This document shows positions 1 through 64,000 of a stretch of DNA of 64,000 bases, piece by piece. A program made the position numbers and the translations under genes. This stretch comes from a virus. How positions within the stretch are numbered: the first letter of the stretch is position 1; each line of letters starts with the position of its first letter. Below the pieces are notes generated by a model. It saw only the letters and a program-made list of their open reading frames with translations. It was not told the origin of the DNA and made no database searches. The stretch covers positions 5,816-69,815 of IMG/VR virus record IMGVR_UViG_3300042010_000012, one strand, 5' to 3'.

Positions 1-1590
1 ATTTCTTCGAACGCGACACCAGTGGCAACCGCGATGAAGTTCAGACGAATGACGTTGATCGAACGCGCTGGTTTCACGTAGATATCACCAACGAATTCGT
101 TTGCATCAATCACTTGAGGCGTGTTGTTCGAGCTATCGCAAATTACTTTGCGGCTGTAGATACCACGACGTGCCTGAATGTCGCCCAGGTATTGATCGGT
201 CGAGTTACGGAACAGCGCTTGAGTGATGAAGTCGTTCAGTTCGAACAGTTGGTAACGAGCAGAACGCGAGATTGCTTTCTTGATCACGATGAACAGAGTC
301 CGAACGTTGATACGGCTGAAAGCAGATGGAGCGCGCAATGCAGTCTTGTCACCGAACAGAACAGTACCTTCGCCTTTGAAGGAGACGATGCTGTTGATCG
401 ACATCGGATACAGAACGTCACGTTGAGTCTGGTTAGAACTCCAAGCAAGCTTGATAACGTTTTTCAACACGCCGCGGTTGAGACCTGCAGGGCTGAACCA
501 AGGTTCGTTCTGAACGAATACACGAGCATGCAGACCAGCAGCATCCGAGTCACAAGGGATCCAGATATTCTTGTCGTTATACTTGTCGTTGACCAGCTTC
601 CAGTTGTCCACGTTGAACGCGTAGCTAGTAGGCTTGTTCAGAGTGGTACCGAAGTACTCGACCAGGTTATCAACGCGGTCAAGGGTGTTGTAGACAGCTT
701 CCAGGGGCGGTGCGTTAAACGCGACAGCATCCAGACGACTATCCATAACATCGATTGCACGAACAACGCCTTCAATCGGGTTGAATGCAGTAAACACACG
801 CACGATTTCAACCAGGTCGTTGTTAGCGAACAGGTCCCAACCAGATACGAAGTCACCGTTAGCCGCAACGTTATCGTCAACACCACTTTTCAGGAGAGCT
901 TCATACTTACCTGTAGTGAACACGACTTTAGCAACGTCACCCAACAGGATGTATTTCGACTGAGCCTTCAGAACTTCACCGAGCGATGCCGAAGTACCGT
1001 CGCTTTTCTTCTGACCAGTAGCCAGAGTCATCAGTTCATAACGTTCAAGAATAGTGCCAGCGTTACCAGAAATGGAACCGCTTACGTCAACCACGACCAC
1101 GTTGAAAGTGGTAGCGTCAGTAGGCGCGTATTCGAATTCGTTTTTGTATGCCCAAGCAGCGTAGCCAACAGAGTTCGCAATGGAGATCTTGACACCGTTT
1201 ACCATGTCACCAGGGTAACGACCGATGAAGCTAATACCATCAAGCTCAATCGAATCATAGTGATCAGTGTTACGCACCAGCGGAGCGAGTACGGCGATAT
1301 CAGTGTCGTCTGTGATAGCGTTCTTTGCAGCAGTACCAACAACACGTACGGTTGCCAGAGGCACGCTGTACAGCATATAGTTGGCTGCGGCATGGAAGAA
1401 TGGGCTAGTTGCAGCATCAGGTTGACCGAAACGCTGTAGCAGTTCAGCTTCGTTGGTTGTGAGTTCTACGATTTCATCAACCGGGCCCCAACGGAACATA
1501 CCAACGTAGCCAGTTGCGTTCGAGGTAATGCTTTGGGTGTTGTAAGTAAGATCGATTTCCTTACTGTACACACCAGGAGAGTTCGCCATA
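1..1590 (-). CDS. 18: tail sheath protein (gp18-like), C-terminal part beyond window start
   Basis: Reverse-strand translation from ATG at 1590 (RBS AAGAGG) gives MANSPGVYSKEIDLTYNTQSITSNATGYVGMFRWGPVDEIVELTTNEAELLQRFGQP..., matching the T4 gp18 N-terminal pattern (..TG.A..G.F.WGP......VTNE..L...FGQP). It lies downstream of the terminase genes as in T4. The + ORF 114..1439 is a shadow of this gene. Confidence 0.8.
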
Positions 1591-1628
1591 TGTAGTGCCT
1601 CTTATATGTTTAATGGGAATATAGAATC

Positions 1629-1636
1629 TATTTATC
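1629..1636 (-). promoter_or_regulatory. candidate T4-type late promoter (GATAAATA, 1 mismatch to TATAAATA) upstream of sheath gene
   Basis: + strand tatttatc = GATAAATA on the - strand, about 40 nt upstream of the sheath ATG. Confidence 0.35.
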
Positions 1637-1655
1637 GAACGTGGTTATCTAATAC

Positions 1656-3362
1656 CTAGAACACACCAAATGGTCGCGCCTCAGGAATGCCTGTGAACTC
1701 TTCGAAACCGTTTGCAATGATGCCGAACGGTAACAGAGACTCCATCAAGTCTTCCTCAAGTATGCCGCGCACGTTTTTCCGTACGTCTTTGTCTGTCAAA
1801 TCAATGAAGTACTGTTGCACGGTTGCCCATGCAAACAACACACAGCACATCACAAGGTCATCATGTGCCCCTGAGTCGGCCTCATACGACTTACCTTTAG
1901 GGACGAATGTACCGAACTCATCAATCATTTCCTCATCGCTGAGTTCGAGTCGGCCAGTTTCAATCATCGTCTTGACACTTGAGCAGCCAATTGACTTGAC
2001 TTGCGTAGTGGTCCTAACGCCGATACGGGCATCGTTTTTGAAGCCGATTGTCTGCAAACTCTTTTCCGAGTAGCACATCAGCAAGTTTTCATACTCAAAT
2101 TCGTAATAGAGAATGTTGGCTACTTGTTCACCGATGTCGTTAATCTCAACTAGGACATAAGCACCGTTGTACTTGTCGGCAACAGTCTTGATCACTTGCG
2201 GATAGATCATCGGAGATATCGTGTTATTCTTGTAAGTCGCCACGACCTTATACGGTACCTGAGTGACATCGAACACCACAAATGCCGAAAAGTCACCACC
2301 CACACCACGCGACGTATCAACAGTGACGAAATATTCGTGGCCGTTGATCGGATGCGCGTAGACCTTCAAGTCACCAAACGTGTCAATCGGCTTGTTGATC
2401 ACCAGTTGTGCAAGTGTGTCTGCACTCAGCAAGCTGTTCTGGCTACCACGGAAGATAATGCCGTGTTCTTGGTTGAATTGCTCGGCCGAGGTGTTAGCGA
2501 TCTGTTCAGCTTTCCATGCAGCATCGCGACCTGGTACAAGATACCAAGGCACTTCCATACGCTTGAACTGGTTGATGCCGTTGACTGACTCTTGCCACAA
2601 CTTGTGAAACAGCCCACGCGCACCGTTAGGTGTCGACGTGATGATAATGCGCGACTCTTTACCCGATGAGATTACAGGGTAGGTCGATTCATAGAATTCC
2701 ATGTCACGCGGAATGAACGCGCCTTCGTCGATGTACACCAACGAGATAGAACGACCACGAATAGAGCTAGACGTCGAAGCACCACAGAACAACTCAGAGC
2801 GGTTGCCAAACTTCATCGAACCTTTGTTGTATGTCGTCACACCTTGCTTGAGGAAGTTCGGTAGACTTTCATATGACATCTGGATCCGTGACAGAATCTC
2901 CCGCGCTTGAGCAGCTTTGTTCGCCAGAATCGCAATCGTCTTCGACGGCGTAAAGGTCGCAAAGTGTAGCAGGTAGGTCGCAGTCGTCTGGGTTTTACCC
3001 GTCTGCCGTGCCTGCATCGAGATAACAAATCGATGTTTCTGGTACAGTTCTAGCAACTCTTCTTGGAATTGATAGAGGTTGAACGGAATAATACCATCGT
3101 CGATGGAGATGATCTTGACGTACTTGCGCGCAAAGTACACAACATCCCGCATACACTTGATGTACTCAAGTTTCTGGAGATCTGAGTATTCGAATACAGG
3201 CGCGCCCGCTCTCAGGATGATCTGATTGTTTTTGTAGTAATGTTCCTTGTCAGTGAACACGTCAGGCACATAAAGGCTGTAAGTGTTCTTACTCAAGAAC
3301 TTCTTAACGAGTGCAGTGTTATTCGTTATGAACTCGACAAGATCAAATGGGTAATCGGACAT
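1656..3362 (-). CDS. 17: terminase large subunit (gp17-like)
   Basis: 568 aa. Walker A motif QARQTGKTQ resembles T4 gp17 SRQLGKT. Sits in the conserved order 16-17-18. Confidence 0.9.
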   Translation of the reverse strand: MSDYPFDLVEFITNNTALVKKFLSKNTYSLYVPDVFTDKEHYYKNNQIILRAGAPVFEYSDLQKLEYIKCMRDVVYFARKYVKIISIDDGIIPFNLYQFQEELLELYQKHRFVISMQARQTGKTQTTATYLLHFATFTPSKTIAILANKAAQAREILSRIQMSYESLPNFLKQGVTTYNKGSMKFGNRSELFCGASTSSSIRGRSISLVYIDEGAFIPRDMEFYESTYPVISSGKESRIIITSTPNGARGLFHKLWQESVNGINQFKRMEVPWYLVPGRDAAWKAEQIANTSAEQFNQEHGIIFRGSQNSLLSADTLAQLVINKPIDTFGDLKVYAHPINGHEYFVTVDTSRGVGGDFSAFVVFDVTQVPYKVVATYKNNTISPMIYPQVIKTVADKYNGAYVLVEINDIGEQVANILYYEFEYENLLMCYSEKSLQTIGFKNDARIGVRTTTQVKSIGCSSVKTMIETGRLELSDEEMIDEFGTFVPKGKSYEADSGAHDDLVMCCVLFAWATVQQYFIDLTDKDVRKNVRGILEEDLMESLLPFGIIANGFEEFTGIPEARPFGVF

Positions 3363-3373
3363 ATCCCTATTCC

Positions 3374-3883
3374 TTATAGGTCATCCAGCAACGCGTTGAT
3401 GTCTTTAACTGCGTTCTCTGGTGGTGCACTGCCATTGAAGTTCTGTTGGATATTCACTTGCTTGGCAATAGTTTGCTTGCCCCCTGATGAGGACAGCGGC
3501 TTTTGTAAATCAAGAAGGTCTTTGGTCATTCCTGAGATGTTGTTCATGATCGAGGCAACGACTTCGAACGCTCGTGGATGCTCAGACTCACGCGCAACGA
3601 TTGAAGCCCCTTCAAGGGCCACGATCCCACGATTAATCAGGCCGTATAGAATCTTGCGACTGAACGTGTAGTCGTCGAGCAAGTCAGGTGGCAGGGCTTC
3701 TGACGGTTCCATCTTCGTAGGGACGTCGTCGTACTCAACCACAGTAGGCAGGTTAGAGTGACTTGTCTCATCGTCAAGCGCATCGAGCGCTTTGGATACA
3801 TCGTTTTCAGCACCGACGATTTGATTAAGCCGCTCCTCGAAACGGGTAGTCTGGCGATCATTCATATTATGGAACCTCAACAT
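3374..3883 (-). CDS. 16: terminase small subunit (gp16-like)
   Basis: 169 aa directly upstream of TerL. Motifs (LDDYxxxRxxL..., central hydrophobic segment) and size resemble T4 gp16. Confidence 0.6.
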   Translation of the reverse strand: MLRFHNMNDRQTTRFEERLNQIVGAENDVSKALDALDDETSHSNLPTVVEYDDVPTKMEPSEALPPDLLDDYTFSRKILYGLINRGIVALEGASIVARESEHPRAFEVVASIMNNISGMTKDLLDLQKPLSSSGGKQTIAKQVNIQQNFNGSAPPENAVKDINALLDDL

Positions 3884-4556
3884 TCGTGAGCAACAACTCG
3901 GACGTATCCAAGTCGAAGATGTTTGTAATCACTTTGGTAATGATTTTGCTAGTCGCAGTCGGCATATAAAGCCAGCCGTCAAGTGCAAAGCTGAACGAAG
4001 TTTCAAGATACTGTTCATCATCAAATGCGCCTTCGAACATGTCCTGAATCTGCGAATCAAGCAGGGCGATGTTAATTGCCGAAGTTACATTAAGATCCTT
4101 GTTGTCTTTAACGATCACATTCAGCGACGGGTTAAACATGACAAGGATCTGTTCAACGATCTGAAGCATGTCGTCAACAGTCTTGGTCTTTGCGTTCACT
4201 TCATACATGAACTTGTATGGCACGCGGTTACGCTGGCTCGAAAGCTCGGTCACTTGCGTCCTGTCAGACTGTTCGACCAACTGGTTGTATTTGCTCAACA
4301 TACGATCAGGATCGCGCTGCCAAGAGACAAGCTTGAAACTCATTCTTGGTAGAATGTTCTGATACTTCAGCGACGTCTGAATGTCAGGGTTTTGCTTTAG
4401 TCGCGCATCATACTTCTGCTGGATTGCATAGGAGATCGGTACAAGGATAATTTTGCCATCAGCGCGTTCGATCTTGATTTCGTTGAACACAGCACCAAAC
4501 ACCCCAGTCAATAGGGTGATGGTCTTGTTATACTTAAAACTCTCTAATGAATGCAT
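3867..4556 (-). CDS. 15: tail sheath stabilizer / tail completion protein (gp15-like)
   Basis: 229 aa. N-terminus KYNKTITLLTGVFGAVFNEIKIER resembles T4 gp15 FRRYATLMGDLFSNIQIKRQ. Motifs ILPRxS and MLQIVEQIL match the MFQIVEQIL region of gp15. Confidence 0.75.
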   Translation of the reverse strand: MHSLESFKYNKTITLLTGVFGAVFNEIKIERADGKIILVPISYAIQQKYDARLKQNPDIQTSLKYQNILPRMSFKLVSWQRDPDRMLSKYNQLVEQSDRTQVTELSSQRNRVPYKFMYEVNAKTKTVDDMLQIVEQILVMFNPSLNVIVKDNKDLNVTSAINIALLDSQIQDMFEGAFDDEQYLETSFSFALDGWLYMPTATSKIITKVITNIFDLDTSELLLTNVEVP

Positions 4557-4560
4557 ATGA

Positions 4561-5187
4561 TCATTTCACCGCGAATGGGTCTGCTGGATCAAAAGTCGTC
4601 TCAGGTTGGAACGTTGCCTCAATGACTTCGTTTTTACCGAATGGCTCAGTTTCAGTCGCTTGGTCGAAGTTCATCACACCTGCAATGAATTCGTTGATGT
4701 CAACATCACCTGCGTCAATGTCTTCATGGCTCAGTTCGAACAGTTCGGCGCTAATCTCATAGACCAGTTGTGCGCCTTGTTGGAAGAACGGGCTTTCGTT
4801 TTCTACGAACTTGATTTCGAAGATCGCATTGGTGTAAGGCATGAACAGCAAATCACCTTCACGTGGACGCGGGAGATCTGGGAACTCTTCAGTGAAGCGT
4901 GTTCGGTTAACAATGAACTTCGCTGTGTCTTTGATAGTCAGACCAAACTTGGTCATCATCTCGCCCTGACCACCCCAGCCCTGAACGTTCTCCAGGTACA
5001 TCTCAATCGACTTAGTGCCAGCGAATGACGATGTAGGATCTTCACCGTACAGCGTGTTGTAATTGTGGTGCGTGCGCTCCATGTATCGAATATCGACACC
5101 GCGCGCCTGAATAGCTTCAATGATCAGGTCATCGGTCAACTGTTGTTCTTCAGTCGCCGTATAGTTCGTCATGTATGGGTTGAGCAT
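4561..5187 (-). CDS. 14: neck protein (gp14-like), assigned by synteny
   Basis: 208 aa between the gp15 and gp13 homologues. RBS AAGGG is present. Function is inferred from the conserved T4 neck-module order only. Confidence 0.5.
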   Translation of the reverse strand: MLNPYMTNYTATEEQQLTDDLIIEAIQARGVDIRYMERTHHNYNTLYGEDPTSSFAGTKSIEMYLENVQGWGGQGEMMTKFGLTIKDTAKFIVNRTRFTEEFPDLPRPREGDLLFMPYTNAIFEIKFVENESPFFQQGAQLVYEISAELFELSHEDIDAGDVDINEFIAGVMNFDQATETEPFGKNEVIEATFQPETTFDPADPFAVK

Positions 5188-5261
5188 CGCAATACCCTTA
5201 AAAGATTCTGTCTATCGCGCCCAGTCGGGTGCATTGTATAAACCTATTTAGTGATAACGGT

Positions 5262-5288
5262 AATAAAAAACCCGACTGAGTTGTCGGG
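5262..5288 (-). terminator. rho-independent terminator on - strand (hairpin CCCGAC/GTCGGG plus T-run)
   Basis: The - strand reads cccgacaactcagtcggg followed by TTTTTTATTA. It lies after the 99-aa gene and before gp14. Confidence 0.55.
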
Positions 5289-5298
5289 TTCGTTATGC

Positions 5299-5598
5299 TT
5301 ATCGCAACTTGTCCTTATCAAACAAGTATGATGTGCCGTAGTAGCTGAGTAACAGCGAGATCAACGCACCCACAATCGTGACCACGATGCTGTTGAACTC
5401 GGCCATTGTCTTTGCAGTGTCAACCGAGATGAACAAGCCGACCAGTGCGTAATACACACCAAACAGGATCAGCGAAAGAAACGAACCAACAGCCATGCGG
5501 CGCCGAATGATCCATTTGAGCTTATCCTTGTCAGCTTCAAGCTGAGCCCGAGCGCGCTCAAGTTCATCATCTATGCCGTTGTTGTTTTCGTCTATCAT
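5299..5598 (-). CDS. small membrane protein (N-terminal acidic coiled-coil plus 2 predicted TM helices)
   Basis: 99 aa. RBS AAGGTGA. Hydrophobic stretches VGSFLSLILFGVYYALVGLFISV and IVVTIVGALISLLLSYY. Inserted between the gp13 and gp14 homologues. Confidence 0.5.
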   Translation of the reverse strand: MIDENNNGIDDELERARAQLEADKDKLKWIIRRRMAVGSFLSLILFGVYYALVGLFISVDTAKTMAEFNSIVVTIVGALISLLLSYYGTSYLFDKDKLR

Positions 5599-5611
5599 CT
5601 CACCTTACCCT

Positions 5612-6361
5612 TTAACCCATGCAAAAGTCGATTGGTTCTTCATAAGTTGAACGCAGTTCCTCATCAAGGTCATTGATTTCAGCGGTCGCCTCGTCGAAGA
5701 TTTGTTGACCGTTTACCGAAACACCACCAAGCATTTGGATTTCGCCGTGCTTTTTCATGTTCTGACCAAAGTTCTGTTTGATCAGTGCAGTCGCGTAACG
5801 CTTCAACCAGGTGTCATTCCATGCACTAGGATCATCATCAGGATTGATTTTCTTGTACACATGAAAGGTCAAGACTTCACCAACTTTAGACGACTCCATA
5901 CCACGATAGATGATCAACTTCGCCTTGTGCTTCGTAAACTCGAAACGCTCAGTAGTGTTAATCATATCGTTGACTTCTTGGAGATTGGTCATCGACATGT
6001 AATAGTTCAGCATATCCAACGGCTGAAACGGTGACATGTTCTGCATCGTGAAGTTGTAGCGATAACTGAACAGACTATCAGTACCATGTTCCTTATAGAT
6101 TGTCGACATCGGTACAATCTGGTCAACAGTCATGATGTCCGACGGCAACGTGATGTAGCCGTTTAGGATATCGTCTTCAACCAACGCGTAGCCGATCCAA
6201 GCTTTCTCAGAGCCATCATAGTGTTTACCATTCCAAGCTTGAATTGCATCATCGATGCGATCTTCGACTTGGGAGTCGGACACGTTGATGCGAATAACTG
6301 GCTTACCCAGCTTGCGCAGGCAATATTCAGCAAACTCGGCACGGGAGGTAATGTCTGCCAT
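5612..6361 (-). CDS. 13: neck protein (gp13-like)
   Basis: LRKLGKPVIRINVSDSQVEDRIDDAIQ resembles T4 gp13 [23 protein letters not shown], and the C-terminal GGVSVNGQQIFDEA region is conserved. The track start at 6376 is GTG. The ATG at 6361 overlaps the upstream stop by 1 nt (TGATG). Confidence 0.7.
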   Translation of the reverse strand: MADITSRAEFAEYCLRKLGKPVIRINVSDSQVEDRIDDAIQAWNGKHYDGSEKAWIGYALVEDDILNGYITLPSDIMTVDQIVPMSTIYKEHGTDSLFSYRYNFTMQNMSPFQPLDMLNYYMSMTNLQEVNDMINTTERFEFTKHKAKLIIYRGMESSKVGEVLTFHVYKKINPDDDPSAWNDTWLKRYATALIKQNFGQNMKKHGEIQMLGGVSVNGQQIFDEATAEINDLDEELRSTYEEPIDFCMG

Positions 6362-6939
6362 CAGAGCACCACCCACAGTGCGCCACTTTCGACAGTCACA
6401 GTGATACCAGGGCTAACCGTAGGATCAATCGACAGGGCGTTCTTGGCTGCTGGAACCGAAATGCTCAAGTCAATGTTTCTGTCAAACATGAGTACTCCAC
6501 TTGCTGAACCTGCTGTACCAGACGACATGCTGAACTGAGTCCGCAAGTCCGTGTAGGCTGTCAACTGAGTTGCGTTAGTCGTGAAGATTGCGATTGGCAA
6601 CACGTTCTTTTCAGGCACTGCATCAGACGCATGCAGTTGAAATACAGGTGCAAAGTTGTCGATCTTGTAAATGACCAGAACGCGAGTCACACTAGGCGGC
6701 ATCGTTACGACTGTGTTAGCCATAAACTCAACCACAGAACCGTTACGAACAGTACCACCGTAAACCGAGATGTCCAACCCAGAAGTATCAGCGCGGTTAT
6801 ATGTGAACGGGCCAGTGATAGCCAGTTCTGCAATATAATCGTCAAGATATTGGGCCGTGTCGGTGTGGGCCTGCACAAGTGCATTGATCTTTGTTTTCCA
6901 CTCAGCGAACGTATCGCTGAATACCAATTCACTTACCAT
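6361..6939 (-). CDS. hypothetical virion structural protein (position of wac/whisker region)
   Basis: 192 aa with no recognisable motif. Tightly coupled to gp13 (1-nt overlap) within the late block. Confidence 0.4.
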   Translation of the reverse strand: MVSELVFSDTFAEWKTKINALVQAHTDTAQYLDDYIAELAITGPFTYNRADTSGLDISVYGGTVRNGSVVEFMANTVVTMPPSVTRVLVIYKIDNFAPVFQLHASDAVPEKNVLPIAIFTTNATQLTAYTDLRTQFSMSSGTAGSASGVLMFDRNIDLSISVPAAKNALSIDPTVSPGITVTVESGALWVVL

Positions 6940-7147
6940 TCTTCATTTCCTCTAGAAGCTGGTTGAGTAAGCCTTCGAGCCGTTCAACCTTCTTCTCTAA
7001 GTTGTCGATGTGCGCCTTCTCGTTGAGCTTGCGTGCTTGTAACTCACGCGCAGCGAGTAAGGCATCTCTGTCAGTATTTAGAACACCACCCGAATGCGCG
7101 TCCTTGCGCAATCCTGGTATGCCCTCTACGTGAAGTAGATCGTTCAT
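6929..7147 (-). CDS. small coiled-coil protein
   Basis: 72 aa with heptad-like LLAARELQARKLNEKAHIDNLEKKVERLEGLLNQLLEEMK. The start overlaps the stop of the 1639-aa gene (TAATG). Confidence 0.4.
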   Translation of the reverse strand: MNDLLHVEGIPGLRKDAHSGGVLNTDRDALLAARELQARKLNEKAHIDNLEKKVERLEGLLNQLLEEMKNGK

Positions 7148-10100
7148 TAAGTCCCCAGCGCAAGTCCGCGCAGTCGTTTGGCCATTGGTACATTACACGA
7201 CGAATTCGATGTCATGACGATCTTGAACTGGTAGAAGCTGAACAGTGTCAGAGCGTCTTTGGCATACTGGAACTCGTTGAAAATCATCGGATCAGTCGAA
7301 GTTTTAGTCGACACTGCTGGCATTGCAGCCCAGACCTTATCGTTCACTTCCTGTTCAGTGTTACCAGTGCGGTAGAACACTAGGAAGTTAGACCCTTGTG
7401 GCTGATTCACGTCAACGAACAGCTTGAGAGCGTTCGCAGCGTTTGCCAGACCGATGACCTTAGTCAAGTATCGAGCGTAAGCGTTGCCGCCCGTAGCCGC
7501 TGTCTCAGTGACTGTAGTAGGGTTGTTGATACGGTTCACGATACCGATAATGCCTGCGCGGTTCATGTCGATAACAGGAGAGATGTTATCAACGAAAGAA
7601 ACCAAGCCTGCTGTTACAATACCTGCAGGAGCAGTTAGCAGAGAATCGTTAGCCGAGTTTGGAACAACGTGCGGTACAGCAAGCAAGTTGTTTGCGCCCG
7701 GTGTAATGTTTAGCGCAGCCGCTTGTTGGTACGGTGTTTCAGTACCGTCAGTTGACTGGCCAGTTGTACCACGATAAGTCCAAACAATCTCAGTCTGGTC
7801 GAACGTCAAGTTTTCGATGATTGGTTGCAGTGCAGCCATCGCCATGCTCTTACCTGAAGTCACAACAGCGCCACCGAACGAACCACTTGTGGTAGCGTTG
7901 GTAGTGGTCTTGAAGGTCAAGTGATCCGGATCAATTACACTGAACACAGTTTGCTGTGCGTTCAATTCACCGAGTGGGATACCAGGACCAACATCAACAC
8001 CTTCAATTACGAACTTAGAACCAACGAACATACCATGGTTAGGTATTTCAAGGGTAATAGTGTTCGAAGCAGCAGTCGACTTCATCGGGTTAGCGACCAG
8101 AGTCACACGATCCGGGTAGCCCATTTTCAAACCTGCGCTGAACACCGAATCAGTGCTGAACTTCGCAGTGTTGATCTTGAACTTCATGTCCGACAACTGA
8201 TCTTCAGACCAGGTGCTGTTGTTCTGCGACTTGAAGAGAACACCTACTGCTGGCTGTTTCGAGATTGCAACGTTGCCAACCAACGACGGACGACCCATAG
8301 TGGCGATGAACGCGTTGTAGTTGTTGCTGTTCGACATCAGAACGAAGCAGTATTCGTTGCCATCTGCCAAGTACACAGGGCTTTCCATTACGAACTTGGT
8401 GCTAACAGTGCCGTTAGTCGACACGTTCACTTGGCTTGGGTTCATCGACACAGTGCTATAAGGCACGATGTTCTTACCAGGTACACCAGCTTCCATGTCG
8501 CGAATCTGAATCGACACTGGCATTACAGTATCTTTGGTCTTGAAGAATACTTCGATGCTAGTAACAAACACACCACCAGACTTCTCAACAAAGAACGACT
8601 GCGCCAATGGGTCCCATGGTTTAACGACCGAACTAGACACTTGCGAGATGTTTGTGGTAGTCACAACAGTCTGCGACAGCAAGTTCAGAGTGCCTTTAGC
8701 GGTGTAACTTGCACCTGTGTACGACAGCGAAGTTTCGCGCACGTTGTTGGCGTTGTCGATCAGGGTGAACTGCTTGGTACCGGTACGGAAGCGCAAAGCG
8801 GTCGTATTAGGGATCAAGAAAGTGCCCGAGATGTTGCCCAAGCTGTTAACGTACATCGGTGCGCCGTAAGCTTGTACACCTTGTTTGCAGTGTGCGGTCA
8901 CGTTGACATCGTCGAAGAACGCATACACGCGACTGAACGGCATCAGACCCTGCGCAGAAAACGCAACTTCGCGTGAACGCATGTACGGGATATCTGAAGT
9001 GCCAACTTGGTTAGTGATAGTCGACGACGACGTGGTCACTACGTTCTGTGTTGTGGTCGTTGTAGACGAACCTACACGCGAGTGACGCCGAGCAGAATCG
9101 TTCGGGTTAGTTGTCGTCCAAGTGTTTGCACCGTTGTGCATGGTGTACACTACGGATGGTGCAGTACTTGACCAGTTACCCACAGTTTGGCTAACGTTGT
9201 TGCGGTCGATGATAGTGCTATCGTACCAGACGTCGCTGCTTGGGGTCAGGGTCAGTGTACCGTTCCAGCGGTAAACAGCATACGGGTTGATGTTCAGTGC
9301 ATCAGACGCAAGCAACTGCGACAGGAACACGCGCTCGGTATACGGCAGAGTGATCAACGAACCAGTCTGAACAGCACCAGTCGAGTATGCAGGATCAAGT
9401 GTCAGACCGACGAAGTCAACGCCAATACCTGGGCTCATGATGCTGCTGTCGATGTTACAGTTGAACTCGGCTACAGTCGAGTTAGCCACAGAGTAATCAG
9501 AGAACCCATCAGTCACAAAACCGTTTTTGAAGCGGTTTAGACCAGTAGACGGATCGGTGATCTGCATCGAGTTGGTTTCAGTTTCAAGCAACGACAGCGA
9601 GGTGTAGTATTCGATACTCGCAATCCGATCTTCCAACTTACCGATGTCACGCATAGTGTAACGACGGTTGTTGATGAACACAGACTGAATATCGGTAACA
9701 GACTTCGTGTAAGCAGGAACAATCAACTTGTACAGGGTCATTGTGTTATCTGGAGCGTTCGGCTCAGCGGGGTTAATCGCAGGAACACCTTTAATGACAC
9801 CGAAAGTACCTTTCGAATCGACATACACTTTGTCCACACGTGGCAGGTACTGATCCAGATCGCAACGGAACAGTGTGTACGGTGCTGGCACTTCAACGAA
9901 CGAAGCCCCTGTACCAGTGAACGCCGTCCCTGCATCGTTGAAGCGAGGGCGGAAGTCGATCATGTCGGCCATGCTAGTGGCTGAGTTGTTTGCCGCGTCT
10001 ACAGGGATGCTTGGGTAAGCCACAGTGCTGTAAGAGTCAACGTTGAAGTAATCACCTGCACCGTGCAAGTAGTATTCGAAGTCGATAACCAGGTCGTTAG

Positions 10101-12066
10101 TCGGCAGAGACTCACCAGCCAGAAGTTCGATGTTCGAGACACCGTAATATTCGGACGTGATGTTAGTGTTCAGCTTGTAACGCGAGGTCTTGTCGACACC
10201 GTTTTCAACAACCGAAACGATCTTGTAGACGTCAGCCTTATCGAGTTGAACCTTACGGTTTACCATCGAACCAGCAGTCTTGGTCACAGAAGCAACAGTC
10301 TTGGTCTTGGTCTTCTGCACCGCTTGCTGTTTGATCACCTCAACGTTGATAGTGATTGGCAGCGAAGCAGCACCCGCACCCAACGCGATAGTCAGCGACG
10401 AACCAACAGGCACACCACCAAGAGTCGAGATAGTAGCAATCTCACGAGTTACAGCAGCACCAGCAGGCTTGTACGACGCCACACTGTTGACGGCAGTCGG
10501 CGCAGCAAAGCTTTCGTTAGTGCCAGCAGACAACACAACAGTACCAGACGAATCTGAAGTCGCAGTGTATTGACGAATGACCGAGAACGAAGTATCACTA
10601 ACACCACCTGGCGCCAGGGTCTTGACAACGTTCACAGGCAGAGTGTAAGTCAGGCCGTGGTTGACAGAGTTGACCAGTTCAGGAACAGTCAACAAGTTAG
10701 CAGTGAACGCAACAGTACCAGCAGCATACACGGACTTGGCAGTCGCGATGAAGCTTGTGTCGTTAGTGCCAGCAGCCGAGCGCACGTTGAACAGATACAC
10801 CAGCAACTGACCAGCAGTTGTGCCAAGCGCAGAGTAACGCACGCTAGCAGTACCAAGCACAGTACCAGGAGGAACTGCACCAGGAGTCACAGAGACACCT
10901 GAGTAGAAAGTGATTGTCTGGAATGAATTGCTCACTGGCAGAACGTTGTGCCCTGTAACAGCAATGTAATTGCCGACTGGTACAGTCAATGCAGTGTTGT
11001 TCAAGTGACCAGTAGCACGCGCCTTATCGACATCGATATAGCGGGTTGCAAAGTTCTCGACTTCATAGCCACGAACGTATGCTTTACCAGGTTCAACACC
11101 CACAACAAACTTGGCTTCATCACCAACTGGAGCATCGAACAGACCACCGTTGCTGTTTGCATTGAGGTGTTCACGCAGGCGCAGGTTGAAAGCGGTTACA
11201 GTGTAGTCACCCGATTCATCATAAGTGCGGCGGGCCATAGTGTCAGCCAGAACGCTGTAAGTCGATGTGGTCGTTTTCTTGCGCTCAACGCCTTCTTCAA
11301 ACTGACCAAGTTCAATGAACGTCGAGCGGTCGAACACTTCGTTCAGACCATATACTTCGAGTGCAAGGACTTTCTTCAGTCGGTCAGCACCGATTGCGTT
11401 CTTGTTGCCGACGTCAACCAAAGTATCATCAGCAGTCCAGTCAACAATAGATTCAGTCAGGCGGAAGCCGACAACCGAAGATGGTTGGCTGGTGTACTTG
11501 CCAAGCACGATGCGTTGAGCGTCAGTACGAATGAAGTCGCCGTTGAAGTAGAAGATGCCAGCGTTGATTGTGAATACGGAACCTTGACCAGTAGTAATCG
11601 CTGTCGCTTGGGCAAAGTCAGTTTCACCAGAGTAGGACAGGGTCAGGGTCTCGCCATCAGCAAAGCGCGATTCACCAGCAGTACCACTCGAATCGTACTT
11701 GAGGTAGAATGTGACTGGATCAGTCAGAGTATCAGGAACGTGCTGAACGACGGTCGCAATGACGCCCGTAGAGTCACCTTCGACAGTTACAGTATTCGAT
11801 GATAGGATTTCGGAGATTTCAGCGTAATCGACGTTGGTGAGCGTGACATACTCATAGGCATAGTCGTAGTTGCTTTCACCGTTCGCGACCATTGAGCCGT
11901 TTTCGAAGATGTGCGAACCGAACCGTTCGATTTGTTTTTGAAACATTGTCTGCAACTGATTCAGCTCACGGACTTGAACGCCAACGCGAGGCTTGAACAA
12001 TACCTTGTGGTAGTTCTTAGTCTCATCGTAATCGTCGAAGTATGGAGCAAATGTTGTATTGACCAT
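7147..12066 (-). CDS. giant virion structural protein (1639 aa), likely fibrous or decoration protein
   Basis: Single uninterrupted ORF. N-terminus is YHKVLFKPRVGVQVRELNQLQ. Long T/S/G/V-rich segments include TTTTTQNVVTTSSSTITNQ. An exact TATAAATA sits about 37 nt upstream. All + strand ORFs inside are shadows. Confidence 0.6.
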   Translation of the reverse strand: MVNTTFAPYFDDYDETKNYHKVLFKPRVGVQVRELNQLQTMFQKQIERFGSHIFENGSMVANGESNYDYAYEYVTLTNVDYAEISEILSSNTVTVEGDSTGVIATVVQHVPDTLTDPVTFYLKYDSSGTAGESRFADGETLTLSYSGETDFAQATAITTGQGSVFTINAGIFYFNGDFIRTDAQRIVLGKYTSQPSSVVGFRLTESIVDWTADDTLVDVGNKNAIGADRLKKVLALEVYGLNEVFDRSTFIELGQFEEGVERKKTTTSTYSVLADTMARRTYDESGDYTVTAFNLRLREHLNANSNGGLFDAPVGDEAKFVVGVEPGKAYVRGYEVENFATRYIDVDKARATGHLNNTALTVPVGNYIAVTGHNVLPVSNSFQTITFYSGVSVTPGAVPPGTVLGTASVRYSALGTTAGQLLVYLFNVRSAAGTNDTSFIATAKSVYAAGTVAFTANLLTVPELVNSVNHGLTYTLPVNVVKTLAPGGVSDTSFSVIRQYTATSDSSGTVVLSAGTNESFAAPTAVNSVASYKPAGAAVTREIATISTLGGVPVGSSLTIALGAGAASLPITINVEVIKQQAVQKTKTKTVASVTKTAGSMVNRKVQLDKADVYKIVSVVENGVDKTSRYKLNTNITSEYYGVSNIELLAGESLPTNDLVIDFEYYLHGAGDYFNVDSYSTVAYPSIPVDAANNSATSMADMIDFRPRFNDAGTAFTGTGASFVEVPAPYTLFRCDLDQYLPRVDKVYVDSKGTFGVIKGVPAINPAEPNAPDNTMTLYKLIVPAYTKSVTDIQSVFINNRRYTMRDIGKLEDRIASIEYYTSLSLLETETNSMQITDPSTGLNRFKNGFVTDGFSDYSVANSTVAEFNCNIDSSIMSPGIGVDFVGLTLDPAYSTGAVQTGSLITLPYTERVFLSQLLASDALNINPYAVYRWNGTLTLTPSSDVWYDSTIIDRNNVSQTVGNWSSTAPSVVYTMHNGANTWTTTNPNDSARRHSRVGSSTTTTTQNVVTTSSSTITNQVGTSDIPYMRSREVAFSAQGLMPFSRVYAFFDDVNVTAHCKQGVQAYGAPMYVNSLGNISGTFLIPNTTALRFRTGTKQFTLIDNANNVRETSLSYTGASYTAKGTLNLLSQTVVTTTNISQVSSSVVKPWDPLAQSFFVEKSGGVFVTSIEVFFKTKDTVMPVSIQIRDMEAGVPGKNIVPYSTVSMNPSQVNVSTNGTVSTKFVMESPVYLADGNEYCFVLMSNSNNYNAFIATMGRPSLVGNVAISKQPAVGVLFKSQNNSTWSEDQLSDMKFKINTAKFSTDSVFSAGLKMGYPDRVTLVANPMKSTAASNTITLEIPNHGMFVGSKFVIEGVDVGPGIPLGELNAQQTVFSVIDPDHLTFKTTTNATTSGSFGGAVVTSGKSMAMAALQPIIENLTFDQTEIVWTYRGTTGQSTDGTETPYQQAAALNITPGANNLLAVPHVVPNSANDSLLTAPAGIVTAGLVSFVDNISPVIDMNRAGIIGIVNRINNPTTVTETAATGGNAYARYLTKVIGLANAANALKLFVDVNQPQGSNFLVFYRTGNTEQEVNDKVWAAMPAVSTKTSTDPMIFNEFQYAKDALTLFSFYQFKIVMTSNSSCNVPMAKRLRGLALGT

Positions 12067-12102
12067 ATTATGTGTTCTCTTAAAGAAAGGCTCTATAGGT
12101 CT

Positions 12103-12110
12103 TATTTATA
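12103..12110 (-). promoter_or_regulatory. T4-type late promoter TATAAATA for the 1639-aa gene
   Basis: + strand tatttata = TATAAATA on the - strand. Lies about 37 nt upstream of the ATG at 12066, immediately after a terminator hairpin. Confidence 0.55.
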
Positions 12111-12135
12111 CCAAAATGCGCCAAAGGATGGCGCA
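12111..12135 (-). terminator. rho-independent terminator after the 437-aa gene
   Basis: The - strand reads TGCGCCATCCTTTGGCGCA followed by TTTTGG. Confidence 0.55.
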
Positions 12136-12160
12136 CTTGATATCAACTCACCACACGGGA

Positions 12161-13474
12161 TCAAAATCCTATGATGAATCTTACCTCTTCCGTTTGCGTA
12201 TCGTTGCGCGCAATCACTTCACGGTTGGAGATGTACATGAACTCACCAGTACGGGTCACAACGTCGTCAGCCGAAGCAACAGTGCTAACGAGTACCAAGT
12301 TCGTGTTGTTTACAACTCGCTCAATTGCCGCTGATACACCATCACTGCTAATTGTTTCGGACTGAATAAACGCACCAACTACAGTGTCGATCCAAAGTGT
12401 CCGTTCATTGTCGTCAACGAGACGAATAACCCCAGTTGCCCCTGTTGTGTCCCCTGTGACAGTCTCGCCAGCTTTAAAGCCGTTAGTTGATGCAACTGTG
12501 ATCTTAGAGCCTTGTTCGGTGCTCAACGGCTTGTACAGGAGCCCAGCTTGACGGAAGGTCGTAGTTGGGAACGCGCCACCTTCAGCACCATTCAAGGTCA
12601 TTTTGATCATCTTGTTCACGCCACCAAGTTCAAGCTTGGCATCTTTACCGTGACCACCAACTGGTGCAATGATCGCCACTGAGGTGCAGCCATTACCTGA
12701 ACCAATGTTGGTCAGTGTGACAGTTGCGGTCGTGTAGTTCAGCCCTGGGTTCGTGATCAAGATGCGCGTGATTGCCCCTGAGATCGGGTGTACATCAGCT
12801 TGCGCAGTTGCACCTGTACCGTCACCAGTGATGACCACAGTAGGTGGAATAGCAGGGTTGTAGCTTGCGCCACTGGTCTTAACCACGATGTCATGAATAC
12901 CACCGTCAATCGCGTTCTCCTGCACTTGCCATTGCGATGAACCATCGTTCGCAATAATCGTGTAGACAGGCATCCAGTCTTGCGTCAAGAAGCTGAACAC
13001 GTCGGTCGAACGGATGGTGTACATGTACTTCCAGATGTAACCGTCGGGTGTTTTGAACTCGGTGATTTGCTGCGACGTAGGCTTGTTGACTGACGCCGCG
13101 CCATTGTTGTTCGACAGACACTTGTAGACGTTGAACTCATCAGTCAACGCGTAATAGCGATAACGGGTGCCGTTACTCTTACGATCATCGACCATGTTCA
13201 AGGTATCGTCGAACGCATCGTACACCGAGTTTGATGTCCAGTTGATGCGCTGAATCACCGACGTCATTGTGTCGGCAGTAACACGCTTAACGGCCAACAT
13301 GTTTTTGTAGAGCTGAGTCAAGTCCTTTGTTGATTCGGTAGGAATATCAGGCAGTTCTTCGTCAGCCCATGAAGTGTCCTTACCGATGAACAGGTACGTT
13401 GGCTGTTCAGCGATTCGTTTGGCGAACGTCTCCGAATTCAAGATCCGGAGTGAGTTTGAAATAATACTTGACAT
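12161..13474 (-). CDS. hypothetical virion structural protein (baseplate- or fibre-associated)
   Basis: 437 aa in the late block between the giant protein and the fibre/Tfa module. Glycine/threonine-rich C-terminal half. No confident family match. Confidence 0.45.
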   Translation of the reverse strand: MSSIISNSLRILNSETFAKRIAEQPTYLFIGKDTSWADEELPDIPTESTKDLTQLYKNMLAVKRVTADTMTSVIQRINWTSNSVYDAFDDTLNMVDDRKSNGTRYRYYALTDEFNVYKCLSNNNGAASVNKPTSQQITEFKTPDGYIWKYMYTIRSTDVFSFLTQDWMPVYTIIANDGSSQWQVQENAIDGGIHDIVVKTSGASYNPAIPPTVVITGDGTGATAQADVHPISGAITRILITNPGLNYTTATVTLTNIGSGNGCTSVAIIAPVGGHGKDAKLELGGVNKMIKMTLNGAEGGAFPTTTFRQAGLLYKPLSTEQGSKITVASTNGFKAGETVTGDTTGATGVIRLVDDNERTLWIDTVVGAFIQSETISSDGVSAAIERVVNNTNLVLVSTVASADDVVTRTGEFMYISNREVIARNDTQTEEVRFIIGF

Positions 13475-13519
13475 GTTTATTCCTGATTAGGTGTCAGAGT
13501 GCGATAACACTATTTAATG

Positions 13520-13864
13520 CTACGCATCTGGAGCTACTGGAGCTACCAGAGGGAAGCTCTCTGTAGAAGGCCAGTCGCGAAGGCTTACACGATATGCGCG
13601 CCATGCTTTCTGAGTACCAATGTTAGTCTCACCGTCTTGGACCCTGTTCAACATTACATCGGCACGCGAAAGTTCATCATCACGGAACTTGCGAGCGAGT
13701 GCCGAACTCTGAGCTAGAACATCCGCATCGGACAGTTCTGGCTCAGGAGTATTACCCCCCTCAAGCCACTCCAAGTATTTGACGTAGTGTCTATTACCTA
13801 ATGCGGCAGGGATGTACAATCCTTCCGCAAGATGAATGACACCATCTCCTTGAATCTTATACAT
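13520..13864 (-). CDS. tail fibre assembly chaperone (lambda Tfa-like)
   Basis: 114 aa. N-terminal MYKIQGDGVIHL...YLEWLEGGNTPEPE and C-terminal AWRAYRVSLRDWPSTESFP resemble lambda Tfa (AWKKYRVLLNRVD...EWPAVP). Immediately downstream of a fibre gene. Confidence 0.7.
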   Translation of the reverse strand: MYKIQGDGVIHLAEGLYIPAALGNRHYVKYLEWLEGGNTPEPELSDADVLAQSSALARKFRDDELSRADVMLNRVQDGETNIGTQKAWRAYRVSLRDWPSTESFPLVAPVAPDA

Positions 13865-13881
13865 ATGTTATTCTCCTGTGA

Positions 13882-15123
13882 TTATAGTTCAGCGTCTAAT
13901 GTGACAGTACCAACGGCGTAGACAACGTTCCCGACTGCCGAGTTTGAATAGTTAACTCGGATAGTGTTAATACTTTCACAAGAGACACTAGATGTTGCAA
14001 GGTTAGTGCTTGAAACTCCAGAAATCCCAACTGTAGCAATTTCTCGCATATTAACTGGAAGAAGGTGTCTACCAACATAACCAGTGTTAGCAAACCCTGC
14101 ATAATCTACATAATAGAACGCATTATCAAATTTGGTGTAGTAGCGTTTACAGTTGTTAAGTTGGGTTGTGAAATTTAAACGTTCAAAGGCTGTAGCAGAT
14201 GTTCCAAGTTCGACTTGCACATCAGTCATTTCAATGAAGTTTCCGTTTGTAGCGCCCCAGTTTGTAGCGGTATCTGCGGCGAGCAATACACTATTTTGCC
14301 ACACGTTCAGCGAGGACGTTTGATAAGTCCCTGTGTTCAAAGCTCCCACTACAAGCGAGAATCCGGAAAAGTTGTCGTTGGGGATTGACGCATCAGATGG
14401 GACTAGCGCAGTAATTTCCACTCTCACAGGTGTATTGGCAACCGCCGCAAAAGTTGAAACATACGACTTCGTAGATCCATCACGTAGAGCAACAGAGTAG
14501 GTCCCACTAACGTTTGTGTTAAAAACGAAGGAAGCGGTGATGTTCTTTCCGACGAAATCAAAACAGTTGACACCTTCGATCAGTTGATGCAGCCCTTGCC
14601 AGTAGTTACCACCTGTTCTACTCGCAATAGGTGTTGTAACTGTGTGACGGATAGATAGTTTTGAAGTCCCGTCATGAATCAATGTGTTTCTCGCCTGAGA
14701 AAACGCACCACCGGCAGATGCACCATTAACGGCACGGTATCTGTCAGCACCACCATAAGCAGTTACCCCTGTAGTGACAGAGACTGTCGCCTTCTGGGAA
14801 ACTTGACAATCACCATTGATGATACGGTTACGACCCATGACACCCAGCGCTGCCCGTGCTGCATCGGCAGTTGCCGCCCCTGTACCGCCCTGAGCGATAC
14901 TTAGAGCAGTAGTCAACCCCGACAACTGTGTAATGTCACTGTTCGTGCCACTCTTTGCCGCAACCATCGAACTACGAAGGGCAGCAGCATCAACGCCTGC
15001 CAACATCGCCAAGCTGAAGGGTGAAAACAGTTTGGTCTTTGTTGCGCCATCGATGACGTCTGCTGAAGTGGCCTGTTTCGACCCATCAGCATTCATCAAC
15101 GTTGTTACTTTAATTTGCGACAT
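13882..15123 (-). CDS. tail fibre protein (lambda/T7-like N-terminal GGTGAT motif)
   Basis: Contains [22 protein letters not shown], the hallmark fibre motif. Start moved to the ATG at 15123 (RBS GGAGG plus 7 nt); the track start at 15156 lies inside the upstream Tfa gene. Paralogue of 24584..25825. Confidence 0.75.
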
Positions 15124-15613
15124 ACGGTACCTCCCGGGCTGGCCAGCCCTCTTCAAGCATTGAGTCTGTGTAGGTGCCGTTCGTCAGCATGTAACCAAGA
15201 ACACCCTCACGCGTGTAACACGCTTGCACGTAGTCACCTACAGCATCAGCAACGTACAAAATAAGTTCTGCTGTCAGAGAAACGAAAGAGCCGTCAAGGG
15301 TCTTCCAATCGACTGTGTAGTTAGGATCACGCGAAGCGCGAAATGCCGCTGCTGTCAATTTGTTCTGGGTGGTGCGATCGGTGTAAACAGGGATTCCACC
15401 CACAGTCATGCCTGCTACTTCAGCCTTGTAGCGGCGATCAGCTATTGCTACCCTGCGTTTGGCTGCAATATATTCATCAGAGAACTCAGGCTGAGGTGTA
15501 TTACCTTTGGCTAGCCATACTTTGTATGCCGCCCAATCACTGTTGTGCATGTCATTGGGTATGCTCGCACCATCCGCAATACGGATGACGCCATTACCAT
15601 TAATCTTGTACAT
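15110..15613 (-). CDS. tail fibre assembly chaperone (Tfa-like)
   Basis: 167 aa. [21 protein letters not shown]...[11 protein letters not shown] with C-terminal [10 protein letters not shown]. Overlaps the downstream fibre start by 14 nt. Confidence 0.7.
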
Positions 15614-15651
15614 CGTTCTCTCCTCAGTGTGAGTAAACGTTAATATTCATG

Positions 15652-16122
15652 TTAGAACCAGCGACCCTTAGCGATAAGGTGAACATCTTTTACGTTACCC
15701 GCTGCAATTGAAAGGCTGCTCCAGATACGGTAGCTCACTGTGTTTGTTGCAACTGTACGAATAAAAAGCCCCATAACCAGCGTAGCATCGTTTCGTGCTA
15801 TATTACCAGTAACCACTGGAGTCGCTATGAACACGGCAGGGAAAGTCCAAGTTAGTTCACTACCCGCTTGGAACAATGAGCCTGTTGCTGAAGTGACTGC
15901 CTGTGAAGAGCCGTCAGCTTTGAATGAACAGTCAAGTGTTCCATCTGCATATTTGGTGTATGTTCCATTAGCATTAGAACCAGTTTCAATGATTGCCCCA
16001 GTGGGTACACTTGCAGATTGGGTTACGCTCCCGACAGCCCCAGCGCCCATGGATGTTGCACCTGTACCACCCTCGGCGATACCTAAAATATTCTTTGCTT
16101 TCAAACGTGCTTTAGATGGCAT
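15652..16122 (-). CDS. short tail-fibre-like protein with GGTGAT motif
   Basis: 156 aa. KNILGIAEGGTGATSMGAGAVGSV at the N-terminus. Followed by its own Tfa gene. Confidence 0.55.
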   Translation of the reverse strand: MPSKARLKAKNILGIAEGGTGATSMGAGAVGSVTQSASVPTGAIIETGSNANGTYTKYADGTLDCSFKADGSSQAVTSATGSLFQAGSELTWTFPAVFIATPVVTGNIARNDATLVMGLFIRTVATNTVSYRIWSSLSIAAGNVKDVHLIAKGRWF

Positions 16123-16161
16123 GATTACTCCTTATGCTGCCCTTCGCCAGGCAGCTATTAA

Positions 16162-17211
16162 TTAAAGGCTGATACGCTTGATGGAGAAGTATTGGTACGG
16201 CTTAACCTCACCACCAAACAGTGCACCGAGACCGACATAGGCACACACCCATTGGCCAGCAGTCATACGCACCATAGTAGTAATACTCATCATTTGGGCT
16301 TGTGTACTACCATCATATGCTTGAGCTAAACAGGTAGTTGATGTAGGGGCGTCGTCCATAAAACCAATCAGAACCCGTGTTGGTCCTGCGTTTGTTTTCA
16401 TTGTTGTAAAGTTGATCTCATACACACCAGCTTCAGGGGCAACAAACCGCCAGTTAGTGGCATCCCAAATTGAAGCGTCAGACGTAACAACTGCTTCGGA
16501 GAACAGAATTTTGGAGTTTACCCCTGATCCGCCTGTACGGGTACGGTGACAGTAGATAGGACGAATCGCTGCGAGTGCAGCGTCTGACTCAGCTTTGGTA
16601 TAGACGTTGGCTACAGAGAATGTACCAAAAGCATAAATGCGCACCAATGCGCCAGCTTCAGCACCCGTTGCTAAGGTCAGAACACTTGAACTAGTGGCCG
16701 TATAATCAACAGTCTTTTGTAGTAACCCTTCGTTGTATGCAACTAGCGCACTGCCAGCGACATAGTTCAAAGTCAAACCATTGTTGTCTGCACCGCTGAA
16801 GACAGTCTGGTTATCGGTAGCAGTGTATTCGTATACTATCAGTGTGTTGCTAGAAGCAGCAGACATGGTCGCGACGAATGATGACAAGTCAACCCATGCA
16901 CCCGTCGCATCCTGCACCCTCACTTTAGTAGCGTGAGTGCCTACCTTGAAGATGTAGAAGATCTGGCCTGCACCAAGAATCGTGCCTGAGATAGTGACAG
17001 TGTTTGCACCAGTCCAAGTAGCAGTAACTTCGCTGAATGCACCACCCGAACTCTTGGCGATTGCGCGAATTGCGTTTGATCGATCAAACTTTGTGGTAGT
17101 GAACACAGTCTGGCCAGCGGTGGCAGTGTACACCTCAAAGTCAGTTGCATGTTCGATGACTGGGATAGGAAGAAATGACCCAATCACGCTGTCTGTTTTG
17201 ACTGTTGACAT
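16162..17211 (-). CDS. tail fibre / receptor-binding protein with C1q/TNF-like C-terminal domain
   Basis: 349 aa. Internal repeats YTATAGQTVFTT / YTATDNQTVFSG. The C-terminal FVAPEAGVYEINFTT...GQWVCAYV matches the C1q jelly-roll signature (F.AP..GvY.F). Confidence 0.55.
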   Translation of the reverse strand: MSTVKTDSVIGSFLPIPVIEHATDFEVYTATAGQTVFTTTKFDRSNAIRAIAKSSGGAFSEVTATWTGANTVTISGTILGAGQIFYIFKVGTHATKVRVQDATGAWVDLSSFVATMSAASSNTLIVYEYTATDNQTVFSGADNNGLTLNYVAGSALVAYNEGLLQKTVDYTATSSSVLTLATGAEAGALVRIYAFGTFSVANVYTKAESDAALAAIRPIYCHRTRTGGSGVNSKILFSEAVVTSDASIWDATNWRFVAPEAGVYEINFTTMKTNAGPTRVLIGFMDDAPTSTTCLAQAYDGSTQAQMMSITTMVRMTAGQWVCAYVGLGALFGGEVKPYQYFSIKRISL

Positions 17212-17243
17212 TCATCAACCCTCTATAGTATGCTATTTAAGAC

Positions 17244-17251
17244 TATTTATG
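17244..17251 (-). promoter_or_regulatory. candidate late promoter (CATAAATA) for the C1q-like fibre gene
   Basis: + strand tatttatg = CATAAATA on the - strand, about 35 nt upstream of the start at 17211. A second TAAATAG-like copy lies at about 17230. Confidence 0.35.
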
Positions 17252-17426
17252 GGTATCAAACCCAGTTCAACTTCAATAGAAATCTTCTATTATAAAACTA
17301 ATAATTCATAGAAAATTTATATTGTACTATCCTATAAAAACCAGTAAAATACGTCTCCAGACGTTGAACAAGCTGTTAATCGGTTTGAATGGATATTAAG
17401 GTTATAAAGTTTTATTTATATAATGA

Positions 17427-17455
17427 TTGACTCAAGACGTGCCATACGCTATGAT
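17427..17455 (+). promoter_or_regulatory. sigma70-type early promoter TTGACT-N17-TATGAT
   Basis: -35 TTGACT at 17427..17432, a 17-nt spacer, and -10 TATGAT at 17450..17455. Sits in an AT-rich divergent region at the start of the + strand early block. Confidence 0.55.
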
Positions 17456-17496
17456 GTGGTATATCAGAAGTGAACCAAATTGAAGAGGAGGTTGTT

Positions 17497-17718
17497 ATGA
17501 CAGTTGCAATGGCGTTAACGCTTGCTCTAACAGGCATCTGTTTCTGGATCAGCGTTGGTGGTATCGGTCTGAACCTGATTGGTCGACTGTTCTATTCACG
17601 TCTGAAGCCAAAGCGTGGCATCATGTACTGGCTGTTCTTCTTCATTATGCCGTTGGCAATGTTTTTATTCTTTGCACGCGCTTCTAAATTAGGTCTTGGC
17701 GATGGAGTCTGGTGGTGA
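17497..17718 (+). CDS. small membrane protein
   Basis: The track ORF starts with GTG at 17470. An internal ATG at 17497 is preceded by GAGGAGG. Two hydrophobic segments. Confidence 0.5.
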   Translation: MTVAMALTLALTGICFWISVGGIGLNLIGRLFYSRLKPKRGIMYWLFFFIMPLAMFLFFARASKLGLGDGVWW

Positions 17719-18197
17719 TATTCATTTTACGTGGTCCTAACTGTGTTGGTAAGGATCGATTCGCAGATGCACACTTTCAACCGAATTGCGTGCTGTCGAC
17801 CGATGACTTCAGGTTACGGTTATTCGACGACACGAGTAAACAGAACAACGCCAGTGCTATGGTCTATGAACTGATCAAAAACACGCTGGAGATGCGTTTG
17901 CGCTTCGGTTGCAATTACACTGTTATCAACTCATCGAACCTTAAGTTCCATGAGTGTGGTGACTACCTTGCGTTGGCGAAGCGATTCAAGCGAACTGTGA
18001 AGTTCATCAGCTTTGATCCGCCCTCTGTTGACGTTCTGAGGGCGCGCTATGCAAAGCGCGACATTGATGAGCATGTCGACTTTGAAAAGCAGTGTACGCG
18101 TTATTACACGCTCATGCCGCGCTTCCAAGAAGCGGCTAAGTACGATACTGGCGTGGAGTTCGTCCGTATCAACCAAGATTGGGAAATCGTCCAATGA
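17712..18197 (+). CDS. P-loop kinase (polynucleotide-kinase-like)
   Basis: 161 aa. Walker A motif ILRGPNCVGKD. GTG start with RBS GGAG. ATGA overlap with the downstream metallophosphatase. Confidence 0.5.
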   Translation: MVIFILRGPNCVGKDRFADAHFQPNCVLSTDDFRLRLFDDTSKQNNASAMVYELIKNTLEMRLRFGCNYTVINSSNLKFHECGDYLALAKRFKRTVKFISFDPPSVDVLRARYAKRDIDEHVDFEKQCTRYYTLMPRFQEAAKYDTGVEFVRINQDWEIVQ

Positions 18198-18952
18198 AAT
18201 ATAATCCTATCCAAGATCTGCTAATGAAGCATATCGTTGTCGCTGAACCTCATTGTGAGTATTACGCGATTGGTGATGTTCACGGCTGTGCAGACGAATA
18301 CAACGCTCTGGTCGACAAATGCGATCATGATGCCCGACTGTTAGGTAAGTATGCACGTATCTTTCAACTCGGTGACATGATCGACCGAGGCCCGCACTTT
18401 GCTGGCATGATCATCAATGATCCAGCCGACTACAAGGTAATGGGTAATCACGAATACAACTTTGTCCTTGAACATTACGGCTATAAGCCTTATTCGTCTC
18501 TGGCGCGCAACAAGAACCATGAAGCACTGGCACAGTTACCTAAAGACAAACAACAGTGGATTGTTGACCTGTTGATCGAACGCGAAACCTTCTACACGAT
18601 CATTCTCGATGGTCACGCGTTTGTACTGAGCCATGCGCCTATAAAAGATATCGAGAAGGGTATCGGTTTCATCTTCAGAGATGCTATCGGTAGCGTCCCT
18701 AACTATTGCATGCGCTCGACTGCTGTTGATATGGATAAACTAAGAGCGAATCACACCGACACCACGTTCGTACACGGACACCAGAAGTGGAACTATCATG
18801 ACCTTGAAAAGCAAGTTGAAGAGCAGCGCGGTTTTGATGTTGCTTCGTATAACATCGATGCCGGTTGCGTATACGGAGGGGATCTTGTCGCTCTTCGGTT
18901 ACGTGATAGTTGCGTACTTAAAGTAAAATCGAATATTAGTGTTGACAAGTAA
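18194..18952 (+). CDS. calcineurin-like metallophosphatase (PP-lambda/ApaH-like)
   Basis: Motifs GDVHGC, LGDMIDRGP, GNHEYN. Start placed at the ATG at 18194, which overlaps the kinase stop (ATGA); the track start at 18179 is TTG. Confidence 0.6.
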   Translation: MKYNPIQDLLMKHIVVAEPHCEYYAIGDVHGCADEYNALVDKCDHDARLLGKYARIFQLGDMIDRGPHFAGMIINDPADYKVMGNHEYNFVLEHYGYKPYSSLARNKNHEALAQLPKDKQQWIVDLLIERETFYTIILDGHAFVLSHAPIKDIEKGIGFIFRDAIGSVPNYCMRSTAVDMDKLRANHTDTTFVHGHQKWNYHDLEKQVEEQRGFDVASYNIDAGCVYGGDLVALRLRDSCVLKVKSNISVDK

Positions 18953-18969
18953 TTGTCACACTGTAGAAT
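18942..18969 (+). promoter_or_regulatory. sigma70-like promoter TTGACA-N16-TAGAAT upstream of gp45
   Basis: TTGACA at 18942..18947 and TAGAAT at 18964..18969. Overlaps the phosphatase stop codon and lies about 40 nt before gene 45. Confidence 0.45.
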
Positions 18970-19007
18970 GGCTAGCCTAAACACTGTGTAACTAAAACCC
19001 TTGGAGT

Positions 19008-19727
19008 ATGAAATACATGAGCAACACTAACGAAGTGCGTCTGAGCAAAGAAACTGTTGATATTCTGAAAGGGTTGTATGCAATCAACCAGACACTGAAG
19101 ATCGTTGCAGGCAAGCAGGAAATTCGCAGCGTCAACGATACCAAGACCATCGCCTTCCAGGCACCGATCGCTGAAGACTTCCCGCGTACCTTCTGCATCT
19201 ATGATGTGCGTGAGTTCATCGGCGTTGTAGGCATCATTTCCAATCCTGTCCTGGACTTCAGCAACGACAAGTTTGTTCTGATCAAGTCTGAGGATGGTGG
19301 TCAAAAACTGAAGTATGTGGATGGCGCTGAAAAGCTCATCAACTCCTACTTCGAAAAAGACTTCCAACTGCCAAGTGAAGACCTGGAAGTCAGCGTGACT
19401 GCGCAGCAACTGAAGGCTGTGATGAACGCGGCGAACGCGCTGAAACTGGAATACGTCGGCTTCAAGTCTGATGGTGCTAAAGTTGTGCTGAGCGCATTCG
19501 ACCGCAACAACGGTTCGGGTGATGACACCAACGGCTTCTCTATCGAAGTCGGCACTACTTCTGATACCTTCGATCTGTTCTACAAGACCGATGCCCTGGC
19601 TGTTCTGGATGGCGACTGCAAATTCGAAATCAGTTCGCGCAAAATCTCCAAAGTGACCAACGCCAACAAGACCTTCTGGATGGCTCTGGACGCTAGCAGC
19701 ACTAGCACATTTGCGCCTAAGCCTTAA
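19008..19727 (+). CDS. 45: sliding clamp (gp45-like)
   Basis: N-terminal RLSKETVDILKGLYAINQTLKI resembles T4 gp45 KLSKDTTALLKNFATINSGI. The 45-44-62-regA order is conserved. An alternative start is the ATG at 19017. Confidence 0.7.
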   Translation: MKYMSNTNEVRLSKETVDILKGLYAINQTLKIVAGKQEIRSVNDTKTIAFQAPIAEDFPRTFCIYDVREFIGVVGIISNPVLDFSNDKFVLIKSEDGGQKLKYVDGAEKLINSYFEKDFQLPSEDLEVSVTAQQLKAVMNAANALKLEYVGFKSDGAKVVLSAFDRNNGSGDDTNGFSIEVGTTSDTFDLFYKTDALAVLDGDCKFEISSRKISKVTNANKTFWMALDASSTSTFAPKP

Positions 19728-19801
19728 GGCATGTAGTATCTGGAGCGCATTCGATTAGAATGCGCTTTGTTACCTGATCATTGTAATTGTGAGGTTGTAG
19801 A

Positions 19802-20752
19802 ATGTCAATTGATTGCAACATGAAAGAACCACTTTTTGTTGAGCGGTATCGTCCACAACGGATTGCTGATTGCATCCTGCCCAAGAAACTGAATACCCAG
19901 TTCATGGACATCATCAAAGGTGGTCGCATCCCTAACCTCCTGCTGTGTGGTACAGCTGGTACTGGTAAAACTACTGCGGCAAAAGCACTGTGTCAAGAAC
20001 TTGGTGTTGACTGGATCATCATCAACGCATCGGAAGATAACGGCATCGACACGATCCGTAACAAGATCAGAGACTTTGCATCCACTGTAAGCTTCTCTGA
20101 CGCTGGTAAATGCGTGATTCTCGACGAAGCTGATGCACTGACAGCGGCAGCACAAAGCGCGTTGCGTGGCGGCTTAGAGAGCTATTCACAGACGTGTTCG
20201 TTCATCTTCACCTGTAACTACCCGAACCGCATCATCGACCCGCTGCATTCGCGTACCGTGCGTGTTGACTTCGAGATCGCAAAAGCCGAGCAACCACTGA
20301 TTCAGGCGAAGTTCTTTCAGCGCGTATGTGCTATTCTTGCGAATGAGAATATCAAGTACGATCAAACCGCAGTCGCGACCTTGATCCAGAAGTTCTTCCC
20401 TGACAACCGTCGCATCCTCGGCCAGTTGCAACAATATGGTCGCGGTGGTGAAATCGATGCAGGCATTCTGAATGATCTTCAGGAAGTCAGCATTGATGGA
20501 TTGATCAAGTCGCTGAAGGCTAAGAAGTTCGCTGATGTGCGTCAATGGTGCGCAGAGAATGCAACCAACGACATTTCGTCGCTGTACACTAAGCTGTACA
20601 AGACGTTGAAAGAACACATCGACCCACAATCGATTCCTGAAGCAGTTTTGATCCTTGAAGACTATCAACGGTACGATAGTGTTGTTGCCGATAAAGAGCT
20701 ACATATCGCGGCAATGTGCGTTACGCTGATGAGCAGTGTGACATTCAAATGA
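19802..20752 (+). CDS. 44: clamp loader large subunit (gp44-like AAA+)
   Basis: YRPQRIADCILP..., Walker A GTAGTGKTT, DEAD motif. Aligns well with T4 gp44. Confidence 0.85.
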   Translation: MSIDCNMKEPLFVERYRPQRIADCILPKKLNTQFMDIIKGGRIPNLLLCGTAGTGKTTAAKALCQELGVDWIIINASEDNGIDTIRNKIRDFASTVSFSDAGKCVILDEADALTAAAQSALRGGLESYSQTCSFIFTCNYPNRIIDPLHSRTVRVDFEIAKAEQPLIQAKFFQRVCAILANENIKYDQTAVATLIQKFFPDNRRILGQLQQYGRGGEIDAGILNDLQEVSIDGLIKSLKAKKFADVRQWCAENATNDISSLYTKLYKTLKEHIDPQSIPEAVLILEDYQRYDSVVADKELHIAAMCVTLMSSVTFK

Positions 20753-21231
20753 TCGATCTGAACGGTCAGGCCGTAGAGGTTAAGGAAGAGGAGCAAGAGT
20801 ACAAGCGAACTAAGGTCGCGTTGTTCGATTGGTTAACTGATTTGAACTACGACAAGCAATACCTGTTCCGTGAAGACACTGCACCTGACTTTACCCCGTT
20901 CATGATCAATCGGGGGATGTCGCAAAGCGTAGAAACAATCATGTATGCCAATGAACTGAACAAGCATTGGCAGCTCACCAAAGAGCAGGTACATGACTTC
21001 TACTTCTACTTACTCAGCAAAAAGAAGCGTTTCAACAAGTGGGCTAAACAAAGCGGAGACGACAAGGAAAATATCGATTTAGTTGTTAAGCATTACGGCG
21101 TCAACCGTCTGCGAGCACTAGAGTATTTGAAGTTGTTAACACCTGAAGATTTGCAGACAATTAAAGCATCATATGACGTTGGAGGTCGCAGTAATGATAA
21201 GTCCAGTGGACGTAATCGAAAAAATGGTTGA
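20749..21231 (+). CDS. 62: clamp loader small subunit (gp62-like)
   Basis: Start at ATG 20749 forms a classic ATGA overlap with the gp44 stop, as in T4. About 160 aa. Confidence 0.6.
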   Translation: MIDLNGQAVEVKEEEQEYKRTKVALFDWLTDLNYDKQYLFREDTAPDFTPFMINRGMSQSVETIMYANELNKHWQLTKEQVHDFYFYLLSKKKRFNKWAKQSGDDKENIDLVVKHYGVNRLRALEYLKLLTPEDLQTIKASYDVGGRSNDKSSGRNRKNG

Positions 21232-21619
21232 GGTTGAACTACTCGATACGGAAAGTTTTCGGAAAGTCAAAGAAACATTGACCCGCATCGGTCTTGCGAG
21301 TCGCAGTGAAAAGGTGCTGACTCAGTCAGCACACATTCTACACCGTCAAGGTCACTACTACATCTGCCACTTCAAAGAGCTGTTGGCGCTCGACGGTCTG
21401 CGCACCGACTTGAGCGAAAGTGACATTGAACGTCGCAACCGCATCGTCCAGATGTTGGTTGAGTGGAACCTCATCAAGGTCGTTGACCCTGAGCGACTTG
21501 TCCCGATGGGCTCACCTAACGTTGTGAAGATCATCAAGTACGCTGACAAAGAAGATTGGGAACTGCGTACCAAATACACAATCGGCATTTATCACAAAGA
21601 GAGTACTAAGCATGAGTGA
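21224..21619 (+). CDS. regA: translational repressor RegA
   Basis: MVEVELLDTESFRKVKETLTRIGLA...HILHRQGHYYICHFKELL matches T4 RegA MIEITLKKPEDFLKVKETLTRMGIA...HILQKKGLYYIVHFKEML. Start adjusted to the ATG at 21224. Confidence 0.8.
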   Translation: MVEVELLDTESFRKVKETLTRIGLASRSEKVLTQSAHILHRQGHYYICHFKELLALDGLRTDLSESDIERRNRIVQMLVEWNLIKVVDPERLVPMGSPNVVKIIKYADKEDWELRTKYTIGIYHKESTKHE

Positions 21620-22100
21620 AGCAGCACAGCAACAAATGACCCCTGAACAGGAACAGACCTTCGCGATGTACATCACTGTGGCACAAGTTGCGCACCAAGT
21701 GAATCGTGCTTACTGTCTGTCGATCGGTGACGATACTGTTGTTCCTTGGGATCAAGCTCCTGATTGGCAAGTTCAGTCGGCAATCGATGGTGTTGCTTTC
21801 CATATCGCCAATCCTGATTGCACCCCTGAGCAGTCGCACAAAAACTGGATGGCTCAAAAGACTCGTGATGGATGGGTTTACGGTAAAGAGAAGCGTCCTG
21901 AAGTCAAGATGCATCCGTGCATGGTGCCCTACGCTCAACTGCCACAGGAACAGCGTTCGAAAGACTTCCTGTTCAAGGCAATCTGCGAAGAGTTCGCGGT
22001 GATCTTCGGTATGCGTGAACCTGTTGCTGAACCTGATGAAGGGGTTCTTGCTGAACCAGTAGTTGAACAGTCCGAGCCGTCGCGAATTATCTTGGCGTAA
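21612..22100 (+). CDS. RyR-domain protein
   Basis: KNWMAQKTRDGWVYGKEKRPEVKMHPCMVPYAQLPQEQRSKD matches the RyR domain signature (W...GW.YG.....K.HP.LVPY..L.E..K..D). Confidence 0.5.
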   Translation: MSEAAQQQMTPEQEQTFAMYITVAQVAHQVNRAYCLSIGDDTVVPWDQAPDWQVQSAIDGVAFHIANPDCTPEQSHKNWMAQKTRDGWVYGKEKRPEVKMHPCMVPYAQLPQEQRSKDFLFKAICEEFAVIFGMREPVAEPDEGVLAEPVVEQSEPSRIILA

Positions 22101-22158
22101 CTTGTGGATGGGCTCATACTCTGGGCCCTTCTAATATGAATGTGAGAGGATTTAAGTC

Positions 22159-22392
22159 ATGCTTTCATCATGCTTTGAACGTCGTTTCGGCTGCCAGAAT
22201 CAACTTGGTGATGAGTTGATCATGTCGGTGCAATACGGAAATTTGTTCTTGGGTACTGTGGTCAAGCATCACGGCTCTGGTGAACATGATGTGCAACTCA
22301 GCAAAGAGCAGGCGCTTGAACTAATCGAAGCGCTCACCGAAGTTGTTAATGAACGAATGATTGATGAAGTGGAAAATACCGAATGCAACTGA
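22159..22392 (+). CDS. hypothetical protein
   Basis: 77-aa ORF packed between neighbouring genes. Confidence 0.4.
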   Translation: MLSSCFERRFGCQNQLGDELIMSVQYGNLFLGTVVKHHGSGEHDVQLSKEQALELIEALTEVVNERMIDEVENTECN

Positions 22393-23669
22393 ATACGAAA
22401 CAACAATTTGCCTTTAACCAGATCATGAATGGTGCAAACACATTCATATCCGGGCCCGGTGGTGTTGGTAAGTCTGTCCTGGTCGGCAAGATTCGTGACC
22501 TGTGTTCCGACAGCACGATCTTCCTCGCCCCTACAGGCATTGCTGCACAGAACATCAAGGGCGCGACGATTCATAGCACGTTCCGTCTACGTCTCGGTTA
22601 CTTGTCCCCTCAACAGCGCAACAACGTCAACGAGAAGGTCAAGGAGTTGTTCAGCGACGACTCAATCACCCGTATCGTGATCGATGAAATCTCTATGGTA
22701 CGTGCTGACACGTTCATGGCGATTGACATGGCATTGCGTAAAGCAAAGCGCAAGAACAAGCCTTTCGGTGGTCTGCAAGTGATCGTCGTCGGTGACTTCT
22801 TTCAACTGTCGCCAGTACTCAACACTAAGTCGACTGAAGGTGAATACTTCCTGAAAGAGTTCGACAGCCCGTTTGCCTTCGACACTGATGCATGGCGTGA
22901 AGCAGGCTTCCAGACCATCGAACTTGATGAGGTCATGCGTCAATCTGATGCAGTGTTCATCAATGCACTCAACAGCATCCGTACCCGTGATGACAACTTC
23001 GAAGCAAGCCTCGAGTTCTTGAATGAACAGGGTATGAGCAAAGAAGAGATGGACGACGACACGCTGTTCCTGTGTTCGACCAACCGTGAAGCGGATACGG
23101 TCAACAAGCACAACTATGATGACATCATGGGTGAGGAACGCCTCTACGTTGGTAAGAAGAAAGGGCCGTTCAAAGATCTGCCAGTGCCTGAATGTCTGTC
23201 GTTGAAAGTTGGCTGCAAGGTACTGATCTGTGCGAACGCTCTTGATGGTTCGTACTACAACGGTCAGACAGGGCACGTTGAAAAGATGTTCAATGACAGC
23301 ATCATGATTCAACTGGAAACAGGTGAACACATCACTGTCAAAGAGTTCAAGTGGACTGAGTATGAATACTTCAGTGGTGGTGAAGGTGGTGTAGGTATTA
23401 AGCCTGTTGCTGACTATCAACAGTACCCTTTGCGTCTTGGCTATGCATGTACTGTGCACAAATCCCAGGGTCTGAGCTTGTCACAAGCAGCGCTCTACAC
23501 TGGCAACGGCTTCTTTGCACACGGACAGGGCTATGTCGCGTTCAGTCGTCTGCGGACCCTTGCAGGGCTTTATGTGTTGAAGGAGATCGCACGCAAAGAC
23601 ATCATTGTCGACCGTCGTGTGACCGAGTTCTACGAAAACAACAAGTTCGCCAACCTGATGAACATGTGA
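22383..23669 (+). CDS. dda: Dda-like SF1 DNA helicase
   Basis: QQFAFNQIM...ISGPGGVGKS...FLAPTGIAAQNI aligns with T4 Dda QKNAFNIVM...INGPAGTGKTT...AAPTHAAKKIL. C-terminal helicase motifs CTVHKSQG and VAFSR. Confidence 0.8.
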   Translation: MQLNTKQQFAFNQIMNGANTFISGPGGVGKSVLVGKIRDLCSDSTIFLAPTGIAAQNIKGATIHSTFRLRLGYLSPQQRNNVNEKVKELFSDDSITRIVIDEISMVRADTFMAIDMALRKAKRKNKPFGGLQVIVVGDFFQLSPVLNTKSTEGEYFLKEFDSPFAFDTDAWREAGFQTIELDEVMRQSDAVFINALNSIRTRDDNFEASLEFLNEQGMSKEEMDDDTLFLCSTNREADTVNKHNYDDIMGEERLYVGKKKGPFKDLPVPECLSLKVGCKVLICANALDGSYYNGQTGHVEKMFNDSIMIQLETGEHITVKEFKWTEYEYFSGGEGGVGIKPVADYQQYPLRLGYACTVHKSQGLSLSQAALYTGNGFFAHGQGYVAFSRLRTLAGLYVLKEIARKDIIVDRRVTEFYENNKFANLMNM

Positions 23670-23675
23670 GGTAAT

Positions 23676-23846
23676 ATGATCAAGGCTTTCTTTCACACGC
23701 CGAGATATTCGTTCTGGGATTTGATCCCTCTAGCGATCATCTCTGCGGCGGCTCGACATGATGAATATGTTATCGCCGGAGTTACCATTGTGATAGCAAT
23801 TGCCATCAACGTTGCGTTTGATGTGTACTACAAAGACAAGAGCTGA
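23676..23846 (+). CDS. small membrane protein (56 aa)
   Basis: ATG at 23676 with RBS GAGG. Hydrophobic core LIPLAIISAAA...IAGVTIVIAIAINVAF. Below the track size cutoff. Confidence 0.4.
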   Translation: MIKAFFHTPRYSFWDLIPLAIISAAARHDEYVIAGVTIVIAIAINVAFDVYYKDKS

Positions 23847-23855
23847 ACTAAACAA

Positions 23856-23882
23856 ACACCACTAACGTTAGTGGTGTTTTTC
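23856..23882 (+). terminator. rho-independent terminator
   Basis: Perfect palindrome ACACCACTAAC/GTTAGTGGTGT followed by TTTTCT. Confidence 0.6.
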
Positions 23883-23898
23883 TATGTGGAGAATAACA

Positions 23899-24324
23899 AT
23901 GATTGACCATTTTGATGGCGACTTCAAGTTTCTGAGTAACTTCTACCCTTCTGAGGTTGAACTTGACAACATCATGTTTCCGACTGTTGAGCATGCGTAT
24001 CAAGCTGCTAAGTCGGATGATTGGGATGAGCGTGCGTTGATGAGCTTGATACCTACAGCAGGTCAAGCAAAGCGCGCAGGTCAGAAGCTCAAACTGAAGC
24101 AAGACTGGCACTTACACAAACGGCGCATCATGGAAGACCTTCTAGTTCAGAAGTTCAAACATCCTGAATTGCGCGCACTGTTGATGGCGACTGAAGGCCA
24201 TGATCTGGTCGAGGGGAACTATTGGGGTGATACATACTGGGGAATCTACAATGGCAAGGGGCATAACTACTTGGGTAAGATCCTCATGTCAATCAGAAAC
24301 GGTATCAGTATGGGAATACTCTAA
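23899..24324 (+). CDS. NADAR (YbiA/DUF1768) domain protein
   Basis: FLSNFYP...VEHAYQAAK...W...G.N.LGKILM.IR signature. Start moved to the ATG at 23899 with RBS GGAG. Confidence 0.6.
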   Translation: MIDHFDGDFKFLSNFYPSEVELDNIMFPTVEHAYQAAKSDDWDERALMSLIPTAGQAKRAGQKLKLKQDWHLHKRRIMEDLLVQKFKHPELRALLMATEGHDLVEGNYWGDTYWGIYNGKGHNYLGKILMSIRNGISMGIL

Positions 24325-24587
24325 TGCGTGATCGAATTTACTTCTTTGGTGGCAATACAGGCGAGGCACACAGTATCGCTGAACGGCTCGGCTTCAGGCG
24401 TGGTCAGTACGTTGTGGTAATCGGGTACAACTGTACCAGCATTCGAGGTATGCGAGGCGAGACGATTTACGTGGTAGGTAGTGCAGCCGCACGCGACGAC
24501 TATACCCACGTAATCAATGAGGCATTGATGAGGGCCTTCACCGTCGTTTACATTGACGATGAAGTCCTCGACCTGGTTGAGTGTTAG
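24324..24587 (+). CDS. hypothetical protein
   Basis: 87-aa ORF convergent with the fibre paralogue (4-nt overlap). Confidence 0.4.
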   Translation: MRDRIYFFGGNTGEAHSIAERLGFRRGQYVVVIGYNCTSIRGMRGETIYVVGSAAARDDYTHVINEALMRAFTVVYIDDEVLDLVEC

Positions 24588-25825
24588 AGTTCCGCTGATA
24601 TCTCATGCCATTGCCCAGAGGCGACTGCAAGCATAGCGGGTGAATCTGTTCCTTGTGCTGTAGTGTTAACGCTAATTCGTATAGTGTTAACATCTGAAGT
24701 CACTACAGACTGGGATCCGCTTAGAGGGGCGCCAGCTGTACCGTAGACGTTGTATGCTGCTGCGGCAGAAACGTATAACGAGGGCGCAGCTCGCATACAG
24801 ACCGGATGCCACCAAACAAAGCTTGCTGTCACTGTGTTGGCTCGATAGTGGCCCATTGCAACACCTACCCCGGATTCCTGCCTGTAAGCATACCGACGGC
24901 ATTCGAGCAAGTTAAGCCAAACAGGTTTATGTTCGTAAGGTGATGCTGAAGTGCCACTCTCAAGCTGAATCTCAGTAGCGGAGATAAAGTTACCTGTAGT
25001 GGCACACCATCCAGATGAACCTGATGCAGAGAAGAAGTTACCTGTCTGCCAAGTGTTCAACGTGGATGTTTGGTAAGTACCTGTGTTTGCTGAACCAATC
25101 GATACGATCAAACCGGCAAGGTTTGAGTTTGGAATGTTCAAAGTTGTTGCAATTGTAAGGATTGGCAATGATACCTTTACTGGTGTGTTAGCTACAGCGG
25201 CGAACGTTGTAACGAATGAGTTTGCCGACGTACCATCTCGAACAGCTACTGAGAACGTGCCTGTGAAGTTTGTATTGAAGATGAACGATAAAGTGGCAGC
25301 TTGCCCTAGCAACGGATACGCAATAGCCCCCTCAATGATTTGCATAATGCCACTTAGGTACGATCCTCCACCAATGTTAGTGCTTGACGTGGTCATTGTT
25401 TGTACTACCGCTTTCTTGGCGATACCACCGTAGGTAATAGTACCCTGTGACTGAGTGATCCCGCCGCCTGTTGTGTTGTCAACTTTAAATCGATCAGGTC
25501 CACCATAACCAACAGGAGTTCCGTTCGATGTAAACGTGAACGATGGTCGTTGAGCAATATTACAATCGCCGTTGATGATCTTGTTTCGGCCTGGGATACC
25601 TAGAGTTGCGCGTGCTGCATCAGCAGTGGTTGCACCGGTACCACCTTGTCCGATACTCAGAGCAGTGGTTAGACCTGTGATTGAAGTGATAGTGCTGTTA
25701 GGGCCTTTGTCGACCTTGTTTGTTTCAGCCGCTGTCATACGCGCAGGCAGGCCCGTCAGCGTAGCAGTGGGGACACTGGTGCTTTCGTCTAGTGTTGCAA
25801 CTGTGTCTACTCGAATCTTTGACAT
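24584..25825 (-). CDS. tail fibre protein paralogue (GGTGAT motif) embedded in early region
   Basis: 413 aa. [44 protein letters not shown] is paralogous to the fibre at 13882..15123 (about 80% nucleotide identity over the N-terminal module). Minus strand inside the + strand early block. Confidence 0.7.
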   Translation of the reverse strand: MSKIRVDTVATLDESTSVPTATLTGLPARMTAAETNKVDKGPNSTITSITGLTTALSIGQGGTGATTADAARATLGIPGRNKIINGDCNIAQRPSFTFTSNGTPVGYGGPDRFKVDNTTGGGITQSQGTITYGGIAKKAVVQTMTTSSTNIGGGSYLSGIMQIIEGAIAYPLLGQAATLSFIFNTNFTGTFSVAVRDGTSANSFVTTFAAVANTPVKVSLPILTIATTLNIPNSNLAGLIVSIGSANTGTYQTSTLNTWQTGNFFSASGSSGWCATTGNFISATEIQLESGTSASPYEHKPVWLNLLECRRYAYRQESGVGVAMGHYRANTVTASFVWWHPVCMRAAPSLYVSAAAAYNVYGTAGAPLSGSQSVVTSDVNTIRISVNTTAQGTDSPAMLAVASGQWHEISAEL

Positions 25826-25864
25826 ACACGATAACCTTTGTGTGATGTGTGTTCTATATGAAGC

Positions 25865-25872
25865 TATTTATA
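25865..25872 (-). promoter_or_regulatory. T4-type late promoter TATAAATA for fibre paralogue
   Basis: + strand ctatttata = TATAAATAG on the - strand, about 40 nt upstream of the ATG at 25825. Confidence 0.55.
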
Positions 25873-25942
25873 AGCAACCATTGCGTTCCAACGGAATCTA
25901 TGTATACTTGTCTTACTAAACCCTGAACTAGGATTATCCACA

Positions 25943-27253
25943 ATGTTAAAAGTACTGAACTCCCTCGAAGCGACAAGCAAGCGCACGGTGAAGGAGTCGA
26001 TCCTTACCAATCTGTCGCATGACGAAGCCGAGCTGTTCAAAAAGATCGGGATCGCTACCTACAGCCCTGGCATCACATACAACATCGTCAAGTACCCGCG
26101 CCCGACCGTCTACACTGGGCTGAATACGCTTGAAGCCGCAATCGATGGCCTGAAGGTGTTGTCGTCGCGCAGTCTGACTGGTAAGAAGGCAATCGAGTAT
26201 ATGACACGTCTCGAAGGCTCTCTCAGCGCAGATGACGGTGAGGTCTTGTTCCGTATCGTCAAGAAAGACCTGCGTTGTGGTGTGACTGACTCAACGATGA
26301 ACAAGGTCTGGCCGGATCTGATCTACACCGCCCCGTATCAGCGTTGCTCTTCGTTCAGCAAGAAGAACCTGTCGAAGCTCAAGCTACCAGCATTCAGTCA
26401 GACCAAATCTGACGGTATGTATGTCGACATCATCGCAAACCCTACAACTGTGGTCTATCGTTCGCGTACATGTGAAGTCAAGCCGTTCAACAACCAAGAA
26501 ACTGACGGTATGTTCATCCCTGGCTTCGTGTACATGGGTGAAGCTCTGTACCTGGATGAGAATGGTAAGATCATGTCGCGTAAAGACGGTAATGGTCGTC
26601 TGAACGCCGATGAAGTTGATACCAGCCGCATCGTCTTCGTGCTGTGGGATATCGTGCCACTTGCTGACTATGAAGCGCGCATCTGCAAGATCCCCTACGC
26701 AACGCGCTTGAACACCCTGAAAACTGCAATCGCTGGCAAAGCTGATCATCTGCGTCTTGTCAGTACGAAAGTCGTCAACAGCGTGCAAGAGATCATCGAC
26801 CACTTCAAAGAGGAAGTCGAGAAGGGTGAAGAAGGTACAGTCGTCAAGAACCAGCACGGTATATGGGCCGATCACACTTCACCCGACCAAGTCAAGTGTA
26901 AGATCGAATTCGAGTGTGACCTTGAGATCATCAGGCTTGAAGAAGGCACAGGTAAGAATGCTGGACGACTCGGCGCTGCCGTGTGTGCATCGGCTGAACG
27001 TATGCTGATCACTGGCGTTGGTACGGGCTTCAGTGACAAAGACCGTGATGCACTGTGGAATGAAAGTACTGTTGGTATGATCATCACTGTTCGGGCCAAC
27101 GATATCGTGAAAGATCGCAACAGCGAAACCTTCGCACTGTTCCTGCCACGCAACATTGAAGTCCGTACAGACAAAACCGTGGCAGATACATATGAACGTA
27201 TTGTTGAACAAATGAACGCATTCGTAGACACCCTAGAGGCCATTGGCAAATGA
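25943..27253 (+). CDS. 30: ATP-dependent DNA ligase (gp30-like)
   Basis: Adenylation motif I QTKSDGMYVDI (KxDG). 436 aa. Confidence 0.8.
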   Translation: MLKVLNSLEATSKRTVKESILTNLSHDEAELFKKIGIATYSPGITYNIVKYPRPTVYTGLNTLEAAIDGLKVLSSRSLTGKKAIEYMTRLEGSLSADDGEVLFRIVKKDLRCGVTDSTMNKVWPDLIYTAPYQRCSSFSKKNLSKLKLPAFSQTKSDGMYVDIIANPTTVVYRSRTCEVKPFNNQETDGMFIPGFVYMGEALYLDENGKIMSRKDGNGRLNADEVDTSRIVFVLWDIVPLADYEARICKIPYATRLNTLKTAIAGKADHLRLVSTKVVNSVQEIIDHFKEEVEKGEEGTVVKNQHGIWADHTSPDQVKCKIEFECDLEIIRLEEGTGKNAGRLGAAVCASAERMLITGVGTGFSDKDRDALWNESTVGMIITVRANDIVKDRNSETFALFLPRNIEVRTDKTVADTYERIVEQMNAFVDTLEAIGK

Positions 27254-27495
27254 GTGAAACATTAGGTAAGGTAGAACAATTCTTGGAAGAAAAGTCCAAA
27301 TCGGACGTCAAGAAGGTCATCAAACGCTACAACATCATCAACATCCCGTTCGGTCTGATCTTCGGTATCCTGTGGGGTATGGGTGTGATTGTCGCAAAAG
27401 GCTTCTGGGACACACTGGGCGCATTCTTCATCCCGTTCATCGGCCCCGCTACCAGCGTATTGTGGTTGCTGGAAAAGTTCGCAGGGGTTAGTTAA
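27250..27495 (+). CDS. small membrane protein
   Basis: 81 aa with two hydrophobic segments (IPFGLIFGILWGMGVIVA; FFIPFIGPATSVLWLL). Confidence 0.45.
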   Translation: MSETLGKVEQFLEEKSKSDVKKVIKRYNIINIPFGLIFGILWGMGVIVAKGFWDTLGAFFIPFIGPATSVLWLLEKFAGVS

Positions 27496-27761
27496 TGGCG
27501 CTGTATGACTATCATTGTAAGGCGTGCGAACATCGTTGGGAAGGCGTCTACTCGATTGCCAACCGCAAGAAGCCTGAATCCGAGCCGTGCCCTGAGTGTG
27601 GTGCAATGCAAGTGATGCAGGCAATCACCTCTGCCTGCATCGGTTACACTTACAAGACGGCCAGTGTAAAGACCACTGACAGCTTCAATGATCGCATGAA
27701 AGAGATCAAAAAGAAGTTGCCACCGAAGTACCAGGATAACCTCAGTAACATCATTCGGTAA
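27495..27761 (+). CDS. FmdB-family zinc-ribbon protein
   Basis: YDYHCKACEHRW...CPECG is a CxxC...CxxC zinc ribbon. Confidence 0.5.
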   Translation: MALYDYHCKACEHRWEGVYSIANRKKPESEPCPECGAMQVMQAITSACIGYTYKTASVKTTDSFNDRMKEIKKKLPPKYQDNLSNIIR

Positions 27762-27837
27762 TAAATAGGTTTACACACTAAAACAAGATAAGGATCATGT
27801 CATGACTGACATCGGATGCGACGAATAAGAAAACTTT

Positions 27838-27878
27838 AGGCTCTAGCTGAATTCTCGGCTAGGGCCTTTTTTGTAGTC
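27838..27878 (+). terminator. rho-independent terminator
   Basis: GGCTCTAGC...GCTAGGGCC hairpin followed by TTTTTTG. Confidence 0.5.
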
Positions 27879-27934
27879 TAAGTAAATCAAAGAAGCCCAA
27901 AACTATCGCAGTTGGATAAAATAAGGTGTACGCC

Positions 27935-28723
27935 ATGTCAAGTAACGCACGCTTCAAACGCGAAACCCGTAAAGAACGTCGTGATTCAGAACGCGCAAGC
28001 AAGAACCCAGCGCCACAGCGTGGGAAACCTTCTGCAAACGACAGCACTACTACTGGTGAATCACTTGAGTATGAATATAAGCCTGCTGCTACAAAGAAAC
28101 TCGAACCACTGACTGATGGTCAAGCAATTCACATCGCAGCCCTGCTGCATGACGACATTGTGATCTCCATCGGCTCGGCTGGTACTGGTAAGACTTATCT
28201 GTCAGCGGCTGTTGCTGCTGAGCTGTATAAGAATGGGATGGTCAAGCGCATCATCATGTCCCGTCCACCAGTTGAGGTTGGACCGAAACTCGGTTACTTG
28301 CCTGGTGATATTGACGACAAGTTCGCTCCTTACCTTGAACCATTCAAGGCTGGACTGATTGATCGTCTTGGCTCAAACAAGTTTAAATGTGACTACAAGT
28401 CGCGTATACTTGCCAAGCCACTCGCTTACATGCGTGGTGCGACTTTTGATGATGCGGTGATGTTGCTCGACGAAGCGCAGAACACTTCTGTTGCTGAGAT
28501 GAAAATGTTCCTGACTCGTGCAGGTACTAATTCGAAGATCTTCATCAGCGGTGACGTCAATCAAACTGACCTGGGCTCTAAGGAAACTGGTCTGTCGTGG
28601 CTTGTGCGTCAAATCACGAAGCGCAACAAGGCTATTGAAATCGTTCGCTACACCCGAGAAGATTGCATCCGCTCTGGTTTGTGTGCTGACATGCTTGAAC
28701 TCATCGAAAACGAGGTTGCATAA
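27935..28723 (+). CDS. phoH: PhoH-like ATPase
   Basis: GSAGTGKTYLS Walker A and the conserved PhoH core. ATG at 27935 with RBS AAGGTG; the track start at 27926 is GTG. Confidence 0.85.
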   Translation: MSSNARFKRETRKERRDSERASKNPAPQRGKPSANDSTTTGESLEYEYKPAATKKLEPLTDGQAIHIAALLHDDIVISIGSAGTGKTYLSAAVAAELYKNGMVKRIIMSRPPVEVGPKLGYLPGDIDDKFAPYLEPFKAGLIDRLGSNKFKCDYKSRILAKPLAYMRGATFDDAVMLLDEAQNTSVAEMKMFLTRAGTNSKIFISGDVNQTDLGSKETGLSWLVRQITKRNKAIEIVRYTREDCIRSGLCADMLELIENEVA

Positions 28724-28778
28724 TATGCGTGAAGAATATGAAGGTTTCTGACGAAAGGCCTGACATCTAACTACAACA

Positions 28779-28803
28779 AACCCTGAGCAATCAGGGTTTT
28801 TAC
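28779..28803 (+). terminator. rho-independent terminator after phoH
   Basis: AACCCTGAGCAATCAGGGTT followed by TTTTAC. Confidence 0.5.
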
Positions 28804-28816
28804 TTTAAGGTACATT

Positions 28817-29584
28817 ATGCTGAATGACTGGAAGAAATTCGAGTGGGTCAAACTACCACTTGAAGACCTCAAGACCGAAGAAGGTGAAACGCGTTATTAC
28901 ATCATCGACGAAAACACCAAGTTACCATCAATGACCTCGATTCTTGGTCTACTTGATGATGGTGGTATCGATGAGTGGCGTGAACGTGTAGGTGAAGAGG
29001 AAGCCGACAAGATCGTCAAAGATGCAGTCGCACGCGGTAACAACCTGCATGACCTGTCTGAACGCTACCTCATGAACACCCTTGAGCGTAAAGACGTGCA
29101 AGGCCCTGGTTCACTGCTGTTCAATCGCTCACGCAAGAACCTCAACATGCTAGGCCCGATTATTGCTATCGAGGCGCCCCTGTACTCCCGTCAGAAGCGT
29201 TACGCAGGGCGTGTTGACTGCATAGCATTCGAAGGGTCTGACTTGTGCATCGTGGACCATAAGAACTCACGACGGGCGGTCAATCTGACGAAGAACTATG
29301 CACAGAAGAAACTTGTCACATACATATTCCAACTCTTTGGTTATGCGACTGCCTTCAAAGAAATGTTCCCGAAGCTACCAGCACCCACTCATGGTGTCTT
29401 GTTGTTCGGTAACTTCACTGAGATGTCTTCGTCGCGTTTCAAGGTCAAGTTCAATGAGCAGCTTGCTTATGAGTTTGACCTATTGATTGCGGCCTATTAT
29501 GGTTATGTCGACATCAAGCAAAGCGTGTTCTTCGACAAGGACCGTCTATTACCATTCATCGAGAGCCTGTTGGTTAAGGCTTGA
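28817..29584 (+). CDS. putative PD-(D/E)xK nuclease (YqaJ/lambda-exo-like)
   Basis: N-terminal LPSMTSILGLL resembles the YqaJ signature. GRVDCIAFEG...IVDHK is a D...E.K-type motif. Confidence 0.35.
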   Translation: MLNDWKKFEWVKLPLEDLKTEEGETRYYIIDENTKLPSMTSILGLLDDGGIDEWRERVGEEEADKIVKDAVARGNNLHDLSERYLMNTLERKDVQGPGSLLFNRSRKNLNMLGPIIAIEAPLYSRQKRYAGRVDCIAFEGSDLCIVDHKNSRRAVNLTKNYAQKKLVTYIFQLFGYATAFKEMFPKLPAPTHGVLLFGNFTEMSSSRFKVKFNEQLAYEFDLLIAAYYGYVDIKQSVFFDKDRLLPFIESLLVKA

Positions 29585-29638
29585 CATTCATCATGCAGTC
29601 ATCTAGTCTAGGTGGTTCAAGTGTAAAGAGAAACAATA

Positions 29639-30202
29639 ATGAGCACTCAATTGAAGGTGCTGGCCGTGTGGGCGTTACTGGTGTTTGGTGCTAACATAGT
29701 ACCATCGCAAAGTGAAGCATTATCCCTCACACCAAACACCGTCCCCGTTGAACTTAAAGTTGATCTGAAACAATCCAGTGTAACAAAGCCTGAAGTGTGT
29801 TATGCTAACGTCCAGTGTCGCAAGCTAGCTGAAGCTGTCTTCTTTGAAGGTCGCGGTGAGCCAGTAAAAGGCCAGTACGCAATAGCCTACACGATCATCA
29901 ATCGGAGAGATTCAGGTAAATATGCCGATGATGTTCACGGCGTTGTCAATCAGAAACGTCGAGGTATCTGTCAGTTCAGCTATATGTGCCAAATCAATGC
30001 TAAAGGTCGTCGAACGGCCATCGGTAACGATGATCGCTCATGGCAGAAAGCGTTAGATGTGGCATATAACACCTACTTCTATGAAGCAGCCGACCCAACA
30101 AAGGGTGGTGAGTTCTTTCATACGAAGCAAGTGAAACCGATCTGGCGACATCAGTTACAACCTGCTTTGGCATTGGGCAATCACATTTTCTATAGGAGTT
30201 GA
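29639..30202 (+). CDS. secreted cell-wall hydrolase (SleB/Hydrolase_2-like)
   Basis: Signal peptide (LKVLAVWALLVFGANIVPSQSEA). Core LAEAVFFEGRGEPVKGQYAIAYTIINR...GICQFSYMC. Confidence 0.6.
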   Translation: MSTQLKVLAVWALLVFGANIVPSQSEALSLTPNTVPVELKVDLKQSSVTKPEVCYANVQCRKLAEAVFFEGRGEPVKGQYAIAYTIINRRDSGKYADDVHGVVNQKRRGICQFSYMCQINAKGRRTAIGNDDRSWQKALDVAYNTYFYEAADPTKGGEFFHTKQVKPIWRHQLQPALALGNHIFYRS

Positions 30203-30426
30203 GTATGAAGATTCGTATTACAGGGTTGAAAGATCCTAACCATGAGCAGCACCACAAAGATGTAACCTTCGGCCGTGTGTACGAAGTGTTTGAACGCCCG
30301 ACTCGCAAAGTCTTCATTGACGATGCAGGCGACGACAACTACGGCGCATACTCTCCTCAAGGCATTTACACCTTCGAAGAGTGCGTTGAAGATGAACAGC
30401 TTGCAATTGAAACTGAGGCGGCCTAA
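30199..30426 (+). CDS. hypothetical protein
   Basis: 75-aa ORF. ATGA-type overlap with the upstream gene. Confidence 0.4.
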   Translation: MSMKIRITGLKDPNHEQHHKDVTFGRVYEVFERPTRKVFIDDAGDDNYGAYSPQGIYTFEECVEDEQLAIETEAA

Positions 30427-30427
30427 C

Positions 30428-30631
30428 ATGCTCGTTGCATTCAATGTAAAAGGTGACCCTGCGCACCATGCTATCGATGTAGACACAACCAACTTCCGCG
30501 AGGCAGTTGCAACTGTAAAGAACCACTATGCAGAAGGCCTTAAAACGCTTGACCGCTGTTTCGCTGTGATCGAATGCGGCAAGAAGCCCGCACCAGCTCC
30601 AGTCTTTGACTTTACGCCGAGATCGGCATAA
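30428..30631 (+). CDS. hypothetical protein
   Basis: ATG at 30428, 2 nt after the upstream stop. The track ORF 30275.. begins earlier in overlap. Confidence 0.4.
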   Translation: MLVAFNVKGDPAHHAIDVDTTNFREAVATVKNHYAEGLKTLDRCFAVIECGKKPAPAPVFDFTPRSA

Positions 30632-30643
30632 CCGGAGCACCAA

Positions 30644-30868
30644 ATGTACAAAGACGCAAACGAGTTCAGCCTTTATATCGAAGGCTTGAAAGAGGAAAAG
30701 GCATTCGATACCTACACCGAAACAATCGTGTGGTTTTACACGAATGAAACTGACCATGAGATGCCTGAGATCGCGAAGATGCTCAACAGCAAAATCATCG
30801 GTTGTATCGAGAACGAAGCGTCGGCAGCGGGCTTGCTGAAAGACACGCCAGGTGTGAGGTTGATGTAA
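30644..30868 (+). CDS. hypothetical protein
   Basis: 74-aa ORF. Confidence 0.4.
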   Translation: MYKDANEFSLYIEGLKEEKAFDTYTETIVWFYTNETDHEMPEIAKMLNSKIIGCIENEASAAGLLKDTPGVRLM

Positions 30869-30869
30869 C

Positions 30870-31223
30870 ATGTACGGATCAGTCGACGACTTTTATCAAA
30901 AGGTTGTCGCGGTCGATTACGACGACACGATAAGCCATCATGACAATGCCTGGTTGAAGATCCTCAAGGCATTCGAGTTGACTGGCTATCGTGTCATTAT
31001 CGTTACCTACCGCCAACCTGATTGCTGCCCTGAAGACCTCGACTTCCTAGTTAAGGCTGGGTATAAGGTGTACTTCACTGGTCAACAGTCAAAGCGACAG
31101 TTCATGTTGATGCGTGGGATCAAAGTTGACATCTGGGTTGACGATACACCAGAGTCGATCATCTTTGACTACAGCACCTATCACAGCAAGTTCGATATTG
31201 ATGAGGAGTATATCGTGCAATGA
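30870..31223 (+). CDS. HAD-superfamily phosphatase (nucleotidase-like)
   Basis: Motif I VAVDYDDTIS (DxDxT). Motif IV-like VDDTP. 117 aa. Confidence 0.5.
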   Translation: MYGSVDDFYQKVVAVDYDDTISHHDNAWLKILKAFELTGYRVIIVTYRQPDCCPEDLDFLVKAGYKVYFTGQQSKRQFMLMRGIKVDIWVDDTPESIIFDYSTYHSKFDIDEEYIVQ

Positions 31224-31477
31224 AAGAACATTGGTTGATGAGATCCTACGGCAAACGTCGTTGGACGATCAGTGGTCATGACTCAGTCGAAGAGGCTAAA
31301 GAGGCCGCTCGCAAATTCATTGCCTCTGGTCATATCTTTCCAGATGGAACTCGATTGTATGTTGAGTCAAACGTCCACATCGGGGTTGTCTACGGCAACA
31401 CTATTCAAAACTACATGCCGGCCTATGATGTTAAAAAGGTAATCGCTGGTTATCCCAACCATGAGTTGCACCTATGA
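31220..31477 (+). CDS. hypothetical protein
   Basis: 85-aa ORF with ATGA overlaps on both sides. Confidence 0.4.
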   Translation: MKEHWLMRSYGKRRWTISGHDSVEEAKEAARKFIASGHIFPDGTRLYVESNVHIGVVYGNTIQNYMPAYDVKKVIAGYPNHELHL

Positions 31478-32085
31478 ATGGTCTTGAAGCGTACAAGACC
31501 TTTCTCGGTATGGGTCTGCACTTCCGTGGCAACCTCGATGGATGGAAATACAACTTCAGCGGTAAGTGTAAGCCTGAGACATTTGCTACCAAGAAGCGTC
31601 TCGTGTACCAGTATGCAAAGATTGAGCGCGATCATCCGACTAAGCTTGACCAGATCAAGTTTTTCTACCCTGCGTTCAAGTCTGGTTATGTGAAGCCTGA
31701 TGCGATCGGTATGATGCATGGTTGTCACAGTCGGTTCGAGAAAGAGTTCGGCTTTGGTCTTGTTTCGCGACATAAGGCATGGATTGAAGGATTGATGAAG
31801 GAGCATATCCTTCTCAGCTTCTTTGAACTCTTTGCCTGTAGTGAGATGCTACCTAAGTTCTATCAGTTGTACGCTGAGAAGCATATGACACACGACCAAG
31901 CAGTTGTATTATGTCTCGTCGTTCCTGAGCTACTAAATACGGTAGTGTCTAATGAGCCGTTTGTATTTGAGGCATGGAAAGTTAAATTAGAGTTTGACAT
32001 GAAGTTCATGCAACTTTATATTAGCGGTCCACTTCTGAGACAGCTTAAAGACGCTACAGTAGAAGCATTCAAAAACAGTAACTAA
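31474..32085 (+). CDS. 59: helicase loader (gp59-like), by position and weak similarity
   Basis: 203 aa directly upstream of gene 32, as in T4. N-terminal YKTFLGMGLHFRGNLDGWKY resembles gp59 YKLYLMIKQHMNGKYDVIKY. Confidence 0.5.
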   Translation: MNGLEAYKTFLGMGLHFRGNLDGWKYNFSGKCKPETFATKKRLVYQYAKIERDHPTKLDQIKFFYPAFKSGYVKPDAIGMMHGCHSRFEKEFGFGLVSRHKAWIEGLMKEHILLSFFELFACSEMLPKFYQLYAEKHMTHDQAVVLCLVVPELLNTVVSNEPFVFEAWKVKLEFDMKFMQLYISGPLLRQLKDATVEAFKNSN

Positions 32086-32120
32086 ATCAAGTAACAAAAC
32101 TTCTTAAAGGTGATTCAAAA

Positions 32121-33095
32121 ATGGTCGACTTCGCAAAACTTCGCAGCAATCGCGGTTCCACTCTGTCCAAACTGACCGAGAAGCTGGAAACTCTGAACAA
32201 GGGTTCTAGCACCCAGAAAGATGAGCGTCTGTACAAGCCTGGTTTCGATAAGAAAGAAGGCAAGGGCTACGCCGTCATTCGTTTCCTTCCTGCAAAAGAA
32301 GGCGAGCATTTTGTTCGTGTGTTCAGTCACGCATTCAAAGGCAAGGATGGCTGGTACATCGAGAACAGTCGTTCGACTATCGGTGAAGAAGATCCGGTCG
32401 GTATCGCTAACACCCTGTACTGGAAGAAAGGCGAGAACGAAGGTAACGAGTCGTTTAAAAACATCGCTCGGTCCCGCAAGCGCAACACCAAGTACTTCTC
32501 CAACATCTACGTGATCAAAGACACTGTCACTCCTGACTGGAATGGCAAGAACGCGATCTATGAATTCGGTGGCCAGATCTTCAAGAAAATTGAAGGTGCT
32601 GCAAAACCTGAGTTCGAAGATGATCAGCCGATGGATCCGTTCGACATGTGGAGCGGTGCAGACTTCAAGATCAAGATCGTCGGTAAAGAGATTCCTGATC
32701 AGCGCAACGGCGGCAAGACTGTAGTTCCTAACTACGAAAACAGCGAATTTGACCGCGTGTCCGAACTGTTTGAAGGTGACGACGCCAAGAAAGAAGAGCT
32801 GTTCGGTAAGACCTACGACCTGTCTGAGTTCCTGAAAGTCAAGACTTTCGAAGAACTGGCTGTTCGCTTCAAGAAAGTGACTGGCGAAGCGCACAACAAA
32901 CTGGAATCGGGTGACCCTGCTGAATCGGTTGCAGCGCGTCTGGAAAAGCAAGCTGACCTGGACACCAACGTTGACAACGGTGATGATGCAGCGGGCAAGT
33001 CTGTTGACGAAGCATCCGAGCAAACCGCATCGTCTGATGCAGTAGAAGGCGAAAGCGTTCTGGACATGTTCAAGCGTATGGCCGAACAAGCCTAA
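32121..33095 (+). CDS. 32: ssDNA-binding protein gp32
   Basis: YAVIRFLPAKEGEHF...HAFKGKDGWYIENS matches T4 gp32 QAVIRFLPSKNDEQ...HGFKKNGKWYIETS. Acidic C-terminus. The - ORF 32115..33230 is a shadow. Confidence 0.85.
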   Translation: MVDFAKLRSNRGSTLSKLTEKLETLNKGSSTQKDERLYKPGFDKKEGKGYAVIRFLPAKEGEHFVRVFSHAFKGKDGWYIENSRSTIGEEDPVGIANTLYWKKGENEGNESFKNIARSRKRNTKYFSNIYVIKDTVTPDWNGKNAIYEFGGQIFKKIEGAAKPEFEDDQPMDPFDMWSGADFKIKIVGKEIPDQRNGGKTVVPNYENSEFDRVSELFEGDDAKKEELFGKTYDLSEFLKVKTFEELAVRFKKVTGEAHNKLESGDPAESVAARLEKQADLDTNVDNGDDAAGKSVDEASEQTASSDAVEGESVLDMFKRMAEQA

Positions 33096-33110
33096 GCAAC
33101 ATGTGAGTAG

Positions 33111-33139
33111 TTGACAAGGACCCGAAAGGGTCCTTTTCC
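33111..33139 (+). terminator. terminator hairpin after gene 32 with embedded TTGACA (PeSL-like element)
   Basis: TTGACA AGGACCCGAAAGGGTCC TTTTCC, then TATAAG. Same architecture as the two - strand elements at about 49850 and about 50119. Confidence 0.5.
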
Positions 33140-33158
33140 ATATAAGTGAGGAATCAAT

Positions 33159-33677
33159 ATGATCAAACACCTTCTGAGTAGACATTACGACCCGTCGCGT
33201 TACGTGCACCAGCACATCGATCATGACCAACGTATTCTGACCGTGCTACTTCACAACCTGTCAGGTCAATACGTCGGCTTTCAACAGTATCGACCAGACA
33301 TCAAAGAGAAGCGCCATAACGATCCTCGTGAATCGCGCTACTTCACATACGCACCAAGAGATACCAGCGCCCTGTGGGGCCTTGAGAGCTACGACAGCAG
33401 CAAAGCAGATATCTACGTTGTCGAAGGGATCTTCAAAGCGGCGACACTACACAGCGTGGGCCTGAACGCGCTTGCTGTCTTGACAGCGAACCCTGTGAAG
33501 ATGCAGTCATTGCTTTGGCTGTTGAGTCATAGTCACAATGTCATTGCGATCGGTGACAACGATGCAGCAGGGGCGCAACTGGTCAAGCTGGTAGGTCGAG
33601 GTTTTCAGAGTGATGATCTTGACGAAATGCCACTGGAGGACGTTTACCAATTAATCCAAACAAAACGCTTGACATGA
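33159..33677 (+). CDS. Toprim-domain protein
   Basis: IYVVEGIFKAATL...VIAIGDNDAAG carries the E...DxD Toprim motif. Confidence 0.45.
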   Translation: MIKHLLSRHYDPSRYVHQHIDHDQRILTVLLHNLSGQYVGFQQYRPDIKEKRHNDPRESRYFTYAPRDTSALWGLESYDSSKADIYVVEGIFKAATLHSVGLNALAVLTANPVKMQSLLWLLSHSHNVIAIGDNDAAGAQLVKLVGRGFQSDDLDEMPLEDVYQLIQTKRLT

Positions 33678-33736
33678 TGGTAGGTAACGTCCATAATCAA
33701 CTCATCGAAACAAACAACGTGAAGAAGGACGACATC

Positions 33737-33982
33737 ATGAACAAGCAAGCACTCAACACAGCTCAACTCAAAAAGTTCATGGACGGCTACAACAAAAAGG
33801 TGGCTACCGTGACTGCTGGTGAAAGTGACAAAGGCGGCTCTCCATTTCGTCGTGCTACTTGGTCTTCGTTGGGTTACGAATACGCCCGCAGTGAGGTCGT
33901 TCGTCAACAGGTTGCAGGTCAGAATGTTGTTCTCAAAATGCTCGATGCAACTGAAGCACAAGCGGTCTGGTTGAAAGGTTAA
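33737..33982 (+). CDS. hypothetical protein
   Basis: ATG at 33737 with RBS GAAGGA; the track ORF begins earlier at 33674. Confidence 0.4.
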   Translation: MNKQALNTAQLKKFMDGYNKKVATVTAGESDKGGSPFRRATWSSLGYEYARSEVVRQQVAGQNVVLKMLDATEAQAVWLKG

Positions 33983-33997
33983 TCACCAGACAAAACA

Positions 33998-34022
33998 AAG
34001 GGCCTTAATCGGCCCTTTTGTT
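33998..34022. terminator. bidirectional rho-independent terminator between convergent blocks
   Basis: AAGGGCC TTAATC GGCCCTT with T-runs on both strands. Confidence 0.6.
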
Positions 34023-34572
34023 ATTTCAGCACTTTCAATGCCTTGTTGTAGAACTCGACTCGTTCAGCGAGTCCATTGACGCCACCGTTGATCCGTCTGG
34101 TGATTGTCTCGAACGCCGAGATATCAGCAAGATCATTCAACTTGCGTGAATCCCAGAACCATGCAGCAGACAAAGCAGCATATTTTGGCTGTTCCAAAAG
34201 TTCAGGTGTCTTCAACAACCGATCATCACCAAACAACCCCTTGCTGCACGCCAGATAGTTGTCATGACCAGTGATCTGAATCAGACCACGACCACGATAC
34301 TTCTGACCATCCCCATCAGCTTCAGGTGTATTACCTAAACGCGCAGCAAGCGTGCCTGTGTCGTACTTCGCCAGATAGGCGTTGTTACCGAGTTCTTTCA
34401 GCCAGACAAACTGGCCCGACTCATGACCGACTTGCGCAATGAATGCAGCCCTGCGCAAGCGCGTGATGATCTGGTACTTGTCCATTGCTTCATTCAGACC
34501 AGGCAGCATAGCGTCAGCCATCTTGCCAGACTTTGGTAGAATTGCAACAAGTTGTTCTTTGGTGATAGGCAT
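34021..34572 (-). CDS. endolysin (GH19 chitinase-like lysozyme)
   Basis: FIAQVGHESG...YRGRGLIQITGHDNY matches the GH19 catalytic region. Confidence 0.7.
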   Translation of the reverse strand: MPITKEQLVAILPKSGKMADAMLPGLNEAMDKYQIITRLRRAAFIAQVGHESGQFVWLKELGNNAYLAKYDTGTLAARLGNTPEADGDGQKYRGRGLIQITGHDNYLACSKGLFGDDRLLKTPELLEQPKYAALSAAWFWDSRKLNDLADISAFETITRRINGGVNGLAERVEFYNKALKVLK

Positions 34573-34574
34573 TG

Positions 34575-34943
34575 TTAATCCTTATAGCTTGAGGCACCAC
34601 CGATACGAACGCCAACCCAGAAACCACAAGCACGCCAATTAGCAATGCCTTCAGCACGTAGGGCACGGTAGAACACAGCGTCAGCGCGTGCGCGTGTCAG
34701 CTTACCGTTGCGGTATAGGTAGTCATGAACAGTACTTGCATAGTTGCCGTAACCGGCAAACAACGCGAAGAGTGGGAAGAGTACGACGTTATGTAGACCA
34801 CCGATACTGGCGAAGTCTGTGACGAAGTCTTTAGGAACTACAATCATCCCTTCAACATCGTCGTCATAGACCAAATCAGCGGTGAGCTGACGAATGGTCC
34901 GGTCAATTTGATCAGTCTTTAAAGTTGTTACGAACTTGCTCAT
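34575..34943 (-). CDS. DUF1353-domain protein
   Basis: VVPKDFVTDFASIG...STVHDYLY...ADAVF matches the DUF1353 signature. Start at the ATG after AAGGAG (MSKF...). Confidence 0.5.
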   Translation of the reverse strand: MSKFVTTLKTDQIDRTIRQLTADLVYDDDVEGMIVVPKDFVTDFASIGGLHNVVLFPLFALFAGYGNYASTVHDYLYRNGKLTRARADAVFYRALRAEGIANWRACGFWVGVRIGGASSYKD

Positions 34944-34972
34944 AGACATCTCCTTGGTGGTATTACATCGAT

Positions 34973-35620
34973 TTACTTCTTGAGCTTGTAAGCATCGGCA
35001 TTTGAACCTTTCTGGAATCGTGCCAGTGGTAAGAACAAAGCCATCTCCCAAGACTGCGAAGGTACTTCGACGAACACTGATTTGACGTGGTCCATACGGT
35101 ATGAGTGAATGCAATGCTTGAACATGTCGACTTCACTTAGGTTCTTCAGCAGTTCCCATTCAAGAGCCAACTTTGTGTGTTTGCGATAACGACTCTCGGT
35201 GCGCAGCTTCAACAGGGCGGCAAACGCGATCATCCGCATCTTTGGCGAGAGATAGTGCATGTTCAGTCCAATGACAATCTCCATCCCGTCTTTCGCTTTG
35301 TATGAGCTTATAGGGAACATCATTGGGTAACGGTCCCAGATAGGCAGAGTCGCCTTGTGCTTGGCATCGTATTCAAAGAAGTACATACGACCAGGCGTCA
35401 GCTTCTTAGCCCACAAACTGCGATCTCGAAACATCGCGCCTGTACCGAGCTTGTTGTAAGACTTACCAACATAGTTGCGGAACCAGTCAAGCGATGCGGC
35501 GATGTTGCGCTTCATTGAATTCGGGTTATTACGGTAAAACGCTTTCTCAAGGTTTTTTAGGATCTCAAGGTCCGTGCCTGTCGAGTTCTTGACTGGTTCG
35601 TCTTTTGGTTGCGCGGCCAT
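34973..35620 (-). CDS. hypothetical late protein
   Basis: 215 aa. First gene downstream of an exact late promoter. Confidence 0.5.
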   Translation of the reverse strand: MAAQPKDEPVKNSTGTDLEILKNLEKAFYRNNPNSMKRNIAASLDWFRNYVGKSYNKLGTGAMFRDRSLWAKKLTPGRMYFFEYDAKHKATLPIWDRYPMMFPISSYKAKDGMEIVIGLNMHYLSPKMRMIAFAALLKLRTESRYRKHTKLALEWELLKNLSEVDMFKHCIHSYRMDHVKSVFVEVPSQSWEMALFLPLARFQKGSNADAYKLKK

Positions 35621-35665
35621 AAATTATGGAGTCCTAGCTAAATAACAGATGTGTATATTCTCTAG

Positions 35666-35673
35666 TATTTATA
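35666..35673 (-). promoter_or_regulatory. T4-type late promoter TATAAATA for the lysis-module operon
   Basis: + strand tatttata = TATAAATACTAG on the - strand, 46 nt upstream of the ATG at 35620. Confidence 0.55.
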
Positions 35674-35688
35674 GGACAAAACCACGTT

Positions 35689-36657
35689 ATGGCTTCTTTC
35701 AAAGAACATACAGCGAACATCTTGCAAAATGGCCTGGCGCGTACTAACCGATTCCAGGTACTCATTCCTACACCTATGATGCGCAATGATGCTATTGGTG
35801 ATGAATCGAGTGATGAGTTCGTAGGGCCTAAACCACCTGTCTCCAAACTCAAAGCGTTGTTTGGTGAAGCAGTCAAAGTGATTCGTATCTTCACTGGTGG
35901 TGGTTCTGCTGAATACACCCGTGGTCTTGATTTGATGTGTTCACAGACTGAACTTCCTGGCAAGACGATCAACACGTCCGAGACCAAGTATAACGGTGAC
36001 GTACACAAGATTGGTCAGTCATTGATGTACGGCAACCAGCAGTTCACCTTTCATGTGTCACAGGACATGTATGAAAAGACCATCATCGATCAGTGGATGA
36101 ATATGGTCGTTGATCCTGAAACGCATGAAGTTAGTTATCTGACCGACTATGCGGTAACGATCAACGTGTTCCAGCTTGATCAGAACGACAAGATTGTCCA
36201 TGCAATCGCGCTGATTGACGCATTCCCAGTCATGATGAACCCACTGACATTGTCGAACAGTGAGCATAACAACGTGCACGAATTGATGGTTCAGTTTGCC
36301 TATCGTCGTTGGATTAACCTTGATCTCTCAGCAGACCCTGAGAACAGCATGGACAGTCTACTTGATACACCACTAGGTCCGTACCTTGCGCCGATCTTGT
36401 CGAACCCTGTGGTACAGCGTGGTCTTGAATATGTGAAGAATACAACCGGCCTCGATCTGCAAGGCGAAGCATTGAACATATATAAGCAGGTAGACGACAT
36501 CGTCAAAAATACAACTGGTGAATCGATTAACAAATCTGTTGGTCTGATGAACTCAATCAAAGCCTCACTTGATGTCAACGATAAAATCACCCAAGCCGAT
36601 GCAGGCAAGTTGTTTGATTTCGTTGAAGGTGCAGTGCAGAAATTTAAACCAAACTAG
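35689..36657 (+). CDS. baseplate tail-tube family protein (gp48/gp54/gp19-like)
   Basis: N-terminal RTNRFQVLIPTP resembles gp19 RPNLFQV and gp54 NMFSCVFATTP. 322 aa, similar in size to gp54. Confidence 0.5.
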   Translation: MASFKEHTANILQNGLARTNRFQVLIPTPMMRNDAIGDESSDEFVGPKPPVSKLKALFGEAVKVIRIFTGGGSAEYTRGLDLMCSQTELPGKTINTSETKYNGDVHKIGQSLMYGNQQFTFHVSQDMYEKTIIDQWMNMVVDPETHEVSYLTDYAVTINVFQLDQNDKIVHAIALIDAFPVMMNPLTLSNSEHNNVHELMVQFAYRRWINLDLSADPENSMDSLLDTPLGPYLAPILSNPVVQRGLEYVKNTTGLDLQGEALNIYKQVDDIVKNTTGESINKSVGLMNSIKASLDVNDKITQADAGKLFDFVEGAVQKFKPN

Positions 36658-36670
36658 GTGAAGACACACT

Positions 36671-37384
36671 ATGGCACTTCCTAAGATCCAACACACGCTG
36701 TACTCTCACACTTTGGTAGGCTTGGGTAAGCAAATCAAGTTTCGCCCATTCACTAACCAAGAGCAAAAGACCTTGCTGTTGGCTAAAGACGCCAAGGGTA
36801 CCGCTGATGAGAAAGAGGCAGTGGTCAATGCTATTGAGCAGATTGTAGGTAACTGCACCCTGGGTAAGATTGATGGTTCGTCTCTGTCGACATTCGACAT
36901 TGAAGACTTGTTCCTGCGCATTCGTGCCAAGTCTGTGGGTGAAGTGATCAACGTTCAATACCGCTATGACTTCCGTGATGCTGAAGACCGTCCACAAAGT
37001 CGATTCATCAAGGCTGCGATTAACGTTGACGACATCAAAGTTAAGGTCGATCCTGAGCATACCAAAGTCATTATGGTCAGCGACAAGATCGGTATGACCA
37101 TGCGTTACCCGACCTTCAAGATGCTCAAAGACATCGCCAGCGAAGATGACTTGCCACTTGAATGCATCGACACCATTTTCGATGAAAGTGAAATTCATGA
37201 CCGTAACTCGGTCACGCGTGAAGAGCTTGTAGCGTTCTATGACGACATCGATACCGCAGGTCTGCTGAAGATCAAAAAGTTCTTTGACACAATGCCTTCT
37301 CTCCAACACACCATCGAACTTGATGTCGGTGACGGTAAGACAGAAACCGTGACATTCAAAGGGCTCAACGATTTTTTTATCTAA
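36671..37384 (+). CDS. putative baseplate hub-associated protein
   Basis: 237 aa between a tube-like protein and the gp29 homologue. Weak resemblance (KFRPFTNQEQ) to T4 hub proteins. Assignment is by context. Confidence 0.3.
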   Translation: MALPKIQHTLYSHTLVGLGKQIKFRPFTNQEQKTLLLAKDAKGTADEKEAVVNAIEQIVGNCTLGKIDGSSLSTFDIEDLFLRIRAKSVGEVINVQYRYDFRDAEDRPQSRFIKAAINVDDIKVKVDPEHTKVIMVSDKIGMTMRYPTFKMLKDIASEDDLPLECIDTIFDESEIHDRNSVTREELVAFYDDIDTAGLLKIKKFFDTMPSLQHTIELDVGDGKTETVTFKGLNDFFI

Positions 37385-37386
37385 CG

Positions 37387-37566
37387 ATGACGCATGAAAG
37401 TTTGGAGTCGTATTACACAAATAACTTTCATGTACTATTCCATCGAGATATTGGTTTCGAAAACCACTTCAGGTTGTCCGATCTCGACGGGATGTTACCT
37501 TGGGAACGCGAGATTTACATGATGCTCATGAATCAAAAAATGGAACAGTACAAAAACGCCAAATAA
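37387..37566 (+). CDS. possible small ORF (59 aa)
   Basis: ATG 2 nt after the upstream stop. No clear RBS. Below the track cutoff. Confidence 0.25.
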   Translation: MTHESLESYYTNNFHVLFHRDIGFENHFRLSDLDGMLPWEREIYMMLMNQKMEQYKNAK

Positions 37567-37586
37567 CCCGTCGTCCGTAGGTCTAG

Positions 37587-37593
37587 TAAATAG
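37587..37593 (+). promoter_or_regulatory. candidate late promoter variant (AGTAAATAG) upstream of gp29 homologue
   Basis: TAAATAG on the + strand about 35 nt before the ATG at 37627. The same TAAATAG core is seen upstream of several late genes. Confidence 0.3.
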
Positions 37594-37626
37594 TTCTATA
37601 CACGCCATAAACAGGAACCGTTTATC

Positions 37627-39576
37627 ATGTCGTTTAAAGATATTCTACTAGACCTGCGCTCGATGCGGCGCAGTAACGCACTACGCAATGAAACTGATCC
37701 TACCAAAGTGGCAAACATCCTTGAGGATCTCATCAAGGAGTCCATTCACCTGCAACATGGTGGTGACAAAGGTTTTCAACGCAAGTCAATGGCCGAACTG
37801 AAACAGATTCGTCGTGACCTTGTGGCCGGGCAAATCAACGCAGGTGACAAGACGGGTAAAATGACCGTCGTTTACAGCAGCGTGATTGATGCCCTGAGCA
37901 AAGCCGAGCAAGAAGGCTCTAAAGGGATGCAGGTCTATGAGAAGACCGCTGAGTCCCTACGTAAGTCGATCCCATCGTCGGACACCCTGATCTCTGCCCT
38001 GATGACTGCGAACCCTCTGATGGGCTATGGCGTCAAGATGGTTCGGGATATGTCGCGCTCATCTGCTGAAGCAAGTCGGCGCGCAAAGCTTGAGGCCGCT
38101 AAGAAGATTGCATTGCTTCGCGATCAAAAAGCGTTCTTGGATGAACAGTTCAAAGCTGCTGAACAGGCTGAGCAACTGGCTGAAGAGACTGCTAAGTCAA
38201 CCGAAGACGGTCAGAAGAAAAAGGACAAAGCTGACAAGAAACGCAAAGGTAGTAACCAGTACACCATTCAAAGAGAAATTCTTGAAAGTATCGACCGTGA
38301 AATTAAGATGCTGGTTGATATCTGGAGCGATGAACCTGTCAGTCGCATTGAAGAGGCTATCAAAGAACTTTCAATGCAACAGTCTGAGGAAGCCGAGAAA
38401 ACCCGTATTGCCAACGAGGAAGCTGCTGAGAAGTCGCGCCGTGATGGTAAACTGGATAACATGGGTGACACTGATACCACGACCGCACCTACACCGATTC
38501 CCGATCAGCTCGACACACACGGCGTGCGTGATCCTGAGCATACAAATGGTGGTGGGTTGCTGTCGTCGATCATGGGTAGTATCGGTAAGATGTTCCTTAC
38601 TGGTATAGGTGGTCTATTCGCCGCAGGTGGCTTACTTGCTGCTGGTGGTATTCTGGCCACGATGTTGAAACCGATTAAAGGTATCATCAAGTTCTTTACA
38701 AGTATTGGTACAGTCGCACTCAAGCTTGCAGGAAAACTTGCGTTGCCTGTTACTGTGATCATGGCGATCTATGACTTCTTTGATGCATTCTTTAATGCAA
38801 GTGAGTACTTAGGTAAAGCAGACAGCCAGATCAGTATGGGCGAACGCATCTCGCTTGGTATTGCCAATGTCATTGCATCGATTGTAGGAATCTTCGATGA
38901 CGTCCTTGAACTGTTTGGTGTCGATCTGATTAACACAGAAGGGCTGACCAAGAAGATACATGAGTTCTTCATGGGCTTCCCTGATATGGTCATGAAGATG
39001 ATCAACGATGCCACAACCTATGTGACTGACATGTATGGTGAAGTTGTTGCATCACTGAAAAGTCAAGTCGAAGATGTTAAATCTGGGCTTGTTGATGCGT
39101 ACACTGGAGTGGTCGATAAGATCATGGGTATTTTCGATTCAATCACATCGACCTTTAAAACGGTCATTGAAACAATTGAAAAGAAATTCTCTGAATGGAA
39201 GCAGACGATCAGCAACATTCCAGGTATTGGTCCGTTGTTCTCATCTGATCCGACTGAGCCACTGAAACTTGATCCAGCCGCGATTGATCAGGCAAGTCAA
39301 GATCTCAAAGACATGACTAGCTCAACAAACCTGCTTCGAGTGAATGAGGGTGTTGCTACGATGGTACCGCTGAGTCCACAAGAGCAGCCTACAGGGTCGC
39401 AAGCTGCATCAGCGAACGTTCAGCGCGCAGAGCGTCAAACCCAAGCGCAAGCAGCATCACCAGTAATGGTTAATGCGCCACAAACAACTGTGAACAACAT
39501 TAACCAAGGTGGTGGCCAGAAGTCAACTAACACGTCTAATCAGAACCACAAGTTCCGAAGAATGGCGGACAGGTAA
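37627..39576 (+). CDS. 29: baseplate hub / tail tape-measure protein (gp29-like)
   Basis: 649 aa. Long coiled-coil Lys/Glu-rich N-terminal half. Central glycine/hydrophobic segment (GGLFAAGGLLAAGGILA). Located within the baseplate cluster. Confidence 0.55.
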   Translation: MSFKDILLDLRSMRRSNALRNETDPTKVANILEDLIKESIHLQHGGDKGFQRKSMAELKQIRRDLVAGQINAGDKTGKMTVVYSSVIDALSKAEQEGSKGMQVYEKTAESLRKSIPSSDTLISALMTANPLMGYGVKMVRDMSRSSAEASRRAKLEAAKKIALLRDQKAFLDEQFKAAEQAEQLAEETAKSTEDGQKKKDKADKKRKGSNQYTIQREILESIDREIKMLVDIWSDEPVSRIEEAIKELSMQQSEEAEKTRIANEEAAEKSRRDGKLDNMGDTDTTTAPTPIPDQLDTHGVRDPEHTNGGGLLSSIMGSIGKMFLTGIGGLFAAGGLLAAGGILATMLKPIKGIIKFFTSIGTVALKLAGKLALPVTVIMAIYDFFDAFFNASEYLGKADSQISMGERISLGIANVIASIVGIFDDVLELFGVDLINTEGLTKKIHEFFMGFPDMVMKMINDATTYVTDMYGEVVASLKSQVEDVKSGLVDAYTGVVDKIMGIFDSITSTFKTVIETIEKKFSEWKQTISNIPGIGPLFSSDPTEPLKLDPAAIDQASQDLKDMTSSTNLLRVNEGVATMVPLSPQEQPTGSQAASANVQRAERQTQAQAASPVMVNAPQTTVNNINQGGGQKSTNTSNQNHKFRRMADR

Positions 39577-39582
39577 GTAAAC

Positions 39583-39609
39583 AAAGCGCGGCTTAGGTCG
39601 CGCTTTTTA
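39583..39609. terminator. bidirectional terminator
   Basis: AAAGCGCG GCTTAGGT CGCGCTTT followed by TTTAT. The stop of the convergent - gene lies in the loop. Confidence 0.55.
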
Positions 39610-40192
39610 TTGCGTTGTCTTTCAGGAACTGCATGAAGATGTCTTCATGCACATCATAACCAAACAAGTTGATCTGTTTACGTTTAGGTCTGAAGTTCGA
39701 CACAACGGTCTTGACTTCGACATCAAAGATGATTTCATCGACGCTACTGAACTTATCATCAAACGCGTTTTGAGTTTGGATGGAATAGATAACACCATCA
39801 GTGTCACCGATGAGTCCATACAAAGGGCCGTTGAAGGTGTGAATGATTGAACCTAGATTTCGATCACTGAAGCCAAGGTTGACCAAGTGCTGAAACGCTT
39901 GTCGGATGACGTCTTTGTCATTACCAGTTTTGATCTTCAATGCTTTGAACTTGCCGAGACCCAGGAACTTGGCGATGTCCATTTGAAGGCCTTTAGGCTT
40001 TTCCTTAGTATGGACCAGGCTGCCATTTTGACTAAGGTAAATGTAGTGCCGGTCATTTATAGCATGACTGTACACGCCATAACCATCAACAATCGTGTGA
40101 CCTTCTGCGCGCAGTTTCGCACGCACTCGACTCCAGATCTCTGAGCCGTGAGCTTGCATGTCTTTAGTTGTGAAGTAGTCGTTTGTACGCAT
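39593..40192 (-). CDS. hypothetical protein
   Basis: 199-aa ORF. Confidence 0.45.
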   Translation of the reverse strand: MRTNDYFTTKDMQAHGSEIWSRVRAKLRAEGHTIVDGYGVYSHAINDRHYIYLSQNGSLVHTKEKPKGLQMDIAKFLGLGKFKALKIKTGNDKDVIRQAFQHLVNLGFSDRNLGSIIHTFNGPLYGLIGDTDGVIYSIQTQNAFDDKFSSVDEIIFDVEVKTVVSNFRPKRKQINLFGYDVHEDIFMQFLKDNAIKSAT

Positions 40193-40761
40193 TATGCAAC
40201 CTTCAAGTCAAGTAGGAAATCACTAAGTTCGAAAAGATCAAACGTTGTGTTGATGTTGAAGCAGCGAACGTTATGTTCTTTGGCGATTCTCCATGCAGTG
40301 GCGGTACCACCTTCAGGAACGCCTTTACGATCAACCGGCGCCCAGCATATAAGGAACTTCGATGGGTCGTCAAGTGAATGACCAAGCACCTGAAACACAT
40401 TACGTGTGTGTAGGGTTCTAGCACCTTTCGAACATGCATTCCAATCGGGGTGCACACTCTTAGCGATCTGAACCGCCTTTTCCCAAATCACCGCAGGGAC
40501 TTGTTCAGGGACTGTATAATTCAAACCCTTCTTTCGACCTTCAAAGCCATCCCACGGCAGGTAGATGTCGTAGAACTGTTTCGGACTACGGATCAGATAT
40601 TGCTTTGCACCGTCCTCAAACGCTGTGTCAGCCCCTTCAGCGCCACCCGAACGCAGTGTGTAGTGCGCGTGTGCGAGACGACTGCCAAGGGCTTTGAGGA
40701 CTTCACATTGGGTCTTTGGCGTCCCGCGTGAGCCAACGCCTGTGTAGTAGAGGTGTTTCAT
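40192..40761 (-). CDS. DprA/Smf-like Rossmann-fold (SLOG superfamily) protein
   Basis: YTGVGSRGTP...LAHAHYTLRSGGAEGADTAFEDGA...GGTATAWRIAKEHNV matches the DprA core (GSR.....SGGA.G.D..AH..AL..GGT). Confidence 0.45.
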   Translation of the reverse strand: MKHLYYTGVGSRGTPKTQCEVLKALGSRLAHAHYTLRSGGAEGADTAFEDGAKQYLIRSPKQFYDIYLPWDGFEGRKKGLNYTVPEQVPAVIWEKAVQIAKSVHPDWNACSKGARTLHTRNVFQVLGHSLDDPSKFLICWAPVDRKGVPEGGTATAWRIAKEHNVRCFNINTTFDLFELSDFLLDLKVA

Positions 40762-40766
40762 AATGA

Positions 40767-41225
40767 TTACCGAGTCCTTGGTAGTGAGCTAACGTCGATT
40801 TTGAAACCTTCGAGTTCGATGCTCTTGACCAGAGTCTGCATCTCAACCTTGAGGCTTTCTTGCAGTTCGCGGATCTCGATAATGCGATCACGCCATTCGC
40901 GCAGGTCACCTTTAGGCTTGATCATAGCTTCATCGAACATGTCACGGGTGATGATTGCAGTGTCATAGTCAATCGAGGCTTCAAGTTCAAGCGGATCAGA
41001 ACTTCCAGGTTTAGACGGGTGGTAAACACCTTGACATAAAGCGTCAGCGGTCGACGAGTTCGAACCGCGACCGTAAGTCCACTGATCGGAATCATCGTCG
41101 AACTTGGGAGTTTTGCGCCAGTAGTAAATGCCGCCGTCACCGTCTTGTGTGATAGCGACACAACCTTCGCGTGGATACTCGGTCAGGAAAGTCTGAACGA
41201 GGTTAAGCAGTTTCTTACGTGCCAT
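40767..41225 (-). CDS. hypothetical protein
   Basis: 152 aa with RBS AAGGAA. Confidence 0.45.
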   Translation of the reverse strand: MARKKLLNLVQTFLTEYPREGCVAITQDGDGGIYYWRKTPKFDDDSDQWTYGRGSNSSTADALCQGVYHPSKPGSSDPLELEASIDYDTAIITRDMFDEAMIKPKGDLREWRDRIIEIRELQESLKVEMQTLVKSIELEGFKIDVSSLPRTR

Positions 41226-41249
41226 GGTAATATTCCTTGAATCGAAGAA

Positions 41250-41269
41250 AAGGGGCCTTGCGACCCCTT
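41250..41269 (-). terminator. weak terminator or attenuator after the NAMPT-like gene
   Basis: The - strand reads AAGGGGTCGCAAGGCCCCTT followed by TTCTTCG. Confidence 0.35.
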
Positions 41270-41285
41270 ATTCAGTTAGTTGATA

Positions 41286-42980
41286 TTAGTCAATCAGGCG
41301 TTGACGAATCTCGGACAGACTTGTTTCAGATACAACACCGTTGTGGAACAGAATCTCCATCGCACCCAGGTTGTCGATATCACTCATCGGTTGTTGGTCG
41401 TACAAGACGAACTCATCACCTTCTTTCTCGACTCGCAGAAGACCTTTAGCCGACTTCTTGAGCGCGTCACCAGTCTTCGGATCTTTGAACAGCTCAATAA
41501 ATTCACCGTCAATGACAGTAGCTGTGGCTTTAACAGCACTACCAAAAGTATCACGAGTTGAATAGTTGTAAGTGTAACTGCCAATGCCAAGTACCACATT
41601 GCCACTTGCGAAGCCCTTATCCATCAGACGTTGCAGAATTTCCCACTGACGTTCCAGGGTGATGCTGTCACCGTAGATCAGACCGATGTGAGTGTCGAGT
41701 TGTTTGAAGCCTTTGTCGGAGTAAGTACCACCGAAGGTTTCCCACAGCAGTTCGATAGAACCTTTGACTTCGTGATCTGGTATAACTTCACCAACTGCTA
41801 CGCGGCTTGGGTCAACACGATCAAATCGACGATACTGATCACCAATACGAACAACTTGAGCCTTACCGATAGAACTCAGCTTTGCGGTTTCGAAGTCATA
41901 CGCTTTGTAGAATGCATCAACACTATCGAACTCATCAGCCAGAACATGTAAACCGCAGATGATTTCGATTGGATTGCCGCTGTCAGGGCGAATGACCAAA
42001 CGACCATCACGCGCCATAATTGCCTCTTTGACGCCCGGAGTAGGCAAGAGCTGAGTCAGCAAACCCCAGTAATCGTAGGTGTCAGCAACATAGCTGGCAA
42101 AGCCTGTAGGCACGATGCGAGTGATGTAGTCGAGCAGGAAGCGAACTTCACCGAGCAACAGGTATTGTTCATCGGTCATGCCAGGCATTTCTTCGCGCAG
42201 TGCACGAACGTGGAACAGGATGTTGCTGGAACTGATGCTGTGTTCAGTAGCAGGTACACTACCACCAATCAGTTCGTTGTCGGAATCGGCGTGGTAGTAG
42301 TCTTCCACGTAGTCGATAGCCGATACCACATCAGTGCCAGTGAACGACAGCAAGTGAGCAGCACCCGAACGCGCAGCATCTTCAGGACCCGACATACCGC
42401 GAGAAGAGAAGTCGTGACCTTGCCACTGGATCGCTTCTTTCGGCGTACCAGTCAGTTCAGCGAAGTGTTCGAACACGCGGCGATATTCGTAGGCGATGGT
42501 CGCGTTGAGACTGGATTTCCAGTTCGAGTTCGATAGAGTCGGTTCGATGTAGTTGACCAACCAGGCGAAGTCAGGGTGAGTGTTGTTGATCATCATTGTT
42601 GGAACTTTCATGCTGACGCGACTGCCTTCTGGCAGAGCGCGTACAAGCAGCGGCAGATAGCCCAGATCATGCAGTTGAGCGAAGCCGTCAGCAGGGATAA
42701 CGCCAGGGCCCATCATGTTGTTACAACGACGTTGATAGCGCGCAACAGCTTGTTCTTTTGGTAGGTTGAAGAACTGTTCATTGAACGCTTCAACCAGGAA
42801 TTCGGACGCGAAACCTTGACCACCAAACACAACCATCTTCTTGTCGAACAGTGGGCCACCTTTGAACAGGCGGTCACTGCGAGGGGTGAAATTTGAAGAC
42901 AGGAAAGTAGTGAATATGCGCATCATTGCGCGGTGACCAAGTTTATACGCGTCGGTTGCTGACAGAGGTTGCAGTTTCAT
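41286..42980 (-). CDS. NAMPT-family phosphoribosyltransferase (NadV-like; possible nicotinamide ADPR transferase Namat)
   Basis: 564 aa. TDAYKLGH, HDFSSRG, SVPATEHS and IRPDSGNP match NAMPT TDSYKVTH, HDFGYRG, SVPAAEHS and IRPDSGNP. Confidence 0.75.
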   Translation of the reverse strand: MKLQPLSATDAYKLGHRAMMRIFTTFLSSNFTPRSDRLFKGGPLFDKKMVVFGGQGFASEFLVEAFNEQFFNLPKEQAVARYQRRCNNMMGPGVIPADGFAQLHDLGYLPLLVRALPEGSRVSMKVPTMMINNTHPDFAWLVNYIEPTLSNSNWKSSLNATIAYEYRRVFEHFAELTGTPKEAIQWQGHDFSSRGMSGPEDAARSGAAHLLSFTGTDVVSAIDYVEDYYHADSDNELIGGSVPATEHSISSSNILFHVRALREEMPGMTDEQYLLLGEVRFLLDYITRIVPTGFASYVADTYDYWGLLTQLLPTPGVKEAIMARDGRLVIRPDSGNPIEIICGLHVLADEFDSVDAFYKAYDFETAKLSSIGKAQVVRIGDQYRRFDRVDPSRVAVGEVIPDHEVKGSIELLWETFGGTYSDKGFKQLDTHIGLIYGDSITLERQWEILQRLMDKGFASGNVVLGIGSYTYNYSTRDTFGSAVKATATVIDGEFIELFKDPKTGDALKKSAKGLLRVEKEGDEFVLYDQQPMSDIDNLGAMEILFHNGVVSETSLSEIRQRLID

Positions 42981-43030
42981 TGTTTCAATTTCCTTTCATG
43001 TGAAATAATAACGAAGTTAGGAATTGCTGC

Positions 43031-43855
43031 TTACCAGGGGAAGTAAACCATGTTGGCAGGCATGTTGTTGATTGCAGCGCCTTTGAAGCTTGTCGTAGTG
43101 TACACACGATCAAATTCATTCGCAACTACATCAGCGCCTTTAGTGAACAAGCCGTGAGTTACAGCAAGTTCAACGCGATTTGCGGCAGTAGTCAGTTTGG
43201 CGAGTTCGATGAAAGTACGGCCACCGTCGCAGATGTCGTCAAGTACGAACAAGTTCAAACCAGTTACATCGGCAGACATTGTCAGGCTTGTAATGTGACC
43301 AGTAGCCATGTCGCGTTCTTTGTTGCAGACGATAACACCTTTTGCACCGACTGCTTTGGCGAACGCTGCCGACTTCTTGTATGCACCTGCATCAGGCGCG
43401 ACGATGTGGATATTCGACCAGTTGCTGTGCACACGACGGAAGATGTCGATCTGGTCGATAACGACGATGTTTTTGATCAGTGCGGACATTACATCGCTGT
43501 GTGGATCAAGTACGACGACTTGTTCGAACCCCAGGTTGTTGATAAGTTCCGCCATTACCGCTGCACTGTGAGCATCACCGCGATTGCAGACACGATCCTG
43601 GCGCGCATACGGCATGTAAGGGATGCGCGCTTTCAACTTGATGCCGACGTATTCACGACGCAACGCATCCACTGTAAACAGCAACTTCATGATGTCGTCA
43701 TTTGTTGCGAGGTACGCAATAACAGTGGCTTCGGTTACTTCAGGATGACCCCAACCAGAAGGCTTTTCACTGTTGAGGCCAATACCCACTTCACCAGCAG
43801 GGAATTGTTTGTTCTCAATGTCGTAGGTAACATTACCGATAATATACTTGATCAC
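43031..43855 (-). CDS. ribose-phosphate pyrophosphokinase family protein (Prs-like; possible ADPR-PP synthetase Adps)
   Basis: 274 aa. IPYMPYARQDR and VLDDICDGGRT match the Prs PRPP-binding motifs. The N-terminal ~50 aa are atypical for Prs. Confidence 0.7.
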   Translation of the reverse strand: MIKYIIGNVTYDIENKQFPAGEVGIGLNSEKPSGWGHPEVTEATVIAYLATNDDIMKLLFTVDALRREYVGIKLKARIPYMPYARQDRVCNRGDAHSAAVMAELINNLGFEQVVVLDPHSDVMSALIKNIVVIDQIDIFRRVHSNWSNIHIVAPDAGAYKKSAAFAKAVGAKGVIVCNKERDMATGHITSLTMSADVTGLNLFVLDDICDGGRTFIELAKLTTAANRVELAVTHGLFTKGADVVANEFDRVYTTTSFKGAAINNMPANMVYFPW

Positions 43856-43934
43856 GGGTTCTACTTCTCAGGGTTATGTTGATAGTGCAGGAAGTCTACA
43901 CTGCCTTAGTCTATACAGCAAGTTCTTTTTGAGT

Positions 43935-43967
43935 AGACAAAGAAAAGCCCTCAAACAAAGAGGGCTT
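43935..43967 (-). terminator. rho-independent terminator after the SPFH gene
   Basis: AAGCCCTC AAACAAA GAGGGCTT hairpin with the - strand T-run TTCTTTGTCT. Confidence 0.5.
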
Positions 43968-43986
43968 TTCGGGTGACGCTTAGGTG

Positions 43987-44835
43987 TTACTTGGCGAAGA
44001 CACGGTTGCTCAGACCGCTGCTACCCATTGCTTCGTATGGTACGAAGATCGCTGCCTTGTTCTCGGCCATCTTCTCCATCACTTCCAGCTGACGGTATTG
44101 CAGCAGAGTAGGCGTGATGCCCGCGGCGGTGATGTTGTTTTCGTCACGAACAGTCTCAGCACGTTTCATGCGGATGTCGTAGTCTTTGGCAGCAAGCAGC
44201 AGTTCGTTTGCCCGTTCAACCATCTTCACAGCCTGGTTGTTTGCTTCGGTTTCAATCGCCATCTCACGTTCGTTGCGCTTCTGGATCGCGTTATCGATTA
44301 CGTCAGGATAGTCGATGTTCGCCATCGTGATGTTCGACACTTCCAGAGGACTGTTCGCCATCGCTTTGCGCAATTGATCGGTCAGGTCGTTGCTGATCTT
44401 GTCGTAGTTGTTGGCAACTTCGGTCACCTTGTACTTACTCAAGACAGACCGCGATACAGTTTGGACCATGTCCTTACCGTACACACCGTAGACCATCGGC
44501 AGCGTCACCTGGAATTGCTGGTGCTTGATGTCGTTGAACATCGAGTTGATCACCTTCTCATTACCGTTGATGCGAGTACGGAAGCGCACTTGCAGGTTCA
44601 GGGTCAGGTCGTCGGCCATCTTGACTTGGATCGCCTCGGCCATGGTCTGAGTACTGGTGTCAAGGATCACCATGTCTTCAGTCCACCAGAGCCAGTACTT
44701 GCCAGTCTCTTTGACATCAGTGGAGTAGCCTGCGGCCGACAACACTTTACCTTTTGCTGCTGGCGGAACGGTCACTTTACCACAACCAACCATTGCCAGG
44801 GCGAGTACTGCACAAACAATCATTTTCTTAAACAT
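43987..44835 (-). CDS. SPFH/band-7 (stomatin/prohibitin-like) lipoprotein
   Basis: Start at the ATG at 44835 (RBS AAGGAA). Lipoprotein signal MFKKMIVCAVLALAMVGC. SPFH-like segment NAIQKRNEREMAIETEANNQA. The + ORF 43984..44853 is a shadow. Confidence 0.6.
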   Translation of the reverse strand: MFKKMIVCAVLALAMVGCGKVTVPPAAKGKVLSAAGYSTDVKETGKYWLWWTEDMVILDTSTQTMAEAIQVKMADDLTLNLQVRFRTRINGNEKVINSMFNDIKHQQFQVTLPMVYGVYGKDMVQTVSRSVLSKYKVTEVANNYDKISNDLTDQLRKAMANSPLEVSNITMANIDYPDVIDNAIQKRNEREMAIETEANNQAVKMVERANELLLAAKDYDIRMKRAETVRDENNITAAGITPTLLQYRQLEVMEKMAENKAAIFVPYEAMGSSGLSNRVFAK

Positions 44836-44836
44836 G

Positions 44837-45154
44837 TTACTTCGTTTCCTTGAGTTTGAGGGAATCTTCGAATTGCTGTTTGATGGAAGCCGCAGTATTG
44901 TGCGTGCTTTCAACTTTGTCAATAGTCAAAACAGGAGTTTCGACATCGAATTTGTTGCGACCAAGATCAGCTTGGCGAGTGCCTACGTCAAACGCGCTGA
45001 GACCCACTACAGCAGCGAGAACCAGGGTAGCTAGTGCAACATACTTCTTGTGCTGGCGAAAGCTGTGCAGGGTGAGTAACGCAGTCACAGTCAGCACTAC
45101 GATTGCCATGTACAGTTGCAGCGGGCTCCAACTCAGGTGAATTTCAACCATCAC
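44837..45154 (-). CDS. NfeD-like small membrane protein (putative SPFH partner)
   Basis: 105 aa. Two TM helices followed by a soluble beta-rich C-terminus. ATGA-type coupling to the SPFH gene, the typical operon arrangement. Confidence 0.4.
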   Translation of the reverse strand: MMVEIHLSWSPLQLYMAIVVLTVTALLTLHSFRQHKKYVALATLVLAAVVGLSAFDVGTRQADLGRNKFDVETPVLTIDKVESTHNTAASIKQQFEDSLKLKETK

Positions 45155-45423
45155 TTTGCATCCTTCATAGGTAGATCATTGATTGGGTTGCGATTGCTCA
45201 TGAGCAACGATGAATGTTGCAGGTCGATATTGTAGTCACTGGCCATACGCTTGACAATAGCTTTAACAACTTTGCCATTATCGCCGTTAGCTGGAACCCA
45301 GAGTCGCCAGAACGCAGGACCACTGCCAAAGTTCTCAATCACTACAGCTTCAACCAAACCGTTCTTTTGCTCTTGATACCACAGTTGTGGACTATTGAGT
45401 TTGATCAGTTTCTTGTGTGCCAT
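45151..45423 (-). CDS. hypothetical protein
   Basis: 90-aa ORF overlapping the downstream start. Confidence 0.45.
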   Translation of the reverse strand: MAHKKLIKLNSPQLWYQEQKNGLVEAVVIENFGSGPAFWRLWVPANGDNGKVVKAIVKRMASDYNIDLQHSSLLMSNRNPINDLPMKDAK

Positions 45424-45425
45424 GA

Positions 45426-45647
45426 TTACTTCGCTACCAGAACTTCAACGTGACTGAACGCGGTGTACGTAGGGCCGCCACCGTTTCGATCTTCTTTCAG
45501 GACGTGGCGGATAGCGGATACTAAGAGTTTGTGACCTTTATCATTGATGATAGTATCACCTTTATCAGGGTGAGTGCATGCGTGGTACGAAAACAACTCC
45601 TCACCATCACTGACTTTAACAACTTTGATTTTGTAGATCCCGTGCAT
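45426..45647 (-). CDS. hypothetical protein
   Basis: 73 aa with RBS AAGGAG. Confidence 0.45.
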   Translation of the reverse strand: MHGIYKIKVVKVSDGEELFSYHACTHPDKGDTIINDKGHKLLVSAIRHVLKEDRNGGGPTYTAFSHVEVLVAK

Positions 45648-45668
45648 ATCGTCTCCTTTGTTAGTTGA

Positions 45669-45720
45669 GCTTTACTTTGTCGAGATGCGCACTCTAACAC
45701 GTCGTTCGACAAAGTAAAGC
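45669..45720 (-). promoter_or_regulatory. perfect 15-bp inverted repeat (GCTTTACTTTGTCGA / TCGACAAAGTAAAGC) with 22-nt loop in a 5' UTR
   Basis: Seen directly in the sequence. Lies between the RNA ligase gene and the next gene, immediately upstream of the AAGGAG RBS. Confidence 0.4.
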
Positions 45721-45732
45721 CTCTATTTCAAA

Positions 45733-46815
45733 TCAATCGCCCTGTTTGATCAAATAACGGTTCGAAATTGCCTTGAACTGCCAGTTGCGAGTCAACGACT
45801 TGAACACCAAGCCCTCGCGAAACTTACCTTTCAAACCACTGTCACCATCGGCCAGAGCCAAGATTTCGGCCATAGTAGGAGGCAACATCATGCGCACGCT
45901 GAACGTAGGGACCATCTGCAAGTCAAGATCATCACAGACATGCCTTGCCTCACCAGGCAACATGTACTGCTGAGCATCGATGTCAAACACGTTGTAGACG
46001 TACAGCTCAACGTCATCCAAGCCTTCGAAGTTTGACTGGATACCAGGTCCAACCATCTCACCTTGAAGTGCAATGTTACGACCAGTCACGGCATGATAGG
46101 TGCGCAGTTTGTCGTCAAGGTTGTATTTGTTGAAGGTCTTGACAAAGAGGTTTTCCTCATTGCCTTCAAACTTCAGCTCCAGGTTACGCGAGCAAACGCC
46201 AGTGACAACAACATCCTCAGCATTTTTCTTGACATAGCCTGTGAAGCTGCTACCATCAAGCTTGTAGGTAACGTTGAACTCTTCCTGAGAGTCAACAGCG
46301 TCTTGATACTGACGCTTGAGGTTCTGCACCCGTTCCTGATCGGACTTGCGGATGAACTGCGGGAAGTTGCCTTTGGCCAACCCTGCAAGATTCGCATTGA
46401 CTGGGCGTTCCCATTTCAGGATGCCCAGGGTTTCAGTCAGGTCAGTTTCTGTGCCTACCAACAGGTCATCGGCCAACTGAACAGCGATAGCATCACCGTT
46501 AGGCAACTCTTTCACAGGGATCAACAAGCCTTGACTGATCTCACCGCGCAGTTTGATGGTGCGCAGACGCTCACCTTTGACGCCTTCGTAGACCTTCGGC
46601 TCTTTGTCTTTCGACAGGAACGGTGCGATCTCATGTGGAATCCAGCTGTCAACTTCGAAGTAACAGGCAATATCACCAGTCACATACAAACCTTTCTGAG
46701 CAACTACACGCCAGCCACCGATTGTGGCGATGTCAAGGGCATCAGCGTTTGGGTGTGCAATTACTTCATCCAGCACAACCAAACGCGCTAGTTTACGTTC
46801 ACTCATTTCTTTCAA
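45733..46815 (-). CDS. ATP-dependent RNA ligase with N-terminal tRNA-binding (Trbp111/EMAP-like) OB domain
   Basis: N-terminus VLDEVIAHPNADALDIATIGGWRVVAQKGLYVTGDIACYF matches the tRNA-binding domain signature (HPNADKL...QIVSG...PGD). Ligase motif I YKLDGSS (KxDG), motif IV EGLVFK, motif V FKAISNRYLIK. Confidence 0.6.
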   Translation of the reverse strand: MKEMSERKLARLVVLDEVIAHPNADALDIATIGGWRVVAQKGLYVTGDIACYFEVDSWIPHEIAPFLSKDKEPKVYEGVKGERLRTIKLRGEISQGLLIPVKELPNGDAIAVQLADDLLVGTETDLTETLGILKWERPVNANLAGLAKGNFPQFIRKSDQERVQNLKRQYQDAVDSQEEFNVTYKLDGSSFTGYVKKNAEDVVVTGVCSRNLELKFEGNEENLFVKTFNKYNLDDKLRTYHAVTGRNIALQGEMVGPGIQSNFEGLDDVELYVYNVFDIDAQQYMLPGEARHVCDDLDLQMVPTFSVRMMLPPTMAEILALADGDSGLKGKFREGLVFKSLTRNWQFKAISNRYLIKQGD

Positions 46816-47636
46816 TCCTTCAGGTCAGGGTGTTTGTGTTTGTTGTCAAGCATGAGTTCGATTTCACGCGCTTTGTAACTGATTTCTTCTTTGGAGAAGG
46901 TCGACTCACGGTAATCGTGATAGCGCTGCCATGCACGCATCATTTCATACATCGGTGTGTTGTAGTCAATCTCAGATATGCCAACCCCAAGCGACTTTGC
47001 TACAGCCAAGCGAACACCGAGGGCTGATAGATTGACACCTTCGAGATCCTCGCTGTAGAGTTTCGGATCGATCAACGCACCGACAGCACACATGCAACCA
47101 TCAGAGGTGCGATACTGACACGAACCGTGTTCACCGGCTGCTTGCTTGCCTTGCTTGAGCAAGTGGTCAGCAATATAGCCTGAAACTTGTTTGATATGAC
47201 GCTTGGTGATTTCACCGGTCATGTCGTACCGTTCGCGAGTTTTCAGGTGCTCATGCATTGTCGATGGAGAGTCTGGACTACCGGCGTCTGCACCTTCTTG
47301 AATCCAACGCCCGTAATTAATGCGGAATACAGGTTCACCGTCTTCGTACTGCGCGTATGCGGAATCGTGGTAGTTCTGCCAAGCTTTCAACAATGCGAGT
47401 GTGTCCACATCGAGCTTCATTTTCAGCGACAAGCCAACGGCGGTGATGATCTCTTCGCGCCCCATAGCCTTGCCTTCAAGTTCAGGGCTGTAGACTTCAT
47501 CGGGGATCAAACAACCGACGGCACACATGTTACCGTTGATGTTGCGATACTTACATGTACCATTGTTAGTTTCGCTTTTCGCCTTCTGTTTGATCAGATG
47601 GTCACGGATCTTTTCGGAGATTTGCAGGAGAGTCAT
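46812..47636 (-). CDS. tandem-duplicated Cys-containing domain protein (two copies of a ~130-aa module)
   Basis: Internal repeat L.Q.SEKIRDHLIKQ...G.C.YR...G.MCAVG.LI...Y.P.LEG...AWQ.YHD occurs twice. Confidence 0.5.
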   Translation of the reverse strand: MTLLQISEKIRDHLIKQKAKSETNNGTCKYRNINGNMCAVGCLIPDEVYSPELEGKAMGREEIITAVGLSLKMKLDVDTLALLKAWQNYHDSAYAQYEDGEPVFRINYGRWIQEGADAGSPDSPSTMHEHLKTRERYDMTGEITKRHIKQVSGYIADHLLKQGKQAAGEHGSCQYRTSDGCMCAVGALIDPKLYSEDLEGVNLSALGVRLAVAKSLGVGISEIDYNTPMYEMMRAWQRYHDYRESTFSKEEISYKAREIELMLDNKHKHPDLKD

Positions 47637-48037
47637 ACGGTCAGTTCCTTGAGAATCATATCGTGGAAGTGGGTAGGGCTGTTTGGCTCATCGCTCGGCT
47701 TATTAACCCAGTCAGTGTAGCGATAGGTTTTAGTCGACAGCACGTCGCAACTTTCATAAAACGAATCGTGATACGACTGCCATGCGCGAAACAGTTGAGA
47801 CGCTGTTTCATCAACCAACACGCCAGACAGTTTGAGCGCATCAGTGATAGACGGGTCGTCTGCCATCTTACCTTCAAGGTCAGGGTCATATGCATCATCA
47901 TTGATGAGGCAACCGACTGCACACATCAAGCCTGCCTCACTGCGGTATTTGCAACTACCATGATCGCTTACGCTTTTGCTACGTTGTTTGATCAGATGGT
48001 CACGGATTGTTTCGGACAACTGTACAAGAGTTTTCAT
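47633..48037 (-). CDS. paralogue of the same Cys-containing domain (single copy)
   Basis: LVQLSETIRDHLIKQRSKSVSDHGSCKYRSEAGLMCAVGCLIND...FRAWQSYHDS. Coupled by ATGA to the upstream gene. Confidence 0.5.
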   Translation of the reverse strand: MKTLVQLSETIRDHLIKQRSKSVSDHGSCKYRSEAGLMCAVGCLINDDAYDPDLEGKMADDPSITDALKLSGVLVDETASQLFRAWQSYHDSFYESCDVLSTKTYRYTDWVNKPSDEPNSPTHFHDMILKELTV

Positions 48038-48042
48038 AACGA

Positions 48043-48381
48043 TTACCTCAAAAATGGATGTGGGAGACAGACTTGGATGTAAGCTTCACCTGGCTCGCCT
48101 TCACCTTCAAGACATCTGAAGCAGTTGGTAGGGAAGCCCAGCATTGTAAACAACTCTTGATGTTCCTCTAGAGTAGCCTCGCGGCCAAGTTCATCAAGCG
48201 TATTCACGCGCAACCTGTTCTCAACGTTAACCTGACTCAGTACGACAGCAACGACACTAAGCTTAGAGTTGATGAACGCCTCTTCAACAGAATGCATGAA
48301 GCGGTTGACGTTATCATACTGGCGAATCACGCGTTGAACGCGCACGCGCTTAGCCATTTCACTTGCTAACAAACGGTTCAT
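48043..48381 (-). CDS. hypothetical protein
   Basis: 112-aa ORF. Confidence 0.45.
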   Translation of the reverse strand: MNRLLASEMAKRVRVQRVIRQYDNVNRFMHSVEEAFINSKLSVVAVVLSQVNVENRLRVNTLDELGREATLEEHQELFTMLGFPTNCFRCLEGEGEPGEAYIQVCLPHPFLR

Positions 48382-48545
48382 TTTTGCTCCAGGAATTGTT
48401 GGGACTCACCTTCACCAATACAGATGGCGATTGTCTTACCCAGTTTAACAACTTCAGTGAACACGAGGCTACCAATAACATGGTTGAACGCAACTGCATC
48501 GGACATCAAAGAGTTGAAACGGTCTTTATCGATTTGAACGATCAT
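48379..48545 (-). CDS. possible small ORF (55 aa)
   Basis: ATG at 48545. ATGA overlap with the downstream gene. The + ORF 48363..48677 is judged a shadow. Confidence 0.3.
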
Positions 48546-48624
48546 GATATAAGGTCTCAGTCACTGTTGGTTACGCTGTCAGGCCCCAATTGTAGTACAC
48601 AGAATGCAATGCGTCAAGCGCTAA

Positions 48625-48867
48625 TCACACTACATCCAATTTATTTTTGTCTTCGAAGTATGCGTCAAGACGCTTGACGAACTTGGTAGCTTCACTGAAC
48701 GCTTGACCGTCGTCCATCTTCAGCATGTCAAGCAAACGCTCTTGAGCGGTACGCAGAAGGGCTTTCAGCTCGCGGTTTTCGCGCTGTGTGTGAGCAAGTA
48801 CCAAATTCGCGATGCGCGATGCTTTGTTAGGGTCTTCACCAGAGTAATAGAGAATACGTTCACTCAT
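48625..48867 (-). CDS. hypothetical protein
   Basis: 80-aa ORF. Confidence 0.45.
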   Translation of the reverse strand: MSERILYYSGEDPNKASRIANLVLAHTQRENRELKALLRTAQERLLDMLKMDDGQAFSEATKFVKRLDAYFEDKNKLDVV

Positions 48868-49082
48868 GATGTAATTACCTCGGCTTCAGTTTCGATCCAT
48901 ACGCGAGCACCACAAGCAAGAGGCTTATCGGGTGAATAGACTACGCGACTAGGGCCTTTAATCTCGACCTCATGCGCGTAACGATTTTCCTTGTACGTCT
49001 TCACAGTAAGAGTCGGTTTGTTCTCACCGTTCTTCGCGTTCGACTTGATAACATGTTGGTTCACATGTATGACTGTTTTCAT
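48864..49082 (-). CDS. hypothetical protein
   Basis: 72-aa ORF with ATGA coupling. Confidence 0.45.
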   Translation of the reverse strand: MKTVIHVNQHVIKSNAKNGENKPTLTVKTYKENRYAHEVEIKGPSRVVYSPDKPLACGARVWIETEAEVITS

Positions 49083-49083
49083 G

Positions 49084-49392
49084 TCAATACAAATCCTCGC
49101 TGAACAGTTCGGTCGAACCCTGATTACCAGACTTCAGACGGCGCTTGTTGAGTTGACCACCAGCCAGAGCGATCTTGTAAGCCTCACTGCGATCCATGAA
49201 GACACCGAACTGGTCGATAAAGCCTTCTTCATACTCACCAAGGCCATCCGATTCGATCAGACGGTCTTCGTTCATACGGTCAAGTTGTGAATGCATGACC
49301 ATATCAAAGTGACGTGCACCTGCAATGATGACCTTGCCATAACGAACAGCCGCACAGACGACGAAACGCCCTTCAATCAGTACAGTGGACAT
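49084..49392 (-). CDS. hypothetical protein
   Basis: 102-aa ORF. Confidence 0.45.
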   Translation of the reverse strand: MSTVLIEGRFVVCAAVRYGKVIIAGARHFDMVMHSQLDRMNEDRLIESDGLGEYEEGFIDQFGVFMDRSEAYKIALAGGQLNKRRLKSGNQGSTELFSEDLY

Positions 49393-49563
49393 TAGAGGCA
49401 GCCTGCATTAGGCTGCTGTTGGTGACGCTTGTGATGATCTTCCATCAAAGCCTCACGGATGGCGTTCTCAAGCATGAACCTGCGATCATCAGCGCAGTCG
49501 GCATTACGGAGTGGGTCAATGTAGCGCTGTGCAATAGCACGAACGCGGCTTTCATCTAACATG
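49393..49563 (-). CDS. possible small ORF (56 aa)
   Basis: ATG at 49563, 2 nt after the upstream stop. Fills the gap exactly. Confidence 0.35.
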
Positions 49564-49564
49564 A

Positions 49565-49819
49565 TTACAGTCCTAATGAGGTTTTGAGAAGTTGGATTGC
49601 CACGAGGTTATCTTGCTCAAGTGCTGAGCCTTTATACCCGTCGTATTCATCGTACATCGTGTGATGTTGGTGGTTCGCTTCGATACACATCAAAGCATTC
49701 GCAAACACCCGAAGGCTCAGAGCGCGGGCTTTGATTTGGTAGTCATACTCGATGTGCGAAACAGTTTTGCGATTTTCGAGGTCAACCAAAGGCTTTTTGT
49801 GTTCGGCGTAAAGTGACAT
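49565..49819 (-). CDS. hypothetical protein
   Basis: Start at the ATG at 49819 (RBS GAGGGG), downstream of a PeSL-like promoter. The track ORF extends to 49918 through the promoter. Confidence 0.45.
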   Translation of the reverse strand: MSLYAEHKKPLVDLENRKTVSHIEYDYQIKARALSLRVFANALMCIEANHQHHTMYDEYDGYKGSALEQDNLVAIQLLKTSLGL

Positions 49820-49849
49820 GATGATCCCCTCTTCACATTTATTCCGTGC

Positions 49850-49878
49850 ATAGTAAAGGGGCCGAAGCCCCTTGTCAA
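49850..49878 (-). promoter_or_regulatory. sigma70-like early promoter with hairpin spacer (PeSL-like): TTGACA-AGGGGCTTCGGCCCCTT-TACTAT
   Basis: On the - strand, TTGACA, a 17-nt GC-rich palindromic spacer (GGGGC TTCG GCCCC), then TACTAT. The ATG at 49819 lies about 25 nt downstream. Confidence 0.45.
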
Positions 49879-49892
49879 AGGATTTGTTGGAC

Positions 49893-50078
49893 TTAGAAGT
49901 CGTCAGCGAGGTCAGCAACAGCAGTCACAAGACCATCGAAGTCTTCATTAGGACCGTAGACGTTGGCGAGTACAAACACAGCATCTTCATCAACGCCGTT
50001 TTCTTCAGCGAGCGAACGCAGATAGTGGGCACGAGATTTGTAGCCATTATCAGCGTAGACGTTCTGTGCGATGTTCAT
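49893..50078 (-). CDS. hypothetical protein (61 aa)
   Basis: Strong RBS AGGAG 7 nt before the ATG at 50078. Downstream of the second PeSL-like promoter. Confidence 0.45.
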   Translation of the reverse strand: MNIAQNVYADNGYKSRAHYLRSLAEENGVDEDAVFVLANVYGPNEDFDGLVTAVADLADDF

Positions 50079-50118
50079 GATGTAACTCCTGCTTCACGTT
50101 GTTTGTTTTGATGTGTCC

Positions 50119-50146
50119 ATGGTAAAGGGCCCGAAGGCCCTTGTCA
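50119..50146 (-). promoter_or_regulatory. second PeSL-like promoter: TTGACA-AGGGCCTTCGGGCCCTT-TACCAT
   Basis: Near-identical copy of the element at 49850 on the - strand. Hairpin GGGCC TTCG GGCCC in the spacer. Confidence 0.45.
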
Positions 50147-50163
50147 AGCATTTTGTGTGAGGA

Positions 50164-51102
50164 TTATTCTTCGATGTAGCTGAAGCTTTCGCACACATGG
50201 TTCGGGATCAGTTGACGATGCTGAATCCAGCCTTTGAAGTTACCTGAATGGAAGACACCTTTGCGATCCATGTGAGTGATACCCTCCTGCCATTCGGTCA
50301 AATGCTCATATGCACTATCACCCAAGCGCGGTTTCTCGATTGGAGTACCCTGGTGCTCGAACGGGCTAGCGTGTACTTTATCGGCCCCTACAAGACGATC
50401 ATAGAGCCCTACAGCTTTCTCAAGGCTGTCATCACTCTTACGATACGACACTTGGGCACAACATGACGAACTGATCTTCAGGGCTTCAGCCAGGGTGTAC
50501 TCATGAACATCTGTACCGCTACCTTCAAGGAACTCGCTCCAGTAGCCGTCGAAGTAGAACGGAACGTGCCACTCACCAGGTAGCAATAGACGCGGCGAAC
50601 TTTCGTTGTATGCAGCAAGCATCACGTTAGCCAGGACTTTGATGGTCGGATCAGCCATCTCGCAATGACGCAACCAGAACCAGTTGTCATATGAAGTCGA
50701 AGTCACAACCACTTTGATGTTCTGGGCGAACTCAGTACCACGGTTGGCGACTTGCTTGTGATAACCCGCTTCAGCAAAACCTTCACTGAACTTGGCAGCG
50801 CTCAGTGCCATCAGCTTCCACCATTCTTGAGGTGTGTAGCCGTTGATCAGTTCGAAGTGTTCACCAGCGTCCTGCATACCAGTCTGGTTCTTACCGAAGT
50901 GAACAGGCATTGCAGGGTCGTTCATGACACGATCAAGCACAGCCTTTGTAGGGATAGCGCGTGAACTTGCGGCATTACGCGAGAACTCACGGTGAGTCAT
51001 CAGCTCGGCGTGAACGATGCGCGGATAGTCGAGGACGAAGGTCGTAATACGGACACCATCTTCATTAATGGAGTCAGCAATGATTTCAGCAGTAACGGTC
51101 AT
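50164..51102 (-). CDS. thyX: flavin-dependent thymidylate synthase ThyX
   Basis: ELMTHREFSRNAASSRAIP matches the ThyX motif RHR..S...S.R. 312 aa. Confidence 0.8.
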   Translation of the reverse strand: MTVTAEIIADSINEDGVRITTFVLDYPRIVHAELMTHREFSRNAASSRAIPTKAVLDRVMNDPAMPVHFGKNQTGMQDAGEHFELINGYTPQEWWKLMALSAAKFSEGFAEAGYHKQVANRGTEFAQNIKVVVTSTSYDNWFWLRHCEMADPTIKVLANVMLAAYNESSPRLLLPGEWHVPFYFDGYWSEFLEGSGTDVHEYTLAEALKISSSCCAQVSYRKSDDSLEKAVGLYDRLVGADKVHASPFEHQGTPIEKPRLGDSAYEHLTEWQEGITHMDRKGVFHSGNFKGWIQHRQLIPNHVCESFSYIEE

Positions 51103-51275
51103 ACAGGTTCCTTAGGATTAGTGTGGGTCAGACATGCGACGTCGAAATTGACAATTCGAATATCGTTTAGGTCATCCACGTATGAGCATGTTGCCTTGAC
51201 GCCTACAAGTTTCTCAACAGTCATTTCAGGACTACCACTGTTCAAGAAAACGACGTCACCTTGTTTGATTGTCAT
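51099..51275 (-). CDS. DUF2158 (YodC-like) small protein
   Basis: MTIKQGDVVFLNSGSPEMTV matches the GDvV.LKSGGP.MTV signature. ATGA overlap with thyX. Below the track cutoff. Confidence 0.45.
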   Translation of the reverse strand: MTIKQGDVVFLNSGSPEMTVEKLVGVKATCSYVDDLNDIRIVNFDVACLTHTNPKEPV

Positions 51276-51277
51276 GA

Positions 51278-51664
51278 TTAGTTACCGTTATGAGCGAATT
51301 GGTCGAGGATGTGTGCGTCTTCTTCCTCGAAGACATGCGCAGGGATTTCTGGCAGTTCTGTGGCTTCAAGTGGTGCAGAGTTTGAAACACTTTCCAGAAC
51401 TTCAGCATCATCACCGTAGTGTTGTTTGCGTGCGATCATACCTTCAATGCGCCAGATCTTGTCGAGGGCTTCCTCACGCGAGTACTTGCGACCCAGTTCA
51501 TCTTTGAACTCTTCAGGGTTGATCGGTGCACTTTCACCAGTGACGTAATAGCCACCCCTGGTGTAAATGATGCACATCATGAAACGATCACCACGAGTGA
51601 GGTACTCTTCAGTCAGAACTTGGTTCTCGATCCATTCGTGCGACAACTTTTTAGGATTTGCCAT
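51278..51664 (-). CDS. hypothetical protein
   Basis: 128-aa ORF. Confidence 0.45.
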   Translation of the reverse strand: MANPKKLSHEWIENQVLTEEYLTRGDRFMMCIIYTRGGYYVTGESAPINPEEFKDELGRKYSREEALDKIWRIEGMIARKQHYGDDAEVLESVSNSAPLEATELPEIPAHVFEEEDAHILDQFAHNGN

Positions 51665-51896
51665 TCAGACGCGCCTCAAGTTGAGTGTAACCACCGATGT
51701 ATTCAGACATACCTTCAGCGGTCAGGAAGATTTGTGGGACAGAACTGATCGATGTACCGACCATTTCTTCAAGTTGTTCTTTCTGGATATCGTCACCGAC
51801 TACCTTATAGTCGAATTCGATACCTTTCATCTTGCACAACACTTTTGCCTTTTCGCAAAAGGTGCAGCCAGGACGGCCATAGATCAATGCCTTCAT
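51651..51896 (-). CDS. nrdC: glutaredoxin (NrdC-like)
   Basis: MKALIYGRPGCTFCEKAK is a CxxC glutaredoxin active site. 81 aa. Confidence 0.75.
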   Translation of the reverse strand: MKALIYGRPGCTFCEKAKVLCKMKGIEFDYKVVGDDIQKEQLEEMVGTSISSVPQIFLTAEGMSEYIGGYTQLEARLNGKS

Positions 51897-51928
51897 ATGT
51901 AACTCCAGAGGTGTATAATGTGATTTGT

Positions 51929-52207
51929 TTAGCGAGGGTTTATGATGAATTTGTTAAACACGAGGGCAATCGTGTAGTAAGGTTCAGCACACGGGCGGTC
52001 TTCGCAGTCATAGTCCATCACGTAACCTAGATTCTCCATGTCGCGAATGAAGCTAACACGATCCCAAGGAACTCGCTTAGAATCGATCCTGACGCGCATG
52101 TCTGAACTTGCGCGCATGCGTGGGAGTAAGTGATCTTTCAACCACTCTTCGAGCCCCTCACATGCTTGAGTTTCTTGGATCAGGGTGTACATCTCGTGTG
52201 CGTTCAT
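51929..52207 (-). CDS. hypothetical protein
   Basis: 92-aa ORF. Confidence 0.4.
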   Translation of the reverse strand: MNAHEMYTLIQETQACEGLEEWLKDHLLPRMRASSDMRVRIDSKRVPWDRVSFIRDMENLGYVMDYDCEDRPCAEPYYTIALVFNKFIINPR

Positions 52208-52398
52208 TGAACCAGACTCACAGTAAATGGCATATGTGTGTACGATGCATATACCAGTGCTGCACCGATACCCATAGGGATTAGAGCTTCAAAACAGAAC
52301 CTGCCACTGAATGCATTACCTATGAACAGCAACACAAGGCCACCGATACAAAAGAACGCTCCAGCAAATGTAATGATCAACCATCCAATAACAGCCAT
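52204..52398 (-). CDS. small membrane protein
   Basis: 64 aa with two hydrophobic helices. Confidence 0.4.
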   Translation of the reverse strand: MAVIGWLIITFAGAFFCIGGLVLLFIGNAFSGRFCFEALIPMGIGAALVYASYTHMPFTVSLVQ

Positions 52399-52459
52399 AC
52401 TTCACTCCTAATAATATATAAGCCCAACGCAATAGTGCGTCAGGCTATTATACATGTGA

Positions 52460-53548
52460 TTAGAAGTCAGTATCAAGCTCAGTTTCATCAACGTTCATAT
52501 CAACTTGGCCGGTTTGATACTGAAGGATAGTGTCTTCCTGTGGTGCAGGTTGATCATCATCACCAGTTTCATTCAGGAACTTGCGCATCCAAGGGATAGG
52601 CTCTTTAACCGGAACGGTGAAGTTTGGCTCAACACCATTACGGCGCATGCACTTACCTACATGGTATTGCAAGTAAACGATCAGCTCTTGTTCAGTCAGA
52701 CCGACAATCGGGCCTTTGCTGAACAGATACTTGATCCACTCAAGTTCTTGACGATAGACAGCATACAGGATTGCTTCGGCATCAGCCTGACATTCAATCG
52801 CGATCTTCGCCATATCAGGGTCTTCTTTCGGACTCTGACGCAGGACAAACTGAGTGAAACCACAGTGGAACGCTTCGTCTTGACGGATCAGTGTAACGAT
52901 CTCACCAGAACCCTTCATCTTACCACGGTTGGCAAACGAGAAGGTGCAAGCGAAACTTACATGGAACCGAATCTGCTCAAGGGCGTTGACTGCAACCATG
53001 CACAGGTAGAACGCTTTCTTGGTGCGATAGTCGCCGTAGTCGTATTCTTTGATGCACCGCAGGAGTTCGTCATAGTACTTGCTGATGTCGTCAGAACACT
53101 CGGCGATCTCACGGATCTCCTTCATCGTGTCATAGATTTCAGAGGCGTTGGCGTAGACGTTCTCAATGATATGCGTGTAGCTGCTCGAATGGATGCCCTC
53201 GTAGAAGTTCCATGCGTTGATGAATGCCTCTGCCCATGAGTCAGACACAATCGGCAAGAAACACAGTGCAGGGGCACGGCCTTGAACGCTGTCGAGGATG
53301 ATTTGACGCTTCAGGTTCGATGAGAAAACATGCTTCTCAGCTTCGGTGAAGTCGTTGTAGTCAATCTTGTCTTGAGACATGTTGACTTCAGTTGGTCGCC
53401 AGTAGTTGGCCAACTGGTTTTCAGTCAGACGTTTAACCATCGGATACTTGACGACGTCATAGCGCTGAATGTCAACAGTGCCAGCCTCATCGAAAAACAT
53501 CTTAGGCTTGTAAGTACCGTTTACATCACGGAAGTATAGAACAGACAT
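52460..53548 (-). CDS. nrdB: ribonucleotide reductase beta subunit NrdB
   Basis: 362 aa class Ia R2 with conserved iron-ligand E/H motifs. Adjacent to nrdA. Confidence 0.85.
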   Translation of the reverse strand: MSVLYFRDVNGTYKPKMFFDEAGTVDIQRYDVVKYPMVKRLTENQLANYWRPTEVNMSQDKIDYNDFTEAEKHVFSSNLKRQIILDSVQGRAPALCFLPIVSDSWAEAFINAWNFYEGIHSSSYTHIIENVYANASEIYDTMKEIREIAECSDDISKYYDELLRCIKEYDYGDYRTKKAFYLCMVAVNALEQIRFHVSFACTFSFANRGKMKGSGEIVTLIRQDEAFHCGFTQFVLRQSPKEDPDMAKIAIECQADAEAILYAVYRQELEWIKYLFSKGPIVGLTEQELIVYLQYHVGKCMRRNGVEPNFTVPVKEPIPWMRKFLNETGDDDQPAPQEDTILQYQTGQVDMNVDETELDTDF

Positions 53549-53593
53549 TGAAACTCCTAGAAAGGCCGAGTGTTACCTCGGCCATGTTTGATG

Positions 53594-55882
53594 TTAGATT
53601 ACACAGGACGGGCAGGACGCTTCGTCTTCTTGCTCAACTACTTCTGGCACAGCACAATCAAGCGCAAGACTCTTCTCCTCTTCGGTCTTGATCATCTTAC
53701 GGTTGTTGTGGTAGTAGCCAGTTTTCCCGCCGAGTTTATAGATCAATGTCATGTCATTCAGAATCACGGTCGCCGGTACCTTGTTGTCAGGGTACTTAGT
53801 GTTGTCGTAGCGAGTGTTCAGCGAGATAGCCTGATCCATACGCTTCTGCATAATGCAGGAGATTTTGATGTAACCGTGAAGATTAACGTCCCACTCAAGT
53901 TGGTACTTGTGCTTCAGGCGATCATACTCAGGCACAACAAACTTAGTACCAGACTTAGCAACGATCAGGTTGCGAACAGGCTCTTGACCATTAGTCATGT
54001 TCTGCACACGCGAAGACGTTTCAGACGGCATGTTGCACATCAAGGTCGCGTTACGAATGCCCGATACCTTCATGCGCGCACGCAACGGCTCCCACGGCAT
54101 ACGCTCAACATGAGGAATAACTTCATCAATGCCTTTCTTGCGCACGTCTTGAGGGAAGATGCCCTGAGCGTATTTGGTGTTTTCAACTTTACCGCATGCA
54201 CCGTACAGTTCAGCAAGTTCAACCGACGCTTGAGTCAGATAGAACGCCATCGCTTCCATGTATTCATCGACAACTTCAAACGCACCTTCATCGAACTTCA
54301 GACCACGTTTAGCCAGGAAGTAAGCGAGGTTGTTTACGCCGATGCCCAGAGGACGATACCAGTCAGTGCTGTTTTTCGCAGCGGGCAGCAAGTATGGCTG
54401 ATAGTCAAGCAAGGCGTCAAGTGCGAACACAGCAAGACGGCAAGGAACTTCGAAGTCAGACGGCTTCTTGATTGCACCCCAGTTGATTGCACTCAGGTTG
54501 CACAGACTGATCAGCGCGTTCATGTCCTCAAGACTCATCAGTTCGATGGTCGGCAGTGTCACTTCAGTGCACAGGTTCGACATGCGAATAGGTGCGTTCT
54601 TAGCAACAAAACTACCCTGTTCGTTCGAGTTGTCGACGAAGTGGAAGTAAACACGCGAGGTCGAAGAACGCTCGGTAGCGATCATGTCACGCAGTTTGCT
54701 ACCTTCGATGATACGACGGGTTTTGGTTTCGTCTTTCTCATACAGCTCATACAGACGCGCAAACTCAACTTGGTCATCGCAGAACGCCTTCTGAAGCAGT
54801 GGAACTTCCTCAGGGGAGAACAGGGTGACGGCTTCGCGCTTGAGAATACGTTTCCACAGATAACCGTTCAGGTTGAATGCGTGGTCAGCGTGACGAATGC
54901 GTGTTTCTTCAGTGCCTTTGTTGTTCTTCAGTACCAGCAGCTTCTCAACATCCAAGTGCCAGATGTTGTGGTAGTAAGTCTCGCTACCCTTACGCATGCC
55001 GCCCTGACTAGAAGCCCCTACAATCGCTCGTGACGCTTGAGCAAAGCCAATCACGCCAGTAGTCGTCACGTCACCGTTACGAACAGGCTGCCCCTCAGCA
55101 CGCAGGTTAAACACGCCAAGACCGATGCCTGCCTTGTTAGTCGCATACTTCAGCACTGCTTGATAGGTCGCACCAATCGAGTCAATCGAATCGCCCATTT
55201 CAATCAGGGTGCAGCTTGCGCCTTGTGGGTTCGGTGTACGAATCGATGCAGCGATCGGACTCGGGATACTGATACCCGCTTCAGACAGCTGGTTGTAGTA
55301 GCCTTTGACCATCGTGATGCCGAAGCGATCAACGTACTTGCGCATCAGAACAGCGGCTACCAGGATGTAGGCCACTTGAGGCGTTTCGTGGTAGACCTTC
55401 TGCTTACGATTCTGCACCAAATACTTGTCAAGCCACTCACGCGCACCCGAGATACGGAAGTTAAAGTCGTTGTCATGCTTGACAAACGATTCAATCTTGG
55501 CCCACTGCTCAGGCGTGTACATGTTCAACAGGTCTTTGTGATACCAACCCGACTTGACGTTCTTTTCAACGATCCCGTACAGCGAAGGAACTTCGAACTG
55601 TCCATAGACTTCTTTGCGCAGTGCCAGCATGACCAGACGACCAGCGACCAGGTCATAGTTCGGATAATCTGGCGAGATGAGTTCGTGTGCTGAGTCGATC
55701 AGCGAGGTATGCAAGTCAGACGTTTTCATGCCGTCATGAAACTTCAGTCCAGCCTGTGCTTCGATCTCAGAAGGTGAAACGTTGCTTACGCCGTCACATG
55801 CCCATACTAATACCTTGTGAATCTTGTTGATGTCCAACAGTTCGCGTGAACCGTTTCTTTTAATCAGAAAAATATCTTTCAT
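53594..55882 (-). CDS. nrdA: ribonucleotide reductase alpha subunit NrdA
   Basis: 762 aa. N-terminal ATP cone (KRNGSRELLDINKI). Catalytic NLCTEV. The + ORF 53570..55033 is a shadow. Confidence 0.9.
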   Translation of the reverse strand: MKDIFLIKRNGSRELLDINKIHKVLVWACDGVSNVSPSEIEAQAGLKFHDGMKTSDLHTSLIDSAHELISPDYPNYDLVAGRLVMLALRKEVYGQFEVPSLYGIVEKNVKSGWYHKDLLNMYTPEQWAKIESFVKHDNDFNFRISGAREWLDKYLVQNRKQKVYHETPQVAYILVAAVLMRKYVDRFGITMVKGYYNQLSEAGISIPSPIAASIRTPNPQGASCTLIEMGDSIDSIGATYQAVLKYATNKAGIGLGVFNLRAEGQPVRNGDVTTTGVIGFAQASRAIVGASSQGGMRKGSETYYHNIWHLDVEKLLVLKNNKGTEETRIRHADHAFNLNGYLWKRILKREAVTLFSPEEVPLLQKAFCDDQVEFARLYELYEKDETKTRRIIEGSKLRDMIATERSSTSRVYFHFVDNSNEQGSFVAKNAPIRMSNLCTEVTLPTIELMSLEDMNALISLCNLSAINWGAIKKPSDFEVPCRLAVFALDALLDYQPYLLPAAKNSTDWYRPLGIGVNNLAYFLAKRGLKFDEGAFEVVDEYMEAMAFYLTQASVELAELYGACGKVENTKYAQGIFPQDVRKKGIDEVIPHVERMPWEPLRARMKVSGIRNATLMCNMPSETSSRVQNMTNGQEPVRNLIVAKSGTKFVVPEYDRLKHKYQLEWDVNLHGYIKISCIMQKRMDQAISLNTRYDNTKYPDNKVPATVILNDMTLIYKLGGKTGYYHNNRKMIKTEEEKSLALDCAVPEVVEQEDEASCPSCVI

Positions 55883-55897
55883 GGGTTGAACTACACC

Positions 55898-56452
55898 TTA
55901 GTTGTTTGGATTGTTAATAAAGTAATCGCACATTGCATAGGCATCCGTGATGTCGGCTAGTGGGCTTTTGTCGGACGCACAGTTTAGCAGCTTCTCTAAG
56001 TCAACGTCTAAGCCTTTGTTTAGAAAGGCATCGTACATCGCAGTCTTGTTTGAATTACCTTTGCCAGTGAACAGTTTCTTCACCGCAGTCGGCGCAGGAG
56101 TGATGAAAGCAATGCCTTCTTTCCACATTTTATGTTTCAACAGACCGATGTTCTCAGCGATATTGAACACTCGACCACTAGCGCCCATTGCATAACCTTC
56201 AAGACAAGCTTCTTTCACACCATGTCTCTTGAGGATAGTAATCGCCCATGACGCGATGTTGTCATAGCGTTCTTCATCACTGTGGTGCAACGTTGCTTTA
56301 AAGCCGTGAATATTACCGTAGGACTGGTCGTACTTCTTACTGTCAATGTAGAAGTAGAAGGTGCAGTTTTTGAATTCAAGTGGGGTCTTTGTATCGTGAA
56401 TGCAGATTGCTGGACATGACATCGACCAGTCGAGGCCGGCGATCATAGTCAT
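55898..56452 (-). CDS. RuvC-fold nuclease (putative Holliday-junction resolvase-like)
   Basis: IAGLDWSMSCPAICI (D), CLEGYAMG (E) and ADITDAYAMCDYF (D..DA.A) are the RuvC-like catalytic motifs. Confidence 0.45.
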   Translation of the reverse strand: MTMIAGLDWSMSCPAICIHDTKTPLEFKNCTFYFYIDSKKYDQSYGNIHGFKATLHHSDEERYDNIASWAITILKRHGVKEACLEGYAMGASGRVFNIAENIGLLKHKMWKEGIAFITPAPTAVKKLFTGKGNSNKTAMYDAFLNKGLDVDLEKLLNCASDKSPLADITDAYAMCDYFINNPNN

Positions 56453-56601
56453 TCTTCTTCACCATCGGTGTCGACGGCTGCATCAACAGGGGATGCACAG
56501 AATGGGCAGCAAGTGATATTTTGGGCATCCTCTTCTTGATAGACAAGGATATATTGAGTGTCGCAGGTTTTGCAAATAACTTCTGATTTGAGTAGAGACA
56601 T
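56449..56601 (-). CDS. possible zinc-ribbon small protein (50 aa)
   Basis: CKTC...CCPFC. RBS AGGAA. ATGA overlap with the downstream gene. Below the track cutoff. Confidence 0.35.
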   Translation of the reverse strand: MSLLKSEVICKTCDTQYILVYQEEDAQNITCCPFCASPVDAAVDTDGEEE

Positions 56602-56686
56602 ATCGGGTGATTCCTAAACGGTTATTGAAAGTGAATGTTGCCTATAACTTTCATTTATAACCGAAGAAACCACCCGATATTCAGGA

Positions 56687-57262
56687 CTAGCTTTCTTCCA
56701 CTTCGTCGCTGTCTTCACCACCAAGCACGCGTAACACACGCTCAGCCATGTCCTCAGACGTCACGTAGAAGTCTTCACCCTTCAAGATGCGTGTCACTTC
56801 ATCTTCAGTGAAGAAGGGCACGTAGATCGAATATGCGAGCTTCGCATACAGTTCAACAATTGCCTGGGCTTGCTTCAGATTATCGCTGAACTTCATCCCT
56901 GGACTGGTCAGACTGCCATCATGGTACAAGAAGTGTGCGAACGGATGAATCTCAATGTTCTCACACGCGAGCATGATGATAGTACCAGCACTTGCAACGC
57001 CAGCTTCAGCATGAGCAATCACGGTTGCCTGAGTACGAAGGATTGCATGCACAATCACAATCGCCGCTTCCATGTTACCACCACCTGTTGCCAAGTGAAG
57101 ATGAATCTCATCACCTGGCGCAGCATGGTCAAGGGTAAAGACAAGATCGCAATAGTCCTTAGTATCACCGATATCATCGTAGAAGTAGAAGTGATTGGGT
57201 GGTGCAACTTGCGGCCCTGTGTATTGCGGCGGAGTATAGCTTGAGGTCATTTGATGATACAT
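56687..57262 (-). CDS. ClpP-family serine protease-like protein
   Basis: HLHLATGGGNMEAAIVIV...IAHAEAGVASAGTIIMLAC resembles the ClpP/S14 core. Confidence 0.45.
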   Translation of the reverse strand: MYHQMTSSYTPPQYTGPQVAPPNHFYFYDDIGDTKDYCDLVFTLDHAAPGDEIHLHLATGGGNMEAAIVIVHAILRTQATVIAHAEAGVASAGTIIMLACENIEIHPFAHFLYHDGSLTSPGMKFSDNLKQAQAIVELYAKLAYSIYVPFFTEDEVTRILKGEDFYVTSEDMAERVLRVLGGEDSDEVEES

Positions 57263-57289
57263 GGTGAGTACCCGCTTTGTGTGATAAGA

Positions 57290-57583
57290 TCAACTACTAC
57301 TTAGTTCCTTTTTCATTCGTTTCCTAACAGTGGCAATGAAGTCATCCATCGAGTTTCTAGCGTCTAAGGTGAAAGAAACTCCGCAAGATCCACAATAGAA
57401 CAGATTGACATCACCCTGGCTCAACCATTGCAGGTGATTCTCGGGATGTTTGCAACTCCTCTTCATCTCATGTATTTGGCTTAGGATCGCTCGCTGTTTG
57501 CTTGCGAGCTTACCAATCTCAGTAGCATCAAAAGTGGCGTAATGCTTATCGTAGTCGAGACCTTCAGTAATCATGCCTTCCAC
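57290..57583 (-). CDS. zinc-finger small protein
   Basis: SCKHPENH...YCGSCG. 97 aa. Confidence 0.4.
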   Translation of the reverse strand: MEGMITEGLDYDKHYATFDATEIGKLASKQRAILSQIHEMKRSCKHPENHLQWLSQGDVNLFYCGSCGVSFTLDARNSMDDFIATVRKRMKKELSSS

Positions 57584-59166
57584 TTCCCGTTCTTCAGCGT
57601 GACGATGGTACGTTTGCTGTTTGCGTAGGTCACAATGTGGCTATGAGACCACGACGAACCGCCTTGGTTATAACCCATATCCATCTTCGCACTCACACCA
57701 GCCTGGTAGACGCCATCACGAATGTTCGCAGAGTGTGAATGCCCGATGTTGTAACGTGTACCAAGCTTTTGATATGCGTTAATCGAACCGCGAGCACCGT
57801 TATTGCCGAGATGTCCATGAGCACCACACTCAATCCCATCCTTACCACAAATCATGAAGCTTTCATCAGTACGCAGGAACCGTACCGATCTCAGCTTAGG
57901 ATTATGTTTGGTCAGCGCGTACTTGAACACAGAGAACTCTTGATTACCGTCAGCGATTGCGTTGTAGGTAGCAAGTTGACAGTCCAAGAAGAACAGCGCG
58001 TTTGCTGGATCAGTCTTGTAGTCAGCAGTTTTCAACCAGCGTTGCAGTGCCAGGTCATGGTTCGACTCGACAATCACAGTTTGGCAGTAACTCCTGTACA
58101 TCAAATTCAGAACGTCCGACACACGCGCAACGTCTTCAGACACCCAATCCTTGTTCTGGACATACAGAGCGAACTTGACATACGGGTCATTGATTGTGTG
58201 GTGGTTACGCGCTTGCATGTCGAGGACATCATGCACTAGCTGGAACTTAGGCATCAACGAATCGATCATGCTGCCCTTGTTACCGAAGCTTGCGGCATAC
58301 ACCTTGGCATCGTACTTCTCAGCGTGAATGTCACCCCAGTTGATCGCTTCTACGCGGTGAGCAACAGAAACGCCCGTAGGGGTATACAGGCGGTCCAGAT
58401 CGTAGAATTCGCCAGTCTCAGTGTCTGCGATCAGTTGACGCACGAACCAATCGCCGTCGGCATCGATCTCGACAATCAACGCACCAAAGATATGGTGAAA
58501 GGATGCTTTCTGTCCAGACTTTTTCTGGATGTAGTTGCGTTGGGTGACAGCACCTGTGGTGTACAGGATGCGTACAGGTTCATCTTTGGCGGTCGGCAAC
58601 GATTCGAGTTGAACCTTGGCGTGCGGGATGATCCCTGAACAGTTCTTGGTGTATGAGTGAAAGCCACTCAGCGGGTTGACAGCAGTAGGGATAACGTTCA
58701 GCTCGCCACACCAGATCAGGTCGTCGGCAAGTTGAATTGGTTCATCGACGATGTATTTCTTGATCTTGCTGTCAAACCATTCACCTTCAGATTTTTGCAA
58801 GTTCTGAAAGCCATCCACATTGTAACTGAACGTACCTACAATGATCGTTGCGTCAATACTCTTCGCCATTGTCTCAAGCGATGCCAGGAACTTCGAATGT
58901 ACGTAGGTCGAGTTCTGTGCAGAGGTCAAGATGAACCGATTACCAGGCAACTTCTTGATCTGGTGATAGTGGTCATGAAGACTACCTGAAGCAATCGGCT
59001 TCTCATGCTTAGCCCACCAGTCACCATAAGTCTCCTTGCTCAGGAAGTTACCTACTGTGGTCTTGGAGATGTCGAGTGCGTGAGCGATTGCGCGTATGGA
59101 AAGGTTATCGTTTTTCAGACGCAGGATTTCAAGCTTTACATCATCGGTCAATATTGCTGAGGTCAT
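57571..59166 (-). CDS. HTH-domain protein fused to a calcineurin-like metallophosphoesterase domain
   Basis: N-terminus LEILRLKNDNLSIRAIAHALDISKTTVGNFL (HTH). C-terminal half carries WGDIHAE (GD.H), VHDVLD, ESNHD (GNHD-like) and GHSHS (GH.H) phosphoesterase motifs. Confidence 0.45.
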   Translation of the reverse strand: MTSAILTDDVKLEILRLKNDNLSIRAIAHALDISKTTVGNFLSKETYGDWWAKHEKPIASGSLHDHYHQIKKLPGNRFILTSAQNSTYVHSKFLASLETMAKSIDATIIVGTFSYNVDGFQNLQKSEGEWFDSKIKKYIVDEPIQLADDLIWCGELNVIPTAVNPLSGFHSYTKNCSGIIPHAKVQLESLPTAKDEPVRILYTTGAVTQRNYIQKKSGQKASFHHIFGALIVEIDADGDWFVRQLIADTETGEFYDLDRLYTPTGVSVAHRVEAINWGDIHAEKYDAKVYAASFGNKGSMIDSLMPKFQLVHDVLDMQARNHHTINDPYVKFALYVQNKDWVSEDVARVSDVLNLMYRSYCQTVIVESNHDLALQRWLKTADYKTDPANALFFLDCQLATYNAIADGNQEFSVFKYALTKHNPKLRSVRFLRTDESFMICGKDGIECGAHGHLGNNGARGSINAYQKLGTRYNIGHSHSANIRDGVYQAGVSAKMDMGYNQGGSSWSHSHIVTYANSKRTIVTLKNGKWKA

Positions 59167-59214
59167 TTAACACCTTTCTCGCTGTAGTGTATTGTTGAAT
59201 TGTTTAGCGGCTTG

Positions 59215-60273
59215 TTACAGCCGCTTCCATTGCATGAACTTCATTTTCGCAGTCATGCCTTTGTAGGTTGACTGTTTGATCACGCCCATCAGTTGCGAAC
59301 GCGTGATACCTTCTTTGACCATGTCGTTGATGTCGACCTTCTTCATAGGACTGAATGGCCAGATAACTAATGACCGACCTTCTTCAATCGCCTGCTCCAT
59401 ATACCGACACACGTCGCGGTTACGACACTGATTGTCGAAGATCAACACGTCTGCCTTAGATCGCACCAAGTTCGCATCGCAGGTCGCAATGCAGTTGTCA
59501 ACAAACAGCGAGTCGAGCGGCCCTTCGACACAATATGTTGTCTTGGCCGGATCCATCTCATATAGACCATAAAGCTTCTCGACATCATCATTCGCTTTGA
59601 TGGTGATGTACTTCATCTTCGAATCCTTCAATGCGCGTCCCTGAAGCATCTCAACAACACCATCAGTGTTCACAAACGGAATCAGGATGCGCGATTCTTT
59701 CGCAAGCAAGTTCAACCCCGCTTCCTCGTTCATCATTGAGGCAACTGATTTGAAGTCGTCGGTGTAATACAGACGGCGCATCTCGTGTTCAGTGAATGCA
59801 CGACCTTTCAGAAACACCACAGCGGGATGCGTTTCAGGTAGACTCATCACATTGATAGAGACGCGCTGGAACTCATCGAGGTCGATCCCCTCTGAAGGGC
59901 CCTCTACGACGTCCAACAACTCATCGGGCGTCCCACTCAATGTCATTTCAGAAGACGTCTTCGACGCAGTGCTGACGCGCTGGTTGAACGTGTCAAACAG
60001 TGTCTCACGCTTGTACTCCTCGAACTGCGAGCCGTATTGATCGCGCATGAAGTTGTAGAACGACTTCGAGTAACCACAGTTGTGACACCACACCAACATG
60101 TTCTGCTTTTTCACGTAAAAGAAGAACCGAGTCAACTTGGTGCTCTTCTTTGAGTCACCACATACAGGACATCGACATGCCCAGACGTTAGTCTTTACCT
60201 TTTTAAAGCGTTGCAATCCAACAGAGATGCGATTCATCCATTGAATATCGATATGGACCTTTGAGTGAATCAT
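59215..60273 (-). CDS. 61: DNA primase (gp61-like)
   Basis: Zinc ribbon CRCPVCGDSKKS...CHNCG, as in T4 gp61 (CPVCGDS). Toprim-like C-terminus. Start placed at the ATG at 60273; the track ORF is longer at the N-terminus. Confidence 0.6.
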   Translation of the reverse strand: MIHSKVHIDIQWMNRISVGLQRFKKVKTNVWACRCPVCGDSKKSTKLTRFFFYVKKQNMLVWCHNCGYSKSFYNFMRDQYGSQFEEYKRETLFDTFNQRVSTASKTSSEMTLSGTPDELLDVVEGPSEGIDLDEFQRVSINVMSLPETHPAVVFLKGRAFTEHEMRRLYYTDDFKSVASMMNEEAGLNLLAKESRILIPFVNTDGVVEMLQGRALKDSKMKYITIKANDDVEKLYGLYEMDPAKTTYCVEGPLDSLFVDNCIATCDANLVRSKADVLIFDNQCRNRDVCRYMEQAIEEGRSLVIWPFSPMKKVDINDMVKEGITRSQLMGVIKQSTYKGMTAKMKFMQWKRL

Positions 60274-60375
60274 ATCCTTACCATGTTTTGAAATTGATAA
60301 ATAGTATATAACACTAACAACACACTCTCCTACTGCTAACTGTAAAGAGAACAACGAGATAGAAGGAACAACCTG

Positions 60376-60831
60376 ATGGCCCAACCAATGGAACTCTGGC
60401 AAGTCGTAACCGTGCTTTTCGGTATTTGCGTAGCCATTACAGGCCCCGCTATTTGGTTTTTCAAAACCAATACCGCCAGGCTCGAAAAAGAAAACGATAA
60501 AATCGTTAACAAGCTTGAATCGTCAAACACGAACGCGTTCAAAGACATCAAGAATGATCTGAAGGAGTTTCGAACTCACTTTGACAGCAAGATCAGTGAG
60601 GTCTATGTTGCGGTCGATTCGAAAAACCGTGAGCTTAAGGACTTTGTGTCAAAAGAACTCGATTACGTCAAGAACCATGTCCTGTCTGTTGAGGAAAAGG
60701 TACATGCAGCACGGGAACATAGTCATGGGATTGAAAAGGATCTTCTGAAGCTCCAATTGGCAATCGGCAAAGACTACATCACCCGTGATGACCTGTACGA
60801 ATTCCTTCGTACCCGTAGCGTTACAACTTAA
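60376..60831 (+). CDS. membrane-anchored coiled-coil protein
   Basis: N-terminal TM segment (VVTVLFGICVAITGPAIWFF) followed by a coiled-coil. Lone + strand gene in a - strand block. Confidence 0.5.
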   Translation: MAQPMELWQVVTVLFGICVAITGPAIWFFKTNTARLEKENDKIVNKLESSNTNAFKDIKNDLKEFRTHFDSKISEVYVAVDSKNRELKDFVSKELDYVKNHVLSVEEKVHAAREHSHGIEKDLLKLQLAIGKDYITRDDLYEFLRTRSVTT

Positions 60832-62186
60832 AGCGCATCGAGGTCTTTGATAAACAGCGCGTCTGTGCTGGTTTTCTCAAGGGTCTCGATATCTGCCTTC
60901 ACACCTTTCGCTGCTTGCTCTGCCTCAGCAACTTTCTCCATTGTGAGAGAACTGATTTGCATAGCAAGTAAGCGATCCATGTACTTCAAGTCAACCACTG
61001 CACTGAACTCGGCTTCAAGCTCCGAACGTTTCTTCTTGTGCGGGTCTTTCATCTTCGAGTTCCAGTAGGTGATGAACTTGACCTTGTTTTCGTTCCACTT
61101 CAAATCCTCGGCCATCGCCTCAAGCAACTTCTGCTTGCGAATCACATAGATCCCTTTCCTGAACTCAATGAACGCCAACAGGGCTGCATAGACGTTGTCA
61201 AAGCGTTGCAAGTTCGCCCCGATGTTCCAGAGCGTGACGTTCTCACCGAAGCGATGCACCAACTTGAAGATTGATTTCAGTTCGACGATTTCCTTGCGCG
61301 CAACTTCACGCGGGACAGTGATGATAAACTCAAATCCATCCTCAGTCGAGTTATTGTCGAAGTCTTTGACCTTACCATCATCCATCAACTTGATCAGGAT
61401 TTCCTTGAACTTGTCGACGTCATAGGTGATAGGCAAGTGCGTGACCTTCAGGGTCGTTGTATTGATCTTCTCAATCCGACCGTGAAACTCCCATTGCGTA
61501 TCAGATGCACCCTTGACAACTTCACCACCCCATGCACCGAAGTACGGCGTCATTGCCGCATCAATCGTGCGCTGTTGTACTGCAACACCCTGAAGCAATT
61601 TCTTCATCAGGTCAGCAACTTTCTTCGGATCGCGGGACAAGATCTTCGATGCGTGGCCAGTACCAACACCCTGAGCACCGTTGACCAACCAGAAAGGAAT
61701 GATCGGGAAGTAGTTCAGCGGCTCCATCTCCTTACCTTCTTCAAGGCGCGATTCAAGCAACAGGTCGTCATCACGGTGCAGATACTTGCGCATGTATGGG
61801 CTTGGCTTTGTATAGATGTAACGCACGGCAGACGCTTCAGAACTCATGATCGAACCGAACTGTCCGATAGGCGTGAACAAGTTGACGTTGTTGCTGCCAG
61901 GGAAGTCTTGCGCAAGCTTAACTATCGTCTCACACAATGAGTTCTCACCGTGCTGATACGCTGTCACCTTCGCCCCATGTGAACCAAGTTGCGCAACCTT
62001 GATCTCAGATGTCCCGTGCGTGAACATTCCATAGACAGCTTTCCGTTGCGAGTCTTTGAACCCATCCACAATAGATGGGATACTGCGCACGTTGTCGGCG
62101 TTGGAAAAGATCTTCAGGTCATTGTTGATGAAGTCCTTGAGTCGGTATTTCGAGTGATCTGGGTTATGCTGTATGAATAATGACAT
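60828..62186 (-). CDS. 52: DNA topoisomerase II medium subunit (gp52-like, GyrA-type)
   Basis: Active-site region KVAQLGSHGAKVTAYQHGEN. Start at the ATG at 62186 with RBS GGAGG. The gp39 stop lies 1 nt upstream. Confidence 0.8.
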   Translation of the reverse strand: MSLFIQHNPDHSKYRLKDFINNDLKIFSNADNVRSIPSIVDGFKDSQRKAVYGMFTHGTSEIKVAQLGSHGAKVTAYQHGENSLCETIVKLAQDFPGSNNVNLFTPIGQFGSIMSSEASAVRYIYTKPSPYMRKYLHRDDDLLLESRLEEGKEMEPLNYFPIIPFWLVNGAQGVGTGHASKILSRDPKKVADLMKKLLQGVAVQQRTIDAAMTPYFGAWGGEVVKGASDTQWEFHGRIEKINTTTLKVTHLPITYDVDKFKEILIKLMDDGKVKDFDNNSTEDGFEFIITVPREVARKEIVELKSIFKLVHRFGENVTLWNIGANLQRFDNVYAALLAFIEFRKGIYVIRKQKLLEAMAEDLKWNENKVKFITYWNSKMKDPHKKKRSELEAEFSAVVDLKYMDRLLAMQISSLTMEKVAEAEQAAKGVKADIETLEKTSTDALFIKDLDAL

Positions 62187-62187
62187 A

Positions 62188-64000
62188 TTAGGCCTCCGTG
62201 AGCCACAGTTTACGCTGGTCGGCCTTTGACTTATCGAATGCGGTATCGAGTGCATCAACATCAGTCTGATCTTCAATCGTGATCTGCACCAGATACTTCG
62301 ACTCATCGTTCAGGAAGCGTTTGAAGTCTTTGGTATCATAACCACCGAGTCCTTTATAGAACTTGTGCTTATGATTTGGATTGTTTACTGCCCAGGCACT
62401 ATACGCATTGACATTGAAGAACTCAAATGTTTGCTTGCCTGCTGTAGCGATGATTAACGGCGTGTTCATTCGATAGATCGCACCGAGCTTAAACAACTCA
62501 GGCCAGAACTGGTGGATCATGTTGAAGAACAAACCTGCAATGTGGCTACCGTCAGCATCGGCGTCGGTCAGTTGAACAATCCTGTTGAAGCGCAAGTCGG
62601 CCAACGATTCAACCTTCTGTCCGATCTTCAGACCGATGATTGCCATGATGTTCTGGAACTCTTCGGATGCAGCAAGCTTCTTGACTTCAACCTCACGCAC
62701 GTTGAGCAACTTACCACGCATCGGGAACGCACCATGAATATCAGGGTTGCGTGCAGACATGATCGTGTTCTTCGCCGAGTCACCCTCAGTGAAGTAGATC
62801 GCGCACTTGCTCCGATCTTTACTCGCGGCATCATCGAACTTGGCAATGCGCTTGAGGAAGTTCGTGCTTTGTGTAGTCTTGTTCAGGTTGCGCAGTTCAG
62901 CCATATCAGCCCGATGCTTCTCACCTTCAACCCAATCCAGAACCTTCTGCACGACAGCCGACTCAAGAACCTTCTTGATGAACTTGTCGGATGGTACATA
63001 GGATGCGCCGTAGTTGCGCACTTCGGTACTCATGAACTCTTTGGTCTGCGAGGTGAACATCGGCGCGTTGATCGAACACTTCACAAACAGGAACATTTGC
63101 TGCTTGATGATATTCGGCTTGACGTCGACCTTGTGTTTCTTCTTGATGAAGTCACGGATCTTGGTAGCGATCTGCAACGACACGTAATCGATATGCGTCC
63201 CGCCGTTATAGGTATCAAGCCCATTCACGAAAGAGATTTGCTTGAAGCCAGATTCAGGCGCGGCAGCAACAGCAACCTCGAACTTCTCTTGGCTGTCGAT
63301 GATGTGTGCAGGGTTGAATAGGTCAACGTAATCACTGAACGATTTGATCTTGATCAGCTTGTCATTGAAGTGCACTCTGATACCAGGGTTGCAACCAGCA
63401 ATGTCATACGTGCGACGTTCGATCTTGCGTATGTTTACATCGTCAAGCTCGCACTGCAAACGCCCGTAGTCAGGCGTAAACGTGATCGTCGTCCCCTTGT
63501 CAGTGCTTGGGGTGATCAACGCTGTATCGCGCTTAGAGAGATTGTCACGAAACACTTGAATGAAACGATTCTTACCGTCGCATGTGTCAACCTTGAACTC
63601 TTTCGAGAACACGCTGGTCAACTTGCTACCAAGACCGTTCAGACCACCTGTTATACGCACTTCATCGCTGAAGTTCGACCCTGTACGAAACTCGCTGAAG
63701 ATCATTTCAGGGATGTACATGCCGTACTCAGGGTGTTTCGAGACAGGGATACCACCGTCATCGCGAATCGAGATTTCACCAGTCATCGGGTACAGATTGA
63801 CCCAGATGTTTTTGATGTTCCCTGTGCGTATATGTTCATCGGCCGCGTTGGTTGCGATCTCATCGAACATCTTCAACAAGCCCGGATTCCAGGTCAAAGT
63901 CTCTTCGACCATCGAACCGCTTTCTTCCCCTTCACCCAGGACCCATGTGAGTGCTTCAGAGTTTGTGACGCTACCTAGATACATCCCAGGGCGTGCAAGG
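62188..64000 (-). CDS. 39: DNA topoisomerase II large subunit (gp39-like, GyrB-type; probably gp39+gp60 fused), N-terminus beyond window end
   Basis: The reading frame is open to the window edge (…LARPGMYLGS), matching the GyrB/gp39 KRPGMYIGS. ATPase and Toprim motifs are present. The + ORFs 62512..63321 and 63370..63978 are shadows. Confidence 0.85.
   Translation of the reverse strand, partial: LARPGMYLGSVTNSEALTWVLGEGEESGSMVEETLTWNPGLLKMFDEIATNAADEHIRTGNIKNIWVNLYPMTGEISIRDDGGIPVSKHPEYGMYIPEMIFSEFRTGSNFSDEVRITGGLNGLGSKLTSVFSKEFKVDTCDGKNRFIQVFRDNLSKRDTALITPSTDKGTTITFTPDYGRLQCELDDVNIRKIERRTYDIAGCNPGIRVHFNDKLIKIKSFSDYVDLFNPAHIIDSQEKFEVAVAAAPESGFKQISFVNGLDTYNGGTHIDYVSLQIATKIRDFIKKKHKVDVKPNIIKQQMFLFVKCSINAPMFTSQTKEFMSTEVRNYGASYVPSDKFIKKVLESAVVQKVLDWVEGEKHRADMAELRNLNKTTQSTNFLKRIAKFDDAASKDRSKCAIYFTEGDSAKNTIMSARNPDIHGAFPMRGKLLNVREVEVKKLAASEEFQNIMAIIGLKIGQKVESLADLRFNRIVQLTDADADGSHIAGLFFNMIHQFWPELFKLGAIYRMNTPLIIATAGKQTFEFFNVNAYSAWAVNNPNHKHKFYKGLGGYDTKDFKRFLNDESKYLVQITIEDQTDVDALDTAFDKSKADQRKLWLTEA

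Follow-up and report, generated by a model that had tools for sequence, protein, structure and literature searches.

The stretch of phage DNA analysed here (the window, 64,000 nucleotides) carries on its plus strand a three-gene unit, in which a small hydrophobic ORF (17497..17718, ~73 aa from ATG 17497) is followed by the gene for a P-loop polynucleotide-kinase-like protein (17712..18197) and then by that for a binuclear metallophosphoesterase (18194..18952). The TGA of the small ORF overlaps the start codon of the kinase, for which GTG 17712 and GTG 17715 are both candidates; the latter forms a GTGA with the preceding stop, a GGAG lies just upstream (17704-17707), and the protein, which ends at TGA 18195-18197, is 161 or 160 aa long according to the start that is chosen. 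The mechanical ORF list begins the phosphatase at TTG 18179; the best start is ATG 18194-18196, which yields 252 aa and overlaps the kinase stop codon in an ATGA (18194..18197), exactly as a sequence-only reading of this DNA had claimed. The two ORFs lie in different frames and do not form one polypeptide, unlike bacterial Pnkp, and they overlap by 4-19 nt across Pseudomonas phage pf16 (8 nt) and the related loci L002, L003, L005, L012 and L013. The small upstream ORF, for which searches of Pfam, PHROG and NCBIfam gave no match, is kept immediately 5' of the kinase in pf16 (gp125), L002, L005, L012 and L017-L021. Translation of the unit is probably coupled, through the ATGA and through the shared nucleotides at which the small ORF ends and the kinase begins.

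A consensus scan places a sigma-70-like promoter match (TTGACT-17-TATGAT, 17427..17455, plus strand) 5' of the three genes, and at the equivalent place in pf16 a 'phage specific promoter' is annotated. A second such match (TTGACA-16-TAGAAT, 18942..18969, plus strand) lies where the phosphatase gene ends, before the sliding clamp gp45 (19008..19727, identified by Pfam and PHROG searches), which is the next gene. A tRNA scan of the 64-kb window found no tRNA genes, and an Rfam scan of the window was also empty.

The assignment of the first protein to the polynucleotide kinases is consistent across methods. In Pfam it matches AAA_33 (E 5e-15), and its sole NCBIfam match is TIGR04075 (bacter_Pnkp), of which it covers the kinase segment (positions 10-121, E 2e-13, 49 bits). 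The sole significant sequence match in the PDB is the kinase domain of Clostridium thermocellum Pnkp (CthPnk; E 1e-5 with the single sequence and 2e-12 with a profile), whose structure 4GP7 is the best by sequence, profile and fold. When the AF2 model (pLDDT 90.9) was searched with Foldseek, the best six structures were all of CthPnk (E ~2e-9, TM 0.77), ahead of PFKFB, PSTK and mammalian PNKP by 3-4 logs. The match to PHROG 505, labelled 'polynucleotide kinase', takes in only profile positions 3-130 of 295, and the 160-aa ORF contains no HAD domain.

The residues that line the active site of CthPnk can be followed through the window protein with little loss. Its Walker A motif, the GPNCVGKD which the sequence-only reading had pointed out (G8-PNCVGK-D15, 17733..17756), places Lys14 at CthPnk Lys21 and Asp15 at Ser22. 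The phosphoacceptor motif S29-T-D31-D-F-R34 (17796..17813) aligns with Ser37, Asp38 (the general base) and Arg41, and among 226 sequences these residues are kept in 216 (Ser), 224 (Asp) and 225 (Arg). N73-S-S75 (17928..17936) occupies the column of D78-A-T80, with Asn for Asp and with the Ser/Thr kept, and the lid arginines R112 and R116 (18045..18059), which correspond to Arg116 and Arg120, are invariant in 42/42 sequences. Equivalents of Lys21, Ser37, Asp38, Arg41, Thr80, Arg116 and Arg120 are thus all present; the roles of these residues are established in CthPnk, where Thr80 contacts the first phosphodiester, and T4 PseT has a kinase with the same Asp/Arg acceptor mechanism (PMC3902929). 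As several of the kept residues bind the first phosphodiester of a polynucleotide in CthPnk, their presence argues against a small-molecule kinase, and from them and the context we infer a polynucleotide 5'-OH kinase. In such an enzyme Asp31 would serve as general base, Arg34, Ser29 and Ser75 would grip the first phosphodiester, Lys14 and Mg2+ would act on the phosphates, and Arg112 and Arg116 would form the lid.

The one marked departure within this set is also its most curious feature. The P-loop reads GKD in place of GKS/T, and the change of Ser22 to Asp15, which is family-wide, is coupled to the change of Asp78 to Asn at the 'VVDATN' position. Across the 226 sequences the coupling is perfect: 95 have D in the P-loop with N in the D78 column, 129 have S, T or G with D or E, and mixed states number zero. 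The replaced Ser corresponds to CthPnk Ser22 and T4 Ser16, essential in both characterised enzymes, and in CthPnk it is the sole protein ligand of Mg2+ (PMC3902929); the replaced Asp corresponds to, or adjoins, T4 Pnk Asp85, which is likewise essential (PMC2831316). We found no account in the literature of the role of CthPnk Asp78. This departure from an essential Ser did not figure in the sequence-only reading, which had recorded the motif itself. It could be argued from the loss of these residues that the kinase is a dead or repurposed pseudo-kinase and that the phosphatase alone is active, for example in the clearing of 2',3'-cyclic phosphates. However, the Lys, the general-base Asp, the Arg and both lid Arg are kept, the remainder of the catalytic and substrate-binding set varies little or not at all in ~95 GKD sequences that span 30-98% identity, and the two changes never occur apart, all of which makes a dead kinase very unlikely in our estimation. 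A GKD P-loop is moreover compatible with catalysis, since the active T4 dNMP kinase (1DEK) carries GVKRSGKDT. The perfect coupling suggests compensation rather than decay.

A more speculative proposal, which we regard as doubtful though worth stating, is that the GKD/Asn clade has a rewired Mg2+ site in which the carboxylate has moved from the beta-3 'VVD' into the P-loop, and that the module of the window and pf16 has in addition either been re-partnered (e.g. with a nick-sealing Rnl5-type ligase) or come to act as a counter-defence that heals without sealing, by taking away 2',3'-cyclic-phosphate ends. Were the carboxylate shift real, metal or phosphate-donor use could change, and a re-partnered or heal-only module would represent a repair pathway not yet described. 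In any case, the coupled Ser to Asp and Asp to Asn exchange offers a simple and testable structure-function case for metal coordination by P-loops. The same GKD had also raised the idea of a dNMP kinase akin to T4 gp1. This was rejected: when the kinase family was aligned with T4 gp1 in hhalign the probability was 4.8%, over 38 columns covering the P-loop only, and 1DEK fell outside the top 50 in the fold search with the kinase model; in pf16 a weak gp1-like ORF stands apart from the pair, beside the DNA polymerase (E 0.002).

The second protein is a homologue of the 2',3'-phosphatase domain of bacterial Pnkp. The C. thermocellum Pnkp phosphatase structure 4J6O is its best PDB match by sequence, profile (E 8e-18, full length) and fold (Foldseek E 7e-12, from an AF2 model with pLDDT 93.3), and TIGR04075 is matched over positions 182-413 (E 4e-12, 45 bits). 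PHROG 246 is matched at E 1e-23, over profile positions 168-394 of 417 only. The AAA_33, PHROG 246 and two PDB-profile E values are such that neither this call nor that of the kinase can be laid to chance. All three of the motifs named in the sequence-only reading are found, namely GDVHGC (motif I, aa 27-32, 18272..18289), GDMIDRGP (motif II, aa 60-67, 18371..18394) and GNHEYN (motif III, aa 84-89, 18443..18460). They supply D28 and H30, D61 and R65, and N85 and H86, which align with CthPnkp Asp187 and His189, Asp233 and Arg237, and Asn263 and His264; the rest of the metal and catalytic set, H147, H196 and D222 (18632..18859), aligns with His323, His376 and Asp392. These nine are the essential residues of the CthPnkp phosphatase (PMC3675462), and in a 30-sequence family alignment, aligned to 4J6O, 9/9 are invariant. 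A family-specific invariant block (N89, F90, E93, K98, S102, R105) lies 3' of motif III. The ORF ends at residue 252, with the sliding clamp next, and holds no C-terminal adenylyltransferase/ligase domain.

By profile and by fold the phosphatase resembles ApaH, PrpE and lambda phosphatase about as closely as it does Pnkp, so its substrate is not readable from sequence, and two further interpretations deserve consideration. The label of PHROG 246, a predicted function, is 'NinI-like serine-threonine phosphatase', the pf16 orthologues gp126 and gp127 are named 'ATPase' and 'NinI-like serine-threonine phosphatase' in RefSeq, and lambda phosphatase 1G5B is a significant match (profile E 8e-12, Foldseek E 8e-10); it might accordingly be held that the protein is a lambda/NinI-type Ser/Thr protein phosphatase, and that its neighbour, an ATPase or a small-molecule kinase, has no relation to it and adjoins it incidentally. 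Incidental adjacency is difficult to reconcile with its occurrence in all loci examined and with the fusion of the two genes in many relatives. The partial match to PHROG 246 would fit a profile that may be built partly on such fusions, the neighbouring kinase keeps its polynucleotide-acceptor residues, and lambda phosphatase itself is credited in PMC2190708 with 2',3'-cyclic phosphodiesterase activity. We consider a protein phosphatase highly improbable.

An ApaH/PrpE-like Np4N hydrolase, acting on alarmones or Np4-capped RNA beside a kinase for nucleotides of the dNMP-kinase kind, has in its favour that ApaH NF001204 is the best NCBIfam match (E 3e-15), that PrpE follows at 3e-11 and that ApaH structures score near 4J6O. 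The ApaH match is nonetheless confined to the N-terminal half (residues 23-150) at 56 bits against a cut-off of 176, and TIGR00668 reaches 32 bits against 223, whereas the matches to PrpE and Pnkp are full length. The linkage and fusion to RNA ligases described below would also go unexplained, and this reading, like the previous one, has a very small chance of being correct. The lambda phosphatase/ApaH/PrpE clade does have its fold and its metal and phosphate ligands in common with the window phosphatase, but its members are standalone enzymes associated neither with a kinase nor with a ligase, and the window protein has its own invariant block after GNHE.

Further evidence on the pair comes from its relatives. 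A Megablast comparison of the region with 50,697 phage records gave no match, and pf16 was found by protein-level search only; its gp126 and gp127 (39% and 53% identity) are the only orthologues found in a cultured phage, and the paper on pf16 does not take them up, with 0 occurrences of polynucleotide kinase or phosphatase. Some 90 kinase clusters occur in metagenomes in addition to pf16. An exhaustive HMMER search recovered many proteins of 385-435 aa with the kinase at residues 1-160, and in their C-terminal halves they resemble the window phosphatase (P0162 with 42% identity, E 3e-60). These ~400-aa fusions (P0162, P0172 and P0166 among them, from metagenomic phage contigs) are homologues of both window proteins, though as single polypeptides; they span TIGR04075 positions 10-421 in a single stretch and are colinear with the window pair across its stop/start junction. 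Most have the canonical GKS P-loop; P0162 keeps GKD. Longer relatives gain a ligase, which is the Pnkp ligase in P0290 (1088 bits), Rnl2-like in P0194 and Rnl1-like in P0236. We had considered calling the ~400-aa fusions 'Pnkp1-like', a term we dropped because the Pnkp1 of Capnocytophaga belongs with the T4-type HAD enzymes (PMC4411300). A neighbour-joining tree, which carries no support values, serves only as a hint on the direction of fission.

The genomic context is similarly well conserved. Kinase and phosphatase adjoin in every locus examined, down to ~30% identity, and the order kinase, phosphatase, gp45 holds in 14/14 IMG/VR loci; the 4-kb insert that separates kinase from phosphatase in L025/L026 has no Pfam match. 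In 8 of these 14 loci and in further contigs, from more divergent T4-like phages, the pair is directly preceded by an Rnl1-type RNA ligase, and in L002, L003, L005 and L006 the gene immediately 5' of the split pair is an RNA_lig_T4_1 member that passes the Pfam gathering score. The P0162 fusion occupies in its phage the very slot of the window pair (Rnl1, fusion, gp45, gp44, gp62, regA), and the window and pf16 have in common the small upstream ORF and the gp45/gp44/gp62/regA synteny downstream. The window's own subclade, which includes pf16, is without the adjacent Rnl1, and in L013 a decaying copy of it remains. The pair and the conserved small ORF, a possible membrane protein, are retained there.

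The homology to the Pnkp domains, the conservation of the active sites, the colinear fusions, the shared genomic position and the linkage to ligases are established directly, and on this basis we think it likely, on sequence comparison, that the two overlapping genes are a divided form of a bacterial-Pnkp-type nucleic-acid repair enzyme, with each of its end-healing activities on a polypeptide of its own. The suggestion of a split Pnkp-like end-healing module in the sequence-only reading was, then, largely right, as the CthPnkp domains come out best by sequence, profile and fold and are accompanied by the fusions and by the operon linkage to Rnl1 in related phages. The pair has the domain order of bacterial Pnkp, in which a lambda-phosphatase-like metallophosphoesterase comes C-terminal to a P-loop polynucleotide 5'-kinase, and it keeps the Asp of the general base, the acceptor contacts by Arg/Ser/Thr, both lid Arg and the nine phosphatase essentials. 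It differs in its division between two overlapping ORFs without a C-terminal ligase domain, in its scores of 49 and 45 bits against a TIGR04075 cut-off of 750, in the P-loop Ser to Asp and 'VVD' Asp to Asn changes, and in being carried by a T4-like phage whose relatives employ an Rnl1-type ligase as partner. No Hen1 was seen nearby: neither the window ORFs that were scanned nor the neighbours of the pair in 20+ loci gave a methyltransferase match.

With T4 PseT and Rnl1 (the anti-PrrC tRNA repair system) the comparison is mixed: the predicted job and the kind of phage are the same, and an Rnl1-family ligase adjoins the pair in relatives, but the T4 phosphatase is, as set out in PMC3592404, a HAD/DxDxT acylphosphatase fused to its kinase, whereas that of the window is a separate calcineurin-like metalloenzyme. 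Neither a PseT-type nor a second Pnk-type kinase was detected in the window or anywhere in pf16.

In the mechanism proposed for the window pair the 252-aa Mn2+/Ni2+-type phosphoesterase would open and remove 2',3'-cyclic phosphate or 3'-phosphate to leave a 3'-OH, the 160-aa kinase would phosphorylate the 5'-OH with the gamma-phosphate of an NTP, and the two proteins probably act as a complex. The healed ends would then be sealed by an ATP-dependent RNA ligase, which in relatives would be the Rnl1-type enzyme encoded upstream. In the window phage, sealing may fall to an NgrRnl/DraRnl-type (Rnl5) ligase encoded on the minus strand (45733..46815, or 45733..46806 from the likely start ATG 46806) or to a ligase encoded outside the window. 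This candidate exceeds the TIGR02306 cut-off (196 against 151 bits), matches 5COT at E 3.5e-63, and has the Pfam RNA_ligase domain, an N-terminal PHA02142 OB domain and a KLDG motif; it is full length, lies 27 kb from the pair on the opposite strand, and is the sole RNA ligase in the window, where tblastn found neither an Rnl1-type nor an RtcB-type ligase. The sequence-only reading had described a tRNA-binding RNA ligase, of which the RNA ligase stands; its class is the nick-sealing Rnl5 type and not Rnl1, and tRNA binding is a conjecture. The partnership between this ligase and the pair is one that we infer, and the toolkit as a whole may have tRNA, other RNA or DNA as its substrate.

Several observations sit less easily with a healing of RNA ends. 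The Rnl1 neighbour is missing from the window's own subclade, the one RNA ligase of the window is a distant enzyme of the nick-sealing type, the pair lies within a block of DNA-replication genes, and pf16 also has an RtcB-type ligase. RtcB-type ligases need unhealed ends. The pf16 protein in question, gp31, annotated as a 'tRNA splicing ligase', had been a candidate Rnl1 and was rejected as such when tblastn proved it to be RtcB-like. It could be proposed, and this would be compatible with a role in RNA repair, that the pair heals DNA, restoring 5'-PO4 and 3'-OH at nicks and breaks in phage DNA for the phage's ATP-dependent DNA ligase within the replication/recombination module. The pair stands immediately 5' of gp45, gp44, gp62 and regA, in L003 and L006 it lies 3' of a gp46-like SbcC ATPase, and a DNA ligase (25943..27253) is encoded 7 kb downstream in the same orientation, as in L013. 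CthPnk-type kinases, furthermore, also take DNA 5'-OH ends, and the crystals of the Michaelis complex hold a DNA oligonucleotide, bound and phosphorylated (PMC3902929). Against this, the adjacent co-oriented gene in related phages is an Rnl1-type RNA ligase and no DNA ligase, the domain fusions of the module are to RNA-ligase families, and the characterised homologue, Pnkp, is an RNA repair enzyme. We judge a role in DNA repair unlikely, and favour RNA over DNA as the presumed substrate of the end-healing pair.

Since the phage carries the Pnkp kinase and phosphatase used to clean broken RNA ends, the pair probably serves the repair of RNAs cut by host defences. A widespread gene pair of T4-like phages, hitherto named 'ATPase' and 'NinI-like Ser/Thr phosphatase', may accordingly be re-annotated as a probable RNA end-healing module. 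This reading suggests that this phage lineage has swapped the kinase-HAD chemistry of T4 PseT for the kinase-metallophosphatase chemistry of bacterial Pnkp, with many members keeping Rnl1; if so, components of RNA repair would be open to free exchange as phage and host compete over the cutting of tRNA and RNA. For the search for the host nuclease that the module would counter, pf16 offers a culturable system. The split two-gene form of this chemistry appears to be new, although an earlier computational mention of the exact architecture may exist; for a few jumbo phages, Iyer et al. 2021 note just in passing that calcineurin-like phosphatases figure in RNA repair.

Last, the sequence-only reading had placed a separate HAD phosphatase at 30870..31223 (plus strand). 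The ORF is there, encoding a 117-aa protein with a DxDxT-like 'DYDDT', and is unlinked to the pair. Its identity is less firm, in that the match to NCBIfam BT0820 HAD is weak (E 4e-5, 24 bits against a cut-off of 165), PHROG 4256, to which it belongs, is labelled as of unknown function, Pfam gives no match, and no PDB match falls below E 0.07 or is significant. While its relation to the module is uncertain, a standalone HAD-type phosphatase is a plausible reading of this small protein.

The window is a segment of a T4-like phage genome, in which a first block of terminase, tail-fibre and baseplate genes is followed by the gp45 sliding clamp, the gp44/gp62 clamp loader, RegA and a PIF1-type helicase, and which also encodes DNA ligase, PhoH, gp32, ribonucleotide reductase, primase and topoisomerase II. 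No nucleotide-level match was found among 50,697 phage records; Pseudomonas phage pf16 (genus Chakrabartyvirus) is syntenic with the window, and the IMG/VR contig UViG_3300042146_000011 is nearly identical to it. Downstream of the divergent tail-fibre block, three plus-strand genes occupy 17497..18952, flanked by sigma-70-like promoter matches (17427-17455 and 18942-18969, consensus matches only). The first (ATG 17497 to 17718) encodes a small hydrophobic protein of ~73 aa, probably with two transmembrane helices and without any family match, and is conserved immediately 5' of the kinase gene in pf16 (gp125) and in the related phage loci L002, L005, L012 and L017-L021, lying between an Rnl1 RNA ligase gene and the kinase gene in L002 and L005. 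Its stop is overlapped by the start of a P-loop kinase gene (160/161 aa, GTG 17712 or 17715 to 18197), whose own stop overlaps as ATGA the start of a 252-aa metallophosphoesterase gene (ATG 18194 to 18952). The sequence-only reading had described this overlapping pair accurately, and every motif it quoted was found.

Each search applied to the kinase leads to the kinase domain of bacterial Pnkp. The protein belongs to AAA_33 (Pfam, E 5e-15), and its only NCBIfam match is to positions 10-121 of TIGR04075 (E 2e-13), which correspond to the bacterial Pnkp kinase segment. Among PDB sequences, the kinase domain of Clostridium thermocellum Pnkp (CthPnk) gave the only significant matches, both with the single sequence (E 1e-5) and with a 12-sequence profile run against all PDB sequences (E 2e-12). 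A confident AlphaFold2 model built from 42 homologs (pLDDT 90.9) returned CthPnk as the first six Foldseek entries (E ~2e-9, TM 0.77), with PFKFB, PSTK and mammalian PNKP trailing by three to four orders of magnitude. Homology to the T4 dNMP kinase gp1 was rejected (hhalign probability 4.8%, covering the P-loop only).

The roles of the active-site residues in CthPnk are known from Michaelis-complex structures (PMC3902929), and most have a counterpart here: K14 corresponds to Lys21, which acts with Mg2+ on the NTP phosphates; D31 to the general base Asp38; R34, S29 and S75 to Arg41, Ser37 and Thr80, which grip the first phosphodiester of the acceptor strand; R112 to Arg116, which stacks on the nucleobase; and R116 to Arg120, which binds the gamma-phosphate redundantly with Arg123 (PMC3902929). 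Conservation at the active-site columns is 87-100% across 226 kinase domains, and the retention of the backbone-gripping residues argues for a polynucleotide kinase and not a nucleoside or dNMP kinase. The exception is D15, in place of Ser22, which in CthPnk is essential and alone among the residues of the protein coordinates Mg2+ (PMC3902929); in T4 Pnk, Ser16 and Asp85 are essential (PMC2831316). This GK-D P-loop, in place of GK-S/T, runs throughout the family down to ~30% identity. The residue after the P-loop lysine (P-loop 17733-17756) co-varies perfectly with the column of CthPnk Asp78 ('VVDATN'; window 17928-17930), the 226-domain alignment holding 95 D/N pairs against 129 of S, T or G with D or E and none of D/D or S/N, although the sequences are related and the pattern may reflect few events. 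We infer that the coupled change may be a compensated relocation of the metal-site carboxylate. A P-loop of this kind does not preclude catalysis, given that the T4 dNMP kinase (1DEK) carries GVKRSGKDT. Some GKD/Asn kinases stand alone, and others are joined to a calcineurin-like phosphatase (P0162, P0172, P0173) or, in a separate lineage, to an HD phosphohydrolase domain (P0144, P0155).

The phosphatase has no Pfam match at an E threshold of 0.01, while its homologs carry PF00149, and its match to PHROG 246 ('NinI-like Ser/Thr phosphatase', E 1e-23) covers only positions 168-394 of 417. NCBIfam matches to ApaH (partial), TIGR04075 positions 182-413 and PrpE all fall far under the cut-offs. 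The best match of a 30-sequence profile was 4J6O, the CthPnkp phosphatase domain, at full length (E 8e-18), followed by ApaH over its N-terminal half only (~6e-17) and lambda phosphatase (8e-12). The AlphaFold2 model (pLDDT 93.3) likewise placed 4J6O first (E 7e-12), with lambda phosphatase and Ap4A hydrolases about two logs behind. Furthermore, all nine residues essential for the CthPnkp phosphatase (PMC3675462) are present and invariant in the family (D28, H30, D61, R65, N85, H86, H147, H196 and D222). On these grounds, the protein is without doubt a binuclear metallophosphoesterase with the look of an active enzyme; its substrate has to be inferred from context.

It is the genomic context that decides the question. 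When the kinase profile was run exhaustively with HMMER against 1.84 billion representatives, the standalone family (~165 aa) was directly followed by many proteins of 385-435 aa in which the kinase forms residues 1-160 and the C-terminal half matches the window phosphatase (P0162: 42% identity, E 3e-60). These fusions match TIGR04075 positions 10-421 in one stretch and are colinear with the window pair across the stop/start junction, with no additional linker. Ligase domains occur in longer relatives: a true Pnkp ligase in P0290 (1088 bits), an Rnl2-like one in P0194 and an Rnl1-like one in P0236. Another member of ~300 aa, P0145, is encoded two genes ahead of an Rnl1-type ligase. On another T4-like contig the order is Rnl1 homolog, P0162 fusion, gp45, gp44, gp62, RegA, RyR, PIF1 helicase, such that the fused gene and the window pair are positional orthologs. 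Four more divergent T4-like contigs show RNA_lig_T4_1 (above the Pfam gathering score), a small ORF in some, kinase, phosphatase and gp45. The order kinase, phosphatase, gp45, gp44 holds in 14/14 IMG/VR loci, with the first two genes directly adjacent in 12 and Rnl1 directly upstream in eight. In two IMG/VR contigs, L025 (6177-10228) and L026 (6483-10534), the kinase and phosphatase genes are separated by ~4 kb of small ORFs that have no Pfam match, and Rnl1 was not detected there. A rough neighbour-joining tree (without support values) places mostly fused GKS forms at the base and the standalone GKD clade as derived, with P0162 nested inside it, a topology that suggests a gene fission and a single later re-fusion.

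Taken with the Pnkp-domain matches, the colinear fusions and the Rnl1 linkage in relatives support the proposal of a split Pnkp-like end-healing module. We are highly confident that each protein is a homolog of the corresponding Pnkp domain and that the two function as a pair, and consider it probable that the pair heals polynucleotide, most likely RNA, ends. The kinase of T4 Pnkp is joined to a HAD phosphatase, unlike the metallophosphoesterase here, and Capnocytophaga Pnkp1 is T4-like; in bacterial Pnkp the kinase shares its polypeptide with a metallophosphoesterase and a ligase, and Hen1 acts as the partner of the enzyme. The window module would act as the N-terminal half of bacterial Pnkp does, but it departs from that family in architecture (split, without a ligase, Hen1 not seen), in score and in one catalytic residue. 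The pf16 counterparts of the pair (gp126 and gp127) go unmentioned in the pf16 paper. A comparative survey of jumbo phages suggests, as an aside, that the phosphatase for RNA repair may in a few phages come from calcineurin-like and HD domains (PMC7824862), and the idea is therefore not unprecedented. The module falls within a well-known modular theme; the re-annotation of the pair is solid, and the GKD/Asn coupling adds a neat mechanistic twist. The experimental path is clear, and pf16 offers a culturable model.

An adjacent Rnl1 is absent from the window subclade (at least 65% kinase identity; L012, L017-L021) and from pf16. In L013, an Rnl1 homolog of 294 aa 5' of the kinase gene (2269-3153, plus strand) is without the ~100-residue segment bearing the KxNG adenylylation motif and looks like a decaying RNA ligase; the enzyme may therefore be in the course of loss in some lineages. 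Neither Rnl1 nor RtcB was found within the 64-kb window, which encodes a full-length nick-sealing RNA ligase of NgrRnl/DraRnl type (45733..46815, minus strand; pf16 ortholog gp168). In pf16, the end-healing pair occurs together with gp31 (12110-13339, minus strand), labelled 'tRNA splicing ligase' and RtcB-like by its GGGNHF and HSGSRG motifs; RtcB requires unhealed ends. No second kinase was found by tblastn with Pnk-type proteins in the window or the complete pf16 genome, and the pf16 annotation contains no polynucleotide kinase.

Several further genes were observed. In pf16, gp74 (35393-36208, minus strand), adjoining the DNA polymerase gene, is a weak tblastn match to T4 gp1 (E 0.002). A 117-aa product of the window (30870-31223, plus strand) has a DxDxT-like 'DYDDT', weakly matches the BT0820 family of HAD-type phosphatases, belongs to PHROG 4256 (function unknown) and may be a standalone mini-HAD phosphatase. 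A 274-aa ORF (46812-47636, minus strand) stops a few bases short of the likely ATG of the NgrRnl/DraRnl-type ligase (46806) and overlaps the TTG start that the mechanical ORF list gives for that gene; it has no Pfam match, and its two separate stretches of similarity to PHROG 17693 (function unknown) point to an internal repeat. The ORF at this position in pf16 (gp169) is shorter and looks unrelated. A long TTG-start ORF (114-1439, plus strand), antisense to the tail-sheath position predicted from pf16 synteny, has no family matches and is probably spurious. A RyR-domain gene (21612-22100, plus strand) lies directly 3' of regA, a position kept in L002, L005, L012 and L014, and a 311-aa SPFH/Band-7 domain protein is encoded at 43987-44922 (minus strand). 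Last, genes for a NADAR-domain protein (23884-24324, plus strand), a nicotinamide/nicotinate phosphoribosyltransferase (41286-42980, minus strand) and a ribose-phosphate pyrophosphokinase (43031-43855, minus strand) form a set for NAD+ salvage and ADP-ribose processing, a type of set proposed to counter NAD+-depleting host defences.

Follow-up and report, generated by a model that had tools for sequence, protein, structure and literature searches.

A probable NARP1 operon from an uncultured phage related to Pseudomonas phage pf16

Phage NAD+ systems closest to the locus

NARP1, a phage system described in 2024 and present in ~4% of sequenced phages, combines Adps, an enzyme of the Prs family, with Namat, an enzyme of the NAMPT family whose structure followed in 2026. 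The biochemical and structural reference is the system of Bacillus phage SPbetaL1 (Adps, WIT26982.1; Namat, WIT26983.1; structures 9W5X/9W5W), a two-gene operon with Adps upstream, and SPbetaL1 Adps was the first Adps assayed in vitro. E. coli phage Bas63 (JohannRWettstein) is the in vivo reference, for which its close relative garuso stands in here. NARP1-AP of Vibrio phage Gary has the same two core enzymes, Adps and Namat, together with a Macro-domain phosphatase, Adpp, in the operon (bioRxiv 10.64898/2026.01.28.702374). In NARP2, NAD+ is restored in infection by the Nampt NadV and the bifunctional Nmnat NatV, as in KVP40.

The locus treated here lies in a 64,000-nt stretch, called the window below, of the virus record IMGVR_UViG_3300042010_000012 (record positions 5,816 to 69,815; source genome ~162 kb). 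A first-pass annotation had proposed that a Prs-family gene stands directly upstream of a NAMPT-family gene on the same strand, and that the two are a NARP1-type Adps/Namat pair. Indeed, both minus-strand ORFs are found exactly there (43855..43031 and 42980..41286), with family matches far beyond chance, as are the motifs quoted for them (IPYMPYARQDR, VLDDICDGGRT, HDFSSRG, SVPATEHS, and IRPDSGNP). The NARP1-type reading is supported by all sequence criteria run, i.e., clamp motifs, PDB ranking, HMM, trees, no NMNAT in the window, and the listing of the pf16 pair, and the gene pair is very probably a NARP1 operon, carried by a T4-related phage that is pf16-like and uncultured.

The substrates, products, and anti-defence effect of the pair can be predicted from its characterised homologs. 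A SIR2-, TIR-, or SEFIR-type NADase defence would cleave NAD+ to ADP-ribose and nicotinamide; Adps would pyrophosphorylate the free ribose of ADP-ribose with ATP to give ADPR-pyrophosphate; and Namat would swap the pyrophosphate for nicotinamide to yield NAD+ directly, which would make an NMN adenylyltransferase unnecessary. Most likely, then, the function of the pair is to restore NAD+ from the products into which bacterial NAD+-degrading defences split it.

The nearest relative is the pair of Pseudomonas phage pf16 (gp164/gp163), listed as KU873925_00169/_00168 under Adps-associated and Namat-associated proteins in the NARP1 tables (Osterman et al. Tables S1/S2) and, like that of the window, a predicted NARP1 system. 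Gene order and strand are the same, protein identity is 64% for Adps and 66% for Namat, and synteny extends to the flanking genes (RNA ligase … SPFH … terminator, Adps, Namat, terminator, small ORF, DprA-like). At the DNA level, likeness between the two phages is below megablast detection at the locus and ~76% over 20% of the structural region. The small ORF after Namat has no detectable homology between them.

Organization of the gene pair

The unit consists of the following features, given in the direction of transcription.

43942..43970, minus strand: upstream intrinsic terminator, which ends the preceding SPFH/Band-7 gene; upstream unit boundary
43856..43941, minus strand: leader 5′ of the Adps-like gene, presumed promoter region
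43855..43031, minus strand: Adps-like gene, Prs family, 274 aa, GTG start
42981..43030, minus strand: intergenic spacer of 50 nt, with the RBS AAAGGA at 42996-42991
42980..41286, minus strand: Namat-like gene, NAMPT family, 564 aa, ATG start
41245..41269, minus strand: downstream intrinsic terminator directly 3′ of the Namat stop codon; downstream unit boundary

The Adps-like and Namat-like genes form one bicistronic unit with intrinsic terminators on either side. In the upstream terminator, 6 of the 11 bp of the stem are G-C, the loop has 7 nt, and the tail is rich in T. The downstream one has the sequence AAGGGGUC-GCAA-GGCCCCUU followed by UUCUU, and its 8-bp stem is found in both the MFE and centroid folds. 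Because its T-run lies partly inside the stem, it escaped a consensus scan; the resulting view that Namat is followed by no terminator was rejected, since direct reading and folding show a clear one. In pf16, annotated terminators are found at the same places as both of these. Between the two genes, no terminator was found either by the terminator scan or by direct reading of the 50-nt spacer. In the leader, TAGACT is duplicated and there is a weak match to a promoter layout, TTGCTG-17-TAGACT; a sigma-70 scan of this region gave nothing above threshold. The GTG start is supported by the pf16 Adps homolog, whose N-terminus (MLKYRI...) matches that of the window protein (MIKYII...).

The neighbours in the window are the SPFH/Band-7 gene, a 152-aa ORF without matches, and a gene for a DprA-like protein. 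The adjacent Adps/Namat arrangement is also found in pf16, garuso, SPbetaL1, FADO, PsIn, and F1M1E.

Class assignment of the two proteins

The Prs-like protein is matched by Pribosyltran_N in Pfam (9.7e-11), TIGR01251 in NCBIfam (3.7e-39), and phrog_619 in PHROGs (8e-85). The broad TIGR01251 is the sole NCBIfam Prs-family model that it passes, at 134 bits, as compared with 106 and 139 bits for validated Adps and 423 bits for E. coli Prs. On the Prs-specific NCBIfam models it scores 54–104 bits against cut-offs of 296–536 and fails all of them, as do validated Adps, and on the NCBIfam Prs models the control, E. coli Prs, reaches 533 and 423 bits. The profile comparison suggested in the first-pass annotation also came out in favor of Adps: the window protein has 282.9 bits on an Adps-clade HMM from whose training set it and the pf16 protein had been left out, and 87.5 bits on the Prs HMM, while true Prs proteins, in a small negative set of E. 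coli and six actinobacterial sequences, reach only 83–138 bits on the Adps-clade HMM. In the distance tree, Adps and Prs are split with 100% bootstrap and the window protein stands on the Adps side, bracketed by experimentally supported members of the clade, SPbetaL1 (in vitro) and Bas63 and FADO (in vivo). Experimental support also exists for the NARP1-type systems of mycobacteriophage DyoEdafos and Vibrio phage Gary, both of which are outside the tree sample. Furthermore, 97% of the Adps clade has a Namat gene within 10 genes, and in the window Namat is the very next gene downstream on that strand, at a distance of 50 nt. These results support the membership of the Prs-like protein in the Adps clade, separate from cellular Prs.

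Pairwise scores are less telling. The protein shows 35% identity over 193 aa (81 bits) to SPbetaL1 Adps, 72–79 bits to E. coli Prs, and 134 bits to the Bas63-type relative from garuso. The similarity to SPbetaL1 Adps is thus no better than that to E. coli Prs, and the Adps call rests on clade membership and on the Bas63-type relatives. Two sites of the protein are referred to below.

43319..43321, minus strand: codon of K179, which aligns with the catalytic K162 of SPbetaL1 Adps
43211..43240, minus strand: aa 206-215, DDICDGGRTF, the loop that binds ribose phosphate, in the form of an Adps subclade (DDMIDTGGT in Prs)

The K162A mutant of SPbetaL1 Adps is inactive (bioRxiv 10.1101/2024.02.11.579819), and the corresponding K179 sits in the sequence NKERD of the window protein, in which FPAGE, YARQDR, DPHS, APDAGA, and DD(206-207) are kept as well. 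All of the Adps-clade columns, [DE]PHS, APDxGA, KxR..TG, and ..TF, are retained. In the alignment, the window protein has DPHS where Prs has DLH[AT], and DGGRT where Prs has DTGGT in the loop for ribose-5-phosphate. The loop DDICDGGRTF is common to Bas63, pf16 (identical to the window), and most Adps of Gram-negative phages, but the ribose-phosphate loop varies among Adps subclades: SPbetaL1 and FADO have DDLSSFGGTF. DDICDGGRTF was therefore rejected as a universal Adps signature, as the Adps of SPbetaL1, FADO, and Staphylococcus phages conform to DDL[ST]S[FY]GGTF; the motifs common to all 17 aligned Adps sequences are only [DE]PHS, APDxGA, KxR..TG, and the terminal TF. No published definition was found of the Adps residues that favor ADPR over ribose-5-phosphate. 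An atypical N-terminal region of ~50 aa, pointed out in the first-pass annotation, is real, in that the Pfam N-domain match begins at residue 50, but the Adps clade in general has it, so that it is not peculiar to this protein. Compared with Prs, the protein lacks the initial ~17 residues.

The NAMPT-like protein is matched by NAPRTase in Pfam (2.1e-27), NF006629 in NCBIfam (4.1e-135), and phrog_448 in PHROGs (1.5e-178). Passing the NF006629 "equivalog" model was rejected as proof of a true phosphoribosyltransferase, because validated Namat passes the same model. The structure match, the other check suggested at the outset, favors Namat: SPbetaL1 Namat (9W5X/9W5W) ranks first among solved structures at E 4e-124, with human and Xanthomonas (Xcc) NAMPT at ~1e-37. 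A monomer model would not tell Namat from Nampt, as the two superpose to about 1 Å. In bit scores, SPbetaL1 Namat reaches 400 (40% identity) and KVP40 NadV 132 (31% identity), the latter having been located via its D483 and phi-pp2 homologs and confirmed by the cloning primer of the NARP1 paper. A neighbor-joining tree of a small sample (13 sequences) separates Namat from Nampt with 100% bootstrap and places the window protein with Adps-associated Namat, apart from KVP40-type Nampt. Aeromonas phage CC2, only 35% identical, was rejected as a NARP2 reference, because it is Adps-associated in the table of the NARP1 paper; it is an odd, divergent member. The sites of the protein used for classification are as follows.

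42843..42887, minus strand: selectivity-clamp loop (SCL), aa 32-46, TPRSDRLFKGGPLFD, in which R37 is the counterpart of R40, the residue that stacks on adenine in SPbetaL1 Namat
42240..42242, minus strand: codon of H247 in the motif PATEHS, aligned with H245 of SPbetaL1 Namat, taken as the conserved catalytic His
42153..42221, minus strand: insertion 1 relative to SPbetaL1 Namat, aa 254-276, common to pf16
41766..41930, minus strand: insertion 2 relative to SPbetaL1 Namat, aa 351-405
41550..41582, minus strand: selectivity-clamp helix (SCH) GSYTYNYSTRD, aa 467-477, a Namat signature (motif from PMC12774641)

An extended beta1-beta2 loop with Arg, Lys, or Tyr at its third position is the mark of the Namat SCL (PMC12774641). 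The window protein has such a loop with Arg, TPR-S-D-R37-LFKGGPLF, while garuso has Lys (TPRSDKWF) and Nmnat-associated Nampts have a short ESRGGKF loop at this site. The SCH, identical in pf16, includes Y469 and Y473; at the same site, five Nmnat-associated/KVP40-type Nampts have GGGLLQ..RD (GGALLQ..RD in BcepSaruman). The GGGLLQ and ESRGGKF states of NadV are missing from the window protein, and all of the class-specific columns (DFS, PATEHS, IYGDS, SCL, SCH) are in the Namat state, never in that of KVP40 NadV. Namat and Nampt have the catalytic histidine in common, according to PMC12774641, which gives no residue number for it. Core residues are all identical to those of SPbetaL1 Namat: D10, Y12, F191, S192, R194, D217, H247, R331, D333, G437-D438, and G467-S468 in the window, for D13, Y15, F189, S190, R192, D215, H245, R306, D308, G360-D361, and G390-S391 in the reference. 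Contacts to NAM, NMN, and AMP and both clamp elements are kept, with F392 replaced by Tyr and A362 by Ser in the window. Every published catalytic and specificity residue is thus present in the pair.

The window Namat is 73 aa longer than that of SPbetaL1 through the two insertions. Inserts are also found at the first site in PsIn, F1M1E, and garuso. Insertion 2 is a variable surface site of Namats from Gram-negative phages: it is ~28 aa longer in the window than in pf16 and of equal or greater length in PsIn, F1M1E, and garuso (Bas63-like). Bas63/garuso, of the same Gram-negative-phage subclade but with 37–39% identity, has large inserts at both sites, and Bas63-type Namats with larger inserts at these sites function in vivo.

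The cellular enzymes, E. coli Prs and human and Xanthomonas NAMPT, share folds, phosphoribosyl/pyrophosphoryl-transfer chemistry, and the motifs ARQDR, KxR, and DD with the window pair, but NAMPTs score ~130 bits and the clade-specific columns differ.

Alternative explanations and neighbouring ADP-ribose genes

The statement that no NMNAT is nearby holds for the window. Among the matches listed in a Pfam scan of its 85 ORFs of at least 50 aa (64 of ~162 kb), neither an NMNAT of the PF01467 type nor a NUDIX domain appeared at E<=1e-3. Likewise, none of the Pfam HMM matches listed was to a Macro domain in or beside the operon or elsewhere in the window, in a search less sensitive than the HHpred of the NARP1-AP paper, which might still detect one in the 152-aa ORF. 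NARP2 shares with the window locus the NAMPT superfamily, the catalytic core, and the restoration of NAD+ in infection, but in the window the transferase is paired with a Prs-family partner, and the NARP2 combination of an Nmnat in the genome with a KVP40-type Nampt was not found in the 64 kb. Nor was a Macro-domain Adpp found by Pfam within two genes of the operon, the arrangement of NARP1-AP; the related Pseudomonas phage PsIn has a macro-domain gene two genes downstream. With no NMNAT, NUDIX, or Macro domain among the Pfam matches listed for the 64 kb, the locus reads as plain NARP1, rather than NARP2 or NARP1-AP.

There are other genes of interest around the pair. The window also encodes a sponge-like RyR-domain protein, probably a cADPR sponge, and an AdfN-like NADAR protein. 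A standalone DprA/SLOG-like gene (phrog_768) is found ~0.5 kb downstream of Namat in the window and in pf16, and in roughly 17 other genomes of Pseudomonas and Pectobacterium phages a phrog_768 gene lies on the Namat side of Adps, 2–8 kb away. It was rejected as a member of the operon, because a terminator lies between and ~1,500 phage records have homologs of it, in varied contexts. Thoeris ThsA senses the cADPR signal through its SLOG domain, and by this analogy the phage DprA/SLOG-like protein could bind ADPR derivatives or signals of the cADPR type, or process them, and so feed NARP1 as RyDEP and Adpp do; the variable Namat insertions could have a lineage-specific regulatory or interaction role. 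That the lineage runs a wider ADP-ribose-centred counter-defence set with such an uncharacterised accessory is, on balance, unlikely.

Canonical salvage, in which a true Prs supplies PRPP to a true NadV for NMN and NAD+ is finished by a host NadR/NadD-type enzyme or by a phage Nmnat outside the window, is very unlikely, and the first-pass annotation's alternative of Prs feeding canonical NadV is disfavored by the same sequence criteria. Both proteins are indeed of the Prs and NAMPT families and carry such annotations in public records, and about 100 kb of the genome is outside the Nmnat scan; but the Prs-like protein, inside the Adps clade, lies below all Prs-specific cut-offs and lacks the DLH[AT] and DTGGT columns, and the adenine clamp, missing from Nampts, is present in its partner. 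The pass on NF006629 is non-discriminating, as validated Namat and KVP40 NadV pass it equally. According to the NARP1 paper, moreover, SPbetaL1 Adps yielded no PRPP-synthetase product, the Bas63 operon is functional without host PncC/NadR, and NARP1 and NARP2 occur together in no phage. Because Namat enzymes retain PRPP-to-NMN activity in vitro, which would also suit such salvage, the window Namat may produce some NMN.

Also very unlikely is NARP1 chemistry serving chiefly general NAD+ homeostasis, e.g., recycling ADP-ribose from phage or host ADP-ribosylation turnover: the NADAR and RyR-domain proteins also handle ADP-ribose and the pair lies amid nucleotide-metabolism and auxiliary genes (RNA ligase, NrdAB, ThyX, PhoH), but in characterised systems ADPR-PP is seen only under active NADase defence and deletion phenotypes are defence-specific, and NARP1 consumes exactly both products of the defence NADases.

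The pair of the window is an ordinary new member of NARP1 in an uncultured relative of pf16. Its novelty was overstated at first, and the value for discovery is small: NARP1 is published, at the prevalence given above, and routinely annotated in phage genome papers, and the pair of the nearest relative is already catalogued. The practical value is in annotation, where motif and clade tests quickly part NARP1 from NARP2 or true salvage, while public records, NCBIfam, and PHROGs still call these genes "ribose-phosphate pyrophosphokinase" and "nicotinate/nicotinamide phosphoribosyltransferase." If the NARP1 reading is confirmed, the pf16-like phage would be predicted to resist SIR2/TIR/SEFIR NADase defences. 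As no Adpp is found in the window, it would be predicted to stay sensitive to aRES-type defence, which yields ADPR-1′′-phosphate (bioRxiv 10.64898/2026.01.28.702374). NARP1 would then be paired in this phage with a probable cADPR sponge of the RyR-domain type and an AdfN-like NADAR protein.

Operon layout and phage origin

The pair and its surroundings on the minus strand of the window are arranged as follows, from upstream to downstream.

44837-45154, minus: small ORF, probably membrane, overlapping the start of the SPFH/Band-7 gene
43987-44922, minus: SPFH/Band-7 gene (PF01145, 2e-18; phrog_200 "lipoprotein"), directly upstream of the operon
43970-43942, minus: intrinsic terminator, a strong hairpin ending the SPFH/Band-7 gene
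86 nt, minus: leader after this terminator, 5′ of the Adps-like gene
43855..43031, minus: Adps-like gene, 274 aa, GTG start
50 nt, minus: spacer with an AAAGGA ribosome-binding site
42980..41286, minus: Namat-like gene, 564 aa
41269-41245, minus: intrinsic terminator directly 3′ of the Namat-like stop codon (8-bp G+C-rich stem, GCAA loop, U-rich tail)
40767-41225, minus: 152-aa ORF, immediately after this terminator
40192-40761, minus: DprA/SLOG-like ORF (phrog_768, 6.5e-66; Pfam DNA_processg_A at only 18.5 bits)

The 274-aa protein belongs to the Prs family (Pfam Pribosyltran_N and Pribosyltran; NCBIfam TIGR01251, 3.7e-39; phrog_619, 8e-85) and the 564-aa protein to the NAMPT/NAPRTase family (Pfam, 2.1e-27; NF006629, 4e-135; phrog_448, 1.5e-178); all motifs quoted in the first-pass annotation were found in the two ORFs. 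With hairpins at both ends and no terminator in the 50-nt spacer, the pair thus forms a bicistronic unit of its own, and its G+C content equals that of the rest of the window. No promoter was identified in the 86-nt leader. The hexamer TAGACT occurs there twice (43893-43915, minus strand), 9 nt apart, within (T)GTATAGACT...(G)TGTAGACT, and is preceded by TTGCTG, which is similar to a -35 or MotA-box element; this arrangement may be a phage promoter element.

The window carries T4-like genes for terminase, gp15, gp8, neck protein, clamp and clamp loader, RegA and NrdAB, as well as topoisomerase II, PhoH, a Pif1/Dda-type helicase, DNA and RNA ligases and ThyX. A 162-kb contig from a JGI metagenome encodes an identical 564-aa protein in the same gene order. 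Among isolates, only Pseudomonas phage pf16 is related; it belongs to the genus Chakrabartyvirus and is a peripheral T4-like phage. Its locus is syntenic, with annotated terminators at both equivalent positions and 64% and 66% protein identity for the pair. DNA similarity to pf16 is ~76%, covering just 20% of the structural region.

Class assignment of the two proteins

"Prs plus Nampt" operons have been misannotated (Osterman et al., bioRxiv 10.1101/2024.02.11.579819; Nature 2024 per later citation). According to the same study, Adps pyrophosphorylates ADP-ribose to ADPR-PP, from which Namat forms NAD+ with nicotinamide, and this NARP1 pathway overcomes SIR2-HerA, type I Thoeris, DSR1/2 and SEFIR; it occurs in 4.3% of sequenced phages, and a Namat neighbor accompanies 97% of Adps-clade genes. 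NARP2 uses a separate Nampt clade (KVP40 NadV) partnered with Nmnat, and no phage was found with both (bioRxiv 10.1101/2024.02.11.579819). The supplementary tables of Osterman et al. already list the pf16 pair, the transferase as "Adps-associated" and the Prs-family gene with a Namat neighbor.

For the Prs-like protein, labeled sequences were taken from Table S1 of that paper and from fetched loci. In the profile-HMM comparison proposed by the first-pass annotation, it sided with Adps, scoring 282.9 bits on a model of 15 Namat-associated proteins, from which the window protein and pf16 were left out, vs. 87.5 bits on a model of seven Prs proteins; true Prs proteins reached only 83–138 bits on the Adps model. 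A neighbor-joining tree split the Adps-type and Prs groups with 100% bootstrap and grouped the window protein and pf16 together in a subclade of Pseudomonas phages adjoining Bas63. Four column sets separate all 17 Adps-type from all seven Prs sequences.

Column sets distinguishing Adps-type from Prs sequences
Set 1: Adps-type [DE]PHS; Prs DLH[AT]
Set 2: Adps-type APDxGA; Prs SPDxG[GR]
Set 3: Adps-type KxR...TG; Prs KxR...N
Set 4 (ribose-phosphate loop): Adps-type terminal TF; Prs T[ILV]

The protein has the Adps state in all four, and its K179 corresponds to the catalytic lysine K162. Among NCBIfam models it passes only the broad TIGR01251 (134 bits) and falls below every Prs-specific cut-off; the validated SPbetaL1 and Bas63-like Adps behave alike (106 and 139 bits), for E. 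coli Prs, the scores are 423 and 533 bits. Both Namat and NadV pass the "equivalog" NF006629, so its name is uninformative. PDB matches of the Prs-like protein included no Adps structure, the best being Prs proteins at ~70 bits, and in pairwise comparison it resembles SPbetaL1 Adps, for which biochemical assays exist, no more closely (81 bits) than E. coli Prs (79 bits). The Adps assignment thus depends on membership of the whole clade. SPbetaL1, Bas63 and FADO are clade members with experimental support; literature support also exists for a Paenibacillus homolog and for DyoEdafos and Gary, none of them among the sequences in our tree.

The NAMPT-like protein best matched the SPbetaL1 Namat structures 9W5X and 9W5W (E 4e-124), solved by Lan et al. 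(PMC12774641), vs. ~1e-37 to 1e-39 for Xanthomonas and human NAMPT. Lan et al. distinguish Namat from Nampt by an adenine "selectivity clamp," in which a loop (SCL) contributes R40 and a helix (SCH) bears the motif GS-X-phi-X-phi-X-phi-TRD, X being aromatic (PMC12774641). We aligned the window protein and the Adps-associated proteins of pf16, SPbetaL1, FADO, garuso (a Bas63-like stand-in) and CC2 with five Nmnat-associated or KVP40-type Nampts (KVP40 NadV, D483, KMI9, Taquito, BcepSaruman). Class labels were checked against the NARP1 paper, and KVP40 NadV was confirmed through that paper's cloning primer. All catalytic-core residues are kept, with the Namat state at every class-specific column.

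Class-specific sites of the window protein and KVP40-type Nampt
SCH: window GSYTYNYSTRD; Nampt GGGLLQQxxRD
SCL: window TPRSDR37LFKGGPLF; Nampt ESRGGKF
Near D361: window IYGDS; Nampt IQGDG
Catalytic His motif: window PATEHS; Nampt PAREHS
Near F189: window DFSSRG; Nampt DFGxRG

When PsIn and F1M1E were added to this set, Namat and Nampt split with 100% bootstrap; blastp gave 400 bits to SPbetaL1 Namat vs. 132 bits to KVP40 NadV. Two insertions (aa 254-276 and 351-405) make the protein 73 aa longer than SPbetaL1 Namat. PsIn, F1M1E and the Bas63-like protein also have insertions at both sites, differing in length and sequence; these are a variable feature of Gram-negative-phage Namats, and they are compatible with function because the Bas63 operon works in vivo.

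The NARP1 paper labels the CC2 protein (Aeromonas phage, L002:307-1818) "Adps-associated," yet at key sites it matches neither class: it has NHCFAARG for HDFSxRG, NAFEHA for PATEHS, GSWGFLKNSSRD as SCH, and extra residues inserted ahead of RPDS. This could be a Namat that has diverged or changed its specificity.

Interpretation of the pair

Observed for the pair are its gene structure, the clades of both proteins and the conserved residues. The most likely explanation, which we hold with high confidence, is a functional NARP1 operon, as the first-pass annotation proposed and the sequence tests on both proteins support. The 274-aa Adps would convert ADPR and ATP to ADPR-PP, and the 564-aa Namat would join ADPR-PP and nicotinamide into NAD+; substrates, products and anti-defense effect are what we infer for the pair. 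That a true Prs instead feeds a true NadV is very improbable, being at odds with every discriminating sequence feature. A Pfam scan of 85 ORFs (64 of ~162 kb) gave no cytidylyltransferase-type NMNAT, NUDIX or Macro among the matches listed. The earlier claim that no NMNAT lies nearby thus holds within the 64-kb window, which appears to fit NARP1 rather than NARP2. Since no Macro domain was among these matches for the window, the operon appears to lack Adpp, the phosphatase of the extended NARP1-AP variant that counters aRES.

Neighboring genes and other ORFs of the window

The SPFH/Band-7 protein is 75% identical to pf16 gp165. The 152-aa ORF has no Pfam or PHROG match, and the same slot in pf16 holds gp162 (130 aa), with no detectable similarity between the two; the slot beside NARP1 thus looks variable. 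A divergent Macro/Adpp-like fold in the 152-aa ORF is possible at HHpred sensitivity. The DprA/SLOG-like gene is the second gene downstream of Namat and belongs to a different transcription unit; it has counterparts within ~3 kb of Adps in both pf16 (L001:9055-9642) and PsIn (L016:339-920). In ~17 phage genomes matched in both Adps and DprA-like searches, a homolog sits on the Namat side at 2–8 kb from Adps. The family recurs near NARP1 in many Pseudomonas phages, yet ~1,500 phage records have it elsewhere in other contexts. Thoeris ThsA senses cADPR through its SLOG domain; a role of the DprA/SLOG-like protein in ADPR-signal handling is speculation.

Pseudomonas phage vB_Paer_PsIn (Pakpunavirus; L014:363-3874 / L016) has a small ORF between Adps and Namat, a macro-domain protein two genes downstream and the DprA-like gene further on, which looks like a NARP1-AP architecture.

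Further ORFs of the window are the following.

17712-18197, plus: AAA_33 P-loop kinase-like ORF, 161 aa (E 5e-15; weak polynucleotide-kinase PHROG matches)
21612-22100, plus: RyR-domain ORF, 162 aa (PF02026, E 1.1e-10), just after the RegA gene
23884-24324, plus: NADAR ORF, 146 aa (PF08719, E 3.7e-23; phrog_1017)
within 48703-63984: NfeD1b_N-domain/Clp-protease-like ORF

A second AAA_33 match lies within 114-22392. Phage RyR-domain proteins of the RyDEP family hydrolyse or sequester Thoeris 2′/3′cADPR, the hydrolysis product ADPR feeding NARP1; homolog H7 was characterized as a sponge that binds cADPR tightly, and catalysis was seen in none of the homologs tested (2026 preprint). The RyR-domain ORF is 52–54% identical to homologs H6–H8 vs. 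37% to the catalytic RyDEP, keeps the H75/W78/H100/D117 equivalents and has Ala at the RyDEP Q54 position, as in H6–H8; probably, it is a cADPR sponge. AdfN, a NADAR protein of T4-like phages, removes ADP-ribose from DNA and counters DarTG1 (PMC11825919), and the NADAR ORF resembles such anti-DarTG1 factors at the family level.

NARP1 is an already known kind of system and now a routine annotation in phage genome papers, e.g., for Pakpunavirus Adele; the window pair is an additional member. Together, the RyR, NADAR and DprA/SLOG-like ORFs suggest, as a lead rather than a result, an ADP-ribose-centered counter-defense repertoire.

Follow-up and report, generated by a model that had tools for sequence, protein, structure and literature searches.

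The hyperplastic interval between the thyX and RNA ligase genes of an uncultured T4-type phage is headed by two cassettes in which a terminator-type hairpin fills the spacer of a sigma70-type promoter. The two cassettes are near-identical, approximately 60–85 bp long, and located on the minus strand of the window, i.e. the whole stretch of 64,000 nucleotides of viral DNA that was analysed (Table 1). They do not constitute a new kind of element but add to the PeSL (promoter-early stem-loop) cassettes that have been described previously. We consider it likely that each cassette works as a composite of a terminator-type hairpin and a sigma70-type promoter and also provides a patch of homology for the exchange of open reading frames (ORFs).

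Cassette 1 (positions 50147–50119) consists of TTGACA, the spacer AGGGCCTTCGGGCCCTT and TACCAT, and cassette 2 (49878–49850) is composed of TTGACA, the spacer AGGGGCTTCGGCCCCTT and TACTAT. In both cassettes, the 17-nt spacer is taken up by a 7-bp stem and a TTCG loop, and the predicted folding energy of the RNA hairpin is -12.7 kcal/mol in each. Ten of the twelve consensus sigma70 positions are matched in each cassette, with A2 and T6 present. From standard sigma70 geometry, transcription is predicted to start near 50112–50114 in cassette 1, and a start near 49843–49845 is predicted for cassette 2. The 20 nt upstream of the cassettes are approximately 65–67% A+T by hand count, mostly A (CACACAAAATGC, CCAACAAATCCT), compared with a window average of approximately 52% (GC content 0.48, approximately 48%). 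The -35 hexamers begin 16 nt past the stop codon of thyX in cassette 1 and 14 nt past that of F7 in cassette 2. The ORF F7 is thus placed between two direct repeats located 269 bp apart. The RNA tail after the stem reads UUUACYAU and contains a short U-tract, which is curtailed because the -10 hexamer occupies its position. A scan for consensus terminators flagged neither cassette. Because of the short U-tract and the absence of a call in the terminator scan, termination may be weak or partial.

The two minus-strand copies agree exactly with the preliminary description of TTGACA-hairpin-TAnnAT elements. The small ORFs behind them are novel, as had been claimed, and neither F7 nor F8 belongs to a Pfam or PHROG family. 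The ORFs were said to start 25–35 nt downstream of the elements and to have strong ribosome-binding sites. The distances from the -10 hexamer to the start codon are 40 nt in cassette 1 and 30 nt in cassette 2, and the Shine-Dalgarno sequences of both leaders, GGAG and AGGGG, are indeed good.

Table 1 Features of the cassettes and of related elements in the window
Feature	Position	Strand	Remarks
thyX, flavin-dependent thymidylate synthase	50164..51102	-	identified by tblastn; transcript would end at cassette 1
Cassette 1 -35 hexamer TTGACA	50142..50147	-	invariant in all aligned copies
Cassette 1 hairpin AAGGGCC-UUCG-GGCCCUU	50125..50142	-	perfect 7-bp stem occupying the promoter spacer
Cassette 1 -10 hexamer TACCAT	50119..50124	-	17-nt spacing
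Cassette 1 leader (..CAAAACAAACAACGTGAAGCAGGAGTTACATC)	50079..50118	-	Shine-Dalgarno GGAG; repeat
F7, 61-aa ORFan	49893..50078	-	between both cassettes
Cassette 2 -35 hexamer TTGACA	49873..49878	-	
Cassette 2 hairpin AAGGGGC-UUCG-GCCCCUU	49856..49873	-	perfect 7-bp stem
Cassette 2 -10 hexamer TACTAT	49850..49855	-	17-nt spacing
Cassette 2 leader (GCACGGAATAAATGTGAAGAGGGGATCATC)	49820..49849	-	same in four genomes up to GTGAAG, divergent beyond
F8, 84-aa ORFan	49565..49819	-	directly 3' of cassette 2; variable or absent in relatives
Mosaic patch	49382..49859	-	identity to relative L009 down to a minimum of 0.57
Gene-32-downstream element: TTGACA, stem-loop, TTCCAT	33111..33141	+	terminator or 'half cassette'
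Hairpin-less sibling of cassette 1	33669..33739	+	TTGACA-N17-CATAAT, unstructured spacer

The phage from which the window originates is of the T4 type and related to the Pseudomonas phage pf16. Its ThyX is 75% identical to gp176 of pf16 and approximately 53% identical to annotated phage thymidylate synthases (tblastn). When the region was compared by megablast with 50,697 phage records, no nucleotide match to known phages was obtained, and the identity of the phage was obtained from protein searches only. Closer uncultured relatives, with ThyX 76–99% identical, were found in IMG/VR, ENA and Logan assemblies. The cassettes are located at the head of a run of approximately ten small ORFs, with the nrdA-nrdB-grx-thyX block on one side and the RNA ligase gene on the other. 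The early region of this phage lies beyond the window.

The cassettes are part of a larger repeat unit, which comprises an A-rich flank, the -35 hexamer, the spacer, the -10 hexamer and a leader (..CAAACAACGYGAAG-AGGAG-N6-CATCATG). The plus-strand sibling without a hairpin shares with cassette 1 the upstream flank and the leader up to CATCATGAAC. The cassette 1 leader forms a 30-nt inverted repeat (90%) with positions 33700–33729, and an exact 17-mer of the leader occurs twice in the window. In several relatives, the cassette 1 leader and hairpin are also present at a third locus, 3' of a homologue of pf16 gp71, which is outside the window. Hairpin-less siblings and cassettes have flanks, hexamers, 17-nt spacing and leader in common. 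The near-identity of the promoter-leader extends over 45–60 nt at the three loci, where it precedes at least five unrelated ORFs; the leader AACGCGAAGCAGGAACTTTATCATG stands before fam12 in one genome and before fam6 in another. A generic leader motif was rejected. The pattern GTGAAG-NN-GG-N9-ATG is at chance level in the window (1 match versus 1.17 expected), and ACATCATG, which is enriched (12 versus 4.2 expected), occurs mostly away from the gene starts near the cassettes.

The small ORFs that follow the cassettes differ among related phages. The preliminary description had proposed that the elements are associated with the gain or loss of ORFs, and a map of the ORFs of 12 related genomes revealed this association. 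Five ORFs follow the thyX cassette, depending on the genome: F7 (fam2), fam6, fam12, fam20, or a fusion of fam6 with F7. In the relatives, other ORFs take the place of F7 or stand before it. Cassette 2 is followed by F8, which has three alleles, or directly by F9 where F8 is absent, and the nested cassette of pf16 is followed by a homologue of F9. No Pfam families were assigned to fam6, fam12, fam20 or the extra ORFs of the relatives L010 and L119.

Several of these changes can be located to the nucleotide. The genome of L009 is 94% identical to the window overall, and its flanking genes are 99–100% identical, while the amino-acid identity is 69% for F8 and 52% for F9. The drop in identity starts where cassette 2 has GTGAAG, at its 3' end, and identity recovers at the F9/F14 junction. 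In L120 (ThyX 93% identical), F8 is absent and cassette 2 is joined straight to F9; the junction has an ATCATG microhomology, present at both ends in the window. In L007, 240 nt either replace or lengthen the 5' part of the ORF behind cassette 1, and the break follows GTGAA. At the third locus, an ORF that is present in L003 and L005 is missing in L116, and the junction is at CATCATG. The mosaic and indel junctions coincide with the 3' end of the cassettes.

The same kind of turnover is found at promoters without a hairpin. Different or extra ORFs are located behind the hairpin-less promoter family in relatives, and L090 contains a further promoter of the hairpin-less type and two ORFs that are not in the window, with the left break within the -35 hexamer. 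Therefore, the stem-loop is not needed for the shuffling. Since the joints are at the leader/start-codon end and the hairpin-less siblings behave alike, the promoter-leader may be the recombination substrate. This suggests a refinement of the PeSL model, in which the conserved promoter-leader, and not the stem-loop, would serve as the substrate for recombination. We regard it as highly improbable that the cassettes are integron-like recombination sites, at which a structure-specific nuclease or recombinase of the phage would target the hairpin in its extruded or single-stranded form, excise promoter–ORFan units, such as a 269-bp circle containing F7, and re-insert them at other cassettes. If this were the case, the exchange of ORFans would be site-specific and not a by-product of general homologous recombination.

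The variability of the interval is not restricted to the cassettes. Each of the two cassette junctions is changed in 7 of 11 relatives, compared with typically about 4 of 11 (most 3–6 of 11) for cassette-free junctions, although two junctions are too few for enrichment statistics. It is possible, if doubtful, that the cassettes are genuine terminator–promoter units that are bystanders in the plasticity of an interval that is hyperplastic throughout. Breakpoints would then seem to be linked to cassettes because the constrained sequence is the sole conserved DNA among fast-evolving ORFans. This explanation is consistent with variation among the 11 relatives at over half of the interval's junctions without a cassette and with indels that involve no cassette, namely the 171-bp insertion of a DUF2158 ORF (51104–51274) and the losses of F20 and F28. 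Furthermore, some junctions are formed by 6–7 nt of start-codon microhomology (ATCATG, CATCATG) and not by the cassette core. However, bystanders would not account for the reuse of one promoter-leader before unrelated ORFs at three loci or for the collapse of identity between 94%-identical genomes, which begins exactly at the edge of the cassette. In addition, no other junction except that of the DUF2158 indel is as variable as the two at the cassettes. The proposal that the elements are linked to ORF shuffling was not refuted by the comparison of the 12 related genomes.

Based on the anatomy of the cassettes and the comparison of the related genomes, we propose how the composite elements may function. 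Transcripts of the nrd-grx-thyX block would run into cassette 1, and those of F7 into cassette 2. The c(UUCG)g terminator-type RNA hairpin, encoded within the 17-bp spacer of a host sigma70-type promoter, would form 14–16 nt past the stop codon and cause termination, attenuation, or at least the formation of a stable 3' end. RNA polymerase would re-start approximately 7 nt past the -10 hexamer, and the new transcript would contain a leader of 24–34 nt, a strong Shine-Dalgarno sequence and the next small ORFan. The transcription of single ORFans could thus be insulated and re-started within approximately 30 bp. We infer the promoter activity, termination and early timing of the cassettes from their sequence. 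The whole unit from the A-rich flank to the ATG, approximately 60–85 bp, is near-identical across loci and genomes and may therefore also serve as a homology patch at gene boundaries. Recombination at such a patch would result in the swapping, insertion or deletion of downstream ORFs, and the cassettes may have a causal role in it.

The hairpin and the promoter hexamers are conserved together. Alignment of 12 cassette copies from three loci showed no variation in the -35 hexamer, in the 17-nt spacing or, one C/T position excepted, in the -10 hexamer, while the flanking genes are down to 75–85% identity. A cassette with a hairpin in the spacer is located 3' of thyX in 11 of 12 related genomes. 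The exception is pf16, in which this site is occupied by a terminator and, 9 nt beyond it, a distinct sigma70 promoter, and which contains one nested cassette one gene further downstream. Cassette 2 is present only in the subclade of the window. The stem is invariant except for one pair, which is C:G in six copies and G:C in the other six, and which differs between lineages even at the orthologous thyX site. The co-varying pair might have been produced by gene conversion between two copies instead of independent compensatory change. Pairing of the stem is maintained in 100% of the cells of the alignment of 12 copies, a value that none of 500 shuffles reached. The loops can be read as UUCG or UACG (UNCG) or GAAA (GNRA) tetraloops on the sense strand only, and in distant relatives UUCG is replaced by UACG, which is still UNCG. 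The restriction of the tetraloop reading to the sense strand argues for a role at the RNA level, and the sequences point to selection acting on the hairpin as RNA.

It is very unlikely that the spacer palindrome acts not as an RNA terminator but as a DNA operator, to which a dimeric repressor of the phage or the host would bind to shut these promoters off. The dyad symmetry is positioned exactly between the -35 and -10 hexamers, which is the classic position of an operator, and the weak U-tract and the absence of a call in the terminator scan would agree with such a role. However, a repressor-binding site would not explain the strand-specific UNCG and GNRA tetraloops, or why the stem pair changes on both sides together, so that pairing and not base identity is kept. 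The element is always located 12–16 nt past a stop codon, the same hairpin is a plain terminator in other T4-like phages, and the putative sibling promoters have unrelated, non-palindromic spacers.

The combination of promoter hexamers and hairpin exceeds what is expected by chance. The pattern TTGACA-N17-TAYNAT occurs three times in the window, compared with 0.11 expected. Two promoter-like sites of the window have a stem of 7 bp or more in the spacer, whereas the mean in 200 dinucleotide shuffles was 0.04, and none of the 200 shuffles reached two. There was no match to Rfam in the whole window at gathering thresholds, nor for positions 49700–50250 at E<=1, and the hairpins are therefore not a curated RNA family. 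A bacterial origin of the cassettes, from a host promoter or a REP-type repeat, was rejected because the exact cassette pattern has no match in 185,579 bacterial and archaeal genomes. The exact pattern is confined to pf16-like viral and metagenomic contigs.

The preliminary description counted as a third copy of the same architecture a plus-strand element (33111–33139), which lacks a correctly spaced -10 hexamer. The gene upstream of it is a true gp32 gene (Pfam PF08804, E=5.9e-34), the stop codon of which is 15 nt before the element. The hairpin, at 33116–33135, has an 8-bp stem and a GAAA loop. There is no -10 hexamer at a distance of 16–18 nt, and the promoter scan makes no call. TTCCAT, at a distance of 19 nt, comes closest to a -10 hexamer and is without the critical A2. 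The Shine-Dalgarno sequence belonging to the following gene, which is a Toprim/primase-like ORF, begins 3–4 nt past this hexamer. In relatives with 88–92% identical gp32, the hairpin is kept and TTGACA is replaced by AAGACA or ACGACA. Of the dual function as promoter and terminator that had been suggested for this copy, the terminator-type hairpin past the stop codon stands, and the promoter does not. The most plausible reading of the element is that of a terminator, or at the utmost of a degraded 'half' cassette, and not that of a conserved promoter.

It is extremely improbable that cassettes 1 and 2 are likewise ordinary intrinsic terminators next to fortuitous or relic TTGACA and TACYAT hexamers, as might be argued from the TTGACA beside the gene-32 hairpin, which has no usable -10, and from the pf16 copy, which its authors annotated as a terminator only, because the hexamers and their spacing are invariant in 12 of 12 copies and shared, together with the flank and leader, by siblings that have no hairpin, the chance expectation is 0.04, and TTGACA does decay in relatives next to the hairpin of gene 32, a site that requires no promoter.

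Other types of elements were considered and rejected. Hairpin promoters of the N4 type depend on loops of 3 nt and on a virion RNA polymerase; the hairpin described here, in contrast, stands between consensus sigma70 hexamers. A MotA-box middle promoter as in T4 is not supported, since the TGCTT within 'ATGCTTGACA' of cassette 1 is approximately 19 nt from the -10 hexamer and not 11–13 nt, and cassette 2 contains none. The cassettes are not a transposon or MITE, as they lack both a transposase and target-site duplications and occupy orthologous positions in relatives.

The PeSLs of coliphages RB49 and phi1 contain a sigma70-consensus promoter, which is preceded by AT-rich sequence, and a stable stem-loop of the polyG/polyC type, mostly between the -35 and -10 hexamers; they are positioned between a stop codon and an ORFan with its Shine-Dalgarno sequence and ATG, at sites of indels and replacements (Arbiol et al. 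2010, PMC2839356). Their promoter activity, terminator activity and mini-circle formation were shown experimentally, and each genome contains approximately 50 of them (PMC2839356). The cassettes described here resemble these elements in the near-consensus sigma70 promoter TTGACA-N17-TAnnnT and in the GC-rich stem-loop between -35 and -10, which is the commonest class in RB49 and phi1. Further similarities are the stop codon upstream, the Shine-Dalgarno sequence and ORFan start downstream, the conservation over approximately 60–100 bp, and the position at boundaries of insertions, deletions and replacements between close relatives. In contrast to the coliphage elements, they belong to a pf16-related clade, with approximately 48% GC in the window. 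Their upstream flank is rich in A, with an A+T content far below that found in the coliphages of 35–40% GC. The UNCG tetraloop is conserved here, and the turnover of ORFs is also seen at sibling promoters without a hairpin. The promoter and terminator activities, demonstrated experimentally for RB49 and phi1, are putative here. Instead of approximately 50 elements per genome, the 64-kb window contains two full cassettes, one half copy and one hairpin-less sibling. The match to PeSLs made in the preliminary description thus holds for the structure, position and association with ORF turnover, and not for the approximately 50 dispersed copies per genome; the mobility ascribed to the elements in that description is putative.

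The PeSLs were later extended to the phages T4/PST and KVP40/nt-1, in which 'half' or degraded PeSLs consist of a -35 hexamer and a stem-loop without a -10 hexamer (Comeau et al. 2014, PMC4122927). The gene-32 copy resembles these 'half' PeSLs. The elements of T4/PST and KVP40/nt-1 and those of the window are composites of a terminator and a promoter at ORFan boundaries in hyperplastic regions. However, the former have the stem-loop immediately 5' of the promoter, which itself follows a different consensus. This arrangement resembles the split terminator and promoter after thyX in pf16, and not the nested cassettes of the window.

The hairpin core AAGGGCCTTCGGGCCCTT is found directly past stop codons in the phages RB69, Aeh1, Muldoon and MHG19, and the AAGGGCC-TTCG-GGCCCTT terminators of T4-like phages have a core identical to that of the cassette hairpin. 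In contrast to the cassettes, these copies have no TTGACA or TAnnnT at promoter spacing. The cassettes contain the -10 hexamer where the T4-like terminators have a U-tract, and the identical hairpin past a stop codon of Aeh1 is followed by a fuller T-run. Short BLAST matches to RB69, Aeh1 and other phages were therefore rejected as cassettes, because they share only the terminator hairpin, without the promoter hexamers.

A counterpart of the cassettes is annotated in pf16, where positions 113273–113312 are recorded as a Rho-independent terminator (KU873925; Magill et al. 2017, PMC5587285), a call that the authors made with ARNold. This element contains TTGACA-AAGGGCCTTCGGGCCCTT-TACTAT and a GTGAAG leader, and it is located in the same genomic neighbourhood. 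It differs from the cassettes in its annotation as a terminator only, its 18-nt spacer and its 8-bp stem. Composite elements are not described in the pf16 paper, in which the words stem-loop, hairpin and PeSL do not occur (PMC5587285). PeSL-type promoter–terminator composites are thus now found in the pf16-related branch of T4-like phages, in which they were previously annotated as terminators only, and such elements should be marked as bifunctional. The 12 natural genomes provide cases, at the nucleotide level, of ORFans that were swapped, inserted or lost behind a conserved expression cassette. With a core of approximately 30 bp, the cassettes are compact candidate insulator-plus-promoter parts for engineering. 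The pf16 genome (158 kb) contains two strict cassettes and five further promoter-plus-stem-loop composites among 34 promoter-like sites.

The DUF2158 ORF of the window is a precise 171-bp insertion at 51104-51274. The insertion is missing in the near-identical relatives L009, L120, L010 and L007, but in L122 a DUF2158 ORF occupies this site. The start and stop codons of the ORF overlap the adjoining genes (ATGA). Neither a cassette nor a repeat was found at the insertion junctions. For the hairpin-less promoter-leader family, a breakpoint inside a promoter element was observed in L090, a relative whose gp32 is 97% identical to that of the window. Positions 5850-6420 of L090 contain an additional promoter and two ORFs, together about 570 bp, which the window does not have, and the left breakpoint of this block lies inside the -35 element (GGTT|GACA).

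Homologues of nrdB and nrdA were not detectable upstream of the F3 gene in L007 (positions 1-5053, compared with 52400-55900 of the window), where other ORFs of 245 and 68 residues are present in their place; this would be a large replacement within the nucleotide-metabolism block. The 266-residue ORF of L010 has no counterpart in the window and no match in a Pfam search; at its N-terminus it may resemble GIY-YIG homing endonucleases. The tandem paralogous ORFs of the window share a repeated N-terminus, MKTLVQLSETIRDHLIKQ and MTLLQISEKIRDHLIKQ (direct repeat D2), and differ in size and copy number between relatives. The Toprim-only protein aligns to residues 150-337 of the 435-position DNA primase PHROG profile and could thus represent a primase that is split or truncated.

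Features with their coordinates.
Feature	Source	Position	Strand	Remark
Toprim-only protein, 172 aa	window	33159-33677	+	next gene after gp32 terminator
Hairpin-less promoter-leader family	window	33669-33739 and about 33980	+	GC-TTGACA-N17-CATAAT-..CATCGAAACAAACAACGTGAAGAAGGA..CATCATGAAC
Tandem paralogous ORF, 274 aa	window	46812-47636	-	
Tandem paralogous ORF, 134 aa	window	47633-48037	-	
DUF2158 ORF, 58 aa	window	51099-51275	-	between gp49/66-like gene and thyX
Additional ORF, 266 aa (MRNCYTYLVGWSAHDKWYYG...)	L010	15205-16005		directly after RNA ligase gene
"Putative phage specific promoter", one example among many	L001 (pf16)	9038-9065		

The 28-nt "phage-specific promoters" annotated in pf16 often adjoin a start codon and coincide in part with the GTGAAG...AGGA...CATCATG leader; in appearance they are closer to a conserved leader and ribosome-binding motif than to promoters. 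The pf16 genome also contains a second composite class, a 48-nt terminator-plus-promoter block, AAAAGAAAAAGGCGCTTCGGCGCCTTTTTTGTGTTTYAGTGCTTGACAC, with the -35 element downstream of the stem-loop, which is present at two loci 95 kb apart (L112 18996 and L114 113667). At pf16 sites 25688 and 22792, the -35 element is enclosed by the stem. The nested stem-in-spacer arrangement may be more widespread than T4-like phages, because sigma70-like promoters with a 6-7-bp stem within the spacer, for example TTGACA-CCGGGGGCGAAAGCCCCCA-TACTCT, were identified in four unrelated phage contigs with ThyX only 50% identical (L023 2076, L044 1707, L046 2688 and L015 2380).
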